In this document: positions 1-64,000 of the stretch, one piece after another | How positions within the stretch are numbered: position 1 is the stretch's first letter | Layout of the letters: every line of letters begins with the position of its first letter | Assembly: GCA_963653505.1 (NCBI GenBank) | Contig: CAVJWL010000002.1 | Coordinates: forward strand, 2,638 to 66,637 | Direction of reading: 5' to 3' | Source of the DNA: an uncultured Prevotellaceae bacterium | Lineage (GTDB): Bacteria; Bacillota_I; Bacilli_A; RFN20; CAG-288 | DNA: 64,000 bases | Notes under the pieces: model-generated | Seen by the model: only the letters and a program-made list of their open reading frames with translations | The model's database searches: none | What the model was told of the DNA's origin: nothing | Made by a program: the position numbers and the translations under genes

Positions 1-1034
1 GTACGGCAATTGATCATATATTCTTGCCAGGTAGTAGGATTATTATCAGCAGCAGGACCGAATTTAATACCATCTAAATTTGCATCATTAGAGGTAGCTT
101 CAGCACAGCTGATGAGCATATAAGTAGGATATAAAGCATCAAGCAATTCAACTGGATAATCATAACAGACGACTTCATAGCCTTTTTCTTCTAAAGATTT
201 TAAAAGTTTGGTATAGGAATCTTTGATATCTTTATCAACGATTGAATCCATGACGGCTTTGAAATAACCGACCTTCTTCAATGCCTTATGTTCTAAGACA
301 TAATTTTGATATTTTTCTTTCTTTCTAAAAGAAGAAGACATATCGTTATCATCATGACCAGCAAGATAAGAAAGAATATAGCTTGAATCAAGTACATTTC
401 TTGTAAAGTAGGCGATAGTATCAAGTGATGGTGCAAACGGGAAAAGACCGTATCTAGAAACTCTTCCCCATGTAGGTTTAAAACCGACAAGACCAGCGTG
501 ACTTGCTGGTTTTCTGACTGAATCACCAGTATCACTTCCTAAGGCAAAAGGAGAAATACCAAGGGCTAAAGCAGCCGCGCTACCGCAAGAAGAACCACCG
601 ACGATTCTTTCTTTATCATATGGATTTAAAGTATCACCTTTATGACCAGTAGTACCAGTTCCACCCATAGCAAGTTCGTCCATAGTAGTCTTTGCTACCA
701 TGATCATACCGGCATTTTTGAGCTTTTTAACAACAGTAGCATCAAAAAGTGGTACATAACCTTCTAAAATCTTACTAGAAGCAGTTGTTTCAATGCCTTT
801 AGTAGAATAATTATCTTTACAAAGATATGGAATACCTTTTAAGATTTCATCTTCTTTAACTTCGGTTATCTTCTTAGCTTGTTTTCTAGCCTCTTCAAAA
901 GCAGTTGCTTCAAAACAGTTGCAACTATCTTTTTTGATTTCTTCAATACATTCTTCAACCAATTCACTAGCGGTCACTTTTTTGTTGACAAGAGCTTTGT
1001 GAATTTCAACAATAGATTTATTCATCCACTTCAT
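1..1034 (-). CDS. gatA: Glutamyl-tRNA(Gln)/aspartyl-tRNA(Asn) amidotransferase subunit A, partial (C-terminus cut by window edge)
   Basis: Minus-strand translation from ATG at 1034 gives MKWMNKSIVEIHKALVNKKVTASELVEEC..., followed by an amidase-signature GGSSCGSAAA-like segment (revcomp of ~560-620). The gene runs off the window start. It sits downstream of gatC with a 17-nt overlap. Confidence 0.8.
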   Translation of the reverse strand, partial: MKWMNKSIVEIHKALVNKKVTASELVEECIEEIKKDSCNCFEATAFEEARKQAKKITEVKEDEILKGIPYLCKDNYSTKGIETTASSKILEGYVPLFDATVVKKLKNAGMIMVAKTTMDELAMGGTGTTGHKGDTLNPYDKERIVGGSSCGSAAALALGISPFALGSDTGDSVRKPASHAGLVGFKPTWGRVSRYGLFPFAPSLDTIAYFTRNVLDSSYILSYLAGHDDNDMSSSFRKKEKYQNYVLEHKALKKVGYFKAVMDSIVDKDIKDSYTKLLKSLEEKGYEVVCYDYPVELLDALYPTYMLISCAEATSNDANLDGIKFGPAADNNPTTWQEYMINCR

Positions 1035-1335
1035 TTTGATTACCTACAACTTTCGGGAGTTTGACTTGTGTACCATATTTAGTATTAGAGTTAGCTAAAG
1101 CATCCTTGACTTTGAGCGGTTTTGATGGTTTATCATCTCTCATAAATTTTTGATGTTCTTTATAAGGGAATGTCATAGGATTAGCTTCATCGACTCCTTT
1201 GATTGATTTGAGAAAATCAATTTGCTTTAAAACAGTGTTGAACTCAGAATAAATCAAATCAGCTTGTCCAGGATTCAATTCAAACATGAGATTTTCTGCA
1301 CAAACATTAATCACGTCTTTTGTAATTTTAATCAT
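1018..1335 (-). CDS. gatC: Glu/Asp-tRNA amidotransferase subunit C
   Basis: 105-aa ORF immediately upstream of and overlapping gatA. Size and position match the conserved gatC-gatA arrangement, and the protein begins MIKITKDVINVCAENL... Confidence 0.7.
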   Translation of the reverse strand: MIKITKDVINVCAENLMFELNPGQADLIYSEFNTVLKQIDFLKSIKGVDEANPMTFPYKEHQKFMRDDKPSKPLKVKDALANSNTKYGTQVKLPKVVGNQNEVDE

Positions 1336-1401
1336 AAACCCTCCAACAAAATCATGTGAAATTATATCACATGTTTAATATCTTACCTATAAAATATTAT
1401 A

Positions 1402-5767
<4,366 letters not shown>

Positions 5768-5832
5768 ATTTAAATTCTCACTATCAAAATTATATCAAAA
5801 TAACATATGTACAAAAAGTCTTGACATATTCA

Positions 5833-7236
5833 TCATTGAATTTTTGCTTTGATATCACTCTTTTTGAACACACGTTTTCTAGCGACAAAATACAGACAAA
5901 TACCATGAGCAAGAGCGGTGATAAGCCAAGAGACTGGATAGGCCAAATATAAATACATCATCTGATGCATCTCAGGAAGCATGAAGATAGTGAAGACATA
6001 AACAACACGAACAACACAAATTCCTACAAAAGAAACCAAGGCAGGCAAATTAGATTCTCCTAGTCCTCTTTCAAGTGAGGCTAAACAATCAACAAGGGCC
6101 ATTAAGATATGAGAGCCTAAATTTATAAACATACATAGTTGAGCTATTTCCATCGCCTTGTTGTAATATTCCATATCATCACCTGGATGGATGATAAGTC
6201 CAAGAAGTGGAACTCTCAACAGAATTTCAATACCGGATAATAAAGCATCGACACAAACGCAGTAGATGATACACCACTTCATCGATTTTTTGATTCCATC
6301 TTTATTCTTAGCTCCGATATTACTAGCGACAAAGGCAACACCAGCTTGGGAGAAAGCATTAGCACCATTATAGACAAAGGCGATAAGTCTTTGAGCACTA
6401 GAATCACCAGTGACAGTGCTATCACCGAAAGAATTGATATGTGATTGAATGAGAACATTAGCTAAATCAAACATCATCGATTGAATACCAGCTGGAATAC
6501 CAATCTTGAGCATCTGAATGGTTTCTACTTTATAAAATTTTAAATTTTTGAATTTAAAACTGGCAAATTCTTTACCTCTCATCAAAGAGATATAACATAA
6601 AATTGAACTTACAACTTCAGAACTCACTGTTGCAATGGCAAGTCCTTTAACTCCGAGATTAAATGGGGGAAGAACTAAGACAATATTGAAACAGACATTG
6701 AAAATACCGCCGATAGTGAGATATAAAAATGGTTTGAATGAATTTCCCATACCTCTTAAAGAAGCTGCTGAAAAATTATAGAGCAATAAGAAAGGAACGC
6801 CGATGAAATAAATGACCATATAATCAGTCGACATATCGATCATATTTTCACTAGTTCCCATAAGCTCTAAGAAAAATCTCGAACAAAAAATTCCGATAAG
6901 AACAAGAACAACACCTGAGATAAGAGCTAATAAAGTGGAACTTCCGATGATTCTTTCTGCCTTATCTTTATCTTTTGCACCAAAAGCATTTGATACGACA
7001 ACATTGACACCAACAGAAAGTCCGATAAATAAATCGACGATCAAAGAACAAATAGAACCAGTAGCTCCAATCGCTCCAACTGCCAAATCAGAAACTAAAA
7101 ATCCACAGATGATATAGTCAGCCAAATTAAAAGATAATTGTAGCCAACTAGAAAGCATCAACGGAATTGCAAATATCGCCATATTTTTGACAATATTATT
7201 GCCTGTCATATCAACTTTTGTTGAAATTTTCTTCAT
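5833..7236 (-). CDS. MATE family efflux transporter
   Basis: 12-TM-like hydrophobic profile and MATE-like sequence. I place the start at internal Met MKKISTKV (ATG at 7236), which is preceded by GAGGTG. The ORF-track start at 7335 adds 33 residues that are unlikely to be real. Confidence 0.75.
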   Translation of the reverse strand: MKKISTKVDMTGNNIVKNMAIFAIPLMLSSWLQLSFNLADYIICGFLVSDLAVGAIGATGSICSLIVDLFIGLSVGVNVVVSNAFGAKDKDKAERIIGSSTLLALISGVVLVLIGIFCSRFFLELMGTSENMIDMSTDYMVIYFIGVPFLLLYNFSAASLRGMGNSFKPFLYLTIGGIFNVCFNIVLVLPPFNLGVKGLAIATVSSEVVSSILCYISLMRGKEFASFKFKNLKFYKVETIQMLKIGIPAGIQSMMFDLANVLIQSHINSFGDSTVTGDSSAQRLIAFVYNGANAFSQAGVAFVASNIGAKNKDGIKKSMKWCIIYCVCVDALLSGIEILLRVPLLGLIIHPGDDMEYYNKAMEIAQLCMFINLGSHILMALVDCLASLERGLGESNLPALVSFVGICVVRVVYVFTIFMLPEMHQMMYLYLAYPVSWLITALAHGICLYFVARKRVFKKSDIKAKIQ

Positions 7237-7331
7237 ATTCCACCTCAAAAAATGCCTAGATATTATATTCTTATTTTTTACTTTTATAAATGTATTTGTA
7301 CAATAAAATCTATGAAAGCGATATATAAGAA

Positions 7332-7982
7332 TCAATGAGTCAAAAGATATTTAATTCCTTTTATCAATCTATCATTGCAATCTTTAAAATGACCACCATC
7401 ATTCATCTCAAAAAATACATTTTTACCCTTATTTTTCAACAATTCAATAGATGCATTCATCATATCCAGTGATTTAGAAAGAAATGCATTTTTAGTATTG
7501 CTCTCTTTATCTCCAATTGAAAAATACCCATCTTTAAAAGTGAAGTCATTATCCTTTATATAACCAATAAAACCAGGAAACCATAAAGATGCTGAACAAC
7601 AGCAAATCTTATCAAAAAAATCAGTTTTAGAAGTCGAATATAAAGTAAATAATCCTGCAAGAGAATAGCCAGCTAAAATTCGATAATCAATTTTCAAATC
7701 AAGATTTTTTTCGATATTTTTAACAATTTCTAAAAATTTAATCGAATATTCACAGGCGCCACCTAAAAAATCTCTTCCACCTTTAAAGACAACCTTACCT
7801 TTAAATGGTGTAAAATCATTCTCCCAATCATTACCTGTTATGAAAACAAAGACATAATTACCTTGGATATCAATATCAAAGACATCATCAGAATGTATAT
7901 AAATAAAGATATAAGTATCAAACCCTTCAAGATATCTGATAGTTACATTTAAGTCATCATGTTTAATTTTTTTGTTAATCAT
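7332..7982 (-). CDS. alpha/beta-hydrolase fold esterase (putative esterase family)
   Basis: 216 aa with nucleophile elbow GYSLAG (GxSxG). Size is typical of esterase/acyl-hydrolase proteins. Confidence 0.55.
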   Translation of the reverse strand: MINKKIKHDDLNVTIRYLEGFDTYIFIYIHSDDVFDIDIQGNYVFVFITGNDWENDFTPFKGKVVFKGGRDFLGGACEYSIKFLEIVKNIEKNLDLKIDYRILAGYSLAGLFTLYSTSKTDFFDKICCCSASLWFPGFIGYIKDNDFTFKDGYFSIGDKESNTKNAFLSKSLDMMNASIELLKNKGKNVFFEMNDGGHFKDCNDRLIKGIKYLLTH

Positions 7983-8020
7983 ACCAATATTATAAACATT
8001 TGTAATAAAATATATAAGTT

Positions 8021-8845
8021 ATGAATAAAATTAACTATCCTTTTAAAGAAAAGAAATCTACTAAAATATTTTTCTTCACATTTATCGCTTGTTCAATTCT
8101 TCTGATGGCTTCTTCGATAATATCGTTTATCTTTTACTCTAAGAAATTTGAATTTCAATATTTAATCCTAGGAATTCTATCGATCATTTTCTCATTGTTA
8201 TTCATATTAGAAAGCGTATATTTAGCCATTAAAAAGACTATCACCACTGATAATTCAATAATTCAATATGGAATATTTGGTAAAAATGAAATTATATTTG
8301 ACAAAAATTGCATTGTTTCAGTTGAAGAAACAACTTCAAGCACTTCATGTAAAATATCAATTGAATATAAATCAGGTAATCAATCGATAATTCAAGCTTT
8401 CGATGTTGAGGATTACACTATCGATAGTTGTTTAGATGTCTATAAAGAATATATCAAACCGTTGAAAGACAAAGGTTTAAATATCAAATACAGCACTCTT
8501 TTAAAATCATTATTCAAAGCTATCGAAAAAAAATATTTCATCAAAGATGATAAGGTAAAACAATTGTTCATCGATTTTGAAAGTGAAAACAAAGAAGAAA
8601 TAATTGAAAAGAGAAATAAAAAACTTAAATCATTAAACATCGCATTTATAGCTTTGGAAGCTATGTTGATTTTCTTAGTCACCTTAACAAGTATAAAACC
8701 ATTGATAAATAATGGTTCTACTTATTCAAATAGCGATATAGTATTTTTATTCTTATACGGAATTCTATTTGTATTTGTAGCTATTTATATCCTATATCAA
8801 AAGCATAGAATCAAAAATAAAAGTGATTCTGATATCAAAAAATAG
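8021..8845 (+). CDS. membrane protein, unknown function
   Basis: 274 aa. Two N-terminal TM helices are followed by a soluble domain and a further C-terminal TM pair. I recognised no catalytic motif. Confidence 0.45.
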   Translation: MNKINYPFKEKKSTKIFFFTFIACSILLMASSIISFIFYSKKFEFQYLILGILSIIFSLLFILESVYLAIKKTITTDNSIIQYGIFGKNEIIFDKNCIVSVEETTSSTSCKISIEYKSGNQSIIQAFDVEDYTIDSCLDVYKEYIKPLKDKGLNIKYSTLLKSLFKAIEKKYFIKDDKVKQLFIDFESENKEEIIEKRNKKLKSLNIAFIALEAMLIFLVTLTSIKPLINNGSTYSNSDIVFLFLYGILFVFVAIYILYQKHRIKNKSDSDIKK

Positions 8846-9156
8846 CTAGAATTTTCAACAATACTCCAATAGCGATAAGACCTACACCTATTCCTATAAT
8901 AATATAGTAGATTGTTTTTGATGCTTTCTTTTTCTTTTCAGCATCAATTTCGTTTTTTTCATCCATAAATCACCTCAGAGAATGAAACGCATTGTCATTT
9001 CATTCTTTTTTATTTTAAAACTTGACAAATGTTTATGATAGTTTATTCCAATTTTTCTTTCTTTTTTTGGCGTCATTTATTTGTATACGCTTTCAAAAAA
9101 CTTCTCTTGAACATTAATTTAATGTTTTTTAGAATAGTTTCGCTCAAATAGTAAGG

Positions 9157-9648
9157 ATGCTAACAATGACATTTGATGAATTCGAAAAACTACATTTAGG
9201 ACAGATGGTTCATGAGACCGGAAGAAAAGAAAGATGCTTCATCGATAACTATTTACAAAAGCATTTGACTGTAAATATTTATGGAATTGAAGGATTGACT
9301 CTCTCATATATCAATAAATATGAGAAAATCTGTGCTTCCGACATCATTTCTTCCTTTTCTATTTCTAAAGCAACAGCAAGTCAGACACTTCAACGACTGG
9401 AAAAGAAAGGCTTGATAACTCAAAGCTTTTCTAAAGATCATCGAAGTAAAGAAATTCAAATGACTGAGCTTGGGAAGAAAAGTTTGAAAGAACTAGATGA
9501 AGCATTTGTAGAAATTACAACAATCTTAGAAAAAGACTTCTCACCTGAAGAAAAGAAGACATTGAGTAAGCTTTTATTCAAATTGAGAACGAACGCAGAA
9601 AACGCAAACAAGGAGGTAATTAAAAATGGAAAAGAAAAAATCTCTTAA
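9157..9648 (+). CDS. MarR-family transcriptional regulator
   Basis: 163 aa with a winged-HTH pattern (ISKATASQTLQRLEKKGLITQSFSKDHRSKEIQMTELG). It is located directly upstream of an ABC exporter pair. Confidence 0.7.
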   Translation: MLTMTFDEFEKLHLGQMVHETGRKERCFIDNYLQKHLTVNIYGIEGLTLSYINKYEKICASDIISSFSISKATASQTLQRLEKKGLITQSFSKDHRSKEIQMTELGKKSLKELDEAFVEITTILEKDFSPEEKKTLSKLLFKLRTNAENANKEVIKNGKEKIS

Positions 9649-11422
9649 AGAAAAAAAATATACCATCAATGAATTGATGAAACATTCAAAAGGATATTAT
9701 AAAGATATCACATTTACATGGGTTTTCGTTTTGTTAGAGACAGCTTTAGAAATTGGCATTGCTGCACTTCTATCTTACTTACTTGAAGCAATACAAGGTG
9801 TTAACAATAACGGAGTACCAAATTTAAACGGCATCATCATGTGGTCATGTATCATCATCACCATGGCAGTTGTCGCCGCAGTCTTTGGCATTTTAGCTGG
9901 TTATTGGTCTAGCAGTGCTTCTTGCGGATTTGGTAAAAATCTCAGAGATGCAATGTTTGTTAAAATTCAGGATTATTCCTTTAAAAACATCGATAAATTC
10001 TCCCCAGCTTCTATCGTAACAAGAACAACTACCGATGTTACTAATGTTCAATTTTCCTTCATGATGATTTTAAGAACTGTCTTAAGAGCTCCATTCATGA
10101 TGATATTCTCACTGATCATGTGCTTTGTCTTCGCGCCAAAATTATCATGGATCTTCTTGATCATCATTCCAGTTCTTTTATTCTTACTTTTATTCATCTC
10201 TTCAAAAGCTCATCCAATCTTTGTCAAAATCTTCGATACATATGATGATTTGAACTCATCAGTTGAAGAAGATGTCGACGGTATCAGAGTTGTCAAATCA
10301 TTCGGAAGAAAAGAATATCACGTAAATCATTTCAATTCCGTTTCCAATGATATTTATAAAAACTATATTCACGCTGAAAAACTCTTAGCCTTCAATTCAC
10401 CTTTGATGAATTTTGCTATCTTCTCAGCTATGATACTTCTTTCAGTTTTAGGCGCTTTCTTAATTACAGGTAGCAATAGTGCTGAATTGAATGTTGAGAA
10501 GCTCTCTTCCTTATTCACCTATGTCATGATGATCTTGATGTCCCTTATGATGATATCAATGGTCTATGTCATGATAACTATCGCAAGAAATTCTGCTGAA
10601 CGTATCATCGAAATCATCAATGAAGTTCCAGATATCAAAAATAAAGAAAATCCAGTGATGGAAGTTAAAAACGGCGATGTCGATTTCGAAAATGTCAATT
10701 TCGGATACAATGACAAAACCTTGGTTTTGAAAGATATCAATTTGCATTTCAAGCAAGGTCAAACAGTCGGTATCATCGGACCTACTGGTAGCAGTAAAAC
10801 TTCTCTTGTCTCATTGATTGCTAGACTCTATGATGTAACCACAGGTGAGGTCAAAGTCGGTGGTGTCAACGTCAAAGATTATGATTTGAAAGTATTGAGA
10901 GATTCTGTTGCTGTTGTTTTACAAAAGAACGTATTATTTACAGGTACTATTAGAGACAATCTTAAATGGGGCAATGAAAATGCAACAGATGAAGAAATCT
11001 GGAAAGCTTGTGATTTAGCTCAAGCTAGCGAATTCTTGCATTCATTCCCAGAAGGACTTGATACTATGATTGTCGAAGGTGGTACTAATGTCTCTGGCGG
11101 TCAAAAACAAAGACTTTGTATCGCAAGAGCTTTACTCAAAAATCCAAAGATCTTAATTCTCGATGATTCTACAAGCGCATGTGATACTCACACTGATGCT
11201 ATGATAAGACAAGCTTTAGGTTCAACTCGTCCTGATGTCACAAAGTTCATCATCGCTCAACGTGTTTTATCAATCAAAGACTGCGACATCATTCTTGTCA
11301 TGGATAACAATGGAACAATTGTCAACATCGGAAATAATGATGAATTGATGGCTAATTCCGCTGTTTATAAAGAATTATATGAGTCTCAATTAGGTGGAGG
11401 TGATTTCGATGTCAACGAATAA
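9626..11422 (+). CDS. ABC transporter ATP-binding/permease protein (type I exporter half-transporter)
   Basis: 598 aa. An N-terminal 6-TM domain is followed by Walker A GPTGSSKTS, signature VSGGQKQR and Walker B ILILDDSTSA. Confidence 0.85.
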   Translation: MEKKKSLKEKKYTINELMKHSKGYYKDITFTWVFVLLETALEIGIAALLSYLLEAIQGVNNNGVPNLNGIIMWSCIIITMAVVAAVFGILAGYWSSSASCGFGKNLRDAMFVKIQDYSFKNIDKFSPASIVTRTTTDVTNVQFSFMMILRTVLRAPFMMIFSLIMCFVFAPKLSWIFLIIIPVLLFLLLFISSKAHPIFVKIFDTYDDLNSSVEEDVDGIRVVKSFGRKEYHVNHFNSVSNDIYKNYIHAEKLLAFNSPLMNFAIFSAMILLSVLGAFLITGSNSAELNVEKLSSLFTYVMMILMSLMMISMVYVMITIARNSAERIIEIINEVPDIKNKENPVMEVKNGDVDFENVNFGYNDKTLVLKDINLHFKQGQTVGIIGPTGSSKTSLVSLIARLYDVTTGEVKVGGVNVKDYDLKVLRDSVAVVLQKNVLFTGTIRDNLKWGNENATDEEIWKACDLAQASEFLHSFPEGLDTMIVEGGTNVSGGQKQRLCIARALLKNPKILILDDSTSACDTHTDAMIRQALGSTRPDVTKFIIAQRVLSIKDCDIILVMDNNGTIVNIGNNDELMANSAVYKELYESQLGGGDFDVNE

Positions 11423-13388
11423 AAAAACAAAAAATATGTCTGCGATGAAAAGACTTCTCCAATTAGTCTTCAAATTCTATCCCGGCCAATTCTTCATCGT
11501 TTGCATTTGTATTCTTCTTTCCTCTTTCGCTTCAGTTGCTGCTTCTTATTTTGTCGGTACCATCTTGATTGACAATTTCATCAACACATCTTTATCTCAA
11601 GATATAAAACCTGCTTATGATTTCTTGATAAATGACGCCACCTATCTTGGTATGTCATTCGGTACTACTTTAGTTGTTATGGGATGTCTTTTTGCAATCG
11701 GTGTTATAGCTTCATATTTCTATAACTTCATGATGGCTTTCATCTCTCAAGGTATTCAAAAGAAGATCAGAGATCATCTATTTGAACACATGCAAGACTT
11801 ACCTGTCAGTTTCTTCGATCAACACACCCATGGTAATATCATGTCTATCTATACCAATGATGTTGATACATTAAGAGAAATGTTAGCAAGAAGTCTTCCG
11901 ATGATGGTCTCAAGCTTTGTCACTATGATTGCATGCTTTGTCATGATGATCGTCACTGACTTCTATCTCACTCTTGTCGTCTTATTCTTCGGTGTCATCA
12001 TGTTCTTCTTGACAAAGTTCTTCGCTGGTCACAGCGGCAAATACTTTATTAAACAACAAATTGAACTTGCAAACACCAATGGTTATATCGAAGAGATGAT
12101 CACCGGTCAAAAAGTTGTCAAAGTCTTCAACTATGAAAAGAGAAATATCGAAGGCTTTAGAAAACATAACGATGAATTATACAATCAAGCTGTCAAAGCC
12201 AATCGTTATGCAAACACCCTTATGCCAGCTGTCAACCAATTAGGTAACCTTCAATATGCAGTCTTAGCTTTAATCGGTGGATTATTCGTCGTCAACTCAG
12301 TCACTAGTTATTCCTTAAAAGATATGTTAACTGGCGGACATAATTTCGGAGCTACTTCTAGCAATGGTACCTTGCTCAACATCGGTATCATCGTTTCCTT
12401 CTTATTATTTGCAAAATCATTCGTCAATCCGATCGGACAGATGGCTCAACAGTTGAACACTGTCACAATGGCCCTTGCTGGTGCTGATAGAATTTTCAAG
12501 ATGACCGATGAACCAAGTGAAGTCGATGAAGGATATGTCGAACTTGTCAATGCCAAAGAAGATGAAAACGGAAATCCCGTCGAAGTCAAAGAAAGAACTG
12601 GAAAATGGGCATGGAAACATCCGCATGGAGATGGAACAACTACTTATACTTGGTTAAAAGGTAAGATCAATGTCAATCATGTTGACTTTGGATATGTACC
12701 TAACAAAATCGTTCTTCACGATATCACAGTCTATGCTGAACCTGGTCAAAAAATCGCTTTTGTCGGTCCAACTGGTGCTGGTAAAACTACAATCACAAAT
12801 CTTTTAAATCGTTTCTATGATATCGCAGATGGTAAGATAAGATATGATGATATCAACATCAACAAAATCAAAAAAGATGATTTAAGAAGATCTTTAGGTA
12901 TGGTCTTCCAAGATACAAAGCTCTTCACTGGTACTGTTATGGAAAATATCAGATACGGAAAATTAGATGCTACTGATGAAGAAGTTTATGCCGCTGCTAA
13001 ATTGGCAAATGCTGAACCATTCATCAAACAACTTCCAGATGGATATAACACTGTCCTTAAAAATGGTGGTGCTAGCTTATCTCAAGGTCAAAGACAACTC
13101 CTTGCTATCGCAAGAGCTGCCATTGCAAATCCACCAGTTCTCATTCTTGATGAAGCTACTTCATCAATCGACTCAAGAACTGAAGCTATGGTCACCAAAG
13201 GTATGGATGCCATCATGAAAGGAAGAACTGTCTTTGTCATCGCTCATAGACTTTCAACCATCAAAAATAGTGATGTCATCATGGTCTTAGATCACGGCAG
13301 TATCATCGAACGTGGTTCTCACGATTCGCTTCTTGCTCAAAAAGGAAAATACTACCAACTCTATACTGGCAATTCTATCAAAGAATAA
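11394..13388 (+). CDS. ABC transporter ATP-binding/permease protein (heterodimer partner)
   Basis: 664 aa. TM domain followed by GPTGAGKTT, LSQGQRQ and ILILDEATSS. It overlaps the upstream gene, which fits a heterodimeric multidrug-type exporter. Confidence 0.85.
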   Translation: MEVISMSTNKKTKNMSAMKRLLQLVFKFYPGQFFIVCICILLSSFASVAASYFVGTILIDNFINTSLSQDIKPAYDFLINDATYLGMSFGTTLVVMGCLFAIGVIASYFYNFMMAFISQGIQKKIRDHLFEHMQDLPVSFFDQHTHGNIMSIYTNDVDTLREMLARSLPMMVSSFVTMIACFVMMIVTDFYLTLVVLFFGVIMFFLTKFFAGHSGKYFIKQQIELANTNGYIEEMITGQKVVKVFNYEKRNIEGFRKHNDELYNQAVKANRYANTLMPAVNQLGNLQYAVLALIGGLFVVNSVTSYSLKDMLTGGHNFGATSSNGTLLNIGIIVSFLLFAKSFVNPIGQMAQQLNTVTMALAGADRIFKMTDEPSEVDEGYVELVNAKEDENGNPVEVKERTGKWAWKHPHGDGTTTYTWLKGKINVNHVDFGYVPNKIVLHDITVYAEPGQKIAFVGPTGAGKTTITNLLNRFYDIADGKIRYDDININKIKKDDLRRSLGMVFQDTKLFTGTVMENIRYGKLDATDEEVYAAAKLANAEPFIKQLPDGYNTVLKNGGASLSQGQRQLLAIARAAIANPPVLILDEATSSIDSRTEAMVTKGMDAIMKGRTVFVIAHRLSTIKNSDVIMVLDHGSIIERGSHDSLLAQKGKYYQLYTGNSIKE

Positions 13389-13397
13389 TTCTTCTAA

Positions 13398-13428
13398 CAC
13401 AGTCACCAAGTGGCTGTGTTTTTTGATT
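13398..13428 (+). terminator. Rho-independent terminator after ABC exporter operon
   Basis: ACACAGTCACcaaGTGGCTGTGT stem-loop followed by TTTTTGATTT. Confidence 0.5.
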
Positions 13429-13468
13429 TGTACTTTATTTTTTAAATGAATTCGTGTAAACTAAACTT

Positions 13469-14041
13469 GTGAAAAATAACGAAATAAAAGAAAAAAAAGC
13501 GATCGAAAAAATCCATGAAGCCTTAGCTATTTTAATCAAAGAAAAAGGCTATGATAATATCAATGTCTCTGATATCATCAAAAAAAGTGAAGTCTCAAGA
13601 TCTACTTTTTACGCTTATTTTAAAAGCAAAGATGATGTCTTAGATAAACTGATAGATCATATTTTTTCGCATGTTTTTTCTCACGGTCTCACCAAAGAAG
13701 AAGGGCATGACTTCTCGACATCCTCAATCTTTGATTACAAACATCTGATTGAACATATCTTCTACCATTTTAAAGAAGAAAGAGAACTGATAGGAGCTAT
13801 TTTCTCATCCAGTGCAAGTCATAGATTCATCATGTCTTTAGAATTGAAACTCAAAGATTTGATCAATCTTCTCGTCCTTCAAAAAGTCTTTTCAACAGTT
13901 AACATTCCTGTTGAAATTGCGACGAGTCAATACACATCGGGACTTATTGAGTTATTGAAATATTACACAAATAAAGAAAGAGAAGAAACACCTGAAGAGA
14001 TGTGCACATATTACTTCTCCTTATATCAAAAACAAATATGA
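13469..14041 (+). CDS. TetR/AcrR-family transcriptional regulator
   Basis: 190 aa with an N-terminal HTH (VSRSTFYAYFKSKDDVL) typical of TetR_N. Confidence 0.7.
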   Translation: MKNNEIKEKKAIEKIHEALAILIKEKGYDNINVSDIIKKSEVSRSTFYAYFKSKDDVLDKLIDHIFSHVFSHGLTKEEGHDFSTSSIFDYKHLIEHIFYHFKEERELIGAIFSSSASHRFIMSLELKLKDLINLLVLQKVFSTVNIPVEIATSQYTSGLIELLKYYTNKEREETPEEMCTYYFSLYQKQI

Positions 14042-14604
14042 ACGAATACGGAAATAATAACATCGAAATAAATAATACTCCTGTCAATGATATCAGCGCT
14101 AATAACACAGAAATAAGTGACGAATTATCACCGGATAATGTCAATGGAAATAACTATTCTGCAAATCATAAATTTGTAGCAGCCGCTATAACATTAGTAT
14201 CAGCAGCAACCCTGACTGCTGGTGGTTTATTCTCAAATTCCTTTTTGTCATCAAAGCCTGTGATATCATCGGATTATTATTTTACAGTCTATGATCATTC
14301 AATCGATTACAATTTTGAGGTGACATCATCTTCTAAATATCAACTGTATTTTGAAGTGACTCAAGATACTACTTCAATCAAAAAATTGAATATCACAGAG
14401 GCAAAAAGATATATCAGCGGACAAAATGAGTTTCCAAAAATTGAGGATTTAAATTCGCATTACCGGTATCAGATAAAGATATTTTATACCAATGGAAATG
14501 ATGTGAAAGCAAATCTTTTAAAGTTTGTCTTTTTCACGCCTGATGAAGGTGAGGTCGGAATCATTTATAACAAAAATACGATAGATTCATTAAAAATTAA
14601 ATAG
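14038..14604 (+). CDS. membrane-anchored protein, Asn-rich N-terminus, unknown function
   Basis: I place the start at the ATG overlapping the TetR stop (ATGA at 14038-14041), reading MNEYGNNN.... There is one TM helix (FVAAAITLVSAATLTAGGLF). The ORF-track start at 14002 lies inside tetR. Confidence 0.45.
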   Translation: MNEYGNNNIEINNTPVNDISANNTEISDELSPDNVNGNNYSANHKFVAAAITLVSAATLTAGGLFSNSFLSSKPVISSDYYFTVYDHSIDYNFEVTSSSKYQLYFEVTQDTTSIKKLNITEAKRYISGQNEFPKIEDLNSHYRYQIKIFYTNGNDVKANLLKFVFFTPDEGEVGIIYNKNTIDSLKIK

Positions 14605-14613
14605 GAGAATAAT

Positions 14614-15816
14614 ATGTCAGAAAAAGAAAATGAATTTGAAAAACAACTTCAAGAACAGAAAGAGAATTTAAAGAAAAAACAAGAAGAAGCAAAATTGGAG
14701 TGGAAAAAGAAAACGAGAAAGTCAAAGATCAAACTTGTCATCGCTTTAACACTTCTTGCTCTTTCAATAGTAGCATTCAATCTTTACGCCTTCTCAGTCA
14801 ATTTAGGTCTTAATCCTAACAAAGAATATTTCTTCAAAAAAGGACTTGATGCTAATGGCAATAGTTACACGATATTTGAAGCTAATAACGCATATAGTTG
14901 GTTATTCAAATCATATGGATTCCAACTTATTGTAACTATCATCATCATCTTAGCTGGAATTCTTATCAACTACATCATCAAATCAGCGATTCTTGCCTTC
15001 ACTGGTAAAACAAAGAAGAGCCAAACAATCGGTTCTTTAATTCGTTCCTTACTCAAATATATCTTAGTCATCATCGGCATTATCATCATCTTATCAATTT
15101 GGGGAGTTGATGTTGCAAGCATAATCGCTGGTCTTGGTGTTTTAACTCTCATCATCGGTCTTGGATGTCAATCTCTCATTCAAGATATCGTATCAGGATT
15201 ATTCATCGTTTTCGATGATTATTTCAATGTCGGAGATATTTGTATCATCGATGGCTTTCAAGGAAAGATAACTGAAATAGGTTTGAGAAGTGTAAAGATC
15301 AACGATGGTATCGGAAATGAAAAATCTATAACTAATTCTTCAATCAATACTTGTGTCAATCTATCAAGAGCTCCTTACTGTGTCGCTGTCACCTTTGATG
15401 TTTCTTATAACGAAGACCTTGAAAGAGTTGAAGGCTTGATCGCTAATGCTCTTCCAAAGATCAAAAAGACCCTTCCAAAAATCATCGATGGACCTAATTA
15501 TATCGGAATTGATGGTTATGCAGATTGCGGTATCACCTTGAAATTCTCATGTTTTTGTAAAGCTGAGGATAGATTCCAAGTGAAGAGAGATCTTCAAAGA
15601 GAAATCTATCAAATGATGAATGAAAACGACATTCAATACACCTACAACACCTATATCATCAACCCACCTATTGAAGAGAACTTACCAAAAGCAACTGACG
15701 AACAAAAGAGACTTTCAAAACTCATCAACGATCAAAATAGAGCACTTCCTAAAGAAGAAAAAGAAAAGTCAATCTTTGAAAGAGTCAGTGAATCTTTTAA
15801 AGATAATCTCAACTGA
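14614..15816 (+). CDS. Mechanosensitive ion channel, MscS family
   Basis: 400 aa. TM helices are followed by the MscS core (GLGCQSLIQDIVSGLFIVFDDYFNVGDICIIDGFQGKITEIGLRSVKI). Confidence 0.8.
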   Translation: MSEKENEFEKQLQEQKENLKKKQEEAKLEWKKKTRKSKIKLVIALTLLALSIVAFNLYAFSVNLGLNPNKEYFFKKGLDANGNSYTIFEANNAYSWLFKSYGFQLIVTIIIILAGILINYIIKSAILAFTGKTKKSQTIGSLIRSLLKYILVIIGIIIILSIWGVDVASIIAGLGVLTLIIGLGCQSLIQDIVSGLFIVFDDYFNVGDICIIDGFQGKITEIGLRSVKINDGIGNEKSITNSSINTCVNLSRAPYCVAVTFDVSYNEDLERVEGLIANALPKIKKTLPKIIDGPNYIGIDGYADCGITLKFSCFCKAEDRFQVKRDLQREIYQMMNENDIQYTYNTYIINPPIEENLPKATDEQKRLSKLINDQNRALPKEEKEKSIFERVSESFKDNLN

Positions 15817-15823
15817 ACTATAG

Positions 15824-15850
15824 ACCGGTTTTAAAATAAAACCGGTTTTT
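15824..15850 (+). terminator. Rho-independent terminator
   Basis: ACCGGTTTTaaaatAAAACCGGT perfect 9-bp stem followed by TTTTT. Confidence 0.6.
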
Positions 15851-15939
15851 CGATGTTCTTATATCATTTCAAAATTTCAAGTCTTAACTTTTATTAAAAA
15901 AAACATTATAGTATATAGGTTTAAAATTCGGAGGAAACT

Positions 15940-16383
15940 ATGAACAAAGATAGAAAGATGACCGTGATTATCGGCGCTAGCCGTTTCGGTGCCGCAATCG
16001 CCTCTCTCAATTCCGAACAAGGGATTTACACTTCAATCATTGATACAAACGAAAAATCATTCAGAAAACTCGAAGCCAATTATTCTGGTTTTAAAGTTAT
16101 CGGTGATGCCATGAATACTCAGGTTCTTGAAAAAGCTAAAATATATGATGCTACGGAAATCGATATTTGCACATCCGATGATAATATCAATATTTATCTA
16201 GCATTCTGGGCTTGCAAGTACACCCAAGCTAGCAATATCATCGTGAGACTTCACGACGATATCAAAGCCTGTTTATTCCAAGATAAGAAAATAACAGTTA
16301 TCACTCCTTCTCGCCTTAGTTTTGGTATGTACACAAATATCAGAAAGAAACAAGACGAAGATAAGAAATCAAATAAGAATTAA
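15940..16383 (+). CDS. Trk/Ktr K+ uptake regulatory protein, RCK_N (TrkA-N) domain
   Basis: 147 aa with the Rossmann motif VIIGASRFG. It is the first gene of a three-gene K+ uptake cluster. Confidence 0.65.
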   Translation: MNKDRKMTVIIGASRFGAAIASLNSEQGIYTSIIDTNEKSFRKLEANYSGFKVIGDAMNTQVLEKAKIYDATEIDICTSDDNINIYLAFWACKYTQASNIIVRLHDDIKACLFQDKKITVITPSRLSFGMYTNIRKKQDEDKKSNKN

Positions 16384-16395
16384 GGAGATAGTGAT

Positions 16396-17079
16396 ATGAA
16401 AGTTTTAATTTGTGGTGGAAACCAAGAAGCAGATTTCGTCATCCGTTCTTTCTCACATAATAAAAGAAATAAGATAGTCGTCATGAACGATGATGAAGAT
16501 ATCGCTAAAAACTTATCAAATAGATACGGTATTGAAGTCTTAGATACTGACCCAACCAAGATATATTCCTTTGAAATCGCTGATATTTACGATTTTGATT
16601 TAGTCATCGCCCTCATGGAAAAAGATGCTGATAACTTCGTTTGCTGTCACATTGCTAAAGATAAATTCAACATCAAAAAAGCGATTTGCACAGTCACGGA
16701 CCCTAATAACGTTGAAATTTTTGAAGAATTAGGAATCGATACAGCAATTTCTTCTTCCTATCTTTTAACTCAAAGAATCGAAGGTGAAACTGATATTGAA
16801 AATATCACCAAAACTTTCTCTTTGCAAAACGATAAAATCGTCATCACCGAAATCACCGTTCTTCCTTCTTTTGAATGTTGCAACAAATCCCTTATGGATT
16901 TACAACTTCCAAGATGTGGAAATATCACTTGTATCTTCAGAGATCCTAAAGTCATCATTCCTCGTGGTGATACTATCATCAAAGCTGGCGATAATCTTGT
17001 CATCGCTTCTTCTTTAGATGATCAAAAGAAATTGATCAAATTCGTAAAGAAAGAAAGAGAAGATATCAATAATGACTAA
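16396..17079 (+). CDS. Trk/Ktr K+ uptake regulatory protein (RCK_N + TrkA_C)
   Basis: 227 aa. Begins VLICGGNQEADFVI (Rossmann), followed by a C-terminal TrkA_C-like segment. Confidence 0.65.
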   Translation: MKVLICGGNQEADFVIRSFSHNKRNKIVVMNDDEDIAKNLSNRYGIEVLDTDPTKIYSFEIADIYDFDLVIALMEKDADNFVCCHIAKDKFNIKKAICTVTDPNNVEIFEELGIDTAISSSYLLTQRIEGETDIENITKTFSLQNDKIVITEITVLPSFECCNKSLMDLQLPRCGNITCIFRDPKVIIPRGDTIIKAGDNLVIASSLDDQKKLIKFVKKEREDINND

Positions 17080-19297
17080 TGAGAACAATAATTTAAAGTC
17101 AAAAGGAACTAGTCAAACAAGGAAAAAGAAAACAACAACCAAAGTTGAAGAAGTAAAAACTGAAACTAATTCAACAGTCACTGATGAGCAAACTTCCAAA
17201 ACTACAAATGCACCAAAAACTAGAACCAGAAGAAAAACCTCAAAGAAAAAAATCGGGTTTATCTCCGGTTATGACATGAATCAAGAGAGCAATATCTCAG
17301 TTAAAACTATCGCTGAACTCACAGAATATGAACTCAACATCAGAAGATTGACTAAAAAGAAAGTCGATGATTCAGTCACAGGTATCAAATTAGTTTTGGG
17401 ATACTTAGGAACATTTTTAATATTAATCGGTGCCCTATCATTGATTTCTTTATTAGTGCTTCTTGATCCAACCCTTGGACAGCACTATTACAGCACTGAA
17501 GATGCTGTTGAAGCGCTCAGCGGTTCAACATTGACATATATTGAAACCTCGTATCAAGTCCAAGCTAGTTACTGGTGGACAATACTTGCTCCTGGTGCCG
17601 GTGCTATTTTCATAGGCTTGCTTCTTTATTTCATCTTCTTATTCAAAAAGAAACCTGGAAAATTGCAAGGAATGGAAGACATCGCCTTGATATTCTCAGT
17701 TTGGATATTAGCAATTTTGATTTTCGCAATGCCGTTTTTAATCTCACCTAGCAATAAAGAAATCGGATATGAAAAATACAATTTCCATCAAGCTATATTT
17801 GAAATAACATCAGGCCTTACAACCACTGGCTTATCAGTTATGAATACTAATCTCTTGCCTCGAATTTTAGTATTCCACAGATCACTTGCAAACTTTGTTG
17901 GTGGTGTCGGATTGGTTCTTATCTTAACAACAACTGTCTCTTCACATTCTGGACTGACGATGTATAATCTTGAAGGCCATAATGACCAGTTATTACCTAA
18001 CATTAAAAAATCAGCAAGAATGATCTTCATCATCTATTCAGCTATCACTCTTGTCTCTGCTATCGCCTTATTTTTAGCTGGATGTTCACCGATGGATTCA
18101 ATCTGTTTTTCAATGGCAGCTGTTTCAACTGGCGGTCTTGCAAGTCACAGCGAATCTGTCTATTTCTTTGAAAGTCAGATTTTCACAGGTTCTTCCCTTG
18201 CTGTTGAAATCATTCTCTTTGTTGAAATGTTATTAGGAAGTACAAATTTTGTCATTCATTACTTCTTCTGGAACTTAAAATTTAAACAAGGATTCTCTCA
18301 TTTTGAATTCTTAGTCTTCATCTTCACAATCTTTGTCATCTATCCATTCATGGCTGTTGGTATGTTCCAATCCATCAATGAATATTCATCTATCATCTAT
18401 AACGGTGTAACCAACGTCAAAGATTTCAGCGGAATATCCTTATACAGTCCTATGAGAACTCTTTGGAGAGCTTTATTCGAAGCTGAATCAGCGATGTCAA
18501 CAACGGGATTTTGTTCTCTTGATCCTAATGTCTTCAAACACGCATATGGAGATATCGCTTCCGCTTCTTTCTTTGCTTTCATCATTCTTATGGCAGTCGG
18601 TGGTATGAACGGATCAACTTCTGGTGGTATCAAACAAAATAGATTCGGTCTCTTCATCTTGAATATCAAGTGGTCGCTTGATAAACAGATCAATCGTCAA
18701 GAATCTGTCAAAGTTCATCATATCTACCGATTAGGTGAAAAAGTAGAAGCTAGCGATGAAGATGTCAAAGATGCTTCCAACTACATCGGTTTATATTTAT
18801 TTGTAACTTTCTTATTGACCTTTGTTCAAACTTGTTATCGTGCAAATATCCCAGAGACTGATATTCTCGGGCGTTCATTTAATCCTTTCTCAGTTGAAAA
18901 TTCACTATTTGAAACTATCTCGTATCTATCTGGTATCGGTGATTCCTGCGGTCTAATCCCATACGCAAATAGCCACGGCTATTGGGGTGTATTGTGGATT
19001 GGTGATATCGGTATGTTCATCGGACGTTTGGAAGTCACTATTTTCTTATTGACTTTAAAACGCGGTATCAAACTTGTCAGCAATCGAAGAAATAATTATT
19101 CAGCTCATATGATAAGAGAGAAGAAATATTTCACTGCCTTAGATAGAAAGGCCTATAAAGATGAACTAGCTAAGAAAAAAGCTCAAGAGAAACTTGAGAG
19201 AATTGCCGATAGAGAAGATGCTAGCAAAGATGCAAGTGCAGCATTAAATGCTATCGCAGACCAAACAAAAGAAAATAACAAAAGAGACTCTTTTTAA
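17072..19297 (+). CDS. TrkH/KtrB-family K+ transporter with Lys/Thr-rich N-terminal extension
   Basis: 741 aa. Multiple TM helices with selectivity-filter-like TTGLS / TTGF / GGxxGS segments. It has a ~130-aa basic low-complexity N-terminus and a C-terminal coiled-coil/charged tail. Confidence 0.75.
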   Translation: MTNENNNLKSKGTSQTRKKKTTTKVEEVKTETNSTVTDEQTSKTTNAPKTRTRRKTSKKKIGFISGYDMNQESNISVKTIAELTEYELNIRRLTKKKVDDSVTGIKLVLGYLGTFLILIGALSLISLLVLLDPTLGQHYYSTEDAVEALSGSTLTYIETSYQVQASYWWTILAPGAGAIFIGLLLYFIFLFKKKPGKLQGMEDIALIFSVWILAILIFAMPFLISPSNKEIGYEKYNFHQAIFEITSGLTTTGLSVMNTNLLPRILVFHRSLANFVGGVGLVLILTTTVSSHSGLTMYNLEGHNDQLLPNIKKSARMIFIIYSAITLVSAIALFLAGCSPMDSICFSMAAVSTGGLASHSESVYFFESQIFTGSSLAVEIILFVEMLLGSTNFVIHYFFWNLKFKQGFSHFEFLVFIFTIFVIYPFMAVGMFQSINEYSSIIYNGVTNVKDFSGISLYSPMRTLWRALFEAESAMSTTGFCSLDPNVFKHAYGDIASASFFAFIILMAVGGMNGSTSGGIKQNRFGLFILNIKWSLDKQINRQESVKVHHIYRLGEKVEASDEDVKDASNYIGLYLFVTFLLTFVQTCYRANIPETDILGRSFNPFSVENSLFETISYLSGIGDSCGLIPYANSHGYWGVLWIGDIGMFIGRLEVTIFLLTLKRGIKLVSNRRNNYSAHMIREKKYFTALDRKAYKDELAKKKAQEKLERIADREDASKDASAALNAIADQTKENNKRDSF

Positions 19298-19330
19298 AAT
19301 AAGACACCCAAATGGGTGTTTTATTTTAGA
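19298..19330 (+). terminator. Rho-independent terminator after trkH-like gene
   Basis: GACACCCAaatGGGTGTT hairpin followed by TTATTTT. Confidence 0.55.
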
Positions 19331-19404
19331 AATTTTAAGCTTCTTTTCTCTTGTTTTAATCGTTAATTTTTGCTATTCTTTCCATATAGAAAGGGGGAGA
19401 CACA

Positions 19405-21006
19405 ATGAAAAAATTACTCCTTGGTATCCTAATTCCTGTTGTCCTCATCGGTGGTGTTATTGGTGGTGCTTATTATATGATCTACGATAATAGCAAACCT
19501 ACATATGAATCTAGTAATATAGCCACAAATGACCTTTTAACTAAAAGATTGATGCATTCTTTTGATGATACAAAAAATAGTGGTAATGTCACCTTTTCTC
19601 TTGATCAAGATGCTTTCAATCAAATCATATATAATGCCTATTCAACAGCTGATGAGAATGTCAAAAAATATTTAAAAGGCATTGAAATAACTATCGAAAA
19701 TAAAAATTATCACATAAAAGTTTTTTCAAGCGCATGGATTGTGAATACTGTTGTTGATCTCACTTGTTCTTTTTCTTCTGATGAAACCAATTATTATTTG
19801 AATATCACTGAAAGTAAAATTGGAAAAGTTACTTTTTTACACAATTTAGCTTTTTCGGTTTTAGATAAAGCGCTCAATCAAGATGATTTGAACGCTCAAT
19901 TTGAAAAAAGTGGTGTCAGAATTAAAGCTGATTTTAAAAACAATCGTTTCTATTACGCTAAAAGCGATGCTATCGAAGATTTGAAGAATTTGATCAATAA
20001 ATCTGCAAATTCTGATTCCTTAGTCTCTTCTGTAACTTCTTCATTCATGGCTAATGATGTCCTATCATTTGATTCTAAAGAGTCTTTAAAAGCGATCATC
20101 TCTCTTGAACAATTTAAAACTAATTCATCATTTGTTGATAATTCTAACTTATTGGACTCTTCTGTTTTAAATTTAGAAACACATAAGGATTCTGTTATAT
20201 CATTATTGAATAATAATATCATCGACAATGATAATTCTCACCCATTATATATCTTCAATTTCTTAAATAAAGGATACGAAAAAATCACCGATGCTGAAAA
20301 AGAATATATCAAAGCAACTGACTTATCATCTCTTGGTTTCAAAGATGAAATAAGCAAGACAACTTATCAAGGATATAACATTCAAGACCCGAATATCAGA
20401 GATTATTTTTCACCCCTATCAACCAATATCAAGAACAATAATTTATTGACAAACGATGGTATTTTCATCAGTGAAAAAACTTTGAACGAATATGTCCAAA
20501 GTCAAAACATATTAGGTTATTCTTACCTTTATACCTATAAAGACACTGATACAAATAAATATATAGCCAATTATATAACCTTAGATAATGTTTATTTAAA
20601 CACCTATACTAAAGAAGAACAAGAACATATGGATATGGTACTTGGAATTTCAGTAGCTGGTTATGATACTACTTTGATATTAGAGAATATAAAATCAGAA
20701 CAATTGAATTTCGGTTTGAAATTGAAAAACGAAAATATCTATTTCGGAAACAAATTATGCGATGATAATCTCAAAAACTTCATCTATGAAATGGTTGAAA
20801 AGAACTTGCCAAAAGCTGAATTTTTAACCTTTGATGGAGAAGGAACTTTCACTATCGATTTTGAAGGTTATTTATCAGATTATAACAAAATACTTTCTAA
20901 ACTAAATCAACAAATAGCAATAGATACAACAATTGAAGGTACTAGTGTTTTAGATAGTCAAGCTGGCATCAGATTGAATGGAAAAATAAAATCTATAAAT
21001 TCATGA
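19405..21006 (+). CDS. membrane-anchored extracytoplasmic protein, unknown function
   Basis: 533 aa with an N-terminal signal/anchor (LLLGILIPVVLIGGVIGGAYYMIY). The remainder is Asn/Ser/Asp-rich and soluble. Confidence 0.45.
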   Translation: MKKLLLGILIPVVLIGGVIGGAYYMIYDNSKPTYESSNIATNDLLTKRLMHSFDDTKNSGNVTFSLDQDAFNQIIYNAYSTADENVKKYLKGIEITIENKNYHIKVFSSAWIVNTVVDLTCSFSSDETNYYLNITESKIGKVTFLHNLAFSVLDKALNQDDLNAQFEKSGVRIKADFKNNRFYYAKSDAIEDLKNLINKSANSDSLVSSVTSSFMANDVLSFDSKESLKAIISLEQFKTNSSFVDNSNLLDSSVLNLETHKDSVISLLNNNIIDNDNSHPLYIFNFLNKGYEKITDAEKEYIKATDLSSLGFKDEISKTTYQGYNIQDPNIRDYFSPLSTNIKNNNLLTNDGIFISEKTLNEYVQSQNILGYSYLYTYKDTDTNKYIANYITLDNVYLNTYTKEEQEHMDMVLGISVAGYDTTLILENIKSEQLNFGLKLKNENIYFGNKLCDDNLKNFIYEMVEKNLPKAEFLTFDGEGTFTIDFEGYLSDYNKILSKLNQQIAIDTTIEGTSVLDSQAGIRLNGKIKSINS

Positions 21007-21641
21007 AAAAGAATCAACCATTCATCCTCTTATATCAAGATGAAGATATCATCGTCGTTTATAAAAATAGAGATGTCTTGACTGTCAAAACCGATGATAA
21101 AAAAACATATAATAAAAATCTTTATTATTATTTGAAGAAAGATCTCCTCAAAAAAGATGAGAATCTCTATGTAGTCCATCGATTGGATTATGAAACTAGC
21201 GGAATTATAATCTTTGCAAAAAATATGGACACCTTTAAAAAGATTCAAACTTCCTTTTTAGAAAGAAAAGTAAAACGCAATTATGAAGCTATCATAAAAG
21301 AGAGAATTCCTCTAGGTGAAGAATACGAAATTCATCAGCTATTAGAATCCTCAAAAGATAAAATCTTCATATCCAATAATGGAAAAGAAGCGATTACAAA
21401 ATTCAAAAGTATCAATTACACCCAAATTGGAACTGCCTTAAATATCAAGATTGAAACCGGAAAAAGAAATCAAATAAGAATCGCGCTTTCAACCTGTGGA
21501 TATACACTTCTTGGCGATAAACGATATTCAAAGTCAATCGAAAAAAGAATGTATCTAAACGCCTATAAATTGGAATTTGAAAAAGATATAGGACTTAAAC
21601 ACAATGTCTTTGAAACAAATCCATTGTGGATTATAAAATAA
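21003..21641 (+). CDS. RluA-family pseudouridine synthase
   Basis: 212 aa with the catalytic Asp motif HRLDYETSGIIIFAKN. The 4-nt overlap with the upstream gene implies co-transcription. Confidence 0.8.
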   Translation: MKKNQPFILLYQDEDIIVVYKNRDVLTVKTDDKKTYNKNLYYYLKKDLLKKDENLYVVHRLDYETSGIIIFAKNMDTFKKIQTSFLERKVKRNYEAIIKERIPLGEEYEIHQLLESSKDKIFISNNGKEAITKFKSINYTQIGTALNIKIETGKRNQIRIALSTCGYTLLGDKRYSKSIEKRMYLNAYKLEFEKDIGLKHNVFETNPLWIIK

Positions 21642-21647
21642 AAATTG

Positions 21648-22265
21648 TTAGTTTTTATCCATTTCAAATCTTAGCATTAGATATAAAAGCAAGGTTCTAA
21701 CTTCTAAAGCAAAAAAATAGTTTTTATCTTCAAGCATTCTCTTTACTTGTCCCACCGAGTAAAGAGATGTTTTTATATCTTCAAATTCCTCGAGATTTTT
21801 ATTTTCAAATCCGGTTATTCTAGCAAGAACAATACCGTTAGTTTCATCTGAAAATCCAGAAGCAGTCGTTCCGATATCTGCAAGAACTTCAATATCTGTA
21901 ATATCAACACCAGCTTCTTCTTTAGCTTCTCTTATTGCAACTTCTTTTATATCTTTATCCTCTTTATCAAATAATCCAGCAACAACAGAAGTGACTTTAA
22001 ATCCGATAGCTGGACGGAATTGACTTGTAAGTAGAAAATAAACCTCACCAGTTTTGTCATCGATATAATAAAGAGGAATCATGACTCCATCAGGTCTTGT
22101 CGCTTTCTTTAAGACTGGTAATAATTCTTCTTTACTCTTTCTGCTTGTCATATAGTATTCATAGCGGTTATGAACACCATCTTTAATGACATCATAAACA
22201 AGCACGTAATAATTTAAAAAATTATGATTTGTCTCTTGAATGACATCGATTAAATTCCATTCCAT
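21648..22265 (-). CDS. NUDIX hydrolase
   Basis: 205 aa with a Nudix box (GLFDKEDKDIKEVAIREAKEEAGV). Confidence 0.7.
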   Translation of the reverse strand: MEWNLIDVIQETNHNFLNYYVLVYDVIKDGVHNRYEYYMTSRKSKEELLPVLKKATRPDGVMIPLYYIDDKTGEVYFLLTSQFRPAIGFKVTSVVAGLFDKEDKDIKEVAIREAKEEAGVDITDIEVLADIGTTASGFSDETNGIVLARITGFENKNLEEFEDIKTSLYSVGQVKRMLEDKNYFFALEVRTLLLYLMLRFEMDKN

Positions 22266-22354
22266 ACAGTTCTCCTTTAAATAAAATTAAATAAGTATCT
22301 TTATAAATCAACCGCTTCTATTTTATAATAATACAAGAAAAAAGAGGTCAAATT

Positions 22355-24652
22355 ATGATTGAAATAAAAGAAAAAGAAATAATTATAAGCACTGATAATA
22401 CCAGTTTAATTTTATCAACTCGAAACAATTTGAAATTGACAAGCGAATATTATGGAACAAGAATCAAATTCAAAGAAGAAATTGAAAGCTTGATTAGAAA
22501 ATATAGCGTCTGTCAAGGTACTACAGCCATTCTTGATGAGAAAGATAATTTTTCAAACAATGATTTAAAAACAGTTGTTTCAACTGTTGGTAATGGTGAT
22601 TATTTTTCTCCTTCTTTAATCATCTCTGAATTTGGTACTATCGATTTATTTTTTAAAGAAGCAAAAATAATAGATCCGACTTCTTTAGATATCTATCCAA
22701 CTCCTCATAATCCATCCTCAGAAGTGATGATTTTATTAGAAGATAAATATTTGAATTTGAGTTTAGAACTTCATTATACAACCTACGATAAAGAAGATGT
22801 CATCTCTTGTTATTCAATTCTACACAATAATTTTGGTAATGATATTCACATTCAAAAATTCATGTCCTATCAATTATCAATGGTGAATAACAATTCAAAA
22901 CTTATCTCAACTTATGGTTGCTGGGCAAATGAACTCAATCAAGCTGTTGAAGAAATAAAACCAGGAAGAAAAGTTATTGAATCACTTCTTGGAAGTTCAG
23001 GTGCTAGACACAATCCATTTTTCTATATCACTGAAAATCACTGCACCAACACCTATGGTAATTGCTACGGATTTAATTTGCTATATTCTGGTAATTTTGA
23101 AAGCTCAGTTGAAACGGATTGTTTTGATTTGATGAGAATCCAAGGGGGTATTTCATCAACTGGTTTAAATCTTGTAGTTAAAAATGACGAATCATTCATC
23201 ACCCCTATCGGTATCTTTTCCTATTCAAATAAAGGAAGCAACGGCTTAGCTTCTAATATGCAAAATTTTGTCAACAATAAGATAATTCCAGAATATTTCA
23301 AAGATAAAGAACGCCCGATTTTTTATAACAATTGGGAAGCTACTGGTATGAAATTTACCAAATCTAAAATCATCTCTTTGATGAAAAAAGCCAAGAAATA
23401 CGGAATTGAAACATTTGTCTTAGATGATGGTTGGTTTTCTACTCGAGATGATGATTCTCATGGTTTAGGAGATTGGAAAGTCAACGAAAAGAAATTGCCT
23501 GGCGGTTTAAAAGCACTGAGTGATGAAGCTAAGAAATTAGGACTTAACTTCGGTATCTGGATGGAACCAGAAATGGTCAATGAAGATACCGAAACCTACA
23601 AGTCGCATCCTGATTGGATAATCAAAGATATTCACCCTTCTTATAAAGGAAGACATCAACACACCTTGAATTTAGCAAAGAAAGAAGTTCAAGATTTCAT
23701 CATCGAGAGTGTTTCTGATGTCTTAAATAGCGCTGATATTTCATATTTAAAATGGGATTATAATCGCAATTTTTCAAATATAGATAGCGGCAATTTACCT
23801 TACGAATACATAATCGGATTGTATAGAGTTTTAAAAGAGATAACTAAAAGATTCCCTCACGTTCTATTTGAAAATTGTGCTAGTGGAGGAAATAGATTCG
23901 ATTTAGGTATGCTATCGTATTTTGCTCAATCATGGATGAGTGATGATACTGATTCATTCAAAAGAGAGTCAATTCAAAAAGGAGCCATCATCGGATATCC
24001 AAACTCCGTAATGTCAAATCATGTATCCTGTAAAACGAGCAATCAATTGATGAGAAAAACTAGCTTAGATACAAAGTTTGAAGTAGCAATGCACGGAGTT
24101 TTAGGATACGAATTAGATTTGAATGACTTATTCAAAATTGATGAAAAAATAATTCAAGATCAAATCTCATTCTATAAAGAACACAGAAAAACTCTTCAAT
24201 GGGGAAATTGTTATATCATCCAAGAAGAAGCAAAACATCAAGATTATGAAATAGAAACGATAAAAGAAGACACTTGTATTGTCTCAATCTATCGAAGCAT
24301 TGATGAACTAGACTTCAAAGAAGAAAGATTAAAAGCATTGTATCTAGATAGTGATAGTCTTTATTTTTATCAATCAAGAACTCAAAGAATTCCGCTTCAA
24401 AGTTTTGGAACTCTAGTAAATTATCAATCACCAATTCATTTAAAAGAGGATAGTATGCTTTTCTCTCTTGTAGCACAAATTCAAGAGATGAAAACCGAAG
24501 ATAATCACGGATATATTTCTGGAAAATCATTAGAATTCAACGGACCAGTTCTTTCTCAAGAATGGTCTGGATGCGGATATAACGAAAATGTCAGATTGAT
24601 GTTAGATTTCTCATCGAGATCTTATGTCATCAAAAAAGTTCAGAAAGAATAA
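22355..24652 (+). CDS. alpha-galactosidase, glycoside hydrolase family 36
   Basis: 765 aa with the GH36 catalytic region (FVLDDGWF, KWDYNRN, CASGGNRFD). Confidence 0.8.
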   Translation: MIEIKEKEIIISTDNTSLILSTRNNLKLTSEYYGTRIKFKEEIESLIRKYSVCQGTTAILDEKDNFSNNDLKTVVSTVGNGDYFSPSLIISEFGTIDLFFKEAKIIDPTSLDIYPTPHNPSSEVMILLEDKYLNLSLELHYTTYDKEDVISCYSILHNNFGNDIHIQKFMSYQLSMVNNNSKLISTYGCWANELNQAVEEIKPGRKVIESLLGSSGARHNPFFYITENHCTNTYGNCYGFNLLYSGNFESSVETDCFDLMRIQGGISSTGLNLVVKNDESFITPIGIFSYSNKGSNGLASNMQNFVNNKIIPEYFKDKERPIFYNNWEATGMKFTKSKIISLMKKAKKYGIETFVLDDGWFSTRDDDSHGLGDWKVNEKKLPGGLKALSDEAKKLGLNFGIWMEPEMVNEDTETYKSHPDWIIKDIHPSYKGRHQHTLNLAKKEVQDFIIESVSDVLNSADISYLKWDYNRNFSNIDSGNLPYEYIIGLYRVLKEITKRFPHVLFENCASGGNRFDLGMLSYFAQSWMSDDTDSFKRESIQKGAIIGYPNSVMSNHVSCKTSNQLMRKTSLDTKFEVAMHGVLGYELDLNDLFKIDEKIIQDQISFYKEHRKTLQWGNCYIIQEEAKHQDYEIETIKEDTCIVSIYRSIDELDFKEERLKALYLDSDSLYFYQSRTQRIPLQSFGTLVNYQSPIHLKEDSMLFSLVAQIQEMKTEDNHGYISGKSLEFNGPVLSQEWSGCGYNENVRLMLDFSSRSYVIKKVQKE

Positions 24653-25455
24653 TCCTTTTTCCTCTCATTTTCAATGATATGAATAAGTGGGTAGCCACTA
24701 TTTGAAATTGTCTTTTCGACAATCACATGATAAACATCTAAAAGGTTTGCTTCAGTGATAATTTCAATAGGGCTACCTTTTTTAAATACTTTTCCTTCTT
24801 TTAATAGACAGATAGTATCTGAATATCTGCTTGCTAAATTGATAGAATGCAAGACTAAAAGACAAGCGACATTTTTCTTTTTAACATAATTTTGAATGAG
24901 AGAAAGAACTTCGATTTCATTGTAGACATCTAGATTTGCAGTCGGTTCATCAAGAATCAATACTTGAGGATTTTTCGATAGCACTTGGGCGATTGAAACA
25001 ATTCTTCTTTGACCACCAGATAATTCCGAATATCTCTTATTGGAAATATCCTCTAAATTGAATTGTCTGATGATATCAGCAGTATGTTTCAATTGTTCTT
25101 TTTTGACTTTGATTTTTAAATCATTCAAACAACCTAAAAGGATGACTTCAAAAACAGTTAAATAAGATAATTTTGAATTCTCTTGTGGTAAATAACCGAT
25201 GATCTTATTCTTTTCATCAAAAGAATATTCATCGATATCTTTTCCGTTTAAAATAATCGTTCCTTCTTTCTTCAAATTTGAAGTCAAAGATTTGATTAAT
25301 GTAGTCTTTCCAGCACCATTAGGACCTAATAGAGTGGTAATCTCACCATCTTTTAACACAAGGTCAATTCCATTTAAAGTATATTTATCATTCTTCGGAT
25401 ATTTATAACGAAGATCATTTATTTCTAATGACATATCAGTTTTTCTCCCTGACAA
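24640..25455 (-). CDS. ABC transporter ATP-binding protein (iron-siderophore/B12-type importer)
   Basis: 271 aa with GPNGAGKTT, LSGGQRR and ILDEPTANLD. Downstream of the FecCD permease. Confidence 0.85.
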   Translation of the reverse strand: MSGRKTDMSLEINDLRYKYPKNDKYTLNGIDLVLKDGEITTLLGPNGAGKTTLIKSLTSNLKKEGTIILNGKDIDEYSFDEKNKIIGYLPQENSKLSYLTVFEVILLGCLNDLKIKVKKEQLKHTADIIRQFNLEDISNKRYSELSGGQRRIVSIAQVLSKNPQVLILDEPTANLDVYNEIEVLSLIQNYVKKKNVACLLVLHSINLASRYSDTICLLKEGKVFKKGSPIEIITEANLLDVYHVIVEKTISNSGYPLIHIIENERKKDYSF

Positions 25456-26470
25456 GAACGACTAAAAAGAAAGGAAGACCGATCAATGATGTGATGATAC
25501 CAATTGGGAAGATAGTACCAGGTAAAATGACTTTAGAAATGATATCTGATAACAATAAAATCAAAGAGCCAAATAATGCAGATAAAGGAAGATAGAATCT
25601 ATGGTCATCTCCTGAAATCAATCTTGCAATATGTGGACTTGCAATACCGATGAAACCAATTGGACCAGTAAAGCAAACCGATAAAGAAGAAAGAATTGAA
25701 ATCAAAAAGAAAGATTCAAGCTTCAATTTTGAAGTTTTAACACCGATACTTTCCGCTTTCATATCACCTAATGATAAAGAAGTGTATTTCCACGAATTTT
25801 TAAGAAGAAGTGGAAAAACAATGATAAAAGCGATACAAAGAATCAAAACTTTTTGATAATCAACCTTTTGGAGTGATCCAAATTCCCAGAAGACAATGCT
25901 TTGATTTTGATCTTCACTAGCAAAATATTGAACGAAAGCTTGTAATGCTTTGAAGAAAAATAAAAGTGCAATACCAAGCAAGGTCATCGAATGAGATGTC
26001 ATCTTTTTGAATTTACCAACAACAAAAATAAGAAGTGAAATCAACATCGCAAAGATAAAAGCAAAAGAAGCTACAACAAAATCATTGCCGGAGAATAAAA
26101 TAGCAAGAGTAGCTCCAAAACTAGCACCAGCACCGATACCTAAAGTATAAGGAGATGCTAAAGGATTATTTAAAATAGTCTGCATGACAGAACCACTAGT
26201 ACCAAGAGATAATCCAATCAAAATTGCCATCAAAGCAATCGGAATTCTAAGCTCCCTAACAATGAGTACAATTGAAGAAGAAACATTATTAGGACAGAAT
26301 AAAGCATTGATATTTTCAGAGAAGGTTAGATTTGCACTTCCGACAAAAAGGTCGATTAAAAATAAAAAAGCAATCAAAACTATTGCTATAAACATAGCAA
26401 TAATCTTGATCAGATTTTTATTCAAATAAGAAGAAATTATTTTATCATTCATAATTCGACCATAAAACAA
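25436..26470 (-). CDS. FecCD-family ABC permease
   Basis: 344 aa, ~9-10 TM helices, typical of BtuC/FecCD permeases. Confidence 0.8.
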   Translation of the reverse strand: MFYGRIMNDKIISSYLNKNLIKIIAMFIAIVLIAFLFLIDLFVGSANLTFSENINALFCPNNVSSSIVLIVRELRIPIALMAILIGLSLGTSGSVMQTILNNPLASPYTLGIGAGASFGATLAILFSGNDFVVASFAFIFAMLISLLIFVVGKFKKMTSHSMTLLGIALLFFFKALQAFVQYFASEDQNQSIVFWEFGSLQKVDYQKVLILCIAFIIVFPLLLKNSWKYTSLSLGDMKAESIGVKTSKLKLESFFLISILSSLSVCFTGPIGFIGIASPHIARLISGDDHRFYLPLSALFGSLILLLSDIISKVILPGTIFPIGIITSLIGLPFFLVVLVREKN

Positions 26471-27579
26471 CCGGATAATTCAAATGGCATATACGAAGAG
26501 AAAAACTCTTTCAAATCAGCTAAAGGATTCAAATCAGCAAATAATTCAGGTTGAATCTTTTTAGCTAAAAATTCAACACCTGCAAAATCAAAGATATGTC
26601 TTGATAAATCATGGTAAACAGCAGAAAGATTTCTATTTTTAACTGCTTTTACTTCTTTCCATTCTTTTCTATCAAGATATGATTCAAGATTTTTCTTGGC
26701 CTTTTCTTCATCTTGATTATATCCCAAAATAACATTATCAGATAAACCACTTTGTAAAACACCAGTCAAGATGATAATATCAGGATCATTTTTAATGATG
26801 GCTTCTTTTGCCATATCAACACTGCTTGCATCAGAAATATCGTATGCGATATTTTTACCGCCTACTTGTTGAATAAGAGATCCCCACATCTTCTTAGACC
26901 AAGTATTTCCATAGGTGTCTTTACCTTTTGAAAATTCCATATAGACATTTGGTTTATCTTCATCTTTTATATCTTTAGCTTTTGTAAAAATAGGAGAAAC
27001 CTTATTTTCATAATAAGTAGAGATTTCATTTGCTCTTGTCTTTTGATTTAAGACTTCACCTAAGATTTCATTTGATTTTTTAATAGAATCAATCGTATCG
27101 ATATGATAATCAAAAAAGACAATCGGAATATTTGCTTTTTCAAGCAATGATAATTTAGATTCAAAGTATGCGTAATCAGCAGTGCTAGATGCTAAAACAA
27201 CATCTGGATTGAGTGAGATGATAGTTTCGATATTGATATTGCTTGAATATCCAATATCAGTCTTATTTAACAAACTCGGATAAGCTTTTGTATAAGCGCT
27301 ATATGCGTCTTCTCTTCTTCCTTTAAAATAGGAATATGACCATCCAACAATCTTATCGACAGCATTTTCTCCACCGATAGCGAAATATTCTTCTAAATTA
27401 AAAGTGATACAAACTTTAGAAATATCTTTTTTTATTTCAACAGTTCTATCTTTAATATCAGTGATTGCCTTTGTATCTTCAATTTTAGTTGTAGAATTAG
27501 ATGAACAAGAAACTAATGTAAACAATGATAATGTAGTTGTAAATATTTTTTTAGAGAGCATAATTATCTTTCCCTTCAA
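26449..27579 (-). CDS. ABC transporter substrate-binding lipoprotein (periplasmic-binding-protein type 2/iron-siderophore)
   Basis: 376 aa with a signal peptide and lipobox LVSC. It is the first gene of the SBP-permease-ATPase operon. Confidence 0.7.
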   Translation of the reverse strand: MKGKIIMLSKKIFTTTLSLFTLVSCSSNSTTKIEDTKAITDIKDRTVEIKKDISKVCITFNLEEYFAIGGENAVDKIVGWSYSYFKGRREDAYSAYTKAYPSLLNKTDIGYSSNINIETIISLNPDVVLASSTADYAYFESKLSLLEKANIPIVFFDYHIDTIDSIKKSNEILGEVLNQKTRANEISTYYENKVSPIFTKAKDIKDEDKPNVYMEFSKGKDTYGNTWSKKMWGSLIQQVGGKNIAYDISDASSVDMAKEAIIKNDPDIIILTGVLQSGLSDNVILGYNQDEEKAKKNLESYLDRKEWKEVKAVKNRNLSAVYHDLSRHIFDFAGVEFLAKKIQPELFADLNPLADLKEFFSSYMPFELSGCFMVEL

Positions 27580-27904
27580 AGAATTATATCATAGTGTACG
27601 ATTTTTCAAAGAAAATTTCGAACAACTTTCAATTATTTGTTTAGACTAACCAGATAATATAAGTACAAAAATAGGATTTTTTCAAACTAATAGATTATAT
27701 TTTTTTCATTTATAACGAAATCAAACGAAATAATATTTGATTTATTTCGTTTGTTTATAAAAAAATAAGAAATGGGTGATTTATGACTTATATAACATGT
27801 TTTAAGTATCAAAAAAATCTAATATATCCATTCATCGCTTTCAGTAAATGTGTAAAAGTTGAGAAATTATAGGAGCAAAAAAATAGATAACAAATGAATG
27901 ATTC

Positions 27905-29290
27905 TTGAAAGTTTTTATTTTTAAAACTAAAGAATCATATAAAGCAAAGAAGAAAGCTTCATCTGATTATTACTATGTTGATAAAGCGCTTTTGATCAAA
28001 GATTTTTTAGATACAAAACCTCAACTTTCATTGTTCACTAGACCAAGAAGATTTAGAAAAAGCATTGGTGATGGATATGTTGAAAGTTTTCTTTAAAAAA
28101 ACAGATGTTGAAACTTCATCTTAAACAAATGCGGAAATGAATACATGCAATATCAGTGGAAATTCCAAGTTATATTTCTAACCTTTAAAGATTTTAAAAA
28201 GCAAAACATGGTCTGAGACTAAAGAAAAAATCAAAAAAAATGATTTTAATAGAATTTTTAAGACATTCCGAATTTAAAAATAGCAATAAATTGAACGAAT
28301 TCGAAAAGGAAACCTATATTAAACTTTCAAAGGGATTAGCAGATGATGTTGACTTTGAAATATCACTTCAATTGCTTTCATTATTTTTATACAAACATTA
28401 TGATATCGGAATTGTTATTATAATTGACGAATATGATACTCCAATTCAACAAGGATATATCAACGGCTTCTACAACAAACCAATTGATTTTATGTGTTCA
28501 TTCTTCTCCGCTGGTTTAAAAGATAATACTAATTTAAAATTCGGATTCTTAACCGAAATTCTAAGAGTTGCTAAAGAAAGTATTTTTAGTGGTTTAAACA
28601 ATCATCAATTCAATTCTTGATGATAGATATAGTCAATATTTCGGTTTTACAAAAGAAGAAGTTACAAAATTGCTTTCTTATTACGGACATGAAAATAAAT
28701 TCAACGAAATATCATCCTGATACGATGGATATTTATTTGAAAATACTGAAATATATAATCCTTGGTCAGTGATTAATTATGTCGATTACGATTGTAATCC
28801 TCAAGCAATCCGGCTATCAACATCAAGCAATGATATCATCAAAAAATTATGAAACGAAAATACTGCAATCGATTTTCAAACAGCAATATTTCAAAAAGAT
28901 ATCAACAAACTACAAAAGACATTAGAAAATTTGATGATAGAAACCATTTCTTCCTTCGATACCGCTAATGAAGCTTTTTATCATGGAATGTTATTGGGGG
29001 TTTTATCTATTGTCAGTTCTAAATATATAATTCTATCCAATCGAGAATCTGGTTTAGGCTGTTTTGATATCGAGTTGATACCTTTAACAAAAGATATCCC
29101 TACTTTCATTTTTGAAATAAAAATACGAAAGATGTAAATGAGATTGATACTCTAGCTTCAAAAGCTTTAAATCAAATCGAAGAAAAGAAATATCATATCA
29201 ATTTAAAAGCAAATGGATTTGAAAACATCATCAAAATAGGAATTGCTTTTTGTGGAAAAGAAATAAGTTTAAAATCAAATAACAATCTCT
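27905..29290 (+). pseudogene. disrupted AAA-ATPase-like (PF09820) / PD-(D/E)xK_9 (PF08011) family gene
   Basis: Family-typical segments are split over three frames and interrupted by stops: YYVDKALLIKDFL...TRPRRFRKS, then IIIDEYDTPI...FLTEILRVAKESIFSGLNN, then EAFYHGMLLGVL...SNRESGLGCFDIELIP...FIFEIKI. No single ORF exceeds 126 aa. Confidence 0.6.
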
Positions 29291-29342
29291 AAATTAAAAA
29301 AATGTTAGACGATAAGAATAACTTACCATCTAACAGTATTCT

Positions 29343-30572
29343 TTACATTGCTTTTTTAAGCTCTCTAACAAGAACGACGACTTCTTCTTTTGTCATACCT
29401 GACAAAGCAATACGAATCGTATTTTCAGAAAGCGGAACGATATAGATATGTTCAGCTTTTAGCTTTTCAAAAATACCAAAAGCATTTTCAACTTTGATAG
29501 TGACAAAGAAACCGGATTTATATGGATAATATTTGATTCCAGCTTTATCTAGTTCGGCAATCAAAGCAGTTCCTCTTTCATTGAGAACATCTTTATTGTG
29601 ATTGATCTCATCTACCAATTGTTGTTTTTTGATAGGATCTGTCATAATTTTAGAAATGGCATAACCAGGTGCAGAGACAGAACAAGAATAGACACCTCTT
29701 GCTTGAGCTCCGAAAGCATTTTTGATTTCAACTTTTTCATCATCATCTAATGCTAAAGCGATGAAAGCGCCCATTCTAAGTCCATATAAACCGAAGACTT
29801 TTGAACAAGAGAAGATAACAACAGAAATGAAATCTGACTTTTTTTTTGCAATCTTATCAATCAACTTACATTTGCTATCAGGAACAGCATAATAAGAAAG
29901 GTAGGCGATATCGAATAAGACAGTCAATTTACCATCCTTACCGAGAATATTTAACATCTTGAATAATTTATCATATTCTTCTTCGCTCAAACAATATCCC
30001 GTTGGATTTTGGCAAGGATCATTGATGACAACTAAGCATCTGCCAAATTCTTTCATTGTGAATTGGATATGTTCTTTTAAAGATTCAAGATTGAATTTAC
30101 CATCACTTGTGAACATTGAATAGGTCTCATAACCAAGACCAGCTTTTTTAGCAATCAAAATATAATTAGTCCACATGACATCTGGAAGAAGGACATTCTG
30201 GCCTTCTTCTAAGAAAAGATTGAAGGCTATAGAAACACCACCAGTACCGCCCAATGTCGAACCAGTGAAGACAGAATACATATTTTTAATCTCATCGTAC
30301 TTATCATCAAAGACCCACTTTTCAACTGCATTGTTGTAGTCCATATCACCATAAACAGATGAATAACCCAATTTATCAGTGACATGCTCACTCAAAGCTT
30401 TATCGATAGATAAAACTTTGCCAACTTCTTTATTGTCATCAAGGAAGACACCAATACTGCCATTGATAACATCATTTCCAGCTGCTTTATCAGCTTTAGC
30501 CATATTAGAGATGGCGATGATATCATTTTTATCGACTGGTTTCAAAGAACGGCTTGCGATGTAATGTTCCAT
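29343..30572 (-). CDS. class I/II (AspC/TyrB-like) PLP-dependent aminotransferase
   Basis: 409 aa. PLP-lysine motif SCSKVFGLYGLRMG matches the aspartate/aromatic aminotransferase SxSKxFGLxGxRxG. Confidence 0.8.
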   Translation of the reverse strand: MEHYIASRSLKPVDKNDIIAISNMAKADKAAGNDVINGSIGVFLDDNKEVGKVLSIDKALSEHVTDKLGYSSVYGDMDYNNAVEKWVFDDKYDEIKNMYSVFTGSTLGGTGGVSIAFNLFLEEGQNVLLPDVMWTNYILIAKKAGLGYETYSMFTSDGKFNLESLKEHIQFTMKEFGRCLVVINDPCQNPTGYCLSEEEYDKLFKMLNILGKDGKLTVLFDIAYLSYYAVPDSKCKLIDKIAKKKSDFISVVIFSCSKVFGLYGLRMGAFIALALDDDEKVEIKNAFGAQARGVYSCSVSAPGYAISKIMTDPIKKQQLVDEINHNKDVLNERGTALIAELDKAGIKYYPYKSGFFVTIKVENAFGIFEKLKAEHIYIVPLSENTIRIALSGMTKEEVVVLVRELKKAM

Positions 30573-30673
30573 ATATTTACCCCCGGACCGAAAATAAATT
30601 ATAACATTAAAAAATAATGTAGAAATATTATTTTCTACATTTTTTTAAGAAAAGGCTTCCAAGATGTGATTTT

Positions 30674-31180
30674 TTATGCAATAGAAGAAGCGAGAACTTC
30701 TTTTTCTAATCTCCTCATCTCTTTGATAGTCTTATGTTCGAGCATTGCACATTTTTTATCTGCTTTTTGAAGAATCCAAGCTTCTTTTGAAAGCGGAATT
30801 GTCCAAAAAGTTAGAGGAAACATATGCGAACGGATCATATTGCAAACCTTTGGATTCAATTTATAAGATCTTCTAGCTTTCATCAATGCGATAAATGGAT
30901 GTCTGAATCCATGTAACCGATGTCCTTCATGAGCGTGATGCCAATCATATAAATAATAATCGTGAAGCAAAGCACCGATGATAAGAGATTCATAATCGAC
31001 ATCTAAATTCTTATTTTTAGCGTAAGAATAAGAATATATAGCCACTCTTAAACAATGGTCATAGACAGAATAACATCCATGAGCAACAAATGTTTTCATA
31101 GACATATATTCATCATTGGATATGACTTTATGAGCAACGGATAAGAAATATTCATCAATAATTATTTTCATCTTTGACAT
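30674..31180 (-). CDS. HD-domain phosphohydrolase
   Basis: 168 aa with H...HD...H...H...D metal-binding spacing (LRVAIYSYSYAKN...LLHDYYLYDWHH). Confidence 0.5.
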   Translation of the reverse strand: MSKMKIIIDEYFLSVAHKVISNDEYMSMKTFVAHGCYSVYDHCLRVAIYSYSYAKNKNLDVDYESLIIGALLHDYYLYDWHHAHEGHRLHGFRHPFIALMKARRSYKLNPKVCNMIRSHMFPLTFWTIPLSKEAWILQKADKKCAMLEHKTIKEMRRLEKEVLASSIA

Positions 31181-31227
31181 TTTAAGTTATATTGATAAAT
31201 AATTTCAATCAAAATTTGGTGATTTTA

Positions 31228-31262
31228 ATAAAAAAGAGCAACCCTCGAAATGAAAGTTGCTC
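31228..31262 (-). terminator. Rho-independent terminator after flotillin gene
   Basis: On the minus strand, GAGCAAC-13 nt-GTTGCTC followed by TTTTTTATT. Confidence 0.5.
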
Positions 31263-31271
31263 AGTATGATT

Positions 31272-32729
31272 TTATTTAGTTTCTTCTTTATTATCTTTCT
31301 TCTCTAAGACCTTAGCACCAAAATAACCAGCAAGAACTGACTTGATATCAATACCTAAGGTCTTTTCAATTCCTTCGATGATTTGTGTTCCATTCTTATT
31401 GATTTCTTCAGTCAATTTAGCAGTGTTACCTTCACCATACATCGTGATATTATCAATCTTAGATAAAGCAGCAGCAGTAGGCTCTGCATAAGCTTTAACA
31501 GTGCTAGGAATAACTCCGCTATCAAGGATGAGTTGTAAGGTTGCAGCATCATTATAGGCTTTCATAGCATCAGCTTTTGCTTTGATAGCAAGAGCTTCTG
31601 CTTCACCTTTAGCCTTAATACCTTCAGCTTCAGCTAAAGCAGCTTCTTTTAAAGCGTTAGCTTGAGCAACTTGAGCGGCAGCATCAGCTTCAGCTTTAGC
31701 TTTGACAGATTCGGCTTCTTTGATAGTTTCATAAAGTTCAGCTTCCGCCTTCTTTTGACGAGTGAAAAGTTCAGCGCTAGCTTTTTGTTCAGCAGCATAT
31801 TTTTCAGCATCAGCTTTTTTATTGATTTCTGCATCTAATTGTTGTTGAGTTACAGCTGCGTTTTTCTCATTCAAAGTAATCTCTTTAGATTTCTTAGCAA
31901 TTTCAGCATCAACAGCAGAATTGTTGATATCTAATTGTCTCTTTTGTTGTTGAATTGAATATGCAGCATCAGCATCTGCTTTTGCAGTATCTTCTTTTGT
32001 CTTCAACTCAGCTTTTTTCAAAGCAAGAGCGTTATTTTGAGTGGCGATTTCAAGTTCAGCTTTGACTGTAGCATCATTAGCTGCCTTACTAGCTTCAGCT
32101 CTTGCGATAGCAACATCTCTTTCAGCATTAGCTTTTGCAATAGCGGCGTCTTTTGAAATTTGAGAGATATTATCGATACCGAGATTGACGATGACATCAT
32201 TAGAATCAGAGAATGATTGAATGTTGAAATTGACAAGTTCAATACCTAATTTTTCCATATCAGGAACGACATTTTCTTTAACCTTATCAGCAACTCCCTG
32301 TCTTTCTTGAACAAGAGTCTTAATTTTCTCAGTACCGATGATTTCACGCATATTACCTTGAAGGATTTGTTGTACTTGCATCTTAAGTTCTTGTTCGGAC
32401 ATATTGAGCAATGTTTCAAAGGCTCTTTCCAACAATTTTGGATCAGAAGAAATCTTTAAATTAGCAACACCATCAACATTGATATTGATGAATTCATTAG
32501 TAGGAATTGGTTCATCAGTTTTGATATCTACTTGAAATGCTCTGAGAGATAATTTATCAGTTCTTTGAATGAACGGAATTCTAAACCCAGCTTTACCAAT
32601 CAATATCTTTCTTTTTCCGGAACCAGAAATCATAATTGCAGTATCTGGAGCTGCTTTGATGTAAGAAGAGAAAAATAAAATCAAAAGCAAGATGACAATA
32701 CCGACAACAACACCGATAACAATACCCAT
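31272..32729 (-). CDS. flotillin-like SPFH/band-7 protein (FloT/YuaG-like)
   Basis: 485 aa. N-terminal TM anchor, SPFH domain, then a long Ala/Glu/Lys-rich coiled coil (EAEAKAEA... repeats). Confidence 0.8.
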   Translation of the reverse strand: MGIVIGVVVGIVILLLILFFSSYIKAAPDTAIMISGSGKRKILIGKAGFRIPFIQRTDKLSLRAFQVDIKTDEPIPTNEFININVDGVANLKISSDPKLLERAFETLLNMSEQELKMQVQQILQGNMREIIGTEKIKTLVQERQGVADKVKENVVPDMEKLGIELVNFNIQSFSDSNDVIVNLGIDNISQISKDAAIAKANAERDVAIARAEASKAANDATVKAELEIATQNNALALKKAELKTKEDTAKADADAAYSIQQQKRQLDINNSAVDAEIAKKSKEITLNEKNAAVTQQQLDAEINKKADAEKYAAEQKASAELFTRQKKAEAELYETIKEAESVKAKAEADAAAQVAQANALKEAALAEAEGIKAKGEAEALAIKAKADAMKAYNDAATLQLILDSGVIPSTVKAYAEPTAAALSKIDNITMYGEGNTAKLTEEINKNGTQIIEGIEKTLGIDIKSVLAGYFGAKVLEKKDNKEETK

Positions 32730-32840
32730 AAAAAGCCCTCCTATGTCTTTATAGATAAAAATATTATTTCAAAAAATTTCGATGAATACAATGTTTTAAA
32801 TAAAAAAAGAGAAGATTTTATTCTCCTCTCTTAAAAAATA

Positions 32841-33350
32841 TTAAAATTCTTTTTTATTTATATTTTGATAAGTGGTAAAAGAGATCATATAACCATTATC
32901 TTCTTCATAAGGAGTAGAAGAAACCAGTTTAAAATCTTTATTTTCATCAAGGTTTTCAAAGAAAACCTCAGCATTTCCAATAGCATCAACCTTTGTGAGA
33001 TAGACATAATCAACATAAGGAAGGGTCTGTCTATAAATGCTAGCACCACCGATGATAAAGACATCACTTTCTTGTAATTTCTCTTTGATGACTTTTAAAA
33101 ATTCATCAAAAGAATGTACATTGATAACATCATCATAATTTGAGCTTTTAGAAAGAACAATATTAGTTCTGTTCTTTAATGGTTTACCGTTAGGAAAGGA
33201 AAGAAGAGTGTTCTCACCCATACAAACAACATGTCCTTTAGTTGTATTTCTAAAGAAAGCCATATCCTTTTTTAATGAGAACATCAAATCATTCTTCTTA
33301 CCGATACCCCACTCTTTATCTGCGTGTAATATTGAAATTAAATTGCCCAT
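32841..33350 (-). CDS. folA: dihydrofolate reductase
   Basis: 169 aa with a DHFR N-terminus (ISILHADKEWGIGKKNDL...). Downstream of thyA. Confidence 0.85.
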   Translation of the reverse strand: MGNLISILHADKEWGIGKKNDLMFSLKKDMAFFRNTTKGHVVCMGENTLLSFPNGKPLKNRTNIVLSKSSNYDDVINVHSFDEFLKVIKEKLQESDVFIIGGASIYRQTLPYVDYVYLTKVDAIGNAEVFFENLDENKDFKLVSSTPYEEDNGYMISFTTYQNINKKEF

Positions 33351-33353
33351 ATA

Positions 33354-34184
33354 TTAAATAGCTACTGGAATCTTTTTATCTAACTTCTCATATTCATAAT
33401 CAACTAATTCAAAGTCTTCTATCTTAAAATCATAGAAATTCTTAACATTAGGATTGATCTTTAAAGTCGGAGCTTTATGTTGAGGTTTATTGATGATTTC
33501 TTTGACCATTTCAACATGTCTATCATAAATATGAGCATCAGCGATGACATGAACTAATTCCCCAACTTTCAAATCAGAGACTTGAGCAAACATCATAAGA
33601 AGTAAAGAATACTGCAAAACATTCCAGTTATTAGCAGTGAGCATATCATTACTTCTTTGATTCAAAATACCATTTAAAGTATCTCCAGAAACATTGAACG
33701 TCATAGAATAAGCACAGGGATAGAGATTCATCTCATGAAGATCGTTAAAATTATAAATATTAGTCATGATTCTTCTAGAATGAGGATTATTCTTTAAATC
33801 GAACAAAACACGATCAACTTGATCGAATTCACCTTCTGGATAAACAGATTTTTGTCTCAATTGATATCCATATGCTTTACCAATAGAACCATTTTCATCA
33901 GCCCAAGAATCCCAAATATGAGAATTCAAATCATGAACATTATTACTCTTCTTTTGCCAAATCCATAATAATTCATCCAAACAAGACTTAAAAGCAGTTC
34001 TTCTGATAGTCAAAATCGGAAGTTCTTCTTGTAAATTATAGCGATTGACAATACCAAATTTCTTTATGGTATGAGCTTCAGTACCATCTTCCCAATGAGG
34101 TCTGACATGATAATCCTTATCAGAAAAACCATTCTCTAAAATATCTTTCATATTATCAATAAATATTTGATCAGCTTTTGACAT
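33354..34184 (-). CDS. thyA: thymidylate synthase
   Basis: 276 aa with ThyA motifs (SRRIMTNIYNFNDL, nucleophile-Cys loop LYPCAYSMTFNV, AHIYDRH). Confidence 0.9.
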   Translation of the reverse strand: MSKADQIFIDNMKDILENGFSDKDYHVRPHWEDGTEAHTIKKFGIVNRYNLQEELPILTIRRTAFKSCLDELLWIWQKKSNNVHDLNSHIWDSWADENGSIGKAYGYQLRQKSVYPEGEFDQVDRVLFDLKNNPHSRRIMTNIYNFNDLHEMNLYPCAYSMTFNVSGDTLNGILNQRSNDMLTANNWNVLQYSLLLMMFAQVSDLKVGELVHVIADAHIYDRHVEMVKEIINKPQHKAPTLKINPNVKNFYDFKIEDFELVDYEYEKLDKKIPVAI

Positions 34185-34298
34185 AGTTGCCTCCTAAAAA
34201 CGAATAGTATTTTAACAATAAAAAAAATACATTAATAGACTTGAAATCAAAAAAGAGTTTTCAAAAAAAATCCAAGACGGTTAAATCTTGGACATTTT

Positions 34299-35110
34299 TC
34301 ATAAATCAACAATACTCTCAAGCATGAAGACATCGATGAATTAATTATCGATAGTAAGAGAAGAATCAAAATCAACAATACTCTCAAGCAAATTGCTGAA
34401 AATAACGTAAATAAATTAGTAAGAGAAGAATCAAAATCAACAATACTCTCAAGCAATAATGACGGTCTTATACAAGGTTTTTTAGTAAGAGAAGAATCAA
34501 AATCAACAATACTCTCAAGCGAAATTGGAACGGAAAATGGATTTATTCAAGTAAGAGAAGAATCAAAATCAACAATACTCTCAAGCTTAATGACGTCTCG
34601 ATTACCTTAGGCGCTGTAAGAGAAGAATCAAAATCAACAATACTCTCAAGCATAATTTTCTTTAAAACCCGAATACAAACGTAAGAGAAGAATCAAAATC
34701 AACAATACTCTCAAGCAGTTGACTGGTGGAACTGTAGCAGGTGGTTGTAAGAGAAGAATCAAAATCAACAATACTCTCAAGCTAGTCTTCTTCTTCAGTG
34801 ATTGCGAACACAGTAAGAGAAGAATCAAAATCAACAATACTCTCAAGCATGATCATATACAAGACAACGGTCTAAAAGTAAGAGAAGAATCAAAATCAAC
34901 AATACTCTCAAGCTAATCTTCTTCTTCTGTTATCGCAAAGACAGTAAGAGAAGAATCAAAATCAACAATACTCTCAAGCAGTGCGAAAATAGCATTAAAA
35001 TTAAAGTACGTAAGAGAAGAATCAAAATCAACAATACTCTCAAGCGCCGTTGTTCGTCAAAATCACACATATTCGTAAGAGAAGAATCAAAATCAACAAT
35101 ACTCTCAAGC
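34299..35110 (-). CRISPR. Type II-A CRISPR array: 12 full 36-bp repeats plus 1 degenerate terminal repeat, 12 spacers of 29-30 bp
   Basis: Plus-strand repeat GTAAGAGAAGAATCAAAATCAACAATACTCTCAAGC starts at 34354, 34419, 34485, 34551, 34616, 34681, 34747, 34813, 34878, 34944, 35010 and 35075. A degenerate partial copy (...TCATAAATCAACAATACTCTCAAGC) lies at 34299-34323. The array is adjacent to csn2 and transcribed on the minus strand with the cas operon, so the degenerate repeat is leader-distal. Confidence 0.95.
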
Positions 35111-35159
35111 CTCAAAACATGCAGTTTTTAGCTTGTTTTTTCATTGATATAGCCAAATT

Positions 35160-35855
35160 TTAACATTTTTTGCTTTTTTCTTCAATGTGAAGCTCACATA
35201 AATCAGAATCTATTCGAATGATGAATTCTTCATCAGTTTTATAGGCTGGTATGTGGCTTGATATTATCAAAAAGAAAATTTCTTGATGTCGCATTTCAGA
35301 AATAAAATATTCAAATTCTTTTTTAGACAGATAATCACATAGATTATGAAGAATTATGACTTTAAACTTAAATACATCAACCAATATCTTTATCTTTTCG
35401 ATAAGGGTAATTAAAAAATCTTCGTTATCTCCACCATATCCAACAGAAAAAGCATTTAAAAAAGTTAACAAACTCATTTCATCATCAAATTTTAATCTTA
35501 AAGGGAAATCATAAGTGATAGATGATAAATAATCATTTATTTTATTTATCAATTCTAAATAAGTTTCATTTTCTGAAACACTTATTTCACCTGCCACTTC
35601 CTTTTGAATAGTAAGATTTAGTTTCTTTTCATCAAAGGTGATAAATGAAAGATTATCTATAAAATAAATAAACTTTGTTGCATTTAATTCTATAGCATTA
35701 TCGTATAAATGAAATGCATCAATAGAATCAGTTCCGCTTAGCAATTGAAAAATGGTATTTCGATACATAAAAGAGTTTTCGATACTTATGTAGTAAAAGA
35801 TGCATTCGCTAAACTCGATTTCTTTTTCAATGTTAGGGTGCTTTAAAACCATCAT
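35160..35855 (-). CDS. csn2: CRISPR-associated protein Csn2 (short, ~230-aa form)
   Basis: 231 aa, overlaps the cas2 stop by 4 nt, and lies between cas2 and the array. This is the canonical II-A position, and the size matches short-form Csn2. Confidence 0.8.
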   Translation of the reverse strand: MMVLKHPNIEKEIEFSECIFYYISIENSFMYRNTIFQLLSGTDSIDAFHLYDNAIELNATKFIYFIDNLSFITFDEKKLNLTIQKEVAGEISVSENETYLELINKINDYLSSITYDFPLRLKFDDEMSLLTFLNAFSVGYGGDNEDFLITLIEKIKILVDVFKFKVIILHNLCDYLSKKEFEYFISEMRHQEIFFLIISSHIPAYKTDEEFIIRIDSDLCELHIEEKSKKC

Positions 35856-36175
35856 AATTCTATATACCTTTGATCAGTATCAACAACATCAGTTTCAAAG
35901 TCACCTAAGAAATAATCGATGTTGCTAAACTGTTTTTCAGTGACAGTAATCATTGAAATCAATCCTTGTTTTGGAAGATGTGTTTTGATTGAATTAGACA
36001 AATTTTTAACAGCCGATTCATTAATCGATAATTTGATGTATATCGATTCTTGGAACATAATAAATCCTTGTTTCTTTAAGAATTTTACAAACTGTCGATA
36101 TTCTCTTCTTTGTGCAGCAGTTTCCACTGGCAAATCAAACATTAATAATGATCTCATATATCTATAATTGCTCAT
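35852..36175 (-). CDS. cas2: CRISPR-associated endoribonuclease Cas2
   Basis: 107 aa with a type II Cas2-like sequence (LLMFDLPVETAAQRREYRQFVKFLKKQGFIMFQESIYIK). Confidence 0.9.
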   Translation of the reverse strand: MSNYRYMRSLLMFDLPVETAAQRREYRQFVKFLKKQGFIMFQESIYIKLSINESAVKNLSNSIKTHLPKQGLISMITVTEKQFSNIDYFLGDFETDVVDTDQRYIEL

Positions 36176-37043
36176 TTAAAAATTCCACTATATTTATTTT
36201 TGAAACATCCAAATTATTCAAAGCATTGAACACACTATTAACAAAATTATAAATTGCATTGATTAGAATTGTTGTCTTACCATTGCAAGATATTTCCATA
36301 TTCAATACATTAGCCAATTGTTTTTTATATTCGAATTTTGTAATCATATTCTTAACAATCATATAATCAACAAATGGTCTAAATGGTTCCATCAAATCAC
36401 AACCAAAATTAAACGGATTTTCACTCCCAATATGATGAATTCCTAATGAAGGAAGATACCCAGCACATGACACCTCTCTATTCACAGCAGAAAGTAATAT
36501 TGAATACCCATAATCTAAATAGGTATTGATTTCTTCACTTCCTTTTCTTCTATCAAAATTAGAACCAAATATAGAAGCAAAATATGTTTTAGCAGCTAAT
36601 CCTTCTCTATTTGTAGTATCACCTAATTCAACTTCATTTTCATATTTTGCTAAAATGGCACAAGCATCTAATTCTTCTTTACAAGCTAGAACAAAATGCT
36701 GATTGTGAATTTTTTGTTTGATGATATTAGTCCATACCATATCTTTAGCTTCTTTTATCCAACTGATTTGTGTTTTAATTCTTTCATAAGTATTATAAGC
36801 ACCATGCTGAGGAACTAATTCTGAAAGAGGATTATGTTTTGCATCACAAAATATCACTCTAACTTTATGATTTATAAGCTCAGCAAGTAATGCAGAAGTA
36901 ATGCATACTTGCTGATTTTCAATAATCAAAATAGAAATATCGTCTAATAAGATTCTCGATTCTTTATCGCTTCTACATACAAGATAATTTAGTTGAGTTT
37001 CAAGTTTACATCTATTACTAATTTTAACTATTCTAAATCCCAT
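36162..37043 (-). CDS. cas1: CRISPR-associated endonuclease Cas1
   Basis: 293 aa with a type II Cas1-like N-terminus (GFRIVKISNRCKLETQLNYLV...VRVIFCDAKHNP). It overlaps the cas9 stop. Confidence 0.9.
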   Translation of the reverse strand: MGFRIVKISNRCKLETQLNYLVCRSDKESRILLDDISILIIENQQVCITSALLAELINHKVRVIFCDAKHNPLSELVPQHGAYNTYERIKTQISWIKEAKDMVWTNIIKQKIHNQHFVLACKEELDACAILAKYENEVELGDTTNREGLAAKTYFASIFGSNFDRRKGSEEINTYLDYGYSILLSAVNREVSCAGYLPSLGIHHIGSENPFNFGCDLMEPFRPFVDYMIVKNMITKFEYKKQLANVLNMEISCNGKTTILINAIYNFVNSVFNALNNLDVSKINIVEFLNEQL

Positions 37044-37046
37044 AAA

Positions 37047-40000
37047 TTAATCCTCTGGGACAGTGAATAAAACAAATTCTTTAAAACCAGTAGTTGATGT
37101 CTGAACAATACGAGTTCCTAAAGTCAACTTTTGATTAGTTCTTATACAACCACATTTTGCAGGCAGACCCAACAATGAAAGATTTCGTCCTTGAACACTC
37201 TTACATGATAACAAATCAATCATGGTGGAAAGAATAATCAAACAATCTTTAGTTGAAAGATTATAGAACTTTTCTTTTGCATCTTTAACCTTTATAAACA
37301 AATTCCCTAAAGCAGGTAAACAATTATAATCTGGCTTGGAATAAACCACATTTGTAATATAATCAAACAATTTAATCAATTCTTCTCTTGTAATCTTTCC
37401 TCTAGTACAATCAATATCATCTTTGCCGAATTTATCTAAAACTGATAAATCAATTTTCTCTTTTCCTGCTTGATTATTTTTTCCTAATAATTTGCTTATT
37501 TTCTTAATAATCTTTACATATTCTATAGGCATAAATAATTCGGAGTTATTGACGCAAATAATGCTACCATCAGATTTACCTCTGATTCTTAATTTTGTAA
37601 ATTTAATGCAATCACCTTTTTTATTTGGCATTTCAAGAATTGTTTCCATTAACAATTTTTCAATTAAAATTTCAGGATTTTTCAGTTTTCTAGTTTCAAC
37701 AAGATAATTTTCTAATTTCTTTTTATCATTTCCTAATCCAATTCTTATAACTTTTGGAATGAATTCAATTGAGTAATTGTGTTTGCCTTTTTTTCCATCA
37801 GATTTAACCAAAGAAACATATGGATTACTTAAATCGGAGTAACCACCATATTTGGATTCAAATCCTGGATTATTAAATGGTGCTTCCATTTTTAGTGGGA
37901 AAGAGGCGCCGCCTTCATTTGCAGAATGAATTGTCGCTTTAAAGAATCCACCATCGCCCACTTGTTCGTATAGCATATGTGTAACTAATGGATCGTTATA
38001 AGATAAATACTTTCTTACTAAATCAATAGTTCCTGTTGAATTTTCATCTTCAACATCACCTTTATATGTCATAACACCAGTTTTTGAATCTATGTATTTT
38101 TTAGCTTTCCAAATTTGAGTGTCACTCATCAATATGTACTGATCGTGTTTAAATACATGTTCAACACTGACATTTGTTTGTTCTAAGTGTTCCATCATAT
38201 ATTTAATAGCATTTGGATTACCATTGCTAAATCTCTTATAAAATACATTACCGACTACAACATTTAAATACGCATCATGAGCGTGATGGAAATTATTAAC
38301 ATCTCTTGATTTTGGAATATTAAATACTCTTCTAAATTCTGAAACTAAACCAGCTTTAGAATATATAATCTTGGATTTTTCTCCATCTACTTTCTTTAAA
38401 ACATCACATACAGCTTTGACTGATTGATTAGTAGTGACAAGTTGTCGATTGATGAAACCAGAGATTTCATCAGCACTGAGAGGTTTATTTTCTGATCTTA
38501 GAATTCTATTTATCTTCTCTTTAGGCATAAATTCCGGGAATTTAGAGGCTAAAGCTTTGATAAAATTAACAGCTTTTTTCGTAATAATTTCTCTCTTGAT
38601 TGGATAATTATCACTCTTCTTATTATTTATACTTCTTTCAACTAAGACAGTATTTATAAAACTATCATCTTTAACTTTTGCTTGTGGAATAATATGGTCG
38701 ATATCATAATCTTGTAAATTATTCAAATCTATATTTTCACCTGAATATACAGACTTTCCAAGTTGCATAAAATAAAGATACATTTTTTTACCTTTATTTT
38801 TATCTCTAAAATCATTTTCTTGTTTCAAACTAGCTTCATTTTTCAGATGTTCTAAATCGATATCTTCAAAAAGACCATTCTTAGCTGTTTTTAAGGTTTT
38901 TACAATCAAATCTTTTCTTGATACACTGCGTTTCTTTTCACGTTCTTCTCTTGTTGATTCAATAAAATAAGAATCGAAATGATCAATTTTTAAAATCTCT
39001 TTTAATTCATTTACAATCTTAACCGTTTGATAAAGAGCTCTTTTCATAACAGGAGATGTATATGTTGAAGCAATGACATCATCCATATTGGTATTTAAAT
39101 CGCCGATTTCTTCTTCAATTTGATCCATAAATGAATATTTATAAGAACCATCACTATTTTTAGTTGTGAGAATTTGCATGAAATTATCATTGGTTTGCAA
39201 CATCAAATCCATAATAGATAACTGAATAACTTCACCAGTATTAATATTTGTTTTATCGACGTATAGACCATTTAATAATTTTCTAGATAATCGAGCCCAA
39301 CCTTCAAATTTAATATTTGACAAATACTTGATTTGTGCAGGAGTTAATTTATGCTTTTTCAATCTCTTTTGAACTAATTCTTTATTTTCAAATGTTGTGA
39401 TTTCGTTGATAATCTCATCAGCTAATTCTTGCTTAGATTTATCAGTTAACAATGATTCGCCAAATGCTGCATCATTCATCATAATAATCCAAGATGATAG
39501 AGAAGCATGCATGTCAGCAGCGCTCAATTCTTTTAAATCATTCGAATCACCTGTAAAGATATCAATTTTGACCCCATATTTTCTCTTAAATGCCTCTTTG
39601 ACAGTTTTTAATGTTGGTTTATTCTTTAAATAAACTTCTCTAATGATATATTCTTTATCTTCCACTGATATAAATTGAGCATCTGATGCTCCATTTACAC
39701 ATAATCTCCATTTATTTATTTCATTAAGAAGAACGAACATTTGATTCAATAATGAACATTTAGGTAATGTAGGTTCATCAATCAAATATGTACAGCAATT
39801 TTTCAAGTTCTCCATAAATTTTTCAGCTGTCTTATCTTCGTTGATAACATCATGGAAATTCCACGGAGTTATTTTTTCATCATGTCCATCATTTCTAACA
39901 ATCCAACTATGTTTTGCCTTATCAGTTAAAGGACCAACAAAATAAGGTATTTTAAATTTTAAAATTGATTCAATTTTATATGTGTATTCATCAAGATTAT

Positions 40001-41480
40001 TAAAATCTTTATCCTTATCAGCTAAGAAAGAATAATATTTTGATTGATTTTGTAAAATTTGATGCATTTCAATCAAATTCAATTGATATGGCAAAACACC
40101 ATTTTCCTTTGAATTCTGCTTGAGTAAATATTTATTTGAGTCTATAGCATTTTTAATATCAATAAGCTTCTTTTTATCACCTTCAGCAAGAGGTACAAAA
40201 TCATCTTTCAAGCTTTGTTCTATTGGTAATATCTTTTTAATTTCTTTGTATAAAACTTCCTGATTAGTTGATTTTTCAACTCTTTCTACTCTCTTTCCAA
40301 CTTTGTTATAGCCTACATAATTTGCATAATTATTAAGTGTATTTTTACCATCAGTTAAGCATTTAAAGAACCTATTGTATTCATCTGGATTATATTTTTT
40401 AACTAATTCTTTTAATATTCTAAGTTGTTCTTTATGAGTATCATAAATTTCAACCATTGATTCTGAGATATATTTATTACCTTTTAAGAGATTTGCTAAA
40501 ATTCTCAAATCATTCAACTGTTTTAAAGATAAAATTATTTGCGTTCTAGCTTCACCAATAAGTGAAGAAACACTTGGTAAAACTTTAGTTTCAAATTCCT
40601 CAGAGGAAAAATCAATATCAATTTTTAACTCATCAGATTCTTCTAAATCAGAAAAGAGACTTGATACTTTAACTTTTTTTCCTAACATCAAATCGAAAGC
40701 TAGTTTCTTAAAGCTAGTTTTTTTGATACCATTAGCTTTGAAAATTTCAATTGTTTTGTCAAATAATTCACCAGATTTGTTTTCCTTTTTAAACAAATCA
40801 ATAAGTTGTTGTGCTTTTTCATTATCACAATTAAATGTTTCATATTTGACATTATCATCTTCTTGTTGCAAATCCTTAATAGAACCATTAATTGAATCAA
40901 AAATTCCAACTATAGTATCAGGATCATTACCAATTTTATCAATCTTACCTTCTTGAAGAAAATTACCTCTATATTTAATCATATGAGCTAACGCTAAATA
41001 TATTTCTCTAATGTCAAATTTATGTTCAGGATGTTCGAGCATTTCTTTTCTAAGATGATAAATAGTAGGATAATTTTTATAAAAATCACCATCCTTATAA
41101 TTATCATCATTAAATAATAGATTATCTTTTCTTAAAACCTCATCTCTATCTTCAAGATGAATCGCTGAATTATTAAGTCTATCAAAGAAATATGGATCAA
41201 CTTTATTCATTTCTTCTTTGAATAAATCTTGCAAAAGAACAATTCTCCATTTTCTTCTTTGAAGTCTTCTTCTATTTTCTCTAGCTGCTCTTCTTTCTGA
41301 AGCATCATTAGCACTATCAAAAAGTCTAGAACCCCAAAGATGGTTACCATAATATTTAACATTTGAACCATCATGTACTTCTCTATGTTTTTTTATGATG
41401 TTGTAATTTTGATCAGTCACACAAAAACCAACAGAATCAGTTCCGATATCTAATCCTAAATAATATTTTTTGTTTTCCAT
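37047..41480 (-). CDS. cas9: CRISPR-associated endonuclease Cas9 (type II-A), 1477 aa
   Basis: RuvC-I MENKKYYLGLDIGTDSVGF, arginine-rich bridge helix RRAARENRRRLQRRKWR, HNH DIDHIIPQAKVKDDSFINTVLVERSINNKKSD, RuvC-III HHAHDAYL. I place the start at ATG 41480, which is preceded by AAGGAG. The ORF-track start (41606) adds 42 spurious residues that overlap the tracrRNA candidate. Confidence 0.95.
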   Translation of the reverse strand: MENKKYYLGLDIGTDSVGFCVTDQNYNIIKKHREVHDGSNVKYYGNHLWGSRLFDSANDASERRAARENRRRLQRRKWRIVLLQDLFKEEMNKVDPYFFDRLNNSAIHLEDRDEVLRKDNLLFNDDNYKDGDFYKNYPTIYHLRKEMLEHPEHKFDIREIYLALAHMIKYRGNFLQEGKIDKIGNDPDTIVGIFDSINGSIKDLQQEDDNVKYETFNCDNEKAQQLIDLFKKENKSGELFDKTIEIFKANGIKKTSFKKLAFDLMLGKKVKVSSLFSDLEESDELKIDIDFSSEEFETKVLPSVSSLIGEARTQIILSLKQLNDLRILANLLKGNKYISESMVEIYDTHKEQLRILKELVKKYNPDEYNRFFKCLTDGKNTLNNYANYVGYNKVGKRVERVEKSTNQEVLYKEIKKILPIEQSLKDDFVPLAEGDKKKLIDIKNAIDSNKYLLKQNSKENGVLPYQLNLIEMHQILQNQSKYYSFLADKDKDFNNLDEYTYKIESILKFKIPYFVGPLTDKAKHSWIVRNDGHDEKITPWNFHDVINEDKTAEKFMENLKNCCTYLIDEPTLPKCSLLNQMFVLLNEINKWRLCVNGASDAQFISVEDKEYIIREVYLKNKPTLKTVKEAFKRKYGVKIDIFTGDSNDLKELSAADMHASLSSWIIMMNDAAFGESLLTDKSKQELADEIINEITTFENKELVQKRLKKHKLTPAQIKYLSNIKFEGWARLSRKLLNGLYVDKTNINTGEVIQLSIMDLMLQTNDNFMQILTTKNSDGSYKYSFMDQIEEEIGDLNTNMDDVIASTYTSPVMKRALYQTVKIVNELKEILKIDHFDSYFIESTREEREKKRSVSRKDLIVKTLKTAKNGLFEDIDLEHLKNEASLKQENDFRDKNKGKKMYLYFMQLGKSVYSGENIDLNNLQDYDIDHIIPQAKVKDDSFINTVLVERSINNKKSDNYPIKREIITKKAVNFIKALASKFPEFMPKEKINRILRSENKPLSADEISGFINRQLVTTNQSVKAVCDVLKKVDGEKSKIIYSKAGLVSEFRRVFNIPKSRDVNNFHHAHDAYLNVVVGNVFYKRFSNGNPNAIKYMMEHLEQTNVSVEHVFKHDQYILMSDTQIWKAKKYIDSKTGVMTYKGDVEDENSTGTIDLVRKYLSYNDPLVTHMLYEQVGDGGFFKATIHSANEGGASFPLKMEAPFNNPGFESKYGGYSDLSNPYVSLVKSDGKKGKHNYSIEFIPKVIRIGLGNDKKKLENYLVETRKLKNPEILIEKLLMETILEMPNKKGDCIKFTKLRIRGKSDGSIICVNNSELFMPIEYVKIIKKISKLLGKNNQAGKEKIDLSVLDKFGKDDIDCTRGKITREELIKLFDYITNVVYSKPDYNCLPALGNLFIKVKDAKEKFYNLSTKDCLIILSTMIDLLSCKSVQGRNLSLLGLPAKCGCIRTNQKLTLGTRIVQTSTTGFKEFVLFTVPED

Positions 41481-41507
41481 CTTGAAATATGCTCCTTTTG
41501 ATTGTAG

Positions 41508-41583
41508 AATAGACTTGTAAATCAACAATACAAGTTCAAGTAAACAATTGTCTAAATCCACACCTGCGTTGGCAGGTTTTTTT
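41508..41583 (+). ncRNA. candidate tracrRNA (anti-repeat + intrinsic terminator), divergent from cas9
   Basis: Plus-strand GACTTGTAAATCAACAATACAAGTTCAAGTAAACAATTGTCTAAATCCACACCTGCGTTGGCAGGTTTTTTT. AAATCAACAATAC is a perfect 13-nt complement to crRNA-repeat positions 9-21, and UCAAG pairs with repeat positions 2-6 with an SpCas9-like bulge. It ends in hairpin CCTGCgttgGCAGG plus T7. Confidence 0.55.
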
Positions 41584-41730
41584 ATTACACTATTATTATA
41601 AATCAAATTTATGCAATTTCTCCAAACTTTTATAGTTTAGTTCAAACTAGGCTAATAATTTTTTTCTAAAAAGTAACTTAAAATATTTTAAAAAAACATT
41701 TATAATTCAAAAACATTACGAGGTCATTTT

Positions 41731-42222
41731 ATGAAAATAGAAAATATCAACGATGAAGACATCAAAGAATGTTTAGACATATACAACTATTACATATTAA
41801 ATACTGCTTATACATTAGAAGTGGATGAGCTGGATTTAAAAACATTTACGGAAAGAGTTCATTCTATCAAGAAAGAATACCCCTATATTGTCATCAAAGA
41901 TGATGATAATCATGTATTAGGATATGCATATCTTCACAAATTCAATGAAAGAGTAGCCTATAAAATCACAAGCGAGTTATCTATTTACATTTCTAAAGAT
42001 CATTTGAATGAACATTTAGGTTCTTTACTTTTGAATAAAATTGAAGAATTAGCAAAAGAAAGAGGAATTCAAAATATAATTTCTTCTATCACAAGTGAAA
42101 ACAAGAATTCATTGAAATTCCATGAGAATCACGGATATATCCTAGAAGGAAAGCTCAATAATATCGCATATAAATTCAATACCTATATTTCACTTTATTA
42201 CTTTAGAAAATCGATTGTTTGA
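41731..42222 (+). CDS. GNAT-family N-acetyltransferase
   Basis: 163 aa with a GNAT acetyl-CoA-binding region (LGSLLLNKIEELAKERGIQNI). Confidence 0.7.
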   Translation: MKIENINDEDIKECLDIYNYYILNTAYTLEVDELDLKTFTERVHSIKKEYPYIVIKDDDNHVLGYAYLHKFNERVAYKITSELSIYISKDHLNEHLGSLLLNKIEELAKERGIQNIISSITSENKNSLKFHENHGYILEGKLNNIAYKFNTYISLYYFRKSIV

Positions 42223-42301
42223 ATACAAAAGACATTTTTAAAATGTTGTTATCATTTTACAACACTTTTAATTTTAACTTTCTATAATATGTATTTATAT
42301 T

Positions 42302-43234
42302 TTGGAGGTCAAAAAAATGAAAGACTATACAATGTTAGATTTGATTGGTAACACCCCAATTATAAGACTTAAAAATATCGAGAAAGAATTTTCTTTAAAT
42401 TCAAAGATATATGCCAAATTAGAAAGATGTAATCCAACAGGTTCTATAAAAGATAGAATCGCTAAAGAGATGATATTACAAGCCTTAGAAGAAAAGATAA
42501 TCGATAAAGATACTGTGATAATTGAACCAACAAGCGGTAATACTGGAATTGGTTTAAGTGCAATCTGCGCCACTTTAAACATGAAAGTAGTTATCTTTAT
42601 GCCATCAAATTGTTCAAAAGAAAGAGTCAATATGATGAAAGCCTTTGGAGCAGATATAAGACTTGTAAGTGAAGGTGGTATGCAAGGATGTATCAATGAA
42701 GCTTTAAAACTTCATAGTGAAATAAAGAATTCATATATACCATTCCAATTTGAAAATAAGAATAATTGGATTGCTCATTATAAAACAACAGGACCAGAAA
42801 TATATTCTCAATTAGATGGTGATATCGATTATTTCATCTCTGCTTTTGGAACAGGTGGAACACTGACAGGAACAACTAAATATTTAAAAGAGAAGAAAAA
42901 AGATGTTATCTCAATAGGTGTCGAACCGCAAGGGAGCGCAGTCATTACAACTGGTAAAAAAGGCCCACATAAAATTCAAGGAATTGGCGCTGGATTTAAA
43001 CCAGAAGTCTTAGATTTAAATATCGTTGATAAAGTGCTGACTTGTTCTGATGAAGATGCTTATTCATTCACTAGATTATTAGCTAAAAAAGAAGGACTAT
43101 TTGTCGGAATATCATCAGGAGCTAATGTCTATACCTGTGTTAAATTAGCTAAAGAAAATCCAAACAAAACTTTTGTCACAGTCTTACCTGATAATGGTGA
43201 AAAATATCTATCAGTCGAAGGATTATTTGAATGA
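42302..43234 (+). CDS. cysK: cysteine synthase A (O-acetylserine sulfhydrylase)
   Basis: 310 aa with PLP-lysine motif GSIKDRIAKEM and glycine-rich loop GTGGT. It is followed by cysE. Confidence 0.85.
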   Translation: MEVKKMKDYTMLDLIGNTPIIRLKNIEKEFSLNSKIYAKLERCNPTGSIKDRIAKEMILQALEEKIIDKDTVIIEPTSGNTGIGLSAICATLNMKVVIFMPSNCSKERVNMMKAFGADIRLVSEGGMQGCINEALKLHSEIKNSYIPFQFENKNNWIAHYKTTGPEIYSQLDGDIDYFISAFGTGGTLTGTTKYLKEKKKDVISIGVEPQGSAVITTGKKGPHKIQGIGAGFKPEVLDLNIVDKVLTCSDEDAYSFTRLLAKKEGLFVGISSGANVYTCVKLAKENPNKTFVTVLPDNGEKYLSVEGLFE

Positions 43235-44013
43235 TGTTAAAAGAATTAGTAAAGCTCTTCGATTTCAATGAGAAAAAAGAAAAATTTGATTTCGAAGTTC
43301 TAGATACATTTTTAAAAGATCTAACTTCATTATTATTGTTTGATTATTATCATCAATCATATGATGAGAAAAAAATCGAAAAATTATATTCTAATATTGA
43401 AGAACAAGCATCAAATATATTTGATGATAATGATGAAAAGAAAAATGTATTTTTATCAAAGCTTCCTGAAATCAGAAAAACTTTGGATACCTCTATAATT
43501 GCAATCCTTGATGGAGATCCTGCTAGTGAATCAAAACAACAGATAGTATTAGAATATCCAGGATTCAAAGCTATCATAAATTATAGAATCGCTCATGAAT
43601 TCTATTTGTTAAACAAAAAATTGATTGCAAGATATATCTCTGAAATCGCTCATCAACAAACGGGAATCGATATAAATCCAGGTGCTACCATCGGAGATTA
43701 TTTTTTCATCGACCACGGAACAGGTATTGTCATTGGAGAAACTTGTATCATCGGAAATCATGTGAAGATATATCAAGGTGTAACTCTTGGAGCTCTATCT
43801 TTGAGTAAAGGCAGAGACTTGATAGGTAAGAAAAGACATCCAACAGTTGAAGATAATGTAACTATCTATTCCAATGCTGCAATATTCGGTGGCGAGACAA
43901 TCATCCATAAAGGTTCTATCATCGGAGGTGATGTCTATCTCACTCATTCAGTCGAAGAAAACAGTGTCGTATTACAAACTGATGATAATCTTACCATCGT
44001 TAAAAAGAATTAA
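43231..44013 (+). CDS. cysE: serine O-acetyltransferase
   Basis: 260 aa with left-handed beta-helix hexapeptide repeats (IDINPGATIGDYFFIDHGTGIVIGETCIIGNHVKIYQGVTLG). 4-nt overlap with cysK. Confidence 0.8.
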   Translation: MMLKELVKLFDFNEKKEKFDFEVLDTFLKDLTSLLLFDYYHQSYDEKKIEKLYSNIEEQASNIFDDNDEKKNVFLSKLPEIRKTLDTSIIAILDGDPASESKQQIVLEYPGFKAIINYRIAHEFYLLNKKLIARYISEIAHQQTGIDINPGATIGDYFFIDHGTGIVIGETCIIGNHVKIYQGVTLGALSLSKGRDLIGKKRHPTVEDNVTIYSNAAIFGGETIIHKGSIIGGDVYLTHSVEENSVVLQTDDNLTIVKKN

Positions 44014-44188
44014 AAATATGCAAAACAAATCAACTTCATTTAATTGATATTGATTTGTTTTTTATTTATGTCATCAAATCAATCAATATTTTTAAAAAAT
44101 ATCGAACTTTCTATACATTTTCCAATTATTGTTATTGTTTAATCTTTTTTAATTTAATAAAATATTAACTAGAGGAGCTTTAGCTATT

Positions 44189-46045
44189 ATGTTCACCAAA
44201 AAAATCGGACTTTATTTATTGAGTTTTACATTACCATTTATGATTGGTAGTTGTAATAGAAATAATGATACCAACGTAAATAAAAAATATGTAATAACCA
44301 TCGCCACCGATGAAGACATTCTAAGAAGCTCATCAACTTTTTTAAAGCAGTTTTCAACCAATCATCCAAACTACTCTCTCAATGTAAAAATCTACAATGA
44401 AGACTATCTTAAAAATTTGATCAAACATAATTCCGTTACAGAAGACATCTATTTAGTTGATGATTTATTGACCATCAATTTATCAAAAAATAATTTCGTA
44501 GATTACACCCTTAGTGAATCTTTTGGAAATTATTCTGGATATATCAAAAATTACATCAAAGCTGAAGATGAAAATATCTATTGCTTACCTGGAATTGGAT
44601 CAACATATTCTTACTGTTTAAATGTTGATTTATTTGAAACATGCAATCTTACAATTCCTTCAACAATCACCGAACTTAAAGACTTTGCTTCAAATAGTAA
44701 AAATTATGCAATTCCCTTTGGAACTTCTTTTTCAGATGAGAATTATTATTTAGATGCATTTTTCCAAATGACAATTCCGGGATTTTTCTCCAGTGTCAAA
44801 GGATCTAATCTCTTCAATGAATTTGTTAGCGGTAAAACTCAATTATCAACTTCATCATTAGCAACAACATTTGAAAATTATTTGAATAATATTTACCTTC
44901 TCACTTCAAATGAATTCTATGATGATTCAATAACATCAGAACAAAGCATTGAAAATTTCATCAATGGAAAACAATTCATACTTTCAATCAGTCCTAAATT
45001 CGATTTTGAAGAATATTATAAGAATAATAACTGTACCTTCAATTATGTCTATTATCCATTTTTAGGTTCAAAGAAAAACAATGGATGGATTTGTGCAAAG
45101 TCAAGTTTTTATTTAGCGACAAATAAAAACACCTATAAAAATAAAACTGAAGAAATCAATGAATTTGTAAAATATTATTCAAGCTTAGACGGACAACAAA
45201 AATTATTGATCGATGAATACGGAAATAAAAAGAATAATTATTTTTCATACCTATCAATGTTTGAAGCAAATGATGAGGAAAAAGATAAATACATAAAAGA
45301 GACTATTAAACAATCACATGTATATTTAGTCGACAAAATAGGTCCAACATTCGAAGAATCAGCCGAAAATATTGCTCAATATGCTAATGATGAAATTTCA
45401 ATTTCGACATTATTAGAAGATTTCGATTACAACAATCAAATCCAAATCAACTATAAAAATAATAAATATACAATCGAAGAATTGAAAAGATATTCAACAT
45501 CCTCAGAAGATGATTTAATCAATACCTTAAAAATCATCTCCTATTCAATCAAGAACAAACTATCTTTAGATACGATAATCATCGATGAAAGTTTTTTAAG
45601 ATATCCAATCCTAGATGGAACTATCTATGAAAGTGAATTGAACAGCATTTTCGATAACAAACTAGAAATGCAATATGTCAATATCAAAGGAAGTGAATTC
45701 AAAAAAATCATCGACTATAATGCAACTGTTAATGATAGTTTTTCAAAAAATGAAAGAGAAAGTTATGATATTCAGAAACTTTTCAATTTGTATGACAAAA
45801 TTTCTGTTAGAAATGTAAATCTTTCCTTTTTATCAAATGATAAATTTTTACTTTGCGGTGCTAGTTTTACAAGTGGAACACCAAAACAATACTTACTCGG
45901 AAACAAAAAGGAAATAGAAGACGATAAAACATATTATTTAGCTCTTCCTATCGAAATAATAGAGAGTAACCAATTTGAATTAGTAAAAGGAAATACATTC
46001 AATTTACTCGATGTATTTCTTGAATATTTGAGGTCAATAAGATGA
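44189..46045 (+). CDS. lipoprotein, unknown function
   Basis: 618 aa with a signal peptide and lipobox-like FMIGSC. Asn/Tyr-rich. 4-nt overlap with the downstream LRR gene. Confidence 0.45.
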   Translation: MFTKKIGLYLLSFTLPFMIGSCNRNNDTNVNKKYVITIATDEDILRSSSTFLKQFSTNHPNYSLNVKIYNEDYLKNLIKHNSVTEDIYLVDDLLTINLSKNNFVDYTLSESFGNYSGYIKNYIKAEDENIYCLPGIGSTYSYCLNVDLFETCNLTIPSTITELKDFASNSKNYAIPFGTSFSDENYYLDAFFQMTIPGFFSSVKGSNLFNEFVSGKTQLSTSSLATTFENYLNNIYLLTSNEFYDDSITSEQSIENFINGKQFILSISPKFDFEEYYKNNNCTFNYVYYPFLGSKKNNGWICAKSSFYLATNKNTYKNKTEEINEFVKYYSSLDGQQKLLIDEYGNKKNNYFSYLSMFEANDEEKDKYIKETIKQSHVYLVDKIGPTFEESAENIAQYANDEISISTLLEDFDYNNQIQINYKNNKYTIEELKRYSTSSEDDLINTLKIISYSIKNKLSLDTIIIDESFLRYPILDGTIYESELNSIFDNKLEMQYVNIKGSEFKKIIDYNATVNDSFSKNERESYDIQKLFNLYDKISVRNVNLSFLSNDKFLLCGASFTSGTPKQYLLGNKKEIEDDKTYYLALPIEIIESNQFELVKGNTFNLLDVFLEYLRSIR

Positions 46046-49000
46046 AGAATTTAACAAAGCTGATGACAATTATTTTATCGTTTTCTTTTCTACCTTTAAC
46101 TTCTTGTGAAAATAAAACGAATTCAAATAGTCAATCAATATCAAACCAAAAAATAACTGGTTATGAAATAATCAATCCCTTTAGCCAAGTATATGGAGTC
46201 GGTGAAATCATAGATTTCGATTCTATAACTTTTGAAATCAAAGATAATAATGGAAATATAACTACCATCAAAGGATTTGATAGCAGATTGAATATCGAAG
46301 GGGGCGATACAGAAAATGAAGGTAAACACACAATTAAAGTCATATACCTCAATTCAACTTATGAATTTGAATACACAGTAAAACAATTTTATGTCACTTT
46401 GAATTTCAATGGCGGAACATATGAAGGTAAGGAAGAAATCAAACTTCCTTTATACAATAAAACCTGTGATTTATCTAAGGTAATTCCAACCTATTCAAAC
46501 GAAGAAAATAAATACTTCAGCGGTTGGTTTTACAATATAGAAGCTACTGATAGAGTTACTCAATTCCAAGTTGAAAAAAACATCAAAAGCTCAACTGATA
46601 TTACAATCTATGCTGGTTATGATTTGAAGTATGATGACAAGTTCTATTACACAATCAACGAAAAAGAAAACACCTGTACCATTGTATCCATCAATTTTGA
46701 AACATATTTTGTGAATTATCTCTTCGATTCAGAATTAGTGATTCCTAAGACAATCGAAAGCTATCCAGTAACCGAAATTGGAGCTGATTTTTTCGTTCAA
46801 AAAACCATCAATGAAGATGGTACAGTCGAAGAATATGATTACGCCGATGTTATGATAGATTTGACAAAAATTTCCTTTGAAGAAGGATCTCAAGTAACAA
46901 AAATCGGAAATAGAGCATTCAGAGGACTCACATATCTAGAAGAAATAACTTTCCCAGAATCATTAGCCATCATCGGAGAAGAAGCTTTTAAAGAAACAAA
47001 TTTATCTGGAGAACTTATTTTAAATAAAAATCTTGTAAAAATCGGTAAAGGGGCTTTCAAATCTTTAAAATTAGAAAAAATATCCTTTGAAAAAGATAGC
47101 AAGATAAAAGTCATCGGTGAAGAATGCTTCAGTTATAACGAATTTTTATATTCAATCAAATTACCAGAAGGATTAGAAGAAATTAGAGAAAACGCCTTCT
47201 ATAAATGCGATGACTTATCAAGTATAAAATTGCCATCAACCCTCAAATACATTTCAGGATCTACCTTCATGTATATGGGAAGTTTAAATAAAATTGAAGT
47301 TGCTGAATCAAATCAAAATTTCACATCAATCGATGGTAACCTTTATTCAAAAGATAAACACAAATTGATCAGATATTGCTACACAAACGATGAAACTGAA
47401 TTCACAATTCCAAGTGAGGTCAATCAAATCTCTGATGCTGCTTTTGGTATTTTTGATGATTATAAAACATTAAAAAAGTTGAACATTCCCGAAGGAGTCC
47501 AATACATCGGCAATCAGGCATTTTCAGGATGCACATTCGATTTAAATCTTCCATCAACACTTGAGAGTTTTTCACTCGAAGCATTCTCAGGCTATGAAGG
47601 AAAAGAAATTAATGTCAGTACAGCCAATGAAAAATATCATTCAAAAGATGGCATCATCTATTCCCACGATTACAAAACTTTATATTTATGTCCAAAATCA
47701 TATGAAAAAAAGAATTTTGTCTTAGATGATAAAGTTGAAATCATTTCAAGAAACGCAATCTATGATTGTAAGAATATTGAAACTATCACCATATCTAAAA
47801 ATTCAGCATTGAAAAAGATATATACGAACGGATTATTATTCACAAATTTAGATAATTTAAAATTTGTTAAGATTGAAAAAAATGAACTTATCGATTTTTC
47901 GTTTGAATCATTTTTCAGTGCTACTAATGTCATCAACGAAAACTTCGAAGTAATCTTTAAAGATGAAACACATTATAATAACTTTTTAGCTAAACTCAAA
48001 TCCTTACCGCATCCAAAATATTATGATGATATCATCGACTTAGTTTATACCCACATAAATTTGGATTCTGAAGTCAAAGACAAATCTTTAACTTTAATTT
48101 CCAATGCAGTCGGCTTCACAGTAGATGAATTCAATTCTATTATCAATGAAAATTCCTTACTTGAAGTATTGAGTTTTGGAAGCGAAAATTCTAAAAATGC
48201 ATTATCATTAGTCTCTTATGTTTTAAAAGAAGATAAATATAATGAAGCAGAGAAGAAGTACGCTATAAATTTCCTAAAACGTATTTATTTTTCGATGTAT
48301 CTCAAAGCAAAAGAATCAACCTATAACATTTATTCAGCTTATGCAAATCTTAAAGCCTACTATGATAATTTTGATGCATCGATTCAAAAAGAAATAAAAG
48401 AATATTTAAACTTGATACGTGTGCTCTGCGACTTTGATAAAACCACTGAGATGAAGGAATCTATTTATCAAGAAATTTTAACCTTCCCACTTTCAAAAGA
48501 AAGCTTTGATACTGAAAAGTTCTTAGAATTGAAAAGTAAAGTTAATAAATACGAATTATTTAAAATTCCAGTTGCAAGTACTGTATATAATAGATACCAA
48601 CTTTTATATTGCAATTACAAAATTGCAAGTATAATAGATAAAAATCTAGAAGAATGTTCAGATTCAGAATTGCTCGATATCTATAATGTGATGTATAGCA
48701 CTGAAGATGATTTCATGAGTATCAGCGACTATTTAAACAGTCCCTATACTCAAACACCATATAGAAGCAAATATATTAATCGGCTTGAAGATTACAATAA
48801 TTTTATAAATAAATTCCAAACTGTAATATCTGATTTGATTGAGAAATATATCAATAAACTTGAGACCTTTGACTTCACAACTTTCAATTATGATACTTAC
48901 AACAATTTCTATTCAAACTATATCACAATAATCTACAAATACTGGTCAATATTCACTCCCCATTTCAAAAGCAACCAATATTTCTCAGTTTCTGATACAG

Positions 49001-49653
49001 AAAAGATAATCAATACAATCTGCACGAGTATCGATATCTATAATTTCAACAATAAGGATTTTACCAATATGAATGATAAAGAAATCATTCAAACCTACAA
49101 ATTATCTCAATCATTAGACCAAGTTATTTACAATAAATATGCAACCGATTATGGCTTCACCGATGATGAATATAATGTTCTCATCGATAATCTCTATGGA
49201 TTTAGTACTTATAATACAAAAAAAGACAACATTAAAACAAAATATCAACAAGTGATTCAAAAGATCGAAAACGAAATCAACAACGTTGAAATTTCTTCAT
49301 CATTATCACAAGAAATGGTCACTAATCTTTATAATCGCGTTACAATAATAGATAGTAATATAAATAAAATCACAGATTTCAGCCAAGACGCTAAACTGAA
49401 ATTCTGTTCAATTATGATTTACTACACCATTAAAAAAATCTTTGATACTTATCCAACAGTGACAAATGAGAACAAATACAGTATCAGACAAATGATATAT
49501 GGTTATTACAACATCAATGATTATACTTTCCGTATTGGAGCAAAAGGCTTCATTGATGAATTCTTGGATGGAACAATCGATGATACCTTTAACTACAACA
49601 CTACACTCATTCCAAATTACAGCCAATACGAAGAGTTATTAACAAAAATTTAG
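46042..49653 (+). CDS. BspA-type leucine-rich-repeat (LRR_5) surface lipoprotein
   Basis: 1203 aa with signal + lipobox LTSCEN. Repeated ~23-aa LRR units (IGNRAFRGLTYLEEITFPESLAIIGEEAFKETNLSGELIL...). Long C-terminal helical/Tyr-Asn-rich region. Confidence 0.7.
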   Translation: MKNLTKLMTIILSFSFLPLTSCENKTNSNSQSISNQKITGYEIINPFSQVYGVGEIIDFDSITFEIKDNNGNITTIKGFDSRLNIEGGDTENEGKHTIKVIYLNSTYEFEYTVKQFYVTLNFNGGTYEGKEEIKLPLYNKTCDLSKVIPTYSNEENKYFSGWFYNIEATDRVTQFQVEKNIKSSTDITIYAGYDLKYDDKFYYTINEKENTCTIVSINFETYFVNYLFDSELVIPKTIESYPVTEIGADFFVQKTINEDGTVEEYDYADVMIDLTKISFEEGSQVTKIGNRAFRGLTYLEEITFPESLAIIGEEAFKETNLSGELILNKNLVKIGKGAFKSLKLEKISFEKDSKIKVIGEECFSYNEFLYSIKLPEGLEEIRENAFYKCDDLSSIKLPSTLKYISGSTFMYMGSLNKIEVAESNQNFTSIDGNLYSKDKHKLIRYCYTNDETEFTIPSEVNQISDAAFGIFDDYKTLKKLNIPEGVQYIGNQAFSGCTFDLNLPSTLESFSLEAFSGYEGKEINVSTANEKYHSKDGIIYSHDYKTLYLCPKSYEKKNFVLDDKVEIISRNAIYDCKNIETITISKNSALKKIYTNGLLFTNLDNLKFVKIEKNELIDFSFESFFSATNVINENFEVIFKDETHYNNFLAKLKSLPHPKYYDDIIDLVYTHINLDSEVKDKSLTLISNAVGFTVDEFNSIINENSLLEVLSFGSENSKNALSLVSYVLKEDKYNEAEKKYAINFLKRIYFSMYLKAKESTYNIYSAYANLKAYYDNFDASIQKEIKEYLNLIRVLCDFDKTTEMKESIYQEILTFPLSKESFDTEKFLELKSKVNKYELFKIPVASTVYNRYQLLYCNYKIASIIDKNLEECSDSELLDIYNVMYSTEDDFMSISDYLNSPYTQTPYRSKYINRLEDYNNFINKFQTVISDLIEKYINKLETFDFTTFNYDTYNNFYSNYITIIYKYWSIFTPHFKSNQYFSVSDTEKIINTICTSIDIYNFNNKDFTNMNDKEIIQTYKLSQSLDQVIYNKYATDYGFTDDEYNVLIDNLYGFSTYNTKKDNIKTKYQQVIQKIENEINNVEISSSLSQEMVTNLYNRVTIIDSNINKITDFSQDAKLKFCSIMIYYTIKKIFDTYPTVTNENKYSIRQMIYGYYNINDYTFRIGAKGFIDEFLDGTIDDTFNYNTTLIPNYSQYEELLTKI

Positions 49654-49665
49654 TTCAGGAGACTT

Positions 49666-52600
49666 ATGCCTAATTCAAATACAAAAACATTCACTATCAA
49701 CAAAGCAACTTTAACTGTCATCAAATATAACGAAGAAAAAATCAAAGACATTTCCTTCGTAGATTTTTTTAGTGAAAATTTAAATCCTAAAAAACTCAAT
49801 CTAGAAGAAGATAAATACAATTATGAAATATTATCTTCCTTCATCAAAGTCGCTAGTGATAAACAATGTTATGTATTTAAGTCCAATAAAACTAAAATCA
49901 CTTACAGTTTTTACATTCTCTATACTGATGAGCCAAACATCATCAAAGTAGAAGTCAGAAAAGAAGAAAATAATATCTATACCGATGAATTATATGATTA
50001 TTTAACCGGTGTCTATTCAAGAAAATATCTCTTCGATTTGATATCAAACGAACTGAAAGAAGATAATTTGAATTCATATATCATCATGATCGACCTTGAT
50101 AATTTCAAAGGTATCAATGATAATTACGGACATTTGATTGGTGACTACTGTTTAAAAGAAATTTCCTTAAAACTAAAGAATGTCTTCCATAATTGCATCC
50201 TCGGTAGATATGGCGGCGATGAGTTTTTAGTGTACATAAAAAATGTGACTGATCTAGAACTTGAAAAACTCATAAAAAGTGCATTAAAAGTAAGCTATAC
50301 CTACAAACACGCAAACAATAAACATATCGTCACTTGTTCTTTAGGTATTTCAAAAAAGATATCTAAAAGAAAAAATATAAACGACCTTATTGAAGAAAGC
50401 GATAAAGCCTTATATCAAGCTAAAAAAAGAAAGAAAAACAGCGCCAAAATATATGAAGGTGCCATCTATTACGGCTACGAAAATAAGAAAAATAAGATCA
50501 ACAATAAAAACAAAAACGATCAAAGTGCAACTCTCTTTCAAGAAGAATTACAAAAGAAGAGAAGACATTTCACAATCAATCTCATCATCATTATGGTTTT
50601 GACAATAGCAACAATCTCCAGTTTTGATTTCATTTACAATTATAGAGTGAACGAACAAACTTCTGAAATAGCAAAAGAAAATATGTCAAGCTACTCTTCT
50701 GCTATTTCAAAACAAATATCCACAAAAATAAATGAATCATTTACAAAGCTTCAAAACAGTCAAGAACTATTGAACGAAATCAATGAATCAGAAGAAGATG
50801 CCTTATTGAATTCAATGATTCATAGTCTAAAAAAGAACACTCTTGTCAACACCCCAGGATTATTATTAGAAAATGGTGATGTATATTTTTCAGAAAATAA
50901 CATTGTAAATATCGGAAATAATTCTTTTGCAAAAAAACTTATCACTGATAAAGAAAAAGCCGTTTCAAAAATTTCTTCAACCTCAAATCAAGAGTATATT
51001 TTGATAGGATATCCATATTACAAAAATACAAGTTCGACCTATGATGAATCTAACTTAGATATTTATGGAATCATCTCTGCTATCACTCCTGATGATTTTG
51101 CCTCTTCATTATTTGAAACTATCGATGATTCTTATTATGTAACAATCATCGAAAATACTGGTATTAAAATCTGTGATAACAACTCATCAAGCGTGACATT
51201 TTTTAAGAAATATTACAATTTCTTCAATTATTTCAGTGAAAACAAATTGAATTCACAATTGAAGATTATTGATGAACAACTAGAAACAACCGAAGATAAA
51301 TGCAGTATTATAACTTTATATAATGTCAATTATTTCGTTTATTCAAAATCTATCGAAATTGAAAATTGGGATATTATATTCATCGTTCCATATACATTCA
51401 TCTTCCAACAATTTGGAAATGTCATTTTATTCTCTCTTATTTTATTCAATGCTATTTGTATTTTATTCTTATTATTTGTTATCTTCGCCTTCTCATATTT
51501 CAACAAGACCAAAAAGAAAGCTTTATTAGCAGATTATTACGATACAACCATCGATTCTATTAACCAAAAAAGATTCACACTCGATGCAGATACCATTATC
51601 AAAAATGAAAAAAAGAATGAAATCTACATCGCCTATTTGAATATAAAAAGATTTAGATATTTCTACAATACCTTTGGAAATGAAGCGACGGATATCTTAC
51701 TCATCATCTCACATTATTTCCAAGAACACTTAAAAGGTGTTGAAATGTTATCAAGAGAATATACAGATAGATTTATTCTCTTATTGCTCGGCCAAGATAG
51801 AAATACTATCTACACAAGAATCAAATTATTAGCAAATAATATCAATGAAATCGAAGACATAAAAAAATACGGACATATAAGCTTGAACATCGGTCTATAC
51901 AAAGTCGAAGATGGAAAAGGAAAAATCCACATCGCTTTAGATAGAGCTAAAAAAGCTTGTGAAGCAACTAGCCAAGGAAGTGAGAACTTCAGCATAAAAT
52001 TCTTCGATAGGAAAATGTTAGATGGTGAAGAATTAGAATCATATATCGAACAAAATCAAGAAGAAGCCCTTAGAAATGATAGATTCCAAGTATTCTACCA
52101 AGGAAAGTATTCTTTACACGATAATAAATTCGCTTCATGTGAAGCACTAGTCAGATGGAAAGATGAAGAAAAAGGATTCATCAACACTCAAAAATTCATC
52201 GATGTCTTTGAAGAAAACGGCTTTGTAATCAAACTAGATTTATTTATCTTTGAAAAAGTATTAAAAGATATCAGAGAATATATCAACCAAGGAAAAGAAC
52301 CACTACCAGTCAGTGTCAATGTATCAAGAAGACATTTTGATAATCAAAACTTCTTCTTCGAATATGAGAAATTGATGAAAAAATATGGTATCGAAGGAAA
52401 ATATATCGAATTTGAAATCACAGAATCCATCATTTTAAATAACGAATTCAATTTGACTGAAACAATAAGACAAATTCATTCAATAGGTTCGAAAGTATCA
52501 ATCGATGATTTCGGAAGTGGATTTTCTAACTTCTCAATGATCAATCATGTCAATTATGACATCTTGAAAATAGATAGAAAACTCTTATTCGGAAAGAACG

Positions 52601-52812
52601 GATTCGATGAAGATTCTCGAAAGATTTTAAAGAACATCGTCACCTTGAATAAGGATATGAATAAAGTAGTAGTCTGTGAAGGCGTTGAAAAGAAAGAAGA
52701 ATCAGATTATTTAAAATCGATAGGGTGCGATTTGATTCAAGGATATTATTATTCAAAACCACAGCCAAAAGAAGAATTCATCCAGTTGATTAAAAATACA
52801 AACAATAAATAA
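49666..52812 (+). CDS. composite c-di-GMP protein: GGDEF - 2 TM flanking extracytoplasmic sensor - degenerate GGDEF - EAL
   Basis: 1048 aa. N-terminal GGDEF with intact RYGGDEFLVY; TM helices at ~aa 300 and ~590; a second GGDEF-like domain lacking GG(D/E)EF; a C-terminal EAL domain (EALVRW..., DDFGSGFS, CEGVE). Confidence 0.85.
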   Translation: MPNSNTKTFTINKATLTVIKYNEEKIKDISFVDFFSENLNPKKLNLEEDKYNYEILSSFIKVASDKQCYVFKSNKTKITYSFYILYTDEPNIIKVEVRKEENNIYTDELYDYLTGVYSRKYLFDLISNELKEDNLNSYIIMIDLDNFKGINDNYGHLIGDYCLKEISLKLKNVFHNCILGRYGGDEFLVYIKNVTDLELEKLIKSALKVSYTYKHANNKHIVTCSLGISKKISKRKNINDLIEESDKALYQAKKRKKNSAKIYEGAIYYGYENKKNKINNKNKNDQSATLFQEELQKKRRHFTINLIIIMVLTIATISSFDFIYNYRVNEQTSEIAKENMSSYSSAISKQISTKINESFTKLQNSQELLNEINESEEDALLNSMIHSLKKNTLVNTPGLLLENGDVYFSENNIVNIGNNSFAKKLITDKEKAVSKISSTSNQEYILIGYPYYKNTSSTYDESNLDIYGIISAITPDDFASSLFETIDDSYYVTIIENTGIKICDNNSSSVTFFKKYYNFFNYFSENKLNSQLKIIDEQLETTEDKCSIITLYNVNYFVYSKSIEIENWDIIFIVPYTFIFQQFGNVILFSLILFNAICILFLLFVIFAFSYFNKTKKKALLADYYDTTIDSINQKRFTLDADTIIKNEKKNEIYIAYLNIKRFRYFYNTFGNEATDILLIISHYFQEHLKGVEMLSREYTDRFILLLLGQDRNTIYTRIKLLANNINEIEDIKKYGHISLNIGLYKVEDGKGKIHIALDRAKKACEATSQGSENFSIKFFDRKMLDGEELESYIEQNQEEALRNDRFQVFYQGKYSLHDNKFASCEALVRWKDEEKGFINTQKFIDVFEENGFVIKLDLFIFEKVLKDIREYINQGKEPLPVSVNVSRRHFDNQNFFFEYEKLMKKYGIEGKYIEFEITESIILNNEFNLTETIRQIHSIGSKVSIDDFGSGFSNFSMINHVNYDILKIDRKLLFGKNGFDEDSRKILKNIVTLNKDMNKVVVCEGVEKKEESDYLKSIGCDLIQGYYYSKPQPKEEFIQLIKNTNNK

Positions 52813-52823
52813 AGGAACTTACA

Positions 52824-53468
52824 ATGAAAGTTTTATTATTAAATGGTTCAATCCACGCAAAAGGAAATACCTATACAGCATTAGAAGAAATTGGAAAAGA
52901 ACTCCTAAAACAAGGAATCGATTATGAAATATTTCAAATAGGAGTAAAACCTATTCAAGATTGTACCAATTGTAGACAATGTAAAAAAACAGGATATTGT
53001 ATTTATAACGAAGATACCCTAAACGAATTTCTCAAAAAAGCCAAAGAAGCTGATGGATACATCTTCGGATCGCCTGTTTATTACGCTCATCCCAGTGGAA
53101 GAATCCTGTCATTTTTAGATAGAGCCTTTTACTGTAAAAGCGATATCTACCACTTTAAACCCGTCGCCTCAGTAGTCGTAGCAAGAAGAGCAGGAACCTC
53201 AACCTCATTCGATGTTCTAAATAAATATGCTACGATTGCCGATATGATAATCGTAGGTTCTTCTTATTGGAATAATGCCTTCGGAGCCACTACAGATGAA
53301 GCTAAAAATGATGCTGAAGGAATGCAGACAATGCGAAATTTAGCTAGAAATATGGCTTATGTATTAAAACTGATAAAATTAGGAAAAGAAAACGGAATTA
53401 ATCCACCTGAAATAGAAAAAAGCAATTATACAAACTTCATGAGAAACGATTTAATTAAAGAAAATTAA
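52824..53468 (+). CDS. iron-sulfur flavoprotein / NADPH-dependent FMN reductase family
   Basis: 214 aa with flavodoxin-like N-terminus MKVLLLNGSIHAKGNTY and compact Cys cluster CTNCRQCKKTGYC (Cx2Cx2Cx5C), typical of the ISF family. Confidence 0.65.
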   Translation: MKVLLLNGSIHAKGNTYTALEEIGKELLKQGIDYEIFQIGVKPIQDCTNCRQCKKTGYCIYNEDTLNEFLKKAKEADGYIFGSPVYYAHPSGRILSFLDRAFYCKSDIYHFKPVASVVVARRAGTSTSFDVLNKYATIADMIIVGSSYWNNAFGATTDEAKNDAEGMQTMRNLARNMAYVLKLIKLGKENGINPPEIEKSNYTNFMRNDLIKEN

Positions 53469-53551
53469 TTTGGTAATTTTATATGTTTATATATTCAATA
53501 AAGTGATAAAATTTTGTTGCATAATATCTATAGAAAAATGGAGGACGAGCA

Positions 53552-56500
53552 ATGATCGACAAGGAATATATCAAAATAAATTTAGCAACAAGTAAAACCT
53601 TCTCTTATTTAGAGTATCATACCGACTCCATTATCAAAGTAAATAATCCAAATGTATATTATACCTCTTTTTCGTTTGTTCAAAAAATCGAAATCGACAA
53701 TCAAACTGAAAACGATTATCAAGATTTGATAATCCATTTTGAGTTTTCAAACAATATATTTAAGAGTGAAGATTTCCATATCGGATTCACACCAAAAAGA
53801 AATAAATATCTGATAAAAATCGATCCAAAAATCAAGATAGATGACACAAGACTATATAACATCAACGGAATCTCATCTTGCACAATCTTTATCTCTTTAA
53901 GAGATCCAAACAATAACACTAAAGAATTGTGTTCAAATACAAAAACAATCAGCATCCTTCCATTCAATCAAGCGACTAATGACATCTATAAAGCACCTTT
54001 ATTATTTTCAAAATACTGCATCACAGATTTCTCACAAATAATAAATATCCAACATGCAGCCAATAATGAAAAAGCAAAATTGAATGGATTTGAAACAGAT
54101 TGTATAATCGGATATCAAAACGAAGATACAAACGAAATCATCAAAGAAGTAACTTCGATATATAGAGCCATCCATAACACTGGAAATATTACTTATTCAA
54201 ACCCACCGAATTCAAGTGAATTAGTTCAAAACATCAGAATGCCAAATACAGTTTTAAAAACCAAACTTGGAACTTGTTTAGACATATCATTGTTATTCTG
54301 TTCAGCCCTTCTTCAAGTCGGACTTCATCCGATATTGATTTTGACTCAAGGTCACGCCTTTGCTGGATGTTTTTTACATGACTATGATTCTTTCAACGGA
54401 TATTATGAAACGAATCCAAATGTCATCTTCTCCGATGCAGTAAGCCAAGAAAAAAACATCATTCTTTTTGAATGCACAACAGCCACAAATAATTCTTCAG
54501 TACCATTTTCTGAAGCAATGAAAATAGCAAATGAAACATTGAGAGCATATCGTGGATTCTTTATAGCTATTGATATCTATATGGCTCAACACTCCATCTT
54601 CAAACCTATTCCAATAGCAAATGATGATGGCAATGTCGATTTCACAATCCCAATGACTAAATTAAAAGAAGAAGAACTCGAAGAAATCGAAGAATATCAA
54701 GGAACCCCAATAGCCGAAGTAGATACAACTGATCGTTTCACAACTTGGGAAAAGAAATTATTAGATTTATCTACATCTAATAAATTGGTAAATTTCCGAT
54801 TTTCAAAAGATAATTCCAACCATTCAATAATCATCCCACCAAATGGAAAAGGAAAAGAAATCTTTGAGTTTTTAAAACACAAAGATGGAACCTTTACACT
54901 TTCAAATATCAAAAACGTATTGCAAGATAATGAAGGTAATATTGGAAATATTGAAAGTGAAATATTTGAAAAAGTAGCCTCAAATCAACTTCAAAAAGGA
55001 ACTCTTCTTATGACAGGAACTGTCAAAACAATGAAGAGCTTAATAAAAAAAGATAATGAATCAAGAGAAGAAACAGGCTCCCCAACCCTCTACTTATGCA
55101 TCGGTTTATTGACTGGAAACGATTCCAATGGAAGAAGCAATAAAGAAATTAAAGCCCCATTTTTATTACTGCCAATAAAAGTTAGCAAAAATAGATACGG
55201 AGATGATTTCACCGCTACCTATGACATTGAAGAAATGATGATAAATAAGACATTCTTCGAATACTATAAGATGAAAAAAGGCAGTGATTACGATAATCTC
55301 TACACCGTTTCATCCCACAACCAATTTGAAGACATCATCGCTTCATTAAAAGAGAATCACAGCGGTGATATAAAAGTCGATGAAAATGTTTGTTTCATCG
55401 CAAATTTCTTATTCACTCATATGGTAATGTGGCAAGATATCATCGATAGAAAAGAAGTCTTAAGAAAGAATGTCATCATCCAATCACTTTTGGAAAACAA
55501 ATCACTTATCAACGATGATAAAATCCAAGTAGACAATGTCGATGAATTAGATACGATGAAAGATTTTGCAGCACCATTACCTTATGATTCAACTCAACTG
55601 AGAGCGATAAGAGAATGTGCTAAAGGAAATTCGTTCATTCTAGATGGTCCTCCAGGAACTGGAAAAAGTCAAACGATTGTCAATATGATTGTCAACTCTT
55701 TCTATAATGGAAAGACAATACTTTTTGTTGCAGAAAAACAAGCCGCTCTTGAAGTAGTCAGACAAAGATTAGCAAGTTTAGGCTTAGATCAATTTGTCTT
55801 GCAACTATATTCATCAAAGACGAACAAGCAAGCTTTTTTCAGTCAACTATCCAAGGCGATGGATTATGGAAAAAGAAGCTCTGACGAAGATTTTTTAACA
55901 ATATGCGATAACATCGAAAAAGAAAAGAAAATCATAAACGATGAACTTAGAAGGTTACATTCACACAAAAAGCAATTCTATTCATTATATGAAGCAATAA
56001 CTAGAGAATTAGCAACTTCAGAAATAAAGCTGAATTTTGATATTTCACAAGAATTTTTAAGCGATTATAATTCTGAAAAAGATGTCAAAATCAGAAATAT
56101 CATTCATCGAATAGAAAAAGTGAACAGTGAATTCGATGGAGAAAAAATTGAAAACTATCTTTCAATTATCAATTTCAAAAGATACACATTCAATGACCAA
56201 AATACTCTAGTCACATCTTACACAAAGCTTTCTAAAAATTTAATTGAATTAAAAAATAAATTCGAACAACTAAAAGAAACTTTGAATGAACCAAGCTTAC
56301 AATTAAAAATCAACAATGTGGAATTCATCATCGGAATATTAAAACTATTGATTGAAAAAGAAGTCAAAATCGATTGTTTTTCAAAACCTGATTTAGAAAC
56401 ATATTTCAACAATATGAATGTTGTAATGCCTAAAATTTCAACACTTGCCAAATTAGAAAGTTCCATATCTAAAAAATACAATATCCACGGAATCGAACAA

Positions 56501-59383
56501 GTAAATGGAAGCCAAGTAAAAGAAACATTGAAGAAAGGAACCAACATCTTTAACAAAGGAAAAGCAAAAAAAGAAGCAATCAAATTGCTCTCTCCAATGC
56601 TTTTGAACACAAACGATATATCAAACGAAGAAATAAATGAGGCATGTGACATTGCAGATGAATACAATTCATTAAAATCTGAAATCATAAAAGATAAATT
56701 CAACATCGCTGCATTCTTTGGTGAATCTATCTTAGACTCTCTTTCAAACTTTGATACTTATTACGAGATTTATAACAACACCTATGAGCTCTATAAATTG
56801 ATTCTTCACGGGGATGAAAAAATATTCAATCGCTTATACACAGTAATAAAAGGTGCTTCCCCCTTTGCTCTTCCAAAAATAAAAGAAGCATATAAAGTCT
56901 TCAGTTCATCCCATAATAACTTCGAAGCCGAATTGAACAAAATCATTAAAGTTCACCCACTTGATTTATCGGCATTTGTTGAGCAAGATTTCATCGATAC
57001 ATATCAAGAAATATGTACATTATTCATCGATGAAGAAAATCAATACAAGATAAATCAATACACAAAATTATTATCTGACTATGAAGAATTAGAAGCCATC
57101 GGTCTTAAGGACTTAGTAACTTTAATTAAGAAAAAAAGCATACCATTAGGTGAACTAGAAAAGACATACGAACACAATCTATGCCACGCGTTTGTAATAA
57201 CATATTTTGTCACCGATGAAGAAAACAACGATTTCGATGCTAATACCTATGAAGAAGAAATTAATAAATACCAAGAGTTGATTAAAAAATACAATTCCTT
57301 ATGCGTAGGTGAAACCATTGAAAAAATCACTTCAAAATTTGAAGATCCAGAAATAAAAAGAAGTACATCAACTCCTATAGGAGCTTTAAGAAAAATCTGC
57401 ATGAGCTCCGGAAAAGGAATATCGATAAGAAATACTCTAAACAAATATGAAGATTTAATCAGAATGTATTTCCCATGTTTTTTGATGTCCCCACTTGCCG
57501 CCGCACAATATCTAGATGTCAACTCTAAAAAGTTCGATATTGTCATCTTTGATGAGGCTTCACAAATACCAACTTCAGAAGCAGTTGGACCAATTGCTAG
57601 AGGAAACTCTTTAATTGTAGCTGGTGATCCTCAACAGATGCCACCATCAGATTATTTCTCGGTCGGAAGTGAAACAGATGAAGAATCATTAGATGGATCT
57701 GAGACATTACTTGCAGATGCAGAATCTCTCTTAGATGATTGCATAGCTATAGATATGCCAAGAATCAGATTAGCATTCCATTACCGTTCAAAACACGAAT
57801 CACTGATAAGATTTTCAAATAGAAATTTCTATGGAGGCAACCTCTTCACCTTCCCATCAACTGATAATTTGACATCCCATGTATCTTTCATCCATGTAGA
57901 TAGTAAAACTAAGAAAAAAGGGAGTGAAATCTCAACTGAAGAAATTCAAACAATACTCGACGTATTAAAACAAATCCTTGAGAATCCACAAACAAAAAAT
58001 AAATCAATCGGAATAATTGTCTTCAATTCTTCTCAACAAGAAAAACTTGAAGATGAAGTGGATACATTCTTAAACAAGAATCCAGAATACATAAAATTAA
58101 CTCATTGGCAAGAAGAAGATTCCAATAAGAAATTATTTGTTAAGAATCTCGAAAATGTTCAAGGAGATGAAAGAGATATCATCATCATGTCAATCGGATT
58201 TATGAAAGGACATGATGGGAAAGCTCAAATTAACGGTCCACTAGCTTTAGCAAAAGGTGAAAGAAGATTGAATGTTGCTGCAAGTAGAAGTATCGAACAG
58301 ATGATTGTTGTTTCCACAATCTACTCAAGTGATATCGATGAAATAGGAAAGAAAAATCAAGGTTCTAAAAACTTAAAAGATTTCTTAAGGTTTGCTGAAA
58401 ATTCTGATAGATTCGTTTTAGATCAAAATGATGACTCACCAAACAAAGATTTAGCATATTTCATAGCTAAAGAATTGAAACAAAAAGGATATGAATGCGA
58501 TGTATCCGTAGGTTCAAGTGAATTCAAAGTGGATTTAGCAGTTAGAAAGAAAGATAAAAAAGAGTACATTCTCGGAATTCTCTTAGATGAAAAACCATTG
58601 AATGGAAATGTATCATGTAGAGATAGATTCTTCGTAGAACCGATAATCCTAAAAAATTTAAAATGGAAAGTATTGAGAATCTACACTGTTTTATTCCTAA
58701 GATATAAATCAAGAACCATCAAAAAAATAATCGAAATGATTGAAAGTGTAGGAAATGAAGAAATAGAAAATACAACTTTATATATCCCGCCAGTCATGAC
58801 AGAACATCATATTTCACAAAAAGATTTTGGAATAGTCCAATATAAAAAATTGAAATATGAAGTCCAACCATTAGGAGATGACTTCAATTTTGAAAAAGGA
58901 AGGTTCTATAATGAAATATTAGAATTTATCCAAAAGCTTATTGAACTAGAATATCCGATTTCAAGAGAACTAATATTTGAAAACATCAAAGCAAAATTTG
59001 GAATAACAAGATTGACACAAAAATTAGCTTATGTCATCCTAAATCACGTTCAAATGATTGATCCAATCAAAACAAATGATTTTGAAGGAAGAATCTTCTA
59101 TTGGCCAAAAGATAAAGAAATCAAAGTTGAAAATTTCAGAGAGTCAGAAAGAGATATACTAGATATCTCTAAAGAAGAAATCATCAGCTTGATGAATTCA
59201 ATCATAAAAATTTACAAATCAATCGATAAAGAAGAATTGATAAGAGTGACATCAGAACAGATGAATATATCAATAATCACTGCAAAAACAAGAAGAAAAT
59301 TAGAATATGTCATTCATGAAGCAAGTGAAAATGATTTATTAGAAAACGGATTTCACGAAAGCAATTATTTTCAAATGAATTAA
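53552..59383 (+). CDS. giant multidomain protein: N-terminal transglutaminase-like Cys-protease fold + DUF4011-like + Upf1/DNA2-like SF1 helicase (AAA_11/AAA_12) + PD-(D/E)xK (DUF559-like) + DUF3320-like C-terminus
   Basis: 1943 aa with a strong RBS GGAGG. Putative TGase core LGTCLDISLLFCSALLQVGL...GHAFAGCFLHD (Cys/His/Asp). Helicase motifs GPPGTGKSQT (I), FDEASQ (II), VAGDPQQMPP (III), GDERD, RRLNVAASRS (VI). Nuclease-like ECDVSVGSSEFKVDLAV. Confidence 0.85.
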   Translation: MIDKEYIKINLATSKTFSYLEYHTDSIIKVNNPNVYYTSFSFVQKIEIDNQTENDYQDLIIHFEFSNNIFKSEDFHIGFTPKRNKYLIKIDPKIKIDDTRLYNINGISSCTIFISLRDPNNNTKELCSNTKTISILPFNQATNDIYKAPLLFSKYCITDFSQIINIQHAANNEKAKLNGFETDCIIGYQNEDTNEIIKEVTSIYRAIHNTGNITYSNPPNSSELVQNIRMPNTVLKTKLGTCLDISLLFCSALLQVGLHPILILTQGHAFAGCFLHDYDSFNGYYETNPNVIFSDAVSQEKNIILFECTTATNNSSVPFSEAMKIANETLRAYRGFFIAIDIYMAQHSIFKPIPIANDDGNVDFTIPMTKLKEEELEEIEEYQGTPIAEVDTTDRFTTWEKKLLDLSTSNKLVNFRFSKDNSNHSIIIPPNGKGKEIFEFLKHKDGTFTLSNIKNVLQDNEGNIGNIESEIFEKVASNQLQKGTLLMTGTVKTMKSLIKKDNESREETGSPTLYLCIGLLTGNDSNGRSNKEIKAPFLLLPIKVSKNRYGDDFTATYDIEEMMINKTFFEYYKMKKGSDYDNLYTVSSHNQFEDIIASLKENHSGDIKVDENVCFIANFLFTHMVMWQDIIDRKEVLRKNVIIQSLLENKSLINDDKIQVDNVDELDTMKDFAAPLPYDSTQLRAIRECAKGNSFILDGPPGTGKSQTIVNMIVNSFYNGKTILFVAEKQAALEVVRQRLASLGLDQFVLQLYSSKTNKQAFFSQLSKAMDYGKRSSDEDFLTICDNIEKEKKIINDELRRLHSHKKQFYSLYEAITRELATSEIKLNFDISQEFLSDYNSEKDVKIRNIIHRIEKVNSEFDGEKIENYLSIINFKRYTFNDQNTLVTSYTKLSKNLIELKNKFEQLKETLNEPSLQLKINNVEFIIGILKLLIEKEVKIDCFSKPDLETYFNNMNVVMPKISTLAKLESSISKKYNIHGIEQVNGSQVKETLKKGTNIFNKGKAKKEAIKLLSPMLLNTNDISNEEINEACDIADEYNSLKSEIIKDKFNIAAFFGESILDSLSNFDTYYEIYNNTYELYKLILHGDEKIFNRLYTVIKGASPFALPKIKEAYKVFSSSHNNFEAELNKIIKVHPLDLSAFVEQDFIDTYQEICTLFIDEENQYKINQYTKLLSDYEELEAIGLKDLVTLIKKKSIPLGELEKTYEHNLCHAFVITYFVTDEENNDFDANTYEEEINKYQELIKKYNSLCVGETIEKITSKFEDPEIKRSTSTPIGALRKICMSSGKGISIRNTLNKYEDLIRMYFPCFLMSPLAAAQYLDVNSKKFDIVIFDEASQIPTSEAVGPIARGNSLIVAGDPQQMPPSDYFSVGSETDEESLDGSETLLADAESLLDDCIAIDMPRIRLAFHYRSKHESLIRFSNRNFYGGNLFTFPSTDNLTSHVSFIHVDSKTKKKGSEISTEEIQTILDVLKQILENPQTKNKSIGIIVFNSSQQEKLEDEVDTFLNKNPEYIKLTHWQEEDSNKKLFVKNLENVQGDERDIIIMSIGFMKGHDGKAQINGPLALAKGERRLNVAASRSIEQMIVVSTIYSSDIDEIGKKNQGSKNLKDFLRFAENSDRFVLDQNDDSPNKDLAYFIAKELKQKGYECDVSVGSSEFKVDLAVRKKDKKEYILGILLDEKPLNGNVSCRDRFFVEPIILKNLKWKVLRIYTVLFLRYKSRTIKKIIEMIESVGNEEIENTTLYIPPVMTEHHISQKDFGIVQYKKLKYEVQPLGDDFNFEKGRFYNEILEFIQKLIELEYPISRELIFENIKAKFGITRLTQKLAYVILNHVQMIDPIKTNDFEGRIFYWPKDKEIKVENFRESERDILDISKEEIISLMNSIIKIYKSIDKEELIRVTSEQMNISIITAKTRRKLEYVIHEASENDLLENGFHESNYFQMN

Positions 59384-59384
59384 T

Positions 59385-60617
59385 TCATTCAAAGCTAACC
59401 ACATTATTATCCACATTCCATTCAGGATCAAAATGGCTGATATCATTTCCTGAAAGAATGTGGATTTTTGCTTTGTTAGAATACCATAAAATAGAAGGAC
59501 CAACATTCTTAATAGATGCTGGAATATAAATATCAGTCAAAGAACCGCATAAAGAAAAAGCTTCTTCTTCAATAGAAACCACACAGCTTGGAATATTTAC
59601 AATTTTCAATTTCAAGCAACCAGAAAAAGCTCTCTTCTTGATAATCTTCAAAGAAGAAGGAAAACTGATAGATTTTAATGAAACACAATTTTTAAACATA
59701 GAATCCTCAATGCAATCAATGCCTTCATTTATAGTTAGGTTAGTTATCGTTTTATTTCCTAAAAAAGATTTCTTATCAAAACAAACAAGATATTTGATAC
59801 CTTTATATTCAATTTTATTATTTAAAACTAAATTGATTACATGATTTTCAATTCCAATAACAATAGCTTTGTCATCATCAATATGATAAACCACACCATC
59901 ATTTACAAAATTGATATCTTCTTCAATTACCACTTCGTTTGAAAAGATATCGGTCTCTACATTCTCTTCGACTTCTTCTTTGACATTTAAATCTTCATTT
60001 TCAACTAAAAAAGGAGAATAATCTAACTTCAAATCGAAAGAAGTCTTTGCTGAAGCAAAATCTTTTTCACTATAAGAATAATAAGGGGAAGAAAAAGAAT
60101 TCCTACCTTTTGGTGAAATATAAAGAGCATTGATTTTATAGGTGATTTCTTTTGAATCTAATTGTCTAGAAAACAGAGAATCACAATATTCCTTTTCAAT
60201 CTTCCTATATTTACTAGGCTTTATTTTTGTTTGTAAAATTACAGAATCAGGAGTTATTGATTTATTGATTGTTTCATTGAATAATTCTTTGTATCTATTG
60301 TAATAATAAACATTTTTCATTCTGATTGAAGCAACCCTTGAAAGTTCTGTTTTAAAATTTAAAAAGTATTTATCGGGCTTGAAATTTGTGACGCTAGCCC
60401 TAGTTTTAAAATGAATACAATCTGTAAATGTATGATTATAATCAATATTTATTTGCGGGAATTTATCATTCAATTCCTTCAACTTTTTTATCGTAATAGA
60501 TGTATTTAAAACTTTCTTTTTATTTTTTTTATTTTTAAAAACTACAAACAAGACTATTAATATAATTGTTAGAATTACTGAACCAATGATGACAATAGTA
60601 AACATTTTAAACTCCAT
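59385..60617 (-). CDS. membrane-anchored BspA-type LRR protein
   Basis: 410 aa with an N-terminal TM anchor and C-terminal LRR_5-like repeats (SLKSISFPSSLKIIKKRAFSGCLKLKIVNIPSCVVSIEEEAFSLC). Convergent with the helicase gene (1-nt gap). Confidence 0.6.
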   Translation of the reverse strand: MEFKMFTIVIIGSVILTIILIVLFVVFKNKKNKKKVLNTSITIKKLKELNDKFPQINIDYNHTFTDCIHFKTRASVTNFKPDKYFLNFKTELSRVASIRMKNVYYYNRYKELFNETINKSITPDSVILQTKIKPSKYRKIEKEYCDSLFSRQLDSKEITYKINALYISPKGRNSFSSPYYSYSEKDFASAKTSFDLKLDYSPFLVENEDLNVKEEVEENVETDIFSNEVVIEEDINFVNDGVVYHIDDDKAIVIGIENHVINLVLNNKIEYKGIKYLVCFDKKSFLGNKTITNLTINEGIDCIEDSMFKNCVSLKSISFPSSLKIIKKRAFSGCLKLKIVNIPSCVVSIEEEAFSLCGSLTDIYIPASIKNVGPSILWYSNKAKIHILSGNDISHFDPEWNVDNNVVSFE

Positions 60618-60698
60618 TAAATATAAATCAATTTCTTTTTAATTATATAATCATTTTGTTAAAATAATCTAGTTTAAATTATAAAACTAGAGGTTCTT

Positions 60699-61370
60699 AT
60701 GAGAAAAGAAATAGATATGACGACATATATAAAAAGAAACCAGTACAATTGGTTTAGAACATTCGATGATCCAACCTATGGTTTTGATGTTGATATCGAT
60801 GTTGATGAAGTTGTCAGATTAGCAAAAGAAAGACATCAGTCTTTTTTTCCTTATTTTTATTACATAATCTTAAGAGCAGTATCTAAGGTAGATGAAATGA
60901 GAATGAGAGAAGTTGGTGGAAAGGTATATTTATACGATGTTATCAATCCAACCTTCACAGTGATGACAGATTATGGAGTCTATCAAAACGCCGGAGTAGA
61001 AATGGATTGGAATTTTGACAATTTCTATAAAAAAATCCGTTCAATAATTGACGAAGTAAAAAAATTACCACCAAGTGATAATCTAGATAGATTTCCAGTT
61101 TGCTCACAACCGAATTGTTTATATACAACCTGCATACCGATACTTTCATTAAAAGGAATGAAACACCCAACACCAAGTAAGAATCACGATTCGCTATCTA
61201 TCCCTCGCATTTGTTTTGATAAATACGAATTAAAAACCGATAAAAGATATCATCTTACATTGAATATCACAGTTTCCCATACCTTAGTTGATGGTTTCCC
61301 CTTAGCAAGATGTTTCAATTACATCAAAGAAGATTGTTTGAAAGCAAGAGAAATATTCAAAAACAACTAG
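60699..61370 (+). CDS. chloramphenicol O-acetyltransferase (CAT) family protein
   Basis: 223 aa, CAT-like throughout. The C-terminal catalytic region VSHTLVDGFPLARCF aligns to the CAT HHAVCDGFHVGRF motif with the catalytic His conserved. Confidence 0.7.
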   Translation: MRKEIDMTTYIKRNQYNWFRTFDDPTYGFDVDIDVDEVVRLAKERHQSFFPYFYYIILRAVSKVDEMRMREVGGKVYLYDVINPTFTVMTDYGVYQNAGVEMDWNFDNFYKKIRSIIDEVKKLPPSDNLDRFPVCSQPNCLYTTCIPILSLKGMKHPTPSKNHDSLSIPRICFDKYELKTDKRYHLTLNITVSHTLVDGFPLARCFNYIKEDCLKAREIFKNN

Positions 61371-61417
61371 ACAAAATTTAATTTCATAATCCATCATTTG
61401 TGAAGGAGATAAAATAG

Positions 61418-62593
61418 ATGGAAAAAGAAATTTTCAAAGGATATAAATTTAGAATCTATCCAAATAAAAATCAAAGCAGTTATCTGACTAAAATAATAGA
61501 TAGTTATCGATTTTTCTATAATCAATCAGTAACAGAATTGAATGAATATAAAGAAAAAAATATCGTTCCTTCAAAAGAACAATTATTAGAACATTTAAAA
61601 ACAATAAAAATATCAAAAGAAATAATTGATCCAAAAACTATATCTTTTCTTTTAAAAGAGGCAGTTTTTAATTCTTTTAAAAATCACGAAAAAGCTCAAA
61701 AAGATAATAAAAATATAAAATTTAAATCAAAATACAATAAAAATACAATTTCACTATTCGTTAAACAAATAAATTTTGAATTGAATTTTGAAAACAAAAC
61801 TATAAATCTATTCAATTTAAAAAGAATCAAAACAAGAGGTCTACAAGAAAACATTCATCCACAAAATAGAATATACATAACAAAAACATTAGATGAAAAA
61901 TATTTTATTTCATTTAATTGTAAAACAACTTATAAAATATTGGCACCACCAAAAGAGAAAAAAAGAATAGGCATCGATTTAGGATTAAATTCACTGATAA
62001 CTACAAGTGAAGGGAAAACAATTCTAAATGAAAGAATACTAGGAAGAATGCAAAATAGAATCTCAAATCTCCATAGGAAAATGTCGAGAGAGAAAAAAGG
62101 TTCAAGGAATTATGTAAAGACAAAAATAGCCTTACAAAGAGCATATGAAAAAGTAACAAATATAAGGAATGATTATCTAAATAAAATATCCTATAGAATT
62201 ATCAAAGAAAACACCTTTATAGGAATTGAAGACTTAGATATAAAAGCTATGGAAAAACGGCATCAAATATCAAAATCACTGATGGATGCATGTTTAGGAA
62301 TTATAGTCAAAGATTTAGAATATAAAGCATCATGGAATAATAGAGTTCTTGTAAAAGTGGATAGATATTTCCCATCTAGTCAAATATGTTCACATTGTGG
62401 ATATAAAAATAAAAAAGTAAAAGATTTATCCATAAGAGAATGGACATGTGAAAAATGTAATACCCATCATAATAGAGATGAAAATGCTGCAAAAAATATT
62501 TTAAAAGAAGCCTACAAAATAGGATTAGCAAATATAGGAATAAATAATGTTAGGATACAGAAAATAATAGATAATTTATTTTCTAATTATTGA
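61418..62593 (+). CDS. tnpB: IS200/IS605-family TnpB (OrfB) RNA-guided endonuclease
   Basis: 391 aa with RuvC-like motifs (IGIDLGL; IGIEDLDIK; NRDENAAKNI) and zinc finger CSHCGYKN...CEKCNTHHNRD. No tnpA is adjacent. Confidence 0.85.
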   Translation: MEKEIFKGYKFRIYPNKNQSSYLTKIIDSYRFFYNQSVTELNEYKEKNIVPSKEQLLEHLKTIKISKEIIDPKTISFLLKEAVFNSFKNHEKAQKDNKNIKFKSKYNKNTISLFVKQINFELNFENKTINLFNLKRIKTRGLQENIHPQNRIYITKTLDEKYFISFNCKTTYKILAPPKEKKRIGIDLGLNSLITTSEGKTILNERILGRMQNRISNLHRKMSREKKGSRNYVKTKIALQRAYEKVTNIRNDYLNKISYRIIKENTFIGIEDLDIKAMEKRHQISKSLMDACLGIIVKDLEYKASWNNRVLVKVDRYFPSSQICSHCGYKNKKVKDLSIREWTCEKCNTHHNRDENAAKNILKEAYKIGLANIGINNVRIQKIIDNLFSNY

Positions 62594-62703
62594 ATAAAAA
62601 GTAGGGATGCTATACCCGAGTTTATGTCTTGAAAGCTAAAAGCCCGATAGAAAGTTGATTAAATCAATCGACAGAACAAATACAAACCAGTTATTGCGAT
62701 TGT
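61418..62703 (+). mobile_element. putative solitary IS605-family (IS1341-like) tnpB element with 3' omega/reRNA region
   Basis: tnpB without a Y1 transposase. Boundaries are not determinable without left/right-end hairpin analysis. The 3' 110 nt after the tnpB stop show local stem-loops (GGGATGCTATACCC; GTTGATTAAATCAATCGAC). Confidence 0.4.
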
Positions 62704-63420
62704 TTAAACTTTTGTAGTTTCAATCGAACTGGATTTAAATTTTTGCTGTTTCTTTAAGGTTTTAGACCAATTTACAAAACCGTAAATATCATTAACTAAG
62801 AAGATGCATGAGGTAATAACGGTAGCGACATAATTGAAGTTATCCTTCATAGCAAGTGACCATAAGGTTATTAACACGATATCGTTTAACGCATAACCAA
62901 AAGCATAAAATCTACTTCTTCTCATTGTCAAATAAACAGCTAAAAAGCTTGTGAATACTGAGATTGTAGAAATTACTAAATTGTGTGTATTTAAACTTTT
63001 TAAAATAAAATAAAAAATTGTTGTTACAATTAAACCGATAAATGCAAATAAAACATATTCTAATGGCTTAAGTTCGTTAATTTCAACTTCATTAGAATTC
63101 GCCTTAGAATGATGTTTTATCCATGAAATCAAAGCAACAATTGCAATAGGAGTTGTCATGCCTAAGTATGTAATCATCTCACCGTAATATTTAGTTGAAT
63201 ACGAAACAAGGCCATAAAAAATCGAAAAAATAATTGTTGTCATCTGGCCAATCGAAGTTCCTTTAGAAACTAGCATAAGGGATGTGACTCCAATTAAAGA
63301 TGTCGCCAATTGCAAATAGTCAGTGTTTTTAAAAAAGAAAAAGCAAAATAAAATGACAGCTACAGACACGATGTACAAGCACCATTCAAAAATAGAGAAA
63401 TACTTTAAGATTTTTGTCAT
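62704..63420 (-). CDS. PnuC-like nicotinamide riboside transporter family membrane protein (tentative)
   Basis: 238 aa, ~7 TM helices with Trp-containing C-terminal segment IYGFVNW. The assignment rests on family-level resemblance only. Confidence 0.45.
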   Translation of the reverse strand: MTKILKYFSIFEWCLYIVSVAVILFCFFFFKNTDYLQLATSLIGVTSLMLVSKGTSIGQMTTIIFSIFYGLVSYSTKYYGEMITYLGMTTPIAIVALISWIKHHSKANSNEVEINELKPLEYVLFAFIGLIVTTIFYFILKSLNTHNLVISTISVFTSFLAVYLTMRRSRFYAFGYALNDIVLITLWSLAMKDNFNYVATVITSCIFLVNDIYGFVNWSKTLKKQQKFKSSSIETTKV

Positions 63421-63565
63421 AAAAAAACACCTCCATAAGATAGCCCTCTCAATCAGAGATGGTCACTTAAGCAAAGGCAAGTGTTCCCCACGCTTTGTGG
63501 CTAATAACTATATTTTCTATTATTTGAATTTAATTTCAAACTGAAAGTGCTTTTTTTGCTAAAAA

Positions 63566-63600
63566 AAGGGATAACAAAATACCAATTGTTATCCTCTTTT
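63566..63600. terminator. bidirectional intrinsic terminator between hpt and pnuC-like region
   Basis: AAAAAAAGGGATAACAAaataccaaTTGTTATCCTCTTTTT has an A-run and a T-run flanking a 9-bp stem. Confidence 0.5.
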
Positions 63601-63631
63601 TAGTTATTTCATACAAAACCTAAAATAAAAT

Positions 63632-64000
63632 TTATTTACTAGGATGTTCTTCTTTCCACTTTTTAGAGAGCGCTTTATCTTCTTCGATAATTGCGCCCCA
63701 TTCTTTGATATCTTTAATAGATGGTACAAAAACATATGGACGATTTCTAAATAATCCATAATAGTCAAAGCCAAAGCCGACAATATATCTTTGCTCATCC
63801 GTAGTAAGACCAGTAAAATCAGCTAATTCATTATATTTGCAATCCTTAGAATCTCTCTTGATAAGAATACAAACATATAAATTCTTAGGATGATAGGTTT
63901 TCTGAATAAAATCTTTTAAGAAATGCATAGTGATGCCAGTATCGATGATATCTTCAATAATAACAACATCTTTACCCTCTAAAGAATGATCAGGACCTTT
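63632..64000 (-). CDS. hpt: hypoxanthine-guanine phosphoribosyltransferase, partial (N-terminus beyond window)
   Basis: PRPP-binding motif IIEDIIDTGITMHFLKD and C-terminal FTGLTTDEQRYIVGFGFDYYGLFRNRPYVFV. The gene runs off the window end. Confidence 0.8.
   Translation of the reverse strand, partial: KGPDHSLEGKDVVIIEDIIDTGITMHFLKDFIQKTYHPKNLYVCILIKRDSKDCKYNELADFTGLTTDEQRYIVGFGFDYYGLFRNRPYVFVPSIKDIKEWGAIIEEDKALSKKWKEEHPSK

What the first reader, a model, noticed from the sequence alone, without database searches (positions are those of the whole stretch)
34299..41606. Complete type II-A CRISPR-Cas locus (cas9-cas1-cas2-csn2-array) with an unusually long Cas9
All four II-A genes overlap one another in a tight operon on the minus strand. 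They are followed by a 12-spacer array of 36-bp repeats. Cas9 is 1477 aa with intact RuvC-I/II/III and HNH catalytic residues. That is ~110 aa longer than SpCas9. The repeat (GTAAGAGAAGAATCAAAATCAACAATACTCTCAAGC) does not resemble the streptococcal GTTTTAGAGCTA... class. That suggests a divergent II-A ortholog with its own PAM and guide architecture.
Basis: partly seen in the sequence, partly recalled or inferred. Interest (0 to 1): 0.7.

Follow-up and report, generated by a model that had tools for sequence, protein, structure and literature searches.

The report
Ordinary type II-A CRISPR-Cas9 locus

Summary
The locus is real. On the minus strand lie cas9 (37047..41480, 1477 aa), cas1, cas2 and csn2, then a 49-nt leader and an array of 12 perfect 36-nt repeats, 12 spacers and a truncated terminal repeat. 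All four proteins pass curated family cut-offs, and the Cas9 catalytic residues are intact.

The two claims of unusualness fail.
- **Length:** the best 120 database relatives are all 1423-1574 aa. The +109 aa over SpCas9 comes from about 17 small insertions, not a new domain.
- **Repeat:** Transcribed, it reads GCTTGAGAG..., a member of the common GTTTGAGAG II-A class shared with the FrCas9 guide. It sits behind the standard TTTTGAG leader end.

It has an anti-repeat, a nexus and a terminator hairpin, and its pairing with the repeat covaries across 36 related loci.

The closest solved Cas9 is FrCas9. A 95%-identical Cas9 exists in a conspecific MAG. No protospacer was found, so the PAM is unknown.

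One thing worth noting: the two strains are about 99% identical except for the PAM-interacting domain (77% aa, dS 0.47 against 0.015). That is a natural domain swap.

Verdict: a new member of a known kind, of low interest.

The parts
34270..34293 (-). Terminator-like hairpin plus T-run just after the array (end of the pre-crRNA)
   Evidence: The terminator scan finds GTCCAAGATTTAACCGTCTTGGAT followed by TTTTTTTT. The same sequence follows the array in the conspecific locus L081.
34303..35110 (-). CRISPR array: 12 perfect 36-nt repeats GCTTGAGAGTATTGTTGATTTTGATTCTTCTCTTAC, 12 spacers of 29-30 nt, and a truncated terminal repeat (34323..34303) that keeps exactly the tracrRNA-pairing part
   Evidence: The 13-mer AAATCAACAATAC occurs 13 times here, against 0.5 expected in the window.
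35111..35159 (-). Leader of 49 nt ending in TTTTGAG directly before the first repeat. A promoter-like site (TTGAAG-17-TAAAAT, 35185..35157) overlaps the end of csn2.
   Evidence: The last three leader bases are G, A and G in 52-53 of 54 related loci, and the 7-mer is ATTTGAG, TTTTGAG or CTTTGAG in 45 of them. This matches the Group 1 II-A leader end ATTTGAG/GTTT (PMC5382924).
35160..35855 (-). csn2 (231 aa, short form), the II-A signature gene
   Evidence: TIGR01866 91.2 bits (cut-off 35), covering 4-222 of the protein; PF09711. No PDB sequence match at E<=0.01.
35852..36175 (-). cas2 (107 aa); overlaps csn2 by 4 nt and cas1 by 14 nt
   Evidence: TIGR01573 59.2 bits; PF09827.
36162..37043 (-). 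cas1 (293 aa), type II Cas1
   Evidence: TIGR03639 cas1_NMENI 298.6 bits (cut-off 120).
37047..41480 (-). cas9 (1477 aa): RuvC-I/II/III, bridge helix, REC lobe, HNH and PI domains. Residues 1176-1477 (about 37050..37955) form the PI domain, which is a divergent allele relative to the conspecific strain.
   Evidence: TIGR01865 767.9 bits; five Pfam Cas9 domains. Catalytic residues conserved. AAAGGAG lies 10 nt before the ATG. PI mosaic shown.
41482..41510 (+). tracrRNA promoter-like site TTGAAA-17-TAGAAT; the -35 box abuts the cas9 start codon on the opposite strand
   Evidence: CAT-(C/A)-TTGA... and a -10-like box are conserved in relatives.
41517..41583 (+). tracrRNA (about 67 nt, ends inferred). 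Upper-stem anti-repeat 41519..41531, bulge AAGTT 41532..41536, lower stem CAAGT 41537..41541, nexus mini-stem AC/GT 41544-45 with 41550-51, terminator hairpin 41562..41577 plus T-run.
   Evidence: It holds the only copy of the anti-repeat 13-mer outside the array. The duplex with the repeat is -21.8 kcal/mol. The fused guide folds at -31.8 kcal/mol, z = -5.85. Repeat:anti-repeat covariation in 36 loci: 89% paired against 35-46% when slid. Nexus and hairpin covariation in 23 loci: 94% against 27-38%.
41595..41624 (-). Candidate cas9 operon promoter (TGGAGA-18-TATAAT) lying beyond the tracrRNA gene. If it is used, the cas9 5'UTR is antisense to the whole tracrRNA.
   Evidence: Consensus match only. 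The TATAAT is conserved in the four closest relatives but not clearly in three more distant ones. This is an inference.

Best explanation
This is a canonical, apparently functional chromosomal type II-A CRISPR-Cas adaptive immune system in an uncultured low-GC (31%) Bacilli-lineage bacterium.

**Proposed mechanism.** The components are shown; the activity is inferred from established II-A biology.
1. The array is transcribed on the minus strand from the leader next to csn2.
2. A roughly 67-nt tracrRNA is transcribed divergently from just upstream of cas9.
3. The tracrRNA pairs with each repeat through a 13-bp upper stem, a bulge and a 5-6-bp lower stem. Host RNase III and Cas9 then process the duplex.
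4. Cas9 carrying the dual RNA cuts PAM-flanked protospacers with its HNH and RuvC sites.
5. Cas1-Cas2-Csn2, with Cas9 selecting the PAM, insert new spacers at the TTTTGAG|GCTT leader-repeat junction.

The Cas9 belongs to a large clade of 1420-1570-aa II-A Cas9s from uncultured Bacilli. The nearest structurally characterised relative is FrCas9. The PAM is unknown and probably not NGG.
For: - **Genes.** All four cas genes exceed the curated cut-offs over their full length. The six catalytic residues and the bridge-helix arginines are conserved.
- **Array.** There are 12 perfect repeats. The truncated terminal repeat and a terminator sit at the far end, and the conserved II-A leader-end motif sits at the csn2 end.
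- **tracrRNA.** It holds the single extra-array copy of the anti-repeat. It has a promoter-like site and a terminator. Intermolecular covariation with the repeat was tested in 36 loci: 116 double-change cells against 35.6 in shuffles, and 89% paired against at most 46% when slid. This includes the clade-specific C2:G pair of GCTTG/CAAGT. The nexus A-U<->G-C switch and the hairpin also covary.
- **Activity, indirect.** The conspecific strain L081 has about 99% identical flanks and an identical repeat and trailer, but shares none of its 17 spacers. Spacers 3 and 5 differ at 6 positions, all at codon third positions. Read by hand, both encode VFAITEEED, which suggests the same site sampled from two related invaders.
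- **Context.** The neighbours are chromosomal housekeeping genes: thyA and dfr on one side, and a GNAT acetyltransferase, cysK and cysE on the other. This synteny is shared with L081, and the GNAT/cysK/cysE side also with L082, whose contig ends inside cas1.
Against: - There is no expression or activity data.
- No protospacer was found for any spacer, so there is no PAM and no identified target. Searches covered GenBank phages, IMG/VR (8 exact scans), JGI metagenomes (2 scans) and the window itself.
- Rfam's models do not recognise the tracrRNA or the repeat.
- The tracrRNA ends and both promoters are consensus-level predictions. The promoter scan is not enriched over shuffles (57 found against 55 expected).
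- The tracrRNA candidates in the related loci were picked partly by their duplex energy with the repeat. This slightly favours the pairing statistic.
- RNase III was not looked for.
Confidence: 0.92

Rival explanations
1. This is a genuinely divergent II-A variant with a new guide-RNA architecture and an unusually enlarged Cas9.
For: Cas9 is 109 aa longer than SpCas9 and only 29% identical to it. The PI region has no sequence-level match in the PDB. Rfam finds neither a tracrRNA nor a CRISPR-DR family.
Against: - The length is the norm for at least 120 cluster representatives.
- The extra residues are about 17 scattered indels of 4-22 aa with no added domain.
- The PI fold matches FrCas9 and SpCas9.
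- In the transcribed orientation the repeat is 16/20 identical to the FrCas9 guide repeat, and it belongs to a class seen in about 55 fetched loci.
- The dual RNA has the standard lower stem, bulge, upper stem, nexus and hairpin plan.
Confidence: 0.04
2. The locus is a decaying or silent relic: it is complete on paper but no longer adapts or interferes.
For: No spacer matches any sequence in the collections searched. There is no expression evidence.
Against: - All ORFs are intact, with full-length profile matches and conserved catalytic residues.
- The 12 repeats are identical.
- Spacers have turned over completely between strains that are about 99% identical in the flanks.
- dN/dS is 0.16 in Cas9 residues 1-1175 and 0.31 in the PI domain, which indicates purifying selection.
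- The lack of protospacer matches is expected for phages of an uncultured host.
Confidence: 0.04

Closest known systems
FrCas9 type II-A system of Faecalibaculum rodentium (PDB 9JWK/9JWN; PMC12926199, PMC8931148)
   Same: It is the best PDB sequence match (E 3.5e-154, query residues 2-1336). It is also the best fold match for the C-terminal and PI region (Foldseek E 1.6e-11). Its guide repeat GTTTGAGTGTCTTGTTAATT is 16/20 identical to the window repeat. Both are II-A systems from low-GC gut Firmicutes.
   Different: FrCas9's deposited chain is 1372 aa, against 1477 aa here. The PI region is only 17-19% identical, so FrCas9's NRTA PAM cannot be transferred. The window repeat starts GCTTG, with a compensating G in the tracrRNA.
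SpCas9 type II-A system of Streptococcus pyogenes
   Same: The gene order is the same: tracrRNA (divergent, upstream), cas9, cas1, cas2, csn2, leader, array. Repeats are 36 nt and spacers about 30 nt. All catalytic residues and the bridge-helix arginines are shared. The dual RNA has the same bulged repeat:anti-repeat duplex and nexus.
   Different: Protein identity is 29%, with +179/-70 residues. R1333/R1335 are not conserved. The tracrRNA has one 3' hairpin rather than two. The leader end is the Group 1 type (TTTTGAG), not the ACGAG type of S. pyogenes. Repeat identity is 20/36.
Uncharacterised long Cas9s of uncultured Bacilli MAGs (e.g. GCA_963640635.1 contig CAVIAS010000057.1; Bacillales bacterium UBA4682; Candidatus Enterosoma)
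   Same: One is 95% identical with the same synteny, repeat and tracrRNA (L081). Others are 41-76% identical, 1423-1574 aa long, and keep the same tracrRNA position.
   Different: None has been characterised. The spacer sets differ. The PI domain of the 95% relative is only 77% identical.
Natural PI-domain swapping in Cas9 (streptococcal II-A: bioRxiv 10.1101/2021.05.01.442224; Nme1/2/3Cas9 from memory)
   Same: The N-terminal 1175 residues are near-identical, and there is a sharply bounded divergent PI domain between conspecific strains.
   Different: Here it is seen in an uncultured Bacilli lineage. The PAMs of the two alleles are unknown.

Membership tests
Type II-A CRISPR-Cas | Cas9 effector with RuvC-I/II/III and HNH nuclease motifs, bridge helix, REC lobe and PI domain | tested here: met
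   TIGR01865 767.9 bits. PF16592, PF16595, PF22702, PF13395 and PF16593 all exceed their cut-offs. D11, E841, H929, N952, H1066 and D1069 are conserved.
Type II-A CRISPR-Cas | Cas1 and Cas2 adaptation genes in the operon | tested here: met
   TIGR03639 298.6 bits; TIGR01573 59.2 bits.
Type II-A CRISPR-Cas | csn2 as the fourth, subtype-defining gene | tested here: met
   TIGR01866 91.2 bits (cut-off 35), full length; PF09711 32.4 bits (cut-off 23.7).
Type II-A CRISPR-Cas | Array of 36-nt repeats and about 30-nt spacers downstream of csn2 on the same strand | tested here: met
   There are 12 perfect repeats plus a truncated one, and 12 spacers of 29-30 nt.
Type II-A CRISPR-Cas | tracrRNA with an anti-repeat complementary to the repeat | tested here: met
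   There is a unique anti-repeat at 41519..41541 on the plus strand. It covaries with the repeat in 36 loci. A nexus and a terminator are present. Expression was not tested.
Type II-A CRISPR-Cas | Conserved leader-repeat junction (Group 1: ATTTGAG/GTTT) | tested here: met
   The window has TTTTGAG/GCTT, one substitution on each side. The last three leader bases are G, A and G in 52-53 of 54 relatives. The motif definition comes from PMC5382924.
Type II-A CRISPR-Cas | Interference and adaptation activity; RNase III-dependent crRNA maturation | not testable with these tools
   Support is indirect only: complete spacer turnover between near-identical strains and purifying selection.
SpCas9-type (NGG-reading, GTTTTAGAGCTA repeat) | PAM-reading R1333/R1335 and a repeat starting GTTTTAGAGCTA | tested here: not met
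   The aligned residues are C1443 and C1445 (the alignment at 29% identity is uncertain in the PI domain). The repeat is 20/36 identical.
FrCas9-like GTTTGAG-repeat II-A clade | Repeat 5' part GTTTGAG(N)GT.TTGTT and closest Cas9 similarity to FrCas9 | tested here: met
   The repeat is 16/20 identical to the FrCas9 guide repeat. FrCas9 is the top PDB hit by sequence and by fold. The NRTA PAM cannot be tested.
Rfam tracrRNA / CRISPR-DR families | Match to a curated covariance model | tested here: not met
   There are no hits at gathering threshold in the window. There are no relevant hits at E<=1 over the array or E<=10 over the tracrRNA region.

The most novel reading that the evidence does not exclude
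Strains of this one uncultured species carry interchangeable Cas9 PI-domain alleles: the first 1175 residues are 99.4% identical and the PI domain is 77% identical. This would give strain-level differences in PAM specificity while the guide RNA and the adaptation module stay the same. In addition, the cas9 mRNA leader may be fully antisense to the tracrRNA, which would allow RNase III-mediated autoregulation. Either point would make the locus a natural pair of PAM variants on one scaffold.
Probability: 0.35. Interest if true: 0.45.

Novelty: new member of a known kind. Interest (0 to 1): 0.22.

Why it matters
Biologically this is a textbook II-A system, so it changes nothing conceptually. Its modest value is practical.
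- It adds a fully specified, uncharacterised Cas9 ortholog: protein, crRNA repeat, predicted tracrRNA and an sgRNA design. The ortholog comes from a poorly sampled clade of long Cas9s related to FrCas9.
- It comes with a natural PI-domain allele pair in two near-identical strains, which could be used to map PAM determinants.
- It is also a cautionary example. Reading a repeat on the wrong strand, or comparing length only with SpCas9, creates apparent novelty.

Tried and rejected
**Protospacer and PAM search. All attempts failed.**
- The 12 window spacers were concatenated and searched against GenBank phages. Only chance hits came back, all at E = 6.
- The 17 spacers of L081 were searched against the same collection. 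Only chance hits came back, E>=2.
- Eight exact scans of IMG/VR used the PAM-proximal 22-24 nt of spacers 1, 4, 6, 8, 9, 10 and 12, plus a full-length (30-nt) degenerate pattern for spacers 3/5. All returned 0 hits.
- Two JGI metagenome scans returned 0 hits.
- A self-target search in the window at <=6 mismatches found none.
- The plasmid collection was not searched.

**Other negative results.**
- Rfam found nothing at gathering threshold over the whole window, and nothing relevant with relaxed E-values over the array and tracrRNA regions.
- Csn2 against PDB sequences gave no hit at E<=0.01.
- The Cas9 C-terminal 388 aa against PDB sequences gave no hit at E<=1e-5. This was resolved with an AlphaFold model and Foldseek instead.

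**Considered and rejected.**
- *A mobile-element-borne CRISPR:* the flanks are housekeeping genes with conserved synteny.
- *The 1519-aa ORF from TTG 41606 as the true cas9:* the homologue N-termini, the RBS and the tracrRNA gene argue for the ATG at 41480. The 1521-aa annotation of P0001 is the same over-extension.
- *A long-form tracrRNA that folds back as a natural sgRNA:* no convincing complementarity was seen by eye, and I did not pursue it.
Full report
**Observation.** The minus strand between about 34270 and 41624 carries four consecutive ORFs and a repeat array.

| Gene | Coordinates | Length | Best family match |
|---|---|---|---|
| cas9 | 37047..41480 | 1477 aa | TIGR01865, 767.9 bits, plus five Pfam Cas9 domains |
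| cas1 | 36162..37043 | 293 aa | TIGR03639, 298.6 bits |
| cas2 | 35852..36175 | 107 aa | TIGR01573, 59.2 bits |
| csn2 | 35160..35855 | 231 aa | TIGR01866, 91.2 bits |

All matches are above the curated cut-offs. The array has 12 identical 36-nt repeats (35110..34354), 12 spacers of 29-30 nt and a 21-nt truncated terminal repeat (34323..34303). A terminator-like hairpin follows at 34293..34270.

Three details in the finding need correcting.
- cas9 and cas1 are separated by 3 nt rather than overlapping. The other two junctions overlap by 14 and 4 nt.
- 41606 is only the start of the mechanical ORF. The real start is the ATG at 41480, which has an AAAGGAG 10 nt upstream. The N-termini of the homologues fit this start; the 95% relative P0001 is annotated about 42 codons longer, which is the same over-extension.
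- The quoted repeat is the reverse complement of the transcribed repeat.

**Orientation and the repeat.** Three things put the leader at the csn2 end, so the array is transcribed on the minus strand.
- The truncated repeat and the terminator lie at the far end of the array.
- The 49-nt csn2-proximal leader ends in TTTTGAG.
- The last three leader bases are G, A and G in 52-53 of 54 related loci. The 7-mer is ATTTGAG, TTTTGAG or CTTTGAG in 45 of them. This is the published Group 1 II-A leader end, ATTTGAG/GTTT (PMC5382924).

Read that way, the repeat is GCTTGAGAGTATTGTTGATTTTGATTCTTCTCTTAC. About 55 of the 83 fetched relatives have 36-nt repeats beginning GTTTGAGAG or a close variant such as GCTTGAGAG.

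|---|---|---|
| FrCas9 guide repeat | 16/20 | 9/20 |
| S. pyogenes repeat | 20/36 | 13/36 |

The S. pyogenes repeat was recalled from memory. The claim that the repeat is unlike the known II-A classes is therefore an orientation artefact.

The 13-mer AAATCAACAATAC is the complement of repeat positions 9-21. It occurs 13 times in the array and exactly once elsewhere, at 41519..41531 on the plus strand, 39 nt upstream of the cas9 start codon. Only 0.5 matches are expected by chance.

It is followed by AAGTT, a CAAGT that pairs with GCTTG, a mini-hairpin AAAC-AATT-GTCT, and a terminator ACCTGCGTTGGCAGGT plus a T-run. It is preceded by a promoter-like TTGAAA-17-TAGAAT at 41482..41510, whose -35 box abuts the cas9 ATG on the other strand.

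- The repeat:tracrRNA duplex is predicted at -21.8 kcal/mol.
- A fused guide folds exactly as expected, at -31.8 kcal/mol with z = -5.85.
- The same element sits antisense-upstream of cas9 in nearly all relatives examined.

I fused each locus's own repeat to its own candidate tracrRNA and counted pairs over 36 loci.
- 89.3% of cells pair, against 35-46% when the partner is slid by 1-3 columns.
- There are 116 double-change cells, against 35.6 in shuffles (0 of 500 shuffles reach the observed value).
- 13 of 19 pairs show compensatory changes. One is the sub-clade-specific C2:G, where GCTTG/CAAGT replaces GTTTG/CAAAT.

In 23 near relatives the nexus pair switches between A-U and G-C, and all six hairpin pairs covary: 94.4% paired, against 27-38% when slid.

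There is one caveat. Where a locus had several motif matches, I kept the one with the best duplex energy, which slightly favours pairing. Rfam does not recognise this tracrRNA. The architecture is the standard II-A plan of lower stem, bulge, upper stem, nexus and terminator, with a single 3' hairpin.

**Cas9: kinship and length.** The closest solved structure is FrCas9 from Faecalibaculum rodentium (9JWK; E 3.5e-154). St3Cas9 and SpCas9 follow. I verified my recalled SpCas9 sequence against the PDB: it matches 5F9R over 1-1368 at 3047 bits. I then aligned it to the window Cas9 using intermediates.
- Identity is 29.2%.
- 179 residues are inserted and 70 deleted.
- The insertions of 4 aa or more number about 17. 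The largest is 22 aa at 1127-1148 in RuvC-III. The others are in the REC lobe, the HNH region and the PI domain.
- Pfam sees only the usual five domains.

In the 5.8-billion-protein search, the best 120 hits are all 1423-1574 aa with the same domain set. They come from MAGs labelled Bacilli bacterium, Bacillales bacterium or Candidatus Enterosoma. So 1477 aa is typical for this clade and not unusual. The catalytic residues D11, E841, H929, N952, H1066 and D1069 are invariant across 24 relatives.

**PAM.** SpCas9 R1333/R1335 align with C1443/C1445. The C-terminal 388 aa have no PDB sequence match at E<=1e-5. An AlphaFold model has mean pLDDT 76, with most 10-residue blocks of the PI part at 85-96. 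It matches FrCas9 best (Foldseek E 1.6e-11, 17-19% identity), then SpCas9 and St3Cas9. The fold is therefore a normal PI domain, but its specificity cannot be inferred. No protospacer was found for any spacer in any collection searched, so the PAM remains undetermined.

**Signs of activity, all indirect.** Contig CAVIAS010000057.1 of MAG GCA_963640635.1 (L081) has the same synteny, repeat, tracrRNA (one substitution) and truncated trailer. Most of the shared 11 kb is 99-100% identical at the DNA level. None of its 17 spacers is shared with the window.

Window spacers 3 and 5 differ at six positions, all at third codon positions. Read by hand in that frame, both encode VFAITEEED. This looks like the same site captured from two related invaders.

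**Noticed: a PI-domain mosaic.** I compared the window Cas9 with the Cas9 of L081.

| Region | aa differences | dS | dN | dN/dS |
|---|---|---|---|---|
| Residues 1-1175 | 7 | 0.015 | 0.0025 | 0.16 |
| Residues 1176-1477 (PI domain) | 69 (77% identity) | 0.47 | 0.14 | 0.31 |

DNA identity drops to 80-88% in the block of about 37990..36990 and returns to 97-100% in cas1-csn2. The 30-fold jump in dS, with sharp edges, indicates that a divergent PI allele was imported by recombination rather than evolved in place by local selection. Natural PI swapping is already described for streptococcal Cas9s (bioRxiv 10.1101/2021.05.01.442224) and, from memory, for Nme1/2/3Cas9. It is therefore a known phenomenon, but it gives a ready-made allele pair here.

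**Context.** The flanks are housekeeping genes: thyA and a dihydrofolate reductase on one side, and a GNAT acetyltransferase, cysK and cysE on the other. The locus is therefore chromosomal. A 1943-aa ProA/Hhe-like antiphage helicase lies 12 kb away.

**Verdict.** This is a complete, canonical type II-A CRISPR-Cas locus with its tracrRNA, and a new, uncharacterised member of a well-populated Cas9 clade related to FrCas9.

Noticed in passing
window 37050..37955 (cas9 residues 1176-1477) compared with L081: The PI domain is a recombinant allele. Cas9 residues 1-1175 are 99.4% identical to the conspecific strain (dS 0.015). The PI domain is 77% identical (dS 0.47, dN/dS 0.31), with sharp boundaries. 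Identity is about 94-100% in the cas9-side flank and 96-100% in cas1-csn2. This implies possible strain-level PAM differences.
   Followed up: yes
window 41482..41624: The tracrRNA promoter -35 box abuts the cas9 ATG on the opposite strand. The only good cas9-strand promoter-like site (TGGAGA-18-TATAAT, 41624..41595) lies beyond the tracrRNA terminator. The cas9 5'UTR may therefore be antisense to the entire tracrRNA. The TATAAT is conserved in the 4 closest relatives.
   Followed up: partly
window 34783..34812 and 34914..34943 (spacers 5 and 3): The two spacers are 24/30 identical in the same register. All six differences fall at third codon positions. Read by hand, both encode VFAITEEED. This looks like the same protospacer acquired from two related invaders.
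   Followed up: partly
window 53552..59383 (+): A 1943-aa ORF resembles the anti-phage protein ProA (NF058533, 1211 bits, below the 1500 cut-off) and Hhe (530 bits). It is a second candidate defence gene, 12 kb from the CRISPR locus.
   Followed up: no
window 49666..52812 (+) and 46042..49653 (+): There is a large GGDEF-EAL c-di-GMP turnover protein of 1048 aa. Next to it is a 1203-aa protein with a leucine-rich-repeat adhesin-like segment.
   Followed up: no
L081 3782..8347 (protein P0001) and L081 10279..11249: These look like annotation artefacts in the public MAG. cas9 is called 1521 aa from an upstream start that runs through the tracrRNA gene. Two 'genes' of 126 and 168 aa are called inside the CRISPR array.
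   Followed up: partly
L008, L009, L025, L033, L070 (genome contigs titles): Several contigs carry Cas9 genes related to this one, and where an array was detected it has GTTTGAG-type repeats. Yet the contigs sit in bins labelled Alistipes, Oscillospiraceae, Roseburia, Bacteroidaceae or Azospirillum. These are probably binning or labelling errors in one MAG series.
   Followed up: no

What the first reader, a model, noticed from the sequence alone, without database searches (positions are those of the whole stretch)
34783..34943. Two spacers that are synonymous-codon variants of the same protospacer
Spacer 8 (34783-34812, TAGTCTTCTTCTTCAGTGATTGCGAACACA) and spacer 10 (34914-34943, TAATCTTCTTCTTCTGTTATCGCAAAGACA) differ at 6 of 30 positions. 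All six fall at positions 3, 15, 18, 21, 24 and 27, a strict period of 3. On the reverse complement both translate to VFAITEEED in the same frame. The two protospacers therefore lie in homologous protein-coding genes of two diverged targets, and every difference is silent. This implies either repeated acquisition from the same PAM-adjacent site of related phages or plasmids, or primed-like re-acquisition after escape. It also shows that crRNA polarity equals the coding sense.
Basis: seen in the sequence. Interest (0 to 1): 0.75.

Follow-up and report, generated by a model that had tools for sequence, protein, structure and literature searches.

The report
Two CRISPR spacers, one conserved target site
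Two spacers in a type II-A CRISPR array of an uncultured gut Bacilli bacterium were taken from the same spot of a conserved protein-coding gene in two diverged relatives of an invader, possibly a small single-stranded DNA phage; this is a clear but ordinary outcome of how Cas9 systems pick spacers.

Summary
Spacers 34783-34812 (A) and 34914-34943 (B) match at 24/30 positions in the same register and strand. All six differences fall at + positions 3, 15, 18, 21, 24 and 27. Read on the minus strand, both encode VFAITEEED, so every change is synonymous.

The array belongs to a complete type II-A locus (cas9-cas1-cas2-csn2, tracrRNA, leader, terminator) transcribed on the minus strand. B is therefore the younger spacer, and the crRNA has coding sense.

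Divergence inside the array is excluded: all 12 repeats are identical. A conspecific strain has an identical leader and trailer but entirely different spacers.

The best explanation is two independent, PAM-anchored acquisitions from the homologous site of two deeply diverged relatives of one mobile element. A second such pair, 23/30 in the same register, occurs between two other strains, so priming is not needed.

No protospacer was found in any collection searched, so the target and PAM remain unknown. One lead: a conspecific array carries spacers matching Microviridae major-capsid genes at 27-29/30, and VFAITEEED resembles a conserved C-terminal capsid motif.

This is a known phenomenon and a clean example. 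Interest is modest.

The parts
34783..34812 (-). Spacer A, the older of the pair and 5th from the leader. crRNA sense is TGTGTTCGCAATCACTGAAGAAGAAGACTA, encoding xVFAITEEED(Y/*).
34914..34943 (-). Spacer B, the younger of the pair and 3rd from the leader. crRNA sense is TGTCTTTGCGATAACAGAAGAAGAAGATTA. It encodes the same peptide as A, with six synonymous differences.
34288..35110 (-). CRISPR array with 12 identical 36-nt repeats (crRNA sense GCTTGAGAGTATTGTTGATTTTGATTCTTCTCTTAC) and 12 spacers of 29-30 nt. A degenerate terminal repeat at 34288-34323 keeps only the first 21 nt.
34263..34292 (-). Terminator-like hairpin plus T-run (CCAAGATTTAACCGTCTTGG followed by eight T) at the trailer end of the array, read on the minus strand.
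   Evidence: sequence reading; identical in L004
35111..35159 (-). Leader between csn2 and the first repeat. It is identical in the conspecific strain L004.
35160..35855 (-). csn2
   Evidence: TIGR01866, E 7.5e-26
35852..36175 (-). cas2
   Evidence: TIGR01573
36162..37043 (-). cas1 (type II)
   Evidence: TIGR03639, 298.6 bits
37047..41482 (-). cas9. The mechanical ORF runs to a TTG at 41606. The likely start is the ATG at 41482 (MENKKYYLGLDIGTDSVG), which gives about 1477 aa.
   Evidence: (TIGR01865, 767.8 bits, match starts at residue 48)
41505..41583 (+). Putative tracrRNA. The anti-repeat is AAATCAACAATAC (41519-41531), an AAG bulge, then TTCAAGT (41535-41541). It is complementary to the first 21 nt of the minus-strand repeat and ends in the terminator CACCTGCGTTGGCAGG followed by seven T. 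The 5' end is not determined.
   Evidence: conserved in L004 and in L005, whose Cas9 is 76% identical

Best explanation
A and B are two separate immune memories. The type II-A adaptation machinery (Cas1-Cas2-Csn2, with Cas9 choosing the PAM) captured them at different times, A first and B later. Both come from the same PAM-anchored 30-nt site of one conserved protein-coding gene, carried by two deeply diverged relatives of one mobile element.

The protein segment VFAITEEED is under strong purifying selection, so the site, and presumably its PAM, persists while synonymous positions drift. Each new relative therefore offers the same preferred prespacer.

The A-crRNA would mismatch a B-type target at spacer positions 4, 7, 10, 13, 16 and 28. 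Position 28 is 3 nt from the PAM, inside the seed, so each spacer probably protects only against its own variant and both are kept.

The most likely source, at about 45%, is the C-terminal conserved motif R-[IV]-F-A-x-x-(acidic run) of the major capsid protein VP1 of a gokushovirus-like Microviridae phage. A genome of only 4-5 kb offers few PAM sites, which makes repeat hits at one site likely.

Shown: the homology, register, phase and synonymy of the pair; the locus type and orientation; fast array turnover; and a second homologous pair.

Inferred: independent acquisition; a conserved PAM; lack of cross-protection (from SpCas9 seed rules); and the identity of the target.
For: The pair is a clear outlier. 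It matches at 24/30 at shift 0 on the same strand, against a background maximum of 18/30 for 96 spacers. All six differences are third-codon and synonymous (P about 1e-3 x 0.07).

Divergence did not happen in the array. All 12 repeats are identical. Strain L004, whose Cas9 is 95% identical, has an identical leader and trailer but shares no spacer with the window, so spacer turnover far outpaces point mutation.

The system is complete and correctly oriented: cas9, cas1, cas2 and csn2; the tracrRNA anti-repeat pairs only with the minus-strand repeat in the canonical Cas9 architecture; and there is a degenerate terminal repeat plus terminator.

A second pair exists between strains. L004 spacer 4 and L062 spacer 11 match at 23/30 in the same register and strand, encoding YSHSELDELR and YSQSDLNELL, with 5 of 7 differences at third positions. 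The same site can therefore be captured independently without a pre-existing related spacer.

The Microviridae lead rests on three points:
- L062 spacers 18 and 19 match Microviridae VP1 genes at 27-29/30.
- A relaxed codon pattern for the peptide found 36 IMG/VR sites, and 12 of them are the VP1 C-terminal motif RIFA[IV]TDE[ED]ED (Pfam Phage_F, E 1e-99).
- Other VP1s read RVFATAETSDDKYW or RVFAVIDEDIHHIY at this site.
Against: No protospacer for A or B was found. The synonymous-codon pattern gave 0 hits in IMG/VR and 0 in GTDB species genomes. It gave only 3 high-GC chance hits in JGI metagenomes.

BLAST of the spacers and of the whole array against INPHARED phages and PLSDB plasmids gave only chance-level hits. 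The target, the 'two separate hosts of the gene' and the shared PAM are therefore untested.

For the Microviridae sub-claim:
- The loci were selected by the pattern itself, and their best in-register identity is only 23/30.
- The 12 IMG/VR VP1 hits have I and D where the spacers encode V and E.
- No other window spacer shows a Microviridae signal above shuffled controls.
- The padded peptide matched no family in a Pfam/PHROG scan.
Confidence: 0.8

Rival explanations
1. Primed re-acquisition. A phage escaped spacer A by mutation. Residual Cas9 activity guided by A at the mismatched site then stimulated capture of a new spacer, which happened to be the mutated copy of the same protospacer.
For: The order fits: A is older and B is nearer the leader. 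[quoted passage not shown]
Against: Six differences, covering every 3- or 4-fold degenerate third position, indicate long divergence rather than escape. Escape mutants usually carry single seed or PAM changes.

A-guided cleavage would cut 3 bp from the PAM, inside the protospacer. That destroys the exact 30-nt prespacer B copies (inference from the Cas9 mechanism).

One seed mismatch plus five others should abolish cleavage (inference from SpCas9).

The cross-strain pair L004-4 / L062-11 arose without any related spacer in the same array.
Confidence: 0.08
2. Both spacers come from two paralogous copies of the gene within a single mobile element, or from a mixed infection, and were captured in one episode rather than from successive diverged invaders.
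For: Nothing direct. It cannot be excluded because no protospacer was found.
Against: An unrelated spacer lies between A and B, so they were added in separate integration steps. Paralogues with saturated synonymous divergence and an identical peptide in one small element would be unusual. The cross-strain pair shows that diverged variants of such sites circulate in different samples.
Confidence: 0.08
3. A repeat-spacer unit was duplicated inside the array, and the two copies then drifted apart by mutation.
For: Duplications within arrays are known. Similar spacers within one array have been discussed as possible duplications (PMC10438810).
Against: Neutral drift would not place 6 of 6 changes in one codon phase, all of them synonymous. 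The spacers have diverged by 20% while all twelve 36-nt repeats remain identical. The leader and trailer are identical between strains that share no spacer.
Confidence: 0.01

Closest known systems
Type II-A CRISPR-Cas (Streptococcus pyogenes / S. thermophilus CRISPR3 type)
   Same: The gene order is cas9-cas1-cas2-csn2, followed by a leader and an array of 36-nt repeats with 29-30-nt spacers. The tracrRNA lies upstream of cas9 on the opposite strand, and its anti-repeat bulge AAG(U) resembles the SpCas9 guide. The repeat begins GCTTGAGAG, compared with GTTTTAGAG in S. pyogenes.
   Different: The Cas9 is longer, about 1477 aa. Its nearest named relatives are only 45% identical: MAGs labelled Bacilli bacterium and Candidatus Enterosoma. 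The PAM is unknown, and none of it has been tested experimentally.
Similar or near-identical spacers within one CRISPR array, and skewed spacer acquisition at a few PAM sites
   Same: Two spacers in one array derive from the same protospacer position. The literature interprets such pairs as sequential acquisition that helps cope with phage diversity (PMC10438810). Typing tools cluster such spacers routinely (PMC6267562).
   Different: Reported cases usually differ by one or two nucleotides. Here the pair is 20% diverged and every change is synonymous, so it must come from distinct phage lineages rather than from recent escape mutants or sequencing variants.
Primed adaptation in type II-A systems (S. 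mutans P42S)
   Same: An older, partly matching spacer precedes a newer spacer against the same element (PMC8265633).
   Different: The divergence here is far beyond escape mutations.
CRISPR targeting of Microviridae (gokushovirus-like) major capsid genes
   Same: A conspecific array (L062) has spacers matching conserved VP1 motifs at 27-29/30. The A/B peptide resembles the VP1 C-terminal motif.
   Different: For A and B themselves, no Microviridae genome matches better than 23/30. This link is a lead, not a demonstrated match.

Membership tests
Type II-A CRISPR-Cas locus | Cas9 effector with RuvC and HNH domains | tested here: met
   TIGR01865, 767.8 bits; relatives carry the Pfam domains Cas9_REC, HNH_4, Cas9_RuvC and Cas9_PI.
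Type II-A CRISPR-Cas locus | Adaptation genes cas1 and cas2 plus the subtype marker csn2 | tested here: met
   TIGR03639, TIGR01573 and TIGR01866 are all above their curated cut-offs.
Type II-A CRISPR-Cas locus | Repeat-spacer array adjacent to the cas operon, with a leader at the cas-proximal end | tested here: met
   12 identical 36-nt repeats, a degenerate last repeat, and a leader conserved in L004.
Type II-A CRISPR-Cas locus | tracrRNA with an anti-repeat complementary to the repeat | tested here: met
   there are 13 + 7 bp of complementarity with a bulge, followed by a terminator, and the element is conserved in L004 and L005. A window-wide duplex-energy scan did not single this site out, so the call rests on sequence architecture and conservation. 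Expression and processing were not testable here.
Independent acquisitions from homologous protospacers of diverged targets | Same register and strand, with differences confined to synonymous codon positions | tested here: met
Independent acquisitions from homologous protospacers of diverged targets | Two protospacers located in two different genomes, each flanked by the same PAM | tested here: inconclusive
   no true protospacer was found in IMG/VR, JGI metagenomes, GTDB genomes, INPHARED or PLSDB.
Primed adaptation (type II-A) | The older spacer directs Cas9 cleavage of the partly matching target | not testable with these tools
   Unlikely by inference: one mismatch 3 nt from the PAM plus five others.
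Primed adaptation (type II-A) | A related older spacer is present in the same array before the new one | tested here: met
   A is nearer the trailer than B. However, the cross-strain pair lacks this feature.
Intra-array spacer duplication | Differences distributed without regard to codon phase, with flanking repeats diverging at a similar rate | tested here: not met
   all six differences are in one phase and synonymous, and the repeats are 100% identical.
Spacer derived from Microviridae major capsid gene (VP1) | Near-exact nucleotide match to a Microviridae genome | tested here: not met
   The best in-register identity is 23/30, found at sites selected by the search pattern itself. BLAST of A and B found no VP1 hit.
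Spacer derived from Microviridae major capsid gene (VP1) | The encoded peptide fits a conserved VP1 motif, and the host lineage demonstrably targets VP1 | tested here: inconclusive
   The motif fit is loose. The conspecific L062 spacers 18 and 19 match VP1 at 27-29/30. Other window spacers show no signal.

The most novel reading that the evidence does not exclude
A and B, with the VP1-matching spacers of a conspecific strain, record a long-running contest between an uncultured, low-GC gut Bacilli lineage and several co-circulating gokushovirus-like Microviridae. In this reading Cas9 repeatedly samples the same few PAM sites in the most conserved capsid motifs of a 4-5 kb ssDNA phage. That would give a host assignment for a group of gut Microviridae whose hosts are largely unknown. 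It would also be a natural example of CRISPR memory tracking synonymous drift at one site.
Probability: 0.4. Interest if true: 0.45.

Novelty: new member of a known kind. Interest (0 to 1): 0.3.

Why it matters
The pair is an unusually clean natural record. The phase and synonymy of the differences show, without any database hit, that the spacers come from a coding gene, which strand is coding, and that the two sources had diverged deeply before capture.

The same site is hit again and again, within one array and between strains. This agrees with strongly skewed, PAM-anchored acquisition in type II-A systems.

If the Microviridae link holds, it gives a host for some gut gokushoviruses. None of this changes the current understanding of CRISPR adaptation.

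Tried and rejected
1. Protospacer searches all failed.
- The synonymous-codon pattern GTNTTYGCNATHACNGARGARGARGAY was absent from the rest of the window, from IMG/VR and from GTDB genomes. JGI metagenomes gave 3 chance hits in contigs of 44-59% GC.
- Relaxed patterns gave 36 IMG/VR hits at 23/30 or less and 13 chance hits in genomes. One of these, in a Bacteroides contig at 24/30, is antisense to a real gene.
- BLAST of the spacers and arrays against INPHARED and PLSDB gave only chance-level hits for the window.
- Five other spacers, and the pattern for the second pair, gave nothing in IMG/VR.

2. Peptide-level searches of the 5.8-billion-protein set were not feasible.
- The minimum query length is 40 aa.
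- Two chimeric VP1-flank profiles, validated locally, returned no candidates. By my estimate of the expected number of chance 7-mer matches, the word index appears too sparse for such short matches, so I treat these results as uninformative.

3. The padded peptide matched no family in Pfam or PHROGs.

4. A Microviridae Rep hit (PV067924, 21/23) was rejected. It is antisense, gapped, and lies on the HUH motif.

5. An apparent tblastx hit of window spacer 6 to VP1 was rejected. It is out of frame and only 18/30.

6. An ungapped scan and a duplex-energy scan did not single out the tracrRNA. It was found by reading the cas9 upstream region and confirmed by conservation.

7. The PAM could not be derived. 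Flanks of the L062 spacer hits share only a T at position +5, and those phages are not the true targets.

Full report
**Observation**

The region is a CRISPR array. It has twelve identical 36-nt repeats at 34354-35110 (+ strand GTAAGAGAAGAATCAAAATCAACAATACTCTCAAGC). A thirteenth, degenerate repeat lies at 34288-34323. The repeats enclose twelve spacers of 29-30 nt.

A script recount confirms 24/30 identity, with differences at + positions 3, 15, 18, 21, 24 and 27. On the reverse complement, frame 2 reads GTG TTC GCA ATC ACT GAA GAA GAA GAC for A and GTC TTT GCG ATA ACA GAA GAA GAA GAT for B. Both give VFAITEEED, so all six changes are synonymous.

- Given six differences in 30 nt, the chance that all fall in one phase is 1.06e-3.
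- The chance that these six third-position changes are all synonymous adds a factor of 0.074.
- All pairs of 96 spacers from six related arrays were compared at every shift and on both strands. The background never exceeds 18/30, whereas A/B scores 24/30 at shift 0 on the same strand.
- The + strand frame 1 also places the differences at third positions (*SSSSVIA[N/K]T). It starts with a stop codon and needs a replacement, so it is the poorer reading.

**Context and orientation**

Upstream on the minus strand lie cas9, cas1, cas2 and csn2. All four score above the NCBIfam cut-offs, so this is a type II-A locus. The mechanical cas9 ORF starts at a TTG at 41606. The HMM match begins at residue 48, and the ATG at 41482 gives the canonical MENKKYYLGLDIGTDSVG start.

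Four independent features show that the array is transcribed on the minus strand:
- the direction of the cas operon, with a 49-nt leader between csn2 and the first repeat;
- the degenerate repeat at the far end, which keeps only the first 21 nt in minus-strand sense;
- a hairpin plus T-run immediately after it on the minus strand;
- a tracrRNA-like element on the + strand just upstream of cas9, at about 41505-41583.

The tracrRNA anti-repeat, AAATCAACAATAC-AAG-TTCAAGT, pairs with GCTTGAGAGTATTGTTGATTT of the minus-strand repeat. It has a bulge like that of the S. pyogenes guide and ends in a GC hairpin with seven T. It is conserved in two relatives, one with only 76% Cas9 identity. A window-wide duplex-energy scan did not single the site out, so the call rests on sequence architecture and conservation.

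It follows that B (third from the leader) is younger than A (fifth), with one unrelated spacer between them. The crRNA has the sense of the inferred coding strand. For a DNA-cutting Cas9 it has no known consequence.

**Where the divergence arose**

It did not arise in the array. All twelve repeats are identical, while the two spacers differ by 20%.

A conspecific strain (L004, GCA_963640635.1, Cas9 95% identical) has the same repeat and a leader and trailer identical to the window over the roughly 200 nt compared. It does not share a single spacer with the window. Spacer turnover is therefore much faster than point mutation here. Neutral drift would also not respect codon phase. Duplication followed by drift is excluded.

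**Depth of divergence**

All four 3- or 4-fold degenerate third positions (Val, Ala, Ile, Thr) differ, as do two of the five two-fold positions. Synonymous sites are near saturation while the peptide is unchanged. This is what distinct lineages of a gene under strong purifying selection look like. It is not what escape mutants look like.

In crRNA numbering the mismatches are at positions 4, 7, 10, 13, 16 and 28 of 30. Position 28 is 3 nt from the PAM. By SpCas9 rules (established knowledge, not tested here), A would not cleave a B-type target. Each spacer therefore covers its own variant.

**A second pair**

Two further conspecific contigs were reached through the 90% Cas9 cluster. Spacer 4 of L004 and spacer 11 of L062 (GCA_963654945.1) match at 23/30, again at shift 0 on the same strand. 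They encode YSHSELDELR and YSQSDLNELL in crRNA sense, and five of the seven differences are at third positions.

These two spacers sit in different strains, and neither array holds the other variant. Homologous sites of diverged targets are therefore captured independently in this species, with no related spacer needed beforehand. That is the simplest reading of A/B as well. It also argues against priming. In addition, cleavage guided by A would cut inside the very protospacer that B copies (inference from the Cas9 mechanism).

**The target**

No protospacer was found.
- The synonymous-codon pattern is absent from the rest of the window, from IMG/VR and from GTDB species genomes. It hits only three high-GC contigs in JGI metagenomes, at 19-24/30.
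- BLAST of the spacers and the whole array against INPHARED and PLSDB gave only chance-level hits.
- Other spacers of the window and of L004 also have no exact 20-22-mer in IMG/VR.
- The mobilome of this lineage is simply not in these collections.

The host is an uncultured low-GC (31%) Bacilli bacterium. More distant relatives of the locus occur in human gut metagenomes, for example a Hadza sample. The nearest named Cas9s, at 45% identity, are from MAGs labelled Bacilli bacterium and Candidatus Enterosoma.

**A lead on the target**

A relaxed pattern ([VIM][FL]A[VIM]T followed by four acidic residues) found 36 sites in IMG/VR. Twelve are the same place: a conserved motif, RIFA[IV]TDE[ED]ED, about 30 residues from the C-terminus of the Microviridae major capsid protein. 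This was confirmed with Pfam Phage_F, E 1e-99, on contigs of about 4.3 kb that also encode a Rep protein.

Taken alone this is weak, for four reasons:
- the loci were chosen by the pattern;
- in-register identity is 23/30 at most;
- the other window spacers give no Microviridae signal above shuffled controls;
- the padded peptide matched no family in Pfam or PHROGs.

It gained weight when the array of L062 was compared with INPHARED. Its spacer 19 is the antisense of the conserved VP1 motif YFFVPNRLI. It matches bajarodmic virus 500 and Jodiemicrovirus-1 at 29/30, a pig-faeces Microviridae at 28/30 and a chicken microvirus at 27/30. The adjacent spacer 18 matches VP1 of bajarodmic virus 1 at 27/30.

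The species is therefore exposed to gokushovirus-like phages, and its CRISPR system targets their capsid gene. Other VP1s read RVFATAETSDDKYW or RVFAVIDEDIHHIY at the C-terminal site, so a Val and a variable acidic run are within the family's range. The base before the Val codon is T in both spacers, which is compatible with the Arg (CGT) or Asp (GAT) seen there. I put the VP1 origin of A/B at about 45%. A 4-5 kb genome offers few PAM sites, which would make repeat hits at one site unsurprising. That argument does not discriminate strongly.

**What is known**

Similar spacers within one array, read as sequential acquisitions that help cope with phage diversity, have been described (PMC10438810). 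Spacer-typing tools cluster such spacers as a matter of routine (PMC6267562). Priming in type II-A systems has been reported (PMC8265633; PMC7105378).

The present case is a clean, more diverged example of the first phenomenon in a new, uncharacterised type II-A locus. It is not a new kind of thing.

**Verdict**

- The target and the PAM are unresolved.
- Interest is modest at 0.3. The Microviridae host link is the part most worth following.

Noticed in passing
L062:17662-17757 (GCA_963654945.1, contig CAVKCD010000019.1; conspecific strain): Two adjacent trailer-side spacers match Microviridae major capsid (VP1) genes. Spacer 19 is the antisense of the YFFVPNRLI motif and matches bajarodmic virus 500 and Jodiemicrovirus-1 at 29/30. 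Spacer 18 matches bajarodmic virus 1 at 27/30. This is a possible host link for gut gokushovirus-like phages.
   Followed up: partly
L004:10518-10547 and L062:17202-17231: This is a second pair of homologous, diverged spacers, found in two different strains. They match at 23/30 in the same register and strand and encode YSHSELDELR and YSQSDLNELL. Five of the seven differences are at third codon positions. The target is unknown.
   Followed up: partly
window 41505-41583 (+): A tracrRNA-like element lies just upstream of cas9 on the opposite strand. It has an anti-repeat with a bulge and an intrinsic terminator, and it is conserved in L004 and L005. No Rfam family reached its gathering score anywhere in the window.
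   Followed up: yes
window 41483-41606 (-): The longest cas9 ORF begins at a TTG and adds about 42 residues that overlap the tracrRNA region. The ATG at 41482 gives the canonical Cas9 N-terminus. Database entries for this protein cluster (1519-1524 aa) appear to carry the same over-extension.
   Followed up: partly
window 34185-35175 compared with L004:10220-11545 and L062: The leader and trailer are identical between strains, yet the arrays share no spacer with the window. L004 and L062 share only their trailer-most spacer (AACGATTTTGAGGGCTTCTTCATCAGTCG). Turnover of the array is very fast. The L063 contig has only one spacer, which may be an assembly collapse.
   Followed up: partly
L058:16344-18420 and L060:16349-17304: Related species, with Cas9 55-56% identical, keep the first 16 nt of the repeat (GCTTGAGAGTATTGTT, the part that pairs with tracrRNA) but differ in the rest. 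In L058 the locus sits next to thyA-dfr as in the window, whereas in L060 the neighbouring genes differ. Their 46 spacers (32 and 14) match nothing in INPHARED (only the L058 array was tested).
   Followed up: partly
window 46042-59383 (+): There are large ORFs of 1203, 1048 and 1943 aa downstream of the locus. In the syntenic L062 locus, the first two carry LRR_5 and GGDEF/EAL Pfam hits. They were not examined further.
   Followed up: no

Follow-up and report, generated by a model that had tools for sequence, protein, structure and literature searches.

S. pyogenes SF370 encodes the tracrRNA of its type II-A system on the strand opposite to the cas genes and upstream of them (Deltcheva et al. 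2011; summarized in PMC5965381), and for the type II-C system of N. meningitidis PMC5965381 describes a crRNA biogenesis that does not depend on RNase III (Zhang et al. 2013). The S. pyogenes tracrRNA also has a long form, whose target lies immediately downstream of the transcription start of Pcas9; where such a form is encoded, the distance between short-form tracrRNA and cas9 is greater by about 200 bp. We analysed a 64-kb stretch of DNA ("the window") with a cas9 gene, and found that the segment 41517–41583 of its plus strand is very probably the tracrRNA gene of a type II-A CRISPR-Cas9 locus, with transcription, transcript ends, processing and Cas9 binding predicted from the sequence. A tracrRNA is an ordinary component of type II-A systems; the kind is already known and this member of it is new.

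The type II-A character of the locus is evident from a complete minus-strand operon that adjoins the tracrRNA element and comprises cas9 (37047–41480 with the corrected start, 1477 aa; NCBIfam TIGR01865, 768 bits), cas1 (36162–37043; TIGR03639, 299 bits), cas2 (35852–36175; TIGR01573) and the subtype II-A marker csn2 (35160–35855; TIGR01866, 91 bits against a cut-off of 35), all four models scoring above their cut-offs. The adjacent CRISPR array (34288–35110, minus strand) contains 12 perfect 36-nt repeats GCTTGAGAGTATTGTTGATTTTGATTCTTCTCTTAC (34354–35110), 12 spacers and a degenerate terminal, 13th repeat in which 21 nt (34303–34323) are intact. Since the array repeats lie on the minus strand, the first-pass annotation was right to argue that crRNA is read from that strand and that a plus-strand tracrRNA has the correct polarity. 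Comparison of the array spacers with 50,697 phage records gave chance matches only, with no PAM derivable, and for three spacers an exact match was absent from IMG/VR.

The predicted tracrRNA is about 67 nt long. Its 3' end is given by the T-run, as had been proposed for a transcript spanning 41508–41583, but the 5' end, placed 7 nt past the -10 box, is more likely to lie near 41517 than at 41508. Directly upstream is a predicted promoter, TTGAAA-17 nt-TAGAAT (41482–41510, plus strand), conserved in all loci compared. The 5' part begins with the upper stem of the anti-repeat, a perfect 13-nt complement of repeat positions 9–21 (AAATCAACAATAC, 41519–41531) found where it had been annotated, followed by the bulge AAG (41532–41534; A/GAG in orthologues), which faces the unpaired A8 of the crRNA, and by the lower stem UUCAAGU (41535–41541), the partner of repeat positions 7–1. 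A lower stem of five pairs, UCAAG with a bulge, had been reported; these letters are present (TCAAGT at 41536–41541), but together with U41535 they make 7 bp, including a G·U pair at each end. The two segments lie on the strand able to pair with the pre-crRNA and cover repeat positions 1–21. Outside the 13 array copies, AAATCAACAATAC occurs once in the 64-kb window (0.51 chance matches expected with up to one mismatch).

The 3' part has a nexus-like mini stem-loop (41544–41551: AC, a 4-nt loop, GU) and the hairpin ACCUGC-GUUG-GCAGGU with U7 (41562–41583; hairpin 41562–41577, T-run 41577–41583), which is the sole 3' hairpin and, as annotated earlier, an intrinsic terminator; it is the only terminator-like site in 41200–41900 (0.1 expected). 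The description of the nexus required more revision: the palindrome ACAATTGT (41545–41552) and the sequence UAAAUCC were correctly read, but neither is conserved, the former being reduced in orthologues to an outer AC/GT stem of 2 bp around a loop that varies from 4 to 6 nt. With a stem of just 2 bp that covaries in one lineage, the nexus is a tentative part of the scaffold. Rfam matched no family in the whole window at gathering thresholds and gave chance-level matches only in 41300–41800 at E-values up to 10, which says little, because tracrRNAs differ greatly between Cas9 branches.

Close relatives of the locus, gathered by protein search and contig look-ups, come from MAGs of uncultured gut Bacilli named "Bacilli bacterium" and "Candidatus Enterosoma sp."; a scan of genome contigs with the single Cas9 protein had returned two distant relatives only. 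In 12 orthologous loci (L003–L014; 13 with the window), with Cas9 identities from 95% to 45%, the element occupies the same place, against the cas9 start codon (36 nt between ATG and tracrRNA 5' end in the window) and on the opposite strand. The promoter pattern CAT-n-TTGA(-35)...TAnAAT(-10) is kept in 13/13 loci and also in the distant loci L001 and L002. The orthologous tracrRNAs further have in common with the window the promoter layout, the core ACAAUAC-(A/G)AGU-UCAA(G/A)U-AAAC-loop-GUC and the hairpin CCUGCGUUGGCAGG. Their distal anti-repeat differs and matches the repeat of its own locus: in the window the repeat ..GUUGAUUU partners AAAUCAAC, in L006 ..GUUGUUUA partners UAAACAAC and in L009 ..GUAAAAAC partners GUUUUUAC. 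L008, L013 and L014 possess a second hairpin, unlike the branch of the window, which terminates at the conserved hairpin itself.

Such co-evolution of repeat and anti-repeat is also seen in the alignment of orthologues (without the repeat of L004, whose contig ends in cas1), where 8 pairs of the intermolecular helices, and 12 of the 29 pairs of the whole structure, have changed on both sides. Paired cells amount to 96.3% versus 32–41% in slid registers, and the observed values were reached by 0/500 shuffles, a count not to be read as a probability, given the artificial joining of repeat and tracrRNA in the alignment and the relatedness of the loci. Seven of the two-sided changes fall in the upper stem and three in the 3' hairpin (helix 4); at the lower-stem pair 2-54, 10 loci have C-G whereas L013 and L014 have U-A, and the nexus stem (helix 3) is 100% paired, with A-U replaced by G-C in L014. 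The G·U pairs in both hairpin and duplex are compatible with a plus-strand RNA only. A covariance model built from L005–L014, with the window and its two closest relatives left out, matched the window at 41516–41584 (plus strand) with 74.5 bits (E ~1e-19). The first-pass proposal of a plus-strand tracrRNA divergent from cas9 is therefore corroborated by conserved position in 12 loci, by covariation and by an independent model. The next match of the model (37096–37158, plus strand, 16.8 bits) lies antisense in the 3' coding end of cas9 and was rejected as an anti-repeat: its complementarity to the repeat is limited to 8 nt, the lower stem is interrupted and a hairpin is missing.

Folding of the repeat:tracrRNA hybrid, suggested earlier as a check, predicted a stable duplex (-31.8 kcal/mol) with the canonical arrangement of a lower and an upper stem separated by a bulge. 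The expected fold is also obtained for an sgRNA-like chimera (z = -5.85; 0/200 shuffles as good); the tracrRNA alone folds no better than shuffles (z = -1.1), as is to be expected when the pairing partner is supplied in trans. As a test of uniqueness, duplex energy failed: the values predicted for pairing with the repeat are -21.8 kcal/mol at the tracrRNA site and -21 to -23.5 kcal/mol at five coding-region sites of the window (~19200(-), 1100(-), 11860(+), 29700(-) and 8840(+)). Pairing at these five is interrupted or rich in G·U, and they lie in or overlap coding sequence and have no terminator. The case for the tracrRNA thus stands on architecture and covariation, not on energy.

Could the functional RNA be encoded on the minus strand, as a repeat-like (cr-like) element in the cas9 leader, the true tracrRNA being elsewhere in the genome? 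CRISPR loci are known to encode regulatory RNAs that resemble repeats, the minus-strand reading does resemble the repeat (ACTTGAACTTGTATTGTTGATTT), and a conserved TATAAT on the cas9 strand past the terminator suggests that this strand is transcribed here too. However, promoter and hairpin/U-run terminator are on the plus strand, the antisense hairpin is followed by no U-run, and the hairpin G·U pairs 91-108, 92-106 and 94-104 become A·C mismatches on the minus strand. Moreover, the 64-kb window holds no other anti-repeat outside the array, let alone the better one that the first-pass annotation had envisaged as counter-evidence, and no alternative candidate stands beside the cas genes in any orthologous locus; we consider a minus-strand RNA very unlikely. 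A 13-nt complement placed by chance beside an unrelated terminator is the least likely explanation of all, even though the sequence is AT-rich and duplexes of similar energy arise by chance in the window, for the terminator could serve no plus-strand gene ending here, orthologues down to 45% Cas9 identity keep the exact layout, their compensatory changes following the repeats, and the covariance model, as given above, detects the element with high significance.

It could also be argued that the stretch is protein-coding, that cas9 truly begins at TTG 41606 and that the anti-repeat is incidental. The frame (37047..41606) is indeed open from this TTG, and P0001, a protein with 95% identity, carries this extension in its annotation too. 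Yet the corresponding in-frame stretch contains at least one stop codon in 11/11 loci other than the window and the 95% relative, and the listed homologues have N-termini of the form M-x(0-11)-KK(Y/F)(Y/F)(L/V)GLD, starting 2–13 residues ahead of the (L/V)GLD motif, except P0001 with its over-called extension and P0033 with a 23-residue extension of its own. A Shine-Dalgarno sequence AAGGAG (41492–41497, minus strand), whose complement CTCCTT/TTCCTT is kept in orthologues, stands 11 nt upstream of ATG 41480, and conservation of the DNA tracks RNA pairing, not codons. A coding role is to our mind even less likely than a minus-strand RNA. Judged from these sequence comparisons, the translation start of cas9 is ATG 41480, not TTG 41606, in line with the trimming made in the first-pass annotation, and the 42-codon N-terminal extension (41481–41606, minus strand) is spurious. 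Hence, with a tracrRNA gene here that is read away from cas9, the annotated start lies 42 codons too early; cas9 is also 42 codons too long in the public MAG GCA_963640635.1, and such over-long annotation causes the non-coding RNA gene to be missed.

The -35 box of the tracrRNA promoter lies 2–7 nt from the cas9 ATG, and this promoter overlaps the cas9 ribosome-binding site, the complement of the Shine-Dalgarno sequence falling in the promoter spacer. A candidate cas9 promoter, TGGAGA-18-TATAAT, is found at 41595–41624 (minus strand). Of 15 loci, 12 have TATAAT or TACAAT on the cas9 strand no more than 45 nt past the T-run, and in 7 the distance is 10–12 nt (background frequency 0.001 per position). 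Given this conserved motif just past the tracrRNA terminator, cas9 mRNA probably begins with a leader antisense to the tracrRNA. We also considered a cas9 promoter within the tracrRNA gene (TAGACA-18-TATTGT, 41554..41525), which is unlikely, as its hexamers are the complement of functionally constrained tracrRNA parts and lie 18 to 20 nt apart depending on the length of the nexus loop. The tight packing of tracrRNA promoter, cas9 ribosome-binding site and likely cas9 promoter suggests a simple regulatory coupling. It is possible, though we put this forward with some doubt, that throughout this branch the tracrRNA gene is nested antisense in the cas9 5' leader, with two promoters that face each other across about 70 bp. 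If so, the tracrRNA would find its perfect complement in each cas9 mRNA, and transcriptional interference, or antisense pairing with cleavage by RNase III, could couple the levels of Cas9 and tracrRNA, a built-in dosage control unlike the repression by tracr-L as a natural sgRNA in S. pyogenes. A non-exhaustive literature search found nothing specific on this repeat or on a tracrRNA that overlaps a cas9 leader or promoter.

We propose that a sigma-70-type promoter between the cas9 start codon and the tracrRNA 5' end would drive the short transcript away from cas9 up to the hairpin and U7 terminator. Its 5' part would pair with the first 21 nt of each pre-crRNA repeat in the order 13-bp upper stem, bulge, 7-bp lower stem, and its 3' part, with the 2-bp nexus-like stem and the single hairpin, would form the Cas9-binding scaffold. 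Cas9 would bind the duplex, which RNase III and/or trimming would presumably process into the dual guide RNA. Repeat and tracrRNA together would define the guide RNA of a previously uncharacterized branch of 1477-aa Cas9 from gut Bacilli. The natural scaffold has a single 3' hairpin and is compact; it could be converted directly into an sgRNA of about 90 nt, not counting the spacer (spacer + GCUUGAGAGUAUUGUUGAUUU, i.e. repeat 1–21, + GAAA + 41519–41583).

Compared with S. pyogenes SF370, the locus shows the same placement of the tracrRNA gene, which diverges from cas9 and lies on the other strand upstream of it, the same pairing of the anti-repeat with the 5' part of the repeat, the same geometry of lower stem, bulge and upper stem, a nexus-like element followed by a terminator hairpin, and the operon order cas9-cas1-cas2-csn2 with the array behind. 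The details differ: the bulge of SpCas9 guides consists of crRNA GA and tracrRNA AAGU, whereas here A8 faces AAG and G7 forms a G·U pair; the SpCas9 tracrRNA has two 3' hairpins, that of the window one; and the SpCas9 repeat starts with GUUUUAGAG, the repeat here with GCUUGAGAG. The 1477-aa Cas9 matches SpCas9 chains with E ~1e-126, ranked after the solved Cas9s 9jwk and 8pj9. The predicted pairing extends over about 21 bp, versus a 25-nt stretch in S. pyogenes according to PMC5965381. Unlike in S. pyogenes, a single tracrRNA promoter is predicted, and with just 36 nt between the tracrRNA 5' end and the cas9 ATG there is no room for tracr-L. The sole likeness to N. meningitidis, and by analogy only, is that RNase III processing may not be strictly needed, the predicted primary 5' end of the tracrRNA here already being the end of the duplex; in contrast to that type II-C system, the locus belongs to subtype II-A and carries csn2.

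The best-supported interpretation of the plus-strand element at 41517-41583, which lies beside the start of cas9 and is read away from it, is a canonical type II-A tracrRNA. The minus strand of the window carries a complete CRISPR-Cas operon: cas9 (37047..41606 from a TTG start or 37047..41480 from an ATG start; ORF and NCBIfam Cas9, 768 bits), cas1 (36162..37043, NCBIfam type II Cas1), cas2 (35852..36175, NCBIfam Cas2) and csn2 (35160..35855, 231 aa; NCBIfam Csn2, 91 bits versus a cut-off of 35), and this combination of families identifies the system as type II-A. The CRISPR array begins 49 bases past csn2 on the same strand and comprises 12 perfect copies of the 36-nt repeat GCTTGAGAGTATTGTTGATTTTGATTCTTCTCTTAC and a degenerate copy at the terminus; its 12 spacers measure 29-30 nt. 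The orientation of the array, which follows that of the cas genes, and the distal position of the degenerate repeat imply that the crRNA is read from the minus strand; this bears out the polarity proposed in the first-pass annotation, with the anti-repeat on the plus strand. Spacers 3 (34914-34943) and 5 (34783-34812), both on the minus strand, are variants (TGTCTTTGCGATAACAGAAGAAGAAGATTA and TGTGTTCGCAATCACTGAAGAAGAAGACTA) identical at 24 of 30 positions, a similarity suggesting that spacers were acquired more than once against divergent forms of one target; no protospacer for them was found in phage records or IMG/VR. The array leader (35111-35159, minus), which separates csn2 from the first repeat, is short and kept across twelve orthologous loci fetched from other assemblies (L003-L014). 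It contains GCTAAAAA, with TTTGAG abutting the repeat, and resembles the leader-anchoring sequences of II-A arrays.

All sequence features named in the first-pass annotation are present in the window. The perfect 13-nt anti-repeat, AAATCAACAATAC, matches the repeat at 41519-41531 (+) and has no copy in the window besides those of the array; directly 3' of it (+) we read AAG and then UUCAAGU (41535-41541). When cofolded with the repeat, this stretch forms a duplex (-31.8 kcal/mol) of 7 bp (repeat positions 1-7), an unpaired A8 facing AAG, and 13 bp (repeat positions 9-21), so the lower-stem pairing and bulge claimed earlier are present, with the pairing extending over 7 bp rather than 5 nt. The sgRNA-like chimera folds into the same duplex shape plus a 3' hairpin (z = -5.85). 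The hairpin (41562-41577, +) and its T7 terminator, also claimed previously, form the sole terminator-like site found by the terminator scan in 41200-41900 (0.1 expected). A predicted promoter, TTGAAA-17-TAGAAT (41482-41510, +; promoter scan), places the likely tracrRNA 5' end near G41517, instead of the 41508 of the original span (41508-41583). Duplex energy by itself does not single out this site: five other sites in the window reach -21 to -23.5 kcal/mol versus -21.8 at the tracrRNA, all within or overlapping coding regions, with interrupted or G·U-rich pairing and without a terminator.

Homologues of this Cas9 are numerous in metagenomic assemblies and range from 95% to ~41% identity among the 120 listed; for L003-L014 the values are 95, 76, 62, 57, 55, 56, 55, 53, 53, 52, 48 and 45%. 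In all twelve loci a -35 box (TTGAnn/TTGACn) comes 1-2 nt after the cas9 start-codon complement, the complement of the Shine-Dalgarno sequence of cas9 sits in the promoter spacer, and ~7 nt separate the -10 box (TAnAAT, except TAAACT in L007) from the anti-repeat. The latter is invariably followed by (A/G)AGU-UCAA(G/A)U-AA(A/G)C, a 4-6 nt loop and GUC/GCC, then by a linker and the hairpin CCUGCGUUGGCAGG with a T-run; L008, L013 and L014 possess an extra hairpin. The more distant loci L001 and L002 share the same compact layout overall. A palindrome and the motif UAAAUCC, listed as features in the first-pass annotation, are not conserved. L009 (~12297-12560) shows a single repeat in the 260 nt inspected downstream of csn2, and L011 (~12259-12450) has one complete repeat plus a truncated second one, then a Fic gene; in both, the anti-repeat still matches its own repeat. 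In L008 the gene between cas1 and csn2 (11402-11608) is called at only 68 aa, against ~107 aa for a cas2, and is Pfam negative; cas2 may be disrupted there.

Chimeras joining repeat positions 1-24 through GAAA to the tracrRNA core were aligned (alignment A1) for the window and for those 11 of the fetched loci with contigs extending into the array. The proposed pairs were paired in 96.3% of cells, versus 32-41% after a shift of the 3' partners by 1-3 columns; both sides had changed in 12 of the 29 pairs, and none of 500 shuffles was as good. Since the chimeras are artificial, the loci related and the structure drawn from the window sequence, the evidence lies in the compensatory changes, not in the shuffle counts. 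The distal upper stem follows the repeat of each locus (repeat/anti-repeat GAUUU/AAAUC in the window, GUUUA/UAAAC in L006, UAAAA/UUUUA in L007, UAAAAAC/GUUUUUA in L009, AAAUCU/AGAUUU in L011, AGAAC/GUUCU in L014). Lower-stem pair 2-54 is U-A in L013 and L014 and C-G in ten loci, the 3' hairpin has three covarying pairs, and the 2-bp nexus stem one covarying lineage (L014, A-U to G-C). Pairing fades from repeat position 21 (9/12) to position 22 (5/12), the very point at which the RNA should begin according to its promoter. In both the hairpin and the duplex, G·U pairs are compatible with a plus-strand RNA only.

A covariance model (R1) trained on L005-L014 only (alignment A2) matched the window at 41516-41584 (+) with 74.5 bits (E ~1e-19) and also recovered the equivalent sites of both L003 and L004. 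Its second-best match in the window (16.8 bits), 37096-37158 (+), lies antisense within the 3' coding end of cas9, under the GTRIVQ codons, and was rejected as an anti-repeat, since its complementarity to the repeat spans 8 nt, its lower stem is interrupted and it lacks a hairpin. L004 has a similar match at 8175-8240 (-). Both sites score ~16-17 bits, have AACAATACGAGTTC in common with the family consensus, and probably reflect chance and coding constraint.

The proposed trimming of cas9 to the ATG at 41480 is likewise upheld. The listed homologues start 2-13 residues ahead of the conserved (L/V)GLD motif, except P0001, the 95%-identical relative, which has the same N-terminal extension as the window call, and P0033, which has its own 23-residue extension. 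The in-frame stretch 5' of the ATG contains stop codons in all loci but the window and L003, and AAGGAG lies 11 nt ahead of the ATG; therefore cas9 is 37047..41480 (1477 aa). The 42-codon extension is spurious, produced by a frame that stays open through the tracrRNA gene. The public P0001 call (1521 aa; L003 3782-8347, GCA_963640635.1, CAVIAS010000057.1) is over-called N-terminally by 42-44 residues, across the tracrRNA gene of L003.

The 36 nt between the cas9 ATG and the predicted tracrRNA 5' end are taken up by the tracrRNA promoter, and the neighbouring gene at 41731 (+) is divergent from cas9; this leaves only the tracrRNA gene itself or the region beyond it for the cas9 promoter. The promoter scan gave an internal candidate, TAGACA-18-TATTGT (41554..41525, minus), made of complements of constrained tracrRNA parts and, by our own reading, variable in spacing among loci, and an external one, TGGAGA-18-TATAAT (41624..41595, minus), whose TATAAT (41600..41595) is within 41584-41730. 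TATAAT/TACAAT occurs on the cas9 strand 10-12 nt past the T-run in 7/15 loci and at most 45 nt past it in 12/15, at a background frequency of 0.001 per position; it was noted at the same position in L003-L006, L013, L014, L001 and L002. This suggests a cas9 leader of ~108 nt, probably antisense to the whole tracrRNA because the interval between tracrRNA and cas9 is too small for a cas9 promoter, with two promoters firing towards each other. A limited literature search found no prior description of such a nested antisense layout.

Thus, the original observation is confirmed, and its interpretation as to the tracrRNA and the cas9 start is supported with small corrections. This kind of element is already well known and the present tracrRNA is a further example; its assignment is useful for annotation and defines the guide RNA of an uncharacterised Cas9 branch, while the nested promoter arrangement is the sole part that might merit further study. 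The tracrRNA would contribute to the dual guide RNA, possibly after RNase III cleavage of the short duplex, with Cas9 expected to bind it via the bulge, nexus and hairpin. As in S. pyogenes, it precedes the cas genes and is encoded on the other strand (PMC5965381). In contrast to S. pyogenes, the duplex is shorter (~21 bp versus a 25-nt stretch), the predicted primary 5' end coincides with the duplex end, and a single 3' hairpin also serves as the terminator. The S. pyogenes long form, tracr-L, requires ~200 bp more of intergenic region (bioRxiv 10.1101/2020.05.21.102756), and the window locus is too tight for a comparable form.

Follow-up and report, generated by a model that had tools for sequence, protein, structure and literature searches.

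In Nhi and other one-gene defences a single polypeptide joins an SF1 helicase to a nuclease, an arrangement that is also found in the protein described here. Nhi differs from this protein in domain order and in the type of nuclease, and the PADLOC models of Nhi gave no match to it at E-values of up to 1. Closer likenesses are found in three other groups. The first is the family that NCBI calls 'anti-phage protein ProA' (NCBIfam NF058533.1), for which our example is WP_064360768.1, a protein of 1963 aa from Klebsiella/Raoultella IncF plasmids. From its N-terminus it carries a beta-sandwich, a transglutaminase-like module, a DUF4011 domain, a split SF1B helicase, an MTES_1575 endonuclease and a DUF3320 tail. 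The second is PDC-S37, a form of about 1550 aa (e.g. the Vibrio protein P0058) that consists of DUF4011, helicase, nuclease and DUF3320 tail; to our knowledge this is a candidate drawn from defence-island association and not a validated system. The third is Hhe, reportedly a single-gene anti-phage helicase-nuclease from the work of Gao et al. in 2020. A phage inhibitor of Hhe has also been reported (bioRxiv 10.1101/2024.04.14.589459). The DUF4011-helicase-nuclease-DUF3320 chassis is what PADLOC lists as the candidate PDC-S37; ProA is its long form, and a cousin of Hhe. A paper defining the name ProA was not found in our literature search; in the candidate papers the letters stand for proaerolysin or 'proactively', and not for an anti-phage protein.

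The locus that we compare with these systems lies in a window of 64,000 nucleotides, the whole stretch of contig CAVJWL010000002.1 that was analysed. An open reading frame on the plus strand runs from an ATG at 53552 to a TAA ending at 59383 and encodes 1943 aa. A GGAGG ribosome-binding site at 53540..53544 on the same strand stands 7 nt 5' of the start codon. Start, stop and GGAGG can all be read from the letters, so the gene proposed by an earlier sequence-only reading of this DNA is real. The ORF as a whole (53552..59383) is matched by the NCBIfam ProA and PADLOC PDC-S37 profiles. An identical protein is not on record, and among the matches listed from a scan of genome contigs the relatives reach at most 39% identity.

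The ProA profile aligns in one collinear stretch, with positions 7-1901 of 1903 covering aa 38-1906. The score of 1211 bits falls below the equivalog cut-off of 1500, as do those of the relatives P0013, P0032 and P0043 (1099-1317 bits), whereas the Klebsiella plasmid protein WP_064360768.1 scores 2225 bits and lies above it. The short Vibrio form P0058 matches profile positions 360-1902 only. The order of domains is the same in the window protein as in WP_064360768.1 and the lengths are nearly equal (1943 and 1963 aa), with an identity of about 26% to this above-cut-off ProA. The similarity extends to the N-terminus, where the Klebsiella protein matches the module of the window protein with a BLASTP E-value of 8e-29 and the two have the motifs Q-x-x-R-x-P, TCLD, GHAFAG, FE-T and AID in common. 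The settings of the two genes differ. That of the window is chromosomal, syntenic and from low-GC Bacillota known from metagenomes, while ProA is an IS-flanked plasmid gene of Proteobacteria, and the gene for a transmembrane LRR protein adjoins the window gene and has no counterpart at ProA loci.

On balance, these profile and sequence matches lead us to place the 1943-aa protein, as a divergent representative from Bacillota, in the ProA family, which NCBI labels anti-phage, and homology to families so labelled supports a role in defence. The sequence-only reading had suggested a plausible undescribed system. This suggestion has to be given up, because NF058533 already models the whole architecture, the N-terminal module included, and what we have is a distant new member of a named family and not a new kind of system. 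Apart from two points developed below, the handle on the N-terminal domain and the pairing with an LRR protein, ours is therefore a result at the level of annotation. If the protein is active, the ProA family would reach beyond proteobacterial plasmids to the Bacillota of gut and rumen.

The PADLOC comparison also bears on the supposed novelty. PDC-S37 (PDLC05009) matches very strongly (E 2e-240, 799.5 bits), with positions 6-1541 of 1550 covering aa 392-1932, and the DUF4011, helicase, nuclease and DUF3320 tail of that form are as in the window protein. What the latter adds is a beta-sandwich and transglutaminase-like module of 390 aa, which is absent from the PDC-S37 profile and from the short form. 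Hhe matches in the C-terminal half only. The PADLOC model (PDLC02194, E 6e-102) aligns positions 1321-1780 with aa 1268-1730; the NCBIfam model (NF042953) aligns positions 918-1694 with aa 964-1744 at 530 bits, far under its cut-off of 2000 bits. Hhe and the window protein thus have a Vsr-like nuclease and the latter half of the helicase in common, whereas about 900 N-terminal positions of the Hhe profile are unmatched and no transglutaminase-like module of Hhe aligns.

The chassis of some 1550 aa that had been proposed from the letters is borne out by Pfam and PADLOC profiles. On the plus strand throughout, it begins with DUF4011 (aa 402-570, 54755..55261; PF13195, E 3.7e-19), followed by AAA_11, the first RecA-like domain of the SF1 helicase (aa 678-861, 55583..56134; PF13086, E 1.5e-17). 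A long insertion then interrupts the helicase core (aa ~862-1300, 56135..57451); it is without a Pfam domain and is poorly conserved in the alignment of homologues. Beyond it come a segment of invariant alignment columns with Walker B and motif III (aa 1322-1370, 57515..57661) and AAA_12, the second RecA-like domain, with its conserved motifs (aa 1392-1588, 57725..58315; PF13087, E 3.1e-20). The endonuclease is of the MTES_1575 type (Vsr/DUF559-like, PD-(D/E)xK superfamily) and occupies aa 1638-1730 (58463..58741; PF18741, E 1.7e-13). Both the ProA and the PDC-S37 profile extend over the DUF3320-like C-terminal region (aa ~1789-1906, 58916..59269). Pfam DUF3320 itself (PF11784) is a weak match here (aa 1789-1824, E 0.011), and is precomputed in many homologues.

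Judged by its motifs, the SF1B (Upf1/IGHMBP2/DNA2-like) ATPase-helicase core is intact. Walker A (GPPGTGKS, aa 699-706), FDEASQ at 1333-1338, GDPQQMPP at 1358-1365, QGDERD at 1537-1542 and RRLNVAASR at 1571-1579 are each invariant among 39 homologues, and Walker A, Walker B and motifs III, V and VI are all present in the protein of the window. Among solved structures in the PDB the matches are with IGHMBP2 (3.5e-14), Sen1 (3.2e-13) and DNA2 (1.1e-7), and also with Upf1. Membership of this helicase family suggests 5'-3' translocation on single-stranded nucleic acid. The nuclease match passes its threshold, with 50.9 bits against a cut-off of 38.2. Asp1679 does not vary among the same 39 homologues, and at least 97% of them keep Asp1691 and at least 72% Asp1661. 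The protein has a Vsr/MTES_1575-type endonuclease whose acidic residues are conserved.

The N-terminus folds like a transglutaminase or papain and has a conserved Cys-His pair. It opens with an Ig-like beta-sandwich (aa 1-140, 53552..53971, plus strand) in which Asn50 is invariant, and animal transglutaminases likewise have a beta-sandwich ahead of the core. The core follows at aa ~160-355 (54029..54616, plus strand). Both motifs that had been cited as signs of a transglutaminase-like cysteine enzyme are there, GTCLDISLLFCSALLQVGL with Cys242 and GHAFAGCFLHD with His268, and the proposal stands as to the fold and the Cys-His pair. The Pfam score is below threshold: Transglut_core matches aa 194-258 weakly (E 0.011, 16 bits; scores of 16.4-18.9 bits overall, with a gathering cut-off of 23), and comparably weak matches are found in 10-11 of 34 N-termini of the family. 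Cys242 opens a helix (242-255) and His268 opens a beta-strand (268-274), after which a 28-residue insertion precedes the next strand. This placement, in which a helix begins with the nucleophilic Cys and the following beta-hairpin bears the His, is that of the transglutaminase-like and papain-like enzymes, e.g. PNGase, the bacterial transglutaminase-like proteases 3isr and 3kd4, TglA and LapG, and of the inactive transglutaminase-homology domain of Rad4/XPC. The sequence similarity to these relatives is marginal, and none of them, unlike the window protein, is fused to a helicase-nuclease. More than 2500 protein clusters contain the N-terminal module, nearly all of them on DUF4011 helicases or ProA-like proteins. 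Fusions of the module to other types of protein were considered and set aside, as the short matches are almost all truncated ProA-like genes.

The conservation of the candidate active-site residues (Gln226, Arg229, Cys242, Asp244, His268, Glu307 and Asp341) can be read in two ways. Cys and His are both conserved in 54 of 57 close homologues. Among 34 diverse members the pair is kept in 28 and has gone jointly from six, and Q226, R229 and E307 disappear with it in those six. Loss of catalytic residues as a set is what one would expect if the active site works, and it argues for selection on that site in most members, the window protein included. The third residue of a triad could be Glu307, which goes with Cys and His, or Asp341, which is invariant. 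The other reading is that the domain is non-catalytic: it would bind DNA or protein, as does the transglutaminase-homology domain of Rad4/XPC, and only position the helicase-nuclease. In its favour, the domain is kept in the six members that have lost Cys and His, a relative of 47% identity (P0013/L086) among them, so the fold would have some function independent of catalysis; Asp341, Tyr188 and Pro352 stay invariant even in the forms lacking Cys and His. We nevertheless find a purely non-catalytic role unlikely for the window protein, in which, as in 28 of the 34, the Cys is on a helix N-terminus, the His is on a strand and Gln226, Arg229 and Glu307 are all kept. A Cys-His pair that is mostly conserved, and lost set-wise in some members, predicts a real enzymatic step, and the N-terminal domain is probably not a passive scaffold. 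The pair offers a handle on what is the least understood part of the ProA family.

How the protein may work (its substrate, polarity and trigger, and the chemistry at its transglutaminase-like domain) we infer as follows. The ProA-like protein would survey nucleic acid inside the cell, and DUF4011 together with the helicase core would load the protein either onto replication intermediates or onto foreign DNA, for instance phage or plasmid ends. ATP-driven translocation in the 5'-3' direction would then be followed by cleavage by the C-terminal endonuclease. The N-terminal cysteine-enzyme domain may supply a second catalytic or regulatory activity, as a protease, deamidase or isopeptidase. Its target could be a phage protein, or the enzyme itself, in which case it might trigger or license the nuclease. 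The ProA-like gene most probably works on its own, as a one-gene system, and the same is apparently true of the Klebsiella ProA gene, which stands alone between IS110 and IS5 elements.

Genomic context was a further part of the earlier proposal, which placed the gene in an accessory region with LRR surface proteins, CAT and TnpB. The neighbours are indeed there: LRR_5 proteins, a GGDEF-EAL protein, an FMN reductase, CAT and TnpB are found in the window. The region is not obviously accessory, given its synteny with a relative whose orthologue is 74% identical, and a surface location of the adjacent LRR protein does not agree with its predicted orientation towards the cytoplasm. Within the same window, 12 kb from the ProA-like gene, there is a type II CRISPR-Cas locus. 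An Rfam search of the window found nothing. Enrichment of homologues in defence islands, which had been put forward as a check, was not seen either. When the two nearest genes on either side of 34 diverse homologues were surveyed (136 neighbours), most were housekeeping genes and only about ten looked defence-like. With such scattered matches, guilt by association with defence islands was dropped as strong evidence; the surroundings of the gene do not make a clear defence island.

These observations also bear on a housekeeping role, in which the protein would be a vertically inherited DNA2/Upf1-like helicase-nuclease of repair or RNA surveillance, with no dedicated immune function. The locus is syntenic in relatives, with orthologues of 74-97% identity and no anomaly in GC or composition. 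To this may be added the mostly housekeeping neighbours of the 34 homologues, a Clostridia subclade in which the homologue is fixed beside comEC-holA, and the fact that the nearest solved helicases (IGHMBP2, Sen1, DNA2 and Upf1) are eukaryotic maintenance enzymes. In P. aeruginosa, too, a DUF4011 gene is reported to be a core gene that flanks a defence hotspot and is not part of its cargo (PMC10250203). Against this, NCBI names the full-length family anti-phage and two PADLOC defence models match strongly. The family is patchily distributed across phyla, abundant on plasmids (homologues are present on 579 plasmid records) and found beside IS elements, and no conserved operon ties it to repair genes. 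Some homologues adjoin Wadjet JetABCD, Pycsar, reverse-transcriptase, bSEFIR and other defence genes, and one is on a contig labelled as putative phage. The Klebsiella ProA DNA, used as a query against E. coli genomes, matched nothing there. Weighing both sides, we consider a pure housekeeping role improbable and keep to the reading of the protein as a probable defence enzyme of the ProA family.

The new point in our results concerns the gene next door. In its clade, the ProA-like gene is almost always paired tail to tail with a gene for a fast-evolving, membrane-anchored LRR protein. In the window this convergent neighbour, of 410 aa, lies at 59385..60617 on the minus strand, with its stop 1 nt from that of the ProA-like gene. 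It consists of a transmembrane helix (aa 6-27), the cluster KNKKNKKK, a conserved domain (aa 37-200), an E/K-rich linker and a BspA/TpLRR-type LRR (aa ~245-410). The pair is kept in seven of eight distinct contexts, over a range of 43-97% identity of the ProA-like protein, while all other neighbours change; the paired stops are 1 nt apart or overlap by 8-25 nt. The partner is diverging at a much higher rate than the enzyme, with identities of 88, 47, 48, 30 and 25% where those of the ProA-like protein are 97, 74, 70, 48 and 46%, and such divergence is typical of recognition components. Full-length homologues of the partner form 13 clusters and are confined to the Bacillota clade. Every one has an uncharged N-terminus and a single transmembrane helix followed by a K/R cluster, from which the positive-inside rule predicts a cytoplasmic LRR. 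The neighbour is therefore predicted, on charge distribution only, to be membrane-anchored with its bulk facing the cytoplasm. At P0086, the most divergent of the partner homologues, where a ProA-like neighbour was looked for, the contig stops 43 bp past the gene.

We see the LRR protein as a possible lineage-specific partner of the ProA-like enzyme. A bolder interpretation is that the two genes form a module of this Bacillota clade, in which the LRR protein is the sensor, adaptor or regulator and the ProA-like enzyme executes the response. The LRR might recognise an invader protein, or might tether the enzyme to the membrane at the point of entry of phage DNA. The small, clade-restricted partner family, its fast divergence, the predicted cytoplasmic LRR of every partner and the persistence of the pair while other neighbours change would all suit such a module. 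It is nonetheless quite unlikely in our estimate. Being convergent, the two genes do not share a transcript; LRR genes of the BspA type abound in these genomes, and a second one is found 4 kb upstream; the synteny of two genes can last by chance in a narrow lineage; and the topology is read from charge distribution only. Furthermore, the partner is missing from the clade member P0014, from the clade at 40% identity, from 80 of 80 distant loci and from the Klebsiella ProA locus. In the 40% clade a convergent gene of 411 aa (L088/L089) was considered as a diverged LRR partner and rejected, since its product resembles a DEDD exonuclease. The one-gene system thus remains our preferred reading. It would be a long shot that ProA in low-GC Bacillota is now a two-gene system, with the LRR protein as the subunit for pattern recognition or localisation and the transglutaminase-like cysteine enzyme transducing or executing the signal. 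If true, this would be a bacterial LRR-receptor-plus-effector arrangement that is not described for ProA, Hhe or PDC-S37, and the clade-specific pairing could reveal a sensor subunit.

The gene at 53552-59383 (+) is a genuine open reading frame, as the sequence-only reading had it: it runs from ATG to TAA, encodes 1943 aa, carries a GGAGG ribosome-binding site 7 nt 5′ of its start codon and, at about 31-33% GC, matches the window (30%). The proposed domain order was also right. Pfam places DUF4011 at aa 402-570, followed by a split SF1 helicase core (AAA_11 at aa 678-861, a Walker B segment at about aa 1322-1370 and AAA_12 at aa 1392-1588), a restriction-endonuclease-like MTES_1575 domain above cut-off at aa 1638-1730, and a weak DUF3320 match at aa 1789-1824. 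The helicase motifs GPPGTGKS, FDEASQ, GDPQQMPP, QGDERD and RRLNVAASR do not vary among 39 aligned full-length homologues and are all intact here; in the nuclease, acidic positions Asp1679 and Asp1691 are conserved as well. By sequence, then, the protein has an intact SF1B ATPase/helicase core and an MTES_1575 nuclease domain. Among proteins of solved structure, the SF1B helicases IGHMBP2, Sen1, DNA2 and Upf1 are closest in sequence; sequence search detected no solved structure of any ProA-like family member.

The system had been put forward as undescribed, which is not supported. The whole architecture, N-terminal module included, is already covered by an equivalog model in NCBIfam release 20, NF058533.1 ('anti-phage protein ProA', 1903 positions). 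Its positions 7-1901 align to aa 38-1906 of our protein in a single stretch, scoring 1211 bits, under the curated cut-off of 1500 bits. The anti-phage label is taken from NCBIfam only, and literature searches did not find the paper introducing the name. With tblastn we found WP_064360768.1 (1963 aa), encoded on IncF plasmids of Klebsiella, Raoultella and Enterobacter, which we regard as a bona fide ProA because it scores 2225 bits against the model. Its N-terminus is homologous to that of the window protein (E 8e-29), with the Q-x-I-R-x-P, TCLD, GHAFAG, FE-T and AID motifs common to both; its gene stands alone, flanked by IS110 and IS5 transposases. The PADLOC candidate PDC-S37 matches aa 392-1932 (E 2e-240) but is a short form that lacks the N-terminal module, while the match to Hhe, a known helicase-nuclease phage defence, is confined to the second helicase half and the nuclease.

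Used as a phmmer query on 1.84 billion cluster representatives, the N-terminal 392 aa returned 2537 proteins at E ≤ 1e-3, 964 of them at E ≤ 1e-10. Among the matches listed, 90 of the 136 representatives checked are at least 1700 aa long, and most short matches are truncated ProA-like genes, because the DUF4011 start or the Walker A motif follows the module. As the module occurs in a large modelled family, the beta-sandwich plus transglutaminase-like arrangement is a family hallmark and not a novel fusion. We conclude that the window protein belongs to the ProA family as a distant representative from Bacillota; ProA is itself the longer version of PDC-S37 and is related to Hhe. The case for a putative defence function rests on homology to these named families.

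The transglutaminase-like N-terminus, seen by eye as a motif and matched weakly by Pfam (Transglut_core, aa 194-258, E 0.011), was borne out by a confident AlphaFold2 model (aa 1-410, with 38 homologues as input; mean pLDDT 90.3, pTM 0.86). A beta-sandwich (aa 1-140) precedes an alpha/beta domain (aa 160-355), in which helix 242-255 opens with Cys242 and strand 268-274 with His268, a papain-like arrangement. The modelled window protein thus has a transglutaminase-like fold with the Cys-His pair retained. Cys242 and His268 are each kept in 54 of 57 closer homologues, and both are kept in 28 of 34 N-terminal domains from many phyla; 10 or 11 of the 34 have independent weak matches to Transglut_core or DUF553. 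The fold assignment is therefore sound, given the model, the Cys/His conservation and these matches. In the remaining six domains, one of them from a 47%-identical relative (L086), Cys and His are gone together, with Gln226, Arg229 and Glu307 also lost; Asp341, Tyr188 and Pro352 are unvarying in all 34. These six N-termini (about 370 aa; loci L010, L013, L050, L064, L003 and L086) can read, for instance, ATPLE instead of GTCLD. A Rad4-like role without catalysis would suit these six, and the retained pair speaks against it for the other 28. The co-loss argues for an active cysteine enzyme in most family members, probably including the window protein, and for catalytically inactive derivatives elsewhere. 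The catalytic status of this domain is worth following up.

If the protein works like Upf1-like SF1B helicases, it would translocate 5′-3′ on foreign DNA or replication intermediates, driven by ATP, and, by analogy with Vsr/PD-(D/E)xK nucleases, endonucleolytic cleavage would be coupled to this movement. The N-terminal cysteine enzyme would add a second activity, probably regulatory or against a phage protein; it may be a protease, deamidase, isopeptidase or cross-linker.

The expected neighbours are present, and the gene order is identical in a 97%-identical metagenomic strain. A relative with a 74%-identical orthologue has the same backbone: upstream GNAT, CysK and SAT, and onward FMN reductase, ProA-like gene, LRR, CAT, TnpB and NMN transporter. 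These neighbours do not form a defence island. Farther homologues lie in unrelated settings, adjoining an ABC transporter, feoAB, a DUF3427 helicase with NUDIX, rpsA and a reverse transcriptase in Bacteroides, or T6SS or c-di-GMP genes on large proteobacterial replicons. Among the 136 proteins encoded by the two nearest genes on either flank of 34 diverse homologues, housekeeping families predominate. ComEC (5 cases) and DNA polymerase III delta (4 cases) come up repeatedly in one Clostridia subclade, and defence-like matches are scattered (Pycsar cyclase, reverse transcriptase, bSEFIR, mad3, UvrD/GajB-like and HEC-01A). Such surroundings would suit a housekeeping maintenance enzyme; the homology to named defence families, and the family's frequency on plasmids (579 records, 15 matches spanning at least 80% of the query), sit less easily with one. 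The genomic context is compatible with an immune role but does not establish one. At L010, L013 and L064, downstream ORFs match the sizes of the recurrent comEC-holA pair, a pattern that suggests a catalytically dead, vertically inherited N-terminal domain.

Directly 3′ of the ProA-like gene lies a convergent LRR gene (59385-60617, -; 410 aa) whose stop codon is 1 nt from that of its neighbour; no terminator was found between the two stops. An LRR neighbour had been anticipated, as a surface protein, and that part did not hold: its N-terminus is uncharged and leads into a single TM helix followed by KNKKNKKK, which predicts that its conserved aa 37-200 domain and its LRR (LRR_5) face the cytoplasm. 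In 7 of 8 distinct contexts, whole-protein homologues lie tail-to-tail with a ProA-like gene, with 3′ ends that abut or overlap by 8-25 nt. In this clade the ProA-like proteins are 43-97% identical to that of the window and all other neighbours differ. Such persistence would be expected of a two-gene system, as would the small size of the partner family (13 full-length clusters) and its divergence, about twice as fast as that of the enzyme (88, 47, 48, 30, 25, 23 and 32% identity to the window's copy, against 97, 74, 70, 48, 46, 46 and 45% for the paired enzymes, in the same order). On the other side, the pairing was not found at 80 distant loci or beside Klebsiella ProA, and a 40%-identical clade has an unrelated DEDD-exonuclease-like gene in the equivalent convergent, overlapping position. 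The pairing could be merely a two-gene synteny block that persists, and we consider a lineage-specific functional link unlikely. This clade-specific neighbour nonetheless merits follow-up. One clade member (P0014) has no LRR partner; the large serine recombinase 3′ of its gene (L090, 12284-13813) may mark an insertion that displaced it.

Other loci hold further arrangements. In the 40%-identical clade (L088, 10001-16959; L089, 10001-16962) the ProA-like genes lie directly 3′ of a complete Wadjet (JetABCD) system and SbcCD, and overlap by 16 nt the exonuclease-like gene (411 aa, DnaQ-like), whose geometry is that of the LRR partner. In Bacteroides finegoldii 'plasmid 29' (L094, 13555-14685) a reverse-transcriptase-family gene is convergent with the ProA-like gene, and 1 nt separates their stop codons; since this record carries rpsA and glutamine synthetase, it may be a piece of a chromosome that was labelled plasmid. 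An 11.4-kb human-faecal contig in a phage collection ('Bacteriophage sp.', MT836269.1, 6168-10820) has a ProA-like gene whose product is 34% identical over aa 188-1730, and is either mis-binned or holds a phage-borne copy.

Within the window, a CAT-family acetyltransferase and then TnpB (OrfB_IS605) occupy 60699-62593 without an adjacent TnpA. The pair is conserved in related genomes (L083, 17749-19638; L093, 3757-5621, with TnpB split), and this copy of TnpB may be fixed and immobile. A type II CRISPR-Cas locus (34288-41606) lies 12 kb upstream of the ProA-like gene: PADLOC matches support Cas9 (37047-41606, -; 1519 aa) and Cas1 (36162-37043, -), position and size suggest Cas2 (35852-36175, -) and Csn2 (35160-35855, -), and an array repeating every 65-66 nt spans about 34288-35111. 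At 44189-49653, a 618-aa ORF that matches neither Pfam nor PADLOC models overlaps by 4 nt (translationally coupled) the gene for a 1203-aa BspA-type LRR protein, and a GGDEF-EAL protein is encoded downstream of the two. The 74%-identity relative lacks this block, which is thus the variable part of the locus.

Follow-up and report, generated by a model that had tools for sequence, protein, structure and literature searches.

A solitary tnpB with a conserved omega-RNA scaffold in AT-rich gut Bacilli, probably an old and immobilized remnant of the IS200/IS605 family

Overview of the locus

The window analyzed in this study (the whole stretch of DNA, 64 kb in length) belongs to a clade of AT-rich, uncultured gut Bacilli, for which Bacillales bacterium UBA4694 and Candidatus Enterosoma are the closest relatives with a name. 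It contains a tnpB gene that has genes for a helicase, an LRR protein, a CAT-like protein, PnuC, and a phosphoribosyltransferase as neighbors (Table 1). The original prediction, made from the DNA sequence alone, had described a solitary tnpB immediately downstream of a CAT-family gene, and both parts of this description hold. The CAT-like gene is co-oriented with tnpB and ends 47 nt upstream of it, and no Y1 TnpA was found among the neighbors or by crudely scanning the window for HUH motifs. A second TnpB or a second copy of the RNA scaffold described below is likewise absent from the window, and it is these 64 kb that the copy-number and TnpA searches in this genome cover. Across lineages, the GC content of tnpB tracks that of the host from 24% up to 42%; within the window, the gene is more AT-rich than its neighbors (23.6% versus 30.9%).

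Table 1. Features of the tnpB locus and its immediate surroundings (coordinates of the window).
Feature	Position	Strand	Basis or remark
CatA-like acetyltransferase gene, 223 aa, outside the element	60699..61370	+	Pfam CAT, 66.5 bits
Spacer and leader, 47 nt, left edge of the element	61368..61417	+	Ortholog alignments
Motif T[AT][GT]ACA[AG]AA	61368-61376	+	Overlaps CAT stop codon
Predicted mRNA hairpin at tnpB start	61380..61432	+	Folding, inverted-repeat scan
TCCATC	61390-61395	+	Conserved in leader
SD GAAGGAG	61402-61408	+	Conserved in leader
tnpB, 391 aa	61418..62593	+	Pfam, NCBIfam, ISDra2 alignment, clade alignment
RuvC triad codons	D187 = 61976-61978; E271 = 62228-62230; D354 = 62477-62479	+	
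Zinc finger (CxxC...CxxC), C324, C327, C344, C347	62387-62458	+	
Hairpin in ORF 3′ end, AGAAAAUAA/UUAUUUUCU	62559..62584	+	Folded per lineage
Conserved omega-RNA scaffold (3′ part), also RE, 75 nt	62602..62676	+	Comparative alignment, covariation
RE-type hairpin	62655-62673	+	Within scaffold
Putative guide CAAATACAAACCAGTTATTG, flanking DNA just 5′ of the convergent pnuC stop	62677..62696	+	Conservation break
Candidate TnpB target sequence CAAATACAAACCAGTT (putative)			
pnuC (nicotinamide riboside transporter), right neighbor, outside the element	62704..63420	-	Pfam NMN_transporter, TIGR01528

The TnpB protein

The product of tnpB matches the Pfam profiles HTH_OrfB_IS605 (38.5 bits), OrfB_IS605 for the RuvC domain (84.2 bits), and Cas12f1-like_TNB for the zinc ribbon (75.3 bits), all above their gathering thresholds. 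It also scores 215.9 bits against NCBIfam NF040570 (“RNA-guided endonuclease TnpB family”; cut-off 100), and the stricter “exception” model NF038281 is not reached (294.5 bits versus 425). Residues 7 to 367 align with ISDra2 TnpB (PDB 8h1j/8exa, E ~1e-50), and the motifs GIDLG, IGIEDL, and RDENAA stand opposite the catalytic motifs of that protein. The RuvC-like triad and zinc finger that had been predicted for the 391-aa protein were confirmed by these profiles and by an alignment of the clade, in which D187/E271/D354 and C324/C327/C344/C347 are invariant in 16 of 16 members. Mutated RuvC residues, named in the original prediction as the sign of a domesticated homolog, were thus not encountered. 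The ORF is intact in the same 16 proteins and full length in all 9 members of the 90% cluster, with dN/dS between lineages ranging from 0.15 to 0.33 and well below 1 on every branch.

Use of genetic code 4 (TGA = Trp) by this gene was considered and rejected: tryptophan is encoded by TGG, the ortholog of lineage L007 ends with TAG at the equivalent position, and the orthologs of L008 and L010 stop 35 to 44 nt 5′ of the conserved scaffold core.

A conserved omega-RNA scaffold and a drifting guide region

Downstream of the tnpB stop codon, the orthologs share a conserved block of four helices, the last of which reads GUUGAUU-AAAUC-AAUCGAC, with ...ACAGAA as the 3′ end. Its sequence is 73% to 99% identical across orthologs in which synonymous sites are saturated (differences up to 0.8), and the four helices are 95.6% paired with 6 compensatory pairs, a score that none of 500 shuffles reached and that collapsed in slid controls. 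The stem-loops originally predicted for the approximately 110 nt 3′ of the stop are present and supported by ortholog conservation and compensatory changes. As a single sequence, the same approximately 110 nt have a folding energy no better than shuffles (z = -0.14), so that the case for an omega RNA rests on comparative data. A covariance-model search, as had been suggested, gave nothing but noise with Rfam (no omega-RNA family at permissive E-values over 5 kb plus a zoom into the 3′ region) but succeeded with a model of the scaffold (R1), which matched once per locus and nowhere else in the 383 kb searched. More distant relatives gave no match to the scaffold sequence. A 31-nt pattern of the omega-RNA core had no matches in JGI metagenomes; an 18-mer of the core had 2, on GC-rich contigs and considered to be due to chance, and none in viral contigs. 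As judged from the comparison of orthologs, 62602–62676 behaves as expected for an omega-RNA scaffold. A further hairpin folds at the equivalent position in the 3′ end of tnpB in each lineage from unrelated sequences (62559..62584 in the window) and probably forms the upstream stem of the omega RNA, the one whose sequence varies.

The conserved sequence stops abruptly at 62676, and what follows from 62677 onward is lineage-specific. We consider this flank as the putative guide, for which a length of 16 to 20 nt is assumed from characterized TnpBs. The putative guide is unique within the window, and no second match to it was found in the window or in any orthologous locus. A phage-defense reading found no support, as the viral matches to an 18-mer of the guide share no 5′ motif, extend by at most 1 base beyond the 18-mer, and can be attributed to chance.

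With the RuvC triad, the zinc finger, and the scaffold all intact and under purifying selection, the TnpB–omega-RNA ribonucleoprotein probably still functions as an RNA-guided DNA endonuclease. By the same token, it is very unlikely that the locus is a neutral relic, i.e., a dead IS fragment awaiting decay and functionless at every level. Its immobility (see below), the lack of a known target, and the AT-richness of tnpB relative to its neighbors would suit such a relic, but a dN/dS that stays far under 1 on all branches, the intact ORFs with invariant catalytic residues, and a noncoding scaffold that has changed so little, and with compensation, next to saturated synonymous sites would not.

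Age of the insertion and origin of the CAT-like gene

TnpB orthologs with 94%, 69%, 68%, 60%, and 45% identity are all encoded directly behind the same CAT-like gene, and their overlapping synteny gives the shared gene order helicase–LRR–(741 aa)–CAT–TnpB–(cellulase)–PnuC. L063 and L064 have another CAT variant with tnpB behind it at the same spacing, and for each ortholog, the one to three contigs that carry it show only one genomic context. The downstream side varies between pnuC, a cellulase gene between tnpB and pnuC, and an inverted pnuC. Between the window and L004, dS is 0.19 for tnpB and 0.25 to 0.30 for the CAT, LRR, PnuC, and helicase genes. Because the orthologs occupy the same site down to 45% identity and have diverged together with their neighbors, the comparison indicates that the tnpB insertion is ancient, fixed, and not strain-specific. 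The recent insertion implied by the original prediction is at odds with these data, and the supposedly accessory helicase region is not borne out either, given that L004, L006, and L021 share the 1943-aa helicase in synteny. No multiple copies, variable sites, or presence/absence polymorphism, the hallmarks of a mobile IS, were seen at the loci examined. Within species, no empty alleles were found in a small sample in which every contig with the exact CAT protein or the second CAT variant carries tnpB. An exact-peptide scan for TnpB in species-representative genomes, a collection without genomes of the TnpB-positive clade, revealed no relatives. Orthologs were gathered via intact proteins, a route by which decayed copies could escape.

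Two side observations concern individual searches and assemblies. Nucleotide searches (blastn) of a phage database returned only generic TnpB genes with 67% to 80% identity over short stretches. The L063 and L064 assemblies break inside tnpB, a possible sign of repeats or of variation among strains.

With CAT and tnpB adjacent, co-oriented, and only 47 nt apart, a recent IS605-family insertion into an accessory region might be thought to have brought a CAT resistance gene along, and travel of the CAT gene with the element had indeed been raised as a possibility. Apart from the codivergence of tnpB with its neighbors, several features of the CAT-like gene make this scenario hardly credible. The encoded protein meets only the general Pfam CAT fold; among the NCBIfam CatA models its best score is 77.2 bits (NF000491; cut-off 270), and CatA_like_1, 2, and 3 are missed by far as well. 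Its catalytic-type H-x3-D-G motif SHTLVDG (H194, D198, G199) is invariant, and the gene evolves with a dN/dS of ~0.03. CAT-like genes without TnpB are present in 28 related Bacilli genomes (48% to 78% identity), including the fully syntenic, empty-type locus of L021, where a terminator hairpin follows CAT at the place that tnpB would occupy. L021 groups with the TnpB-positive lineages in a single clade of the CAT tree, and some lineages have CAT and the upstream 741-aa gene fused into one operon. No conserved element end was found upstream of CAT. Based on the 28 genomes without TnpB and the syntenic L021 locus with its terminator, sequence comparison indicates that the CAT-like gene is not cargo but a strongly constrained, ancestral gene of the host, and that tnpB was inserted alone, long ago. 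This is the very outcome that the original prediction had named as speaking against it. The comparison with an insertion-free relative that it had proposed, with L021 as the empty type, placed CAT outside the element. The adjacent “CAT” as a mobile resistance gene is hence a false lead that can be dropped, and it is not a curated chloramphenicol acetyltransferase either.

The left edge, the leader hairpin, and mobility

In the alignments of orthologs, TAGACA/TTTACA marks the start of a conserved left block, including those cases in which the CAT stop codon lies 8 to 25 nt further upstream. This suggests T[AT][GT]AC as a candidate left-edge motif (TTTAC in L008/L010) and possible TAM. The leader is conserved far beyond neutral expectation. 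In the hairpin predicted for the window, GAUGGA at 61417–61422, including the start codon, pairs with UCCAUC at 61390–61395 and encloses the SD. A start-occluding hairpin is predicted in every lineage (z -1.9 to -4.0) with different paired sequences, such as the arms GUCCAUUU/AAAUGGAC in L007 and CGUUUAUCA/UGAUAAAUG in L008. Judging from these predicted folds, the leader hairpin is likely a translational throttle. We also considered the leader as a promoter but rejected this possibility in favor of the start-site hairpin, as the -35-like TAGACA/TTTACA comes without a conserved -10 element at workable spacing.

Inverted-repeat scans of the 47-nt left spacer and of the region upstream of CAT found no LE hairpin resembling the RE hairpin, unlike in a canonical relative (L012) in which both are present and near-identical. 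Of the LE and RE hairpins that had been proposed as a check of the IS605 affiliation, only the RE-type hairpin was thus recovered. This bears on whether the element could still be a mobile, non-autonomous tnpB-only IS that relies on a Y1 TnpA from another part of the genome for its mobilization in trans, with TnpB acting after each excision. The RE-type hairpin and scaffold are intact, our inspection extended over 64 kb of the genome, and solo TnpBs flanked by IS200/605-like ends have been reported as mobilizable (PMC10691335). We nevertheless regard continued mobility as improbable, since the element occupies the same site in every lineage down to 45% identity with one context per ortholog, lacks the LE hairpin that L012 has, and has its left end squeezed into 47 nt shared with the SD hairpin.

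Discussion

TnpB is among the most abundant genes of prokaryotes, and most TnpB clusters look immobile. The question at stake is what keeps nuclease-competent, immobile copies under selection. The locus described here is a clean natural case of this problem, with what appears to be one ancient insertion, a syntenic empty-type relative, and at least 4 diverged lineages. Purifying selection is measurable on the protein, the RNA scaffold, and the translational leader alike while the guide drifts freely between lineages, which makes the locus a concrete system for weighing a selfish retention device against an exapted host tool.

We favor, as reasonably likely, an old and immobilized tnpB-only (IS1341-type) remnant of the IS200/IS605 family that consists of TnpB and its omega RNA and goes back to one insertion inherited vertically. 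The ancestor of a small clade would have acquired it by a single insertion into the 3′ intergenic region of a CatA-like gene, followed by single-copy vertical inheritance ever since. As there is no terminator in front of tnpB, the gene would be transcribed at least partly via read-through from the CAT-like gene, and the leader hairpin that pairs with the start codon would keep its translation low. By homology to ISDra2, the omega RNA, comprising the scaffold and the stem inside the ORF, would be processed out of the 3′ end of that transcript and use 16 to 20 nt of flanking DNA from 62677 as its guide. Since such a guide is flank-derived and drifts freely, the sole DNA that it could recognize would be the element-free version of its own locus (TAM plus flank), and cutting there would be the canonical homing/retention activity of TnpB. 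Cleavage of vacant sites by TnpB as a driver of transposon maintenance is described in two reports (10.1101/2023.03.14.532601; 10.1101/2023.11.20.567912). Long-term selection without detectable mobility suggests that either this retention activity or an added host-level use would still be under selection. However, without a matching LE hairpin and with no TnpA seen, excision as the source of the canonical target looks impossible, which weakens the case for a role in retention alone and leaves the purifying selection without an evident source.

It is possible, though we consider it unlikely, that TnpB has instead become an exapted host nuclease or regulator under host-level selection with a job independent of the drifting flank guide, such as processing or regulation of the CAT–tnpB transcript, service to omega RNAs or guides encoded elsewhere, or activity as a toxin or defense nuclease. 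The element is immobile, single-copy, and intact, with dN/dS of 0.15 to 0.33 across lineages at saturated synonymous sites; conservation of its leader and scaffold goes far beyond what neutrality would predict; and the selfish retention cycle seems broken when neither an LE hairpin nor TnpA was found. Fixed, RuvC-intact TnpBs are also treated as candidate exaptations in the literature (PMC10691335). On the other hand, the guide is not conserved, the gene on the downstream side is not the same throughout (pnuC, cellulase, or inverted pnuC), searches of the loci revealed no target and those of viral sequences only chance matches, no extra scaffold copies were found in the 383 kb searched, and CAT functions without TnpB in 28 genomes. 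Spelled out in full, a lineage of reduced-genome gut Bacilli would have exapted a catalytically intact TnpB–omega-RNA module that is expressed from the CAT operon under an occluding leader and needs no fixed guide, a proposal that we put forward tentatively and with considerable doubt. Among the candidate functions of such a module are protection of its own locus from being replaced or deleted, service to guides located elsewhere, and RNA processing or regulation. If true, it would be the nuclease-active counterpart of the nuclease-dead TldR exaptations.

TldRs carry conserved guides aimed at a promoter. These TnpB-like nuclease-dead repressors have an inactivated RuvC site (10.1101/2023.11.30.569447). 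Our locus resembles them as a TnpB derivative that lost mobility, is inherited vertically beside a host gene, and kept its guide RNA. It differs from them in its invariant nuclease site and zinc finger and in a guide region that is neither conserved nor matched in the loci. The locus under study rather belongs to an already described class of lineage-fixed, non-mobile TnpBs with apparently active RuvC sites, for which Altae-Tran et al. (2023, PNAS, PMC10691335) name mini-TnpBs of Halobacteria and examples from Bacillus thuringiensis and Bifidobacterium longum. Like these, it is immobile, catalytically intact, and fixed across species of a lineage; for the present locus, an omega-RNA scaffold, guide drift, and a leader hairpin are documented.

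With ISDra2 TnpB (PDB 8H1J, 8EXA), the protein shares the three-domain architecture, an alignment over full length, the RuvC D-E-D triad, and the zinc finger, at a sequence identity that appears low when judged by eye from the alignment. Both systems have a structured RNA scaffold that lies at the 3′ end of tnpB or beyond it, with a flank-derived guide behind the scaffold. Unlike ISDra2, the element described here has no tnpA, no recognizable LE hairpin, and one fixed, vertically inherited copy. As a compact TnpB of 391 aa with its scaffold from an AT-rich host, it could be used for TAM and activity profiling.

A last comparison concerns IS200 of Salmonella and other enterics, where a stem-loop in the leader of the tnpA mRNA sequesters the SD and translation start (PMC4513863) and which is presented as an ancestral genome component whose RNA gained host roles (10.1101/2024.06.26.600842). 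IS200 encodes TnpA only, unlike the element studied here with only TnpB and omega RNA, but both belong to one IS family, are ancient and essentially immobile, and have an mRNA leader that folds over the translation start, in the present element as predicted.

A long-resident TnpB and its neighbourhood

The original prediction of a TnpB with a RuvC-like triad and zinc finger is well founded, since the Pfam domains HTH_OrfB_IS605, OrfB_IS605, and Cas12f1-like_TNB each exceed their gathering scores (the full TnpB architecture), the NCBIfam model "RNA-guided endonuclease TnpB family" gives 216 bits (cut-off 100), and the characterised nuclease ISDra2 TnpB (PDB 8h1j/8exa) aligns end to end (E about 1e-50), with its catalytic motifs facing GIDLG, IGIEDL, and RDENAA. 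D187, E271, D354, and four zinc-finger cysteines are invariant in 16/16 clade proteins, and the 90% cluster comprises 9 distinct sequences, each 391 aa long. We read the TGA ending tnpB as a true stop and not as Trp, which is encoded by TGG; orthologues end with TAG or earlier.

Features of the tnpB locus and related loci (window coordinates unless a locus is named)
Feature	Position	Strand	Details
1943-aa helicase	53552-59383		DUF4011, AAA_11/AAA_12 helicase, and MTES_1575 domains
CAT-fold gene	60699-61370		upstream of tnpB; CAT fold; 77 bits vs CatA cut-off 270
Leader hairpin, window			UCCAUC/GAUGGA plus outer stem (5'-AAUUUC / 3'-GAAAUU); folding
Leader hairpin, L007			GUCCAUUU/AAAUGGAC; folding
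Leader hairpin, L008/L010			CGUUUAUCA/UGAUAAAUG; folding
tnpB	61418-62593	+	ORF, 391 aa
C-terminal tail of TnpB	62518-62590		IGLANIGINNVRIQKIIDNLFSNY; last 24 tnpB codons
Omega-RNA scaffold	62602-62676		TAGGGATGCTATACCCGAGTTTATGTCTTGAAAGCTAAAAGCCCGATAGAAAGTTGATTAAATCAATCGACAGAA; block begins 8 nt past tnpB stop; 3'-end alignment
pnuC	start 63420	minus	downstream neighbour of tnpB
pnuC-upstream element, ~65 nt	63435-63497	minus	TAGCCACAAAGCGTGGGGAACACTTGCCTTTGCTTAAGTGACCATCTCTGATTGAGAGGGCTA; directly upstream of pnuC start
Antisense ORF, 167 aa	L021 5713-6216	minus	between CAT and cellulase gene

A protein search placed TnpB in a very small clade (94, 69, 68, 60, 60, and 45-43% identity), below which identity falls to the general TnpB crowd at about 40%. 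A CAT-like orthologue directly precedes tnpB in every member with a readable contig, and overlapping neighbourhoods read helicase(1943 aa)-LRR(-)-[741 aa]-CAT-TnpB-[cellulase]-PnuC, with local variation: some have a cellulase gene separating tnpB from pnuC, pnuC in inverted orientation, or the 741-aa gene fused upstream of CAT. Next to another CAT sequence variant, tnpB also follows with the 47-nt spacing unchanged, and there is one genomic context per TnpB orthologue. Two short-read contigs with CAT variants stop 221 nt (L063) and 72 nt (L064) into tnpB; strain variation or an unrecognised repeat could explain these breaks, and other assemblies span the gene unbroken.

Codon-level comparison of orthologues, ascertained via intact proteins, gave a tnpB dN/dS of 0.15-0.33 for all informative pairs and a dS resembling that of the neighbours (window versus the related locus L004: 0.19 for tnpB, 0.25-0.30 for CAT, LRR, pnuC, and helicase). 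The GC content of tnpB tracks the host, with 21-24% in AT-rich lineages and 42% in a 45%-GC lineage. Purifying selection, neighbour-like dS, and host-tracking GC rule out the recent insertion implied originally and indicate that tnpB is long-resident and vertically inherited. Its AT-richness (23.6% GC vs 30.9% for the window; GC3 14% vs 27% in CAT), with a like deficit in the GC-richer lineage (42% vs 45%), fits weaker codon or expression constraint, not recent foreign origin. The adjacent helicase region, taken to be accessory, is nothing of the kind: the helicase keeps its syntenic place in related genomes, at 85-96% identity (63% in L021) and a dN/dS of about 0.07, and is therefore core in this clade.

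CAT is not cargo of the element

It had been suggested that CAT might have travelled with the element. A CAT alignment scan with one genome per species found 28 loci (48-78% identity), all from uncultured Bacilli with record titles including Candidatus Enterosoma, Candidatus Enteromonas, "uncultured Mollicutes", and Bacillales bacterium UBA4694; TnpB was found within 5 kb of CAT in 0/28 (tblastn) and the omega-RNA scaffold likewise in none (covariance model), in a species-representative genome set from which the TnpB-bearing clade is absent. The closest of these loci, L021 (UBA4694), keeps full synteny, with helicase, LRR, 741-aa gene, CAT, cellulase, CxxCxxCC protein, and DUF1846 all present; where tnpB would stand, after CAT, it has a terminator hairpin rich in GC and a short antisense ORF. 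In the CAT tree, L021 and the TnpB-bearing lineages group in a single clade, within which the order of a three-way split is not resolved, so that tnpB was gained either once just after L021 branched or earlier with loss in L021.

No sequence upstream of CAT is conserved between lineages, and CAT immediately follows the 741-aa gene in several of them (3-16 nt downstream in L007, L008, L010, and L021; the ~741-aa protein has no Pfam domain), which places the left end of the element within the 47-nt CAT-tnpB spacer. With CAT lacking TnpB at 28 loci, a syntenic L021, and a left end downstream of CAT, the cargo idea falls, on the very ground that the original prediction had named for its refutation: CAT is ancestral and tnpB inserted alone. 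Strongly constrained (dN/dS about 0.03; 77-98% identity), widespread among uncultured gut Bacilli, and scoring far under every curated CatA or CatA-like model, CAT is probably a housekeeping acyltransferase and not a resistance gene.

Element ends and 3' omega RNA

The more distant canonical tnpB-only relative L012 has near-identical LE and RE hairpins, CCCATTGGCTTTAGAC(G/A)ATGGG, whereas the window element has the RE type alone; of the anticipated hairpin pair, no LE hairpin resembling the RE was found left of tnpB. The 64-kb window contains no second TnpB and, in line with the predicted lack of a nearby Y1 TnpA, no HUH-type ORF by a crude motif scan; no tRNAs were found. Because LE and TnpA are absent from the 64 kb seen, excision should not occur.

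The scaffold retains 73-79% identity to orthologues with 45% identity, where synonymous sites are saturated, and 99% between the window and L004. Its four-helix structure is 95.6% paired with compensatory changes at 6 pairs, for example AGCU/AGC(U/C) vs GGCC/GGCC or GUUGAUU/AAUCGAC vs GUCAAUU/AAUUGAC vs GCC/GGC; 0/500 shuffles equalled its covariation score, and slid partners lose pairing. No Rfam family matched, and the scaffolds of the more distant L012 and L020 are different yet recognisably related. Each lineage has a hairpin at an equal position in or just past the ORF end, with unrelated sequences. Separately, the variable upstream hairpin region of the omega RNA is now overlapped by the extended tnpB ORF, whose C-terminal tail occurs in AT-rich lineages and is missing from L008/L010 and ordinary TnpBs.

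Conservation ends sharply past ...CAGA(A/T), and the following 20-30 nt are lineage-specific. This putative guide region differs at 5/30 positions between the window and L004, about the synonymous rate, and is essentially unalignable between L008 and L010. The orthologous loci L005 and L006 have 3 differences in the first 9 guide positions with a tnpB dS of just 0.06 and 76/76 identical scaffold positions. These differences (L005 2084-2095, L006 7258-7268) include an indel, the next 15 or so bases being identical, and may stem from slippage in a homopolymer or from a hot spot local to the junction of scaffold and guide. Conserved block, compensatory pairs, and abrupt end of conservation thus substantiate the suspected omega-RNA-like 3' region, whose anatomy, judged by sequence, is that of a TnpB omega RNA: an RE-overlapping scaffold, then a putative flank-derived guide.

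Expression and function

The left spacer has conserved T[AT][GT]ACA[AG]AA, TCCAT, and SD motifs and is predicted to form an mRNA hairpin in every lineage, with the start codon paired and the SD enclosed or paired (z-scores -1.9 to -4.0), mirroring IS200 tnpA, where a stem-loop sequesters the SD (PMC4513863). Neither the CAT-tnpB spacer nor the region past tnpB has a predicted terminator-like site, so tnpB would likely be expressed by read-through and held back at translation.

TnpB is most likely a still-competent RNA-guided nuclease with neighbouring DNA as its guide, and its RNP would recognise only the element-free allele of its own locus. Homing or retention activity has been demonstrated for IS605-family TnpBs (10.1101/2023.03.14.532601; 10.1101/2023.11.20.567912) and fits here because a search of the loci gave no other guide target and viral matches could be put down to chance; a drifting guide is a prediction of this model. 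A difficulty for this model is that protein, scaffold, and leader are all selected although excision is unexpected without LE or TnpA, which leaves some room for host-level exaptation of the module, a reading that we consider rather unlikely. The literature already knows RuvC-intact, non-mobile TnpBs that are fixed in particular lineages and treats them as possible exaptations without a known function (PMC10691335); the window locus is a new, well-resolved case among them. Identity as TldR, a nuclease-dead TnpB-derived repressor, was rejected, as the nuclease site is intact and the guide not conserved.

A conserved element upstream of pnuC

The ~65-nt element upstream of pnuC is almost invariant in all lineages (window, L004, L005, L007, L011), including where pnuC is inverted. 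It had no Rfam match, and its 4 sequences are too conserved for a covariation signal. With several possible hairpins and SD pairing that may occur, it may be a riboswitch or leader of this nicotinamide riboside transporter gene.
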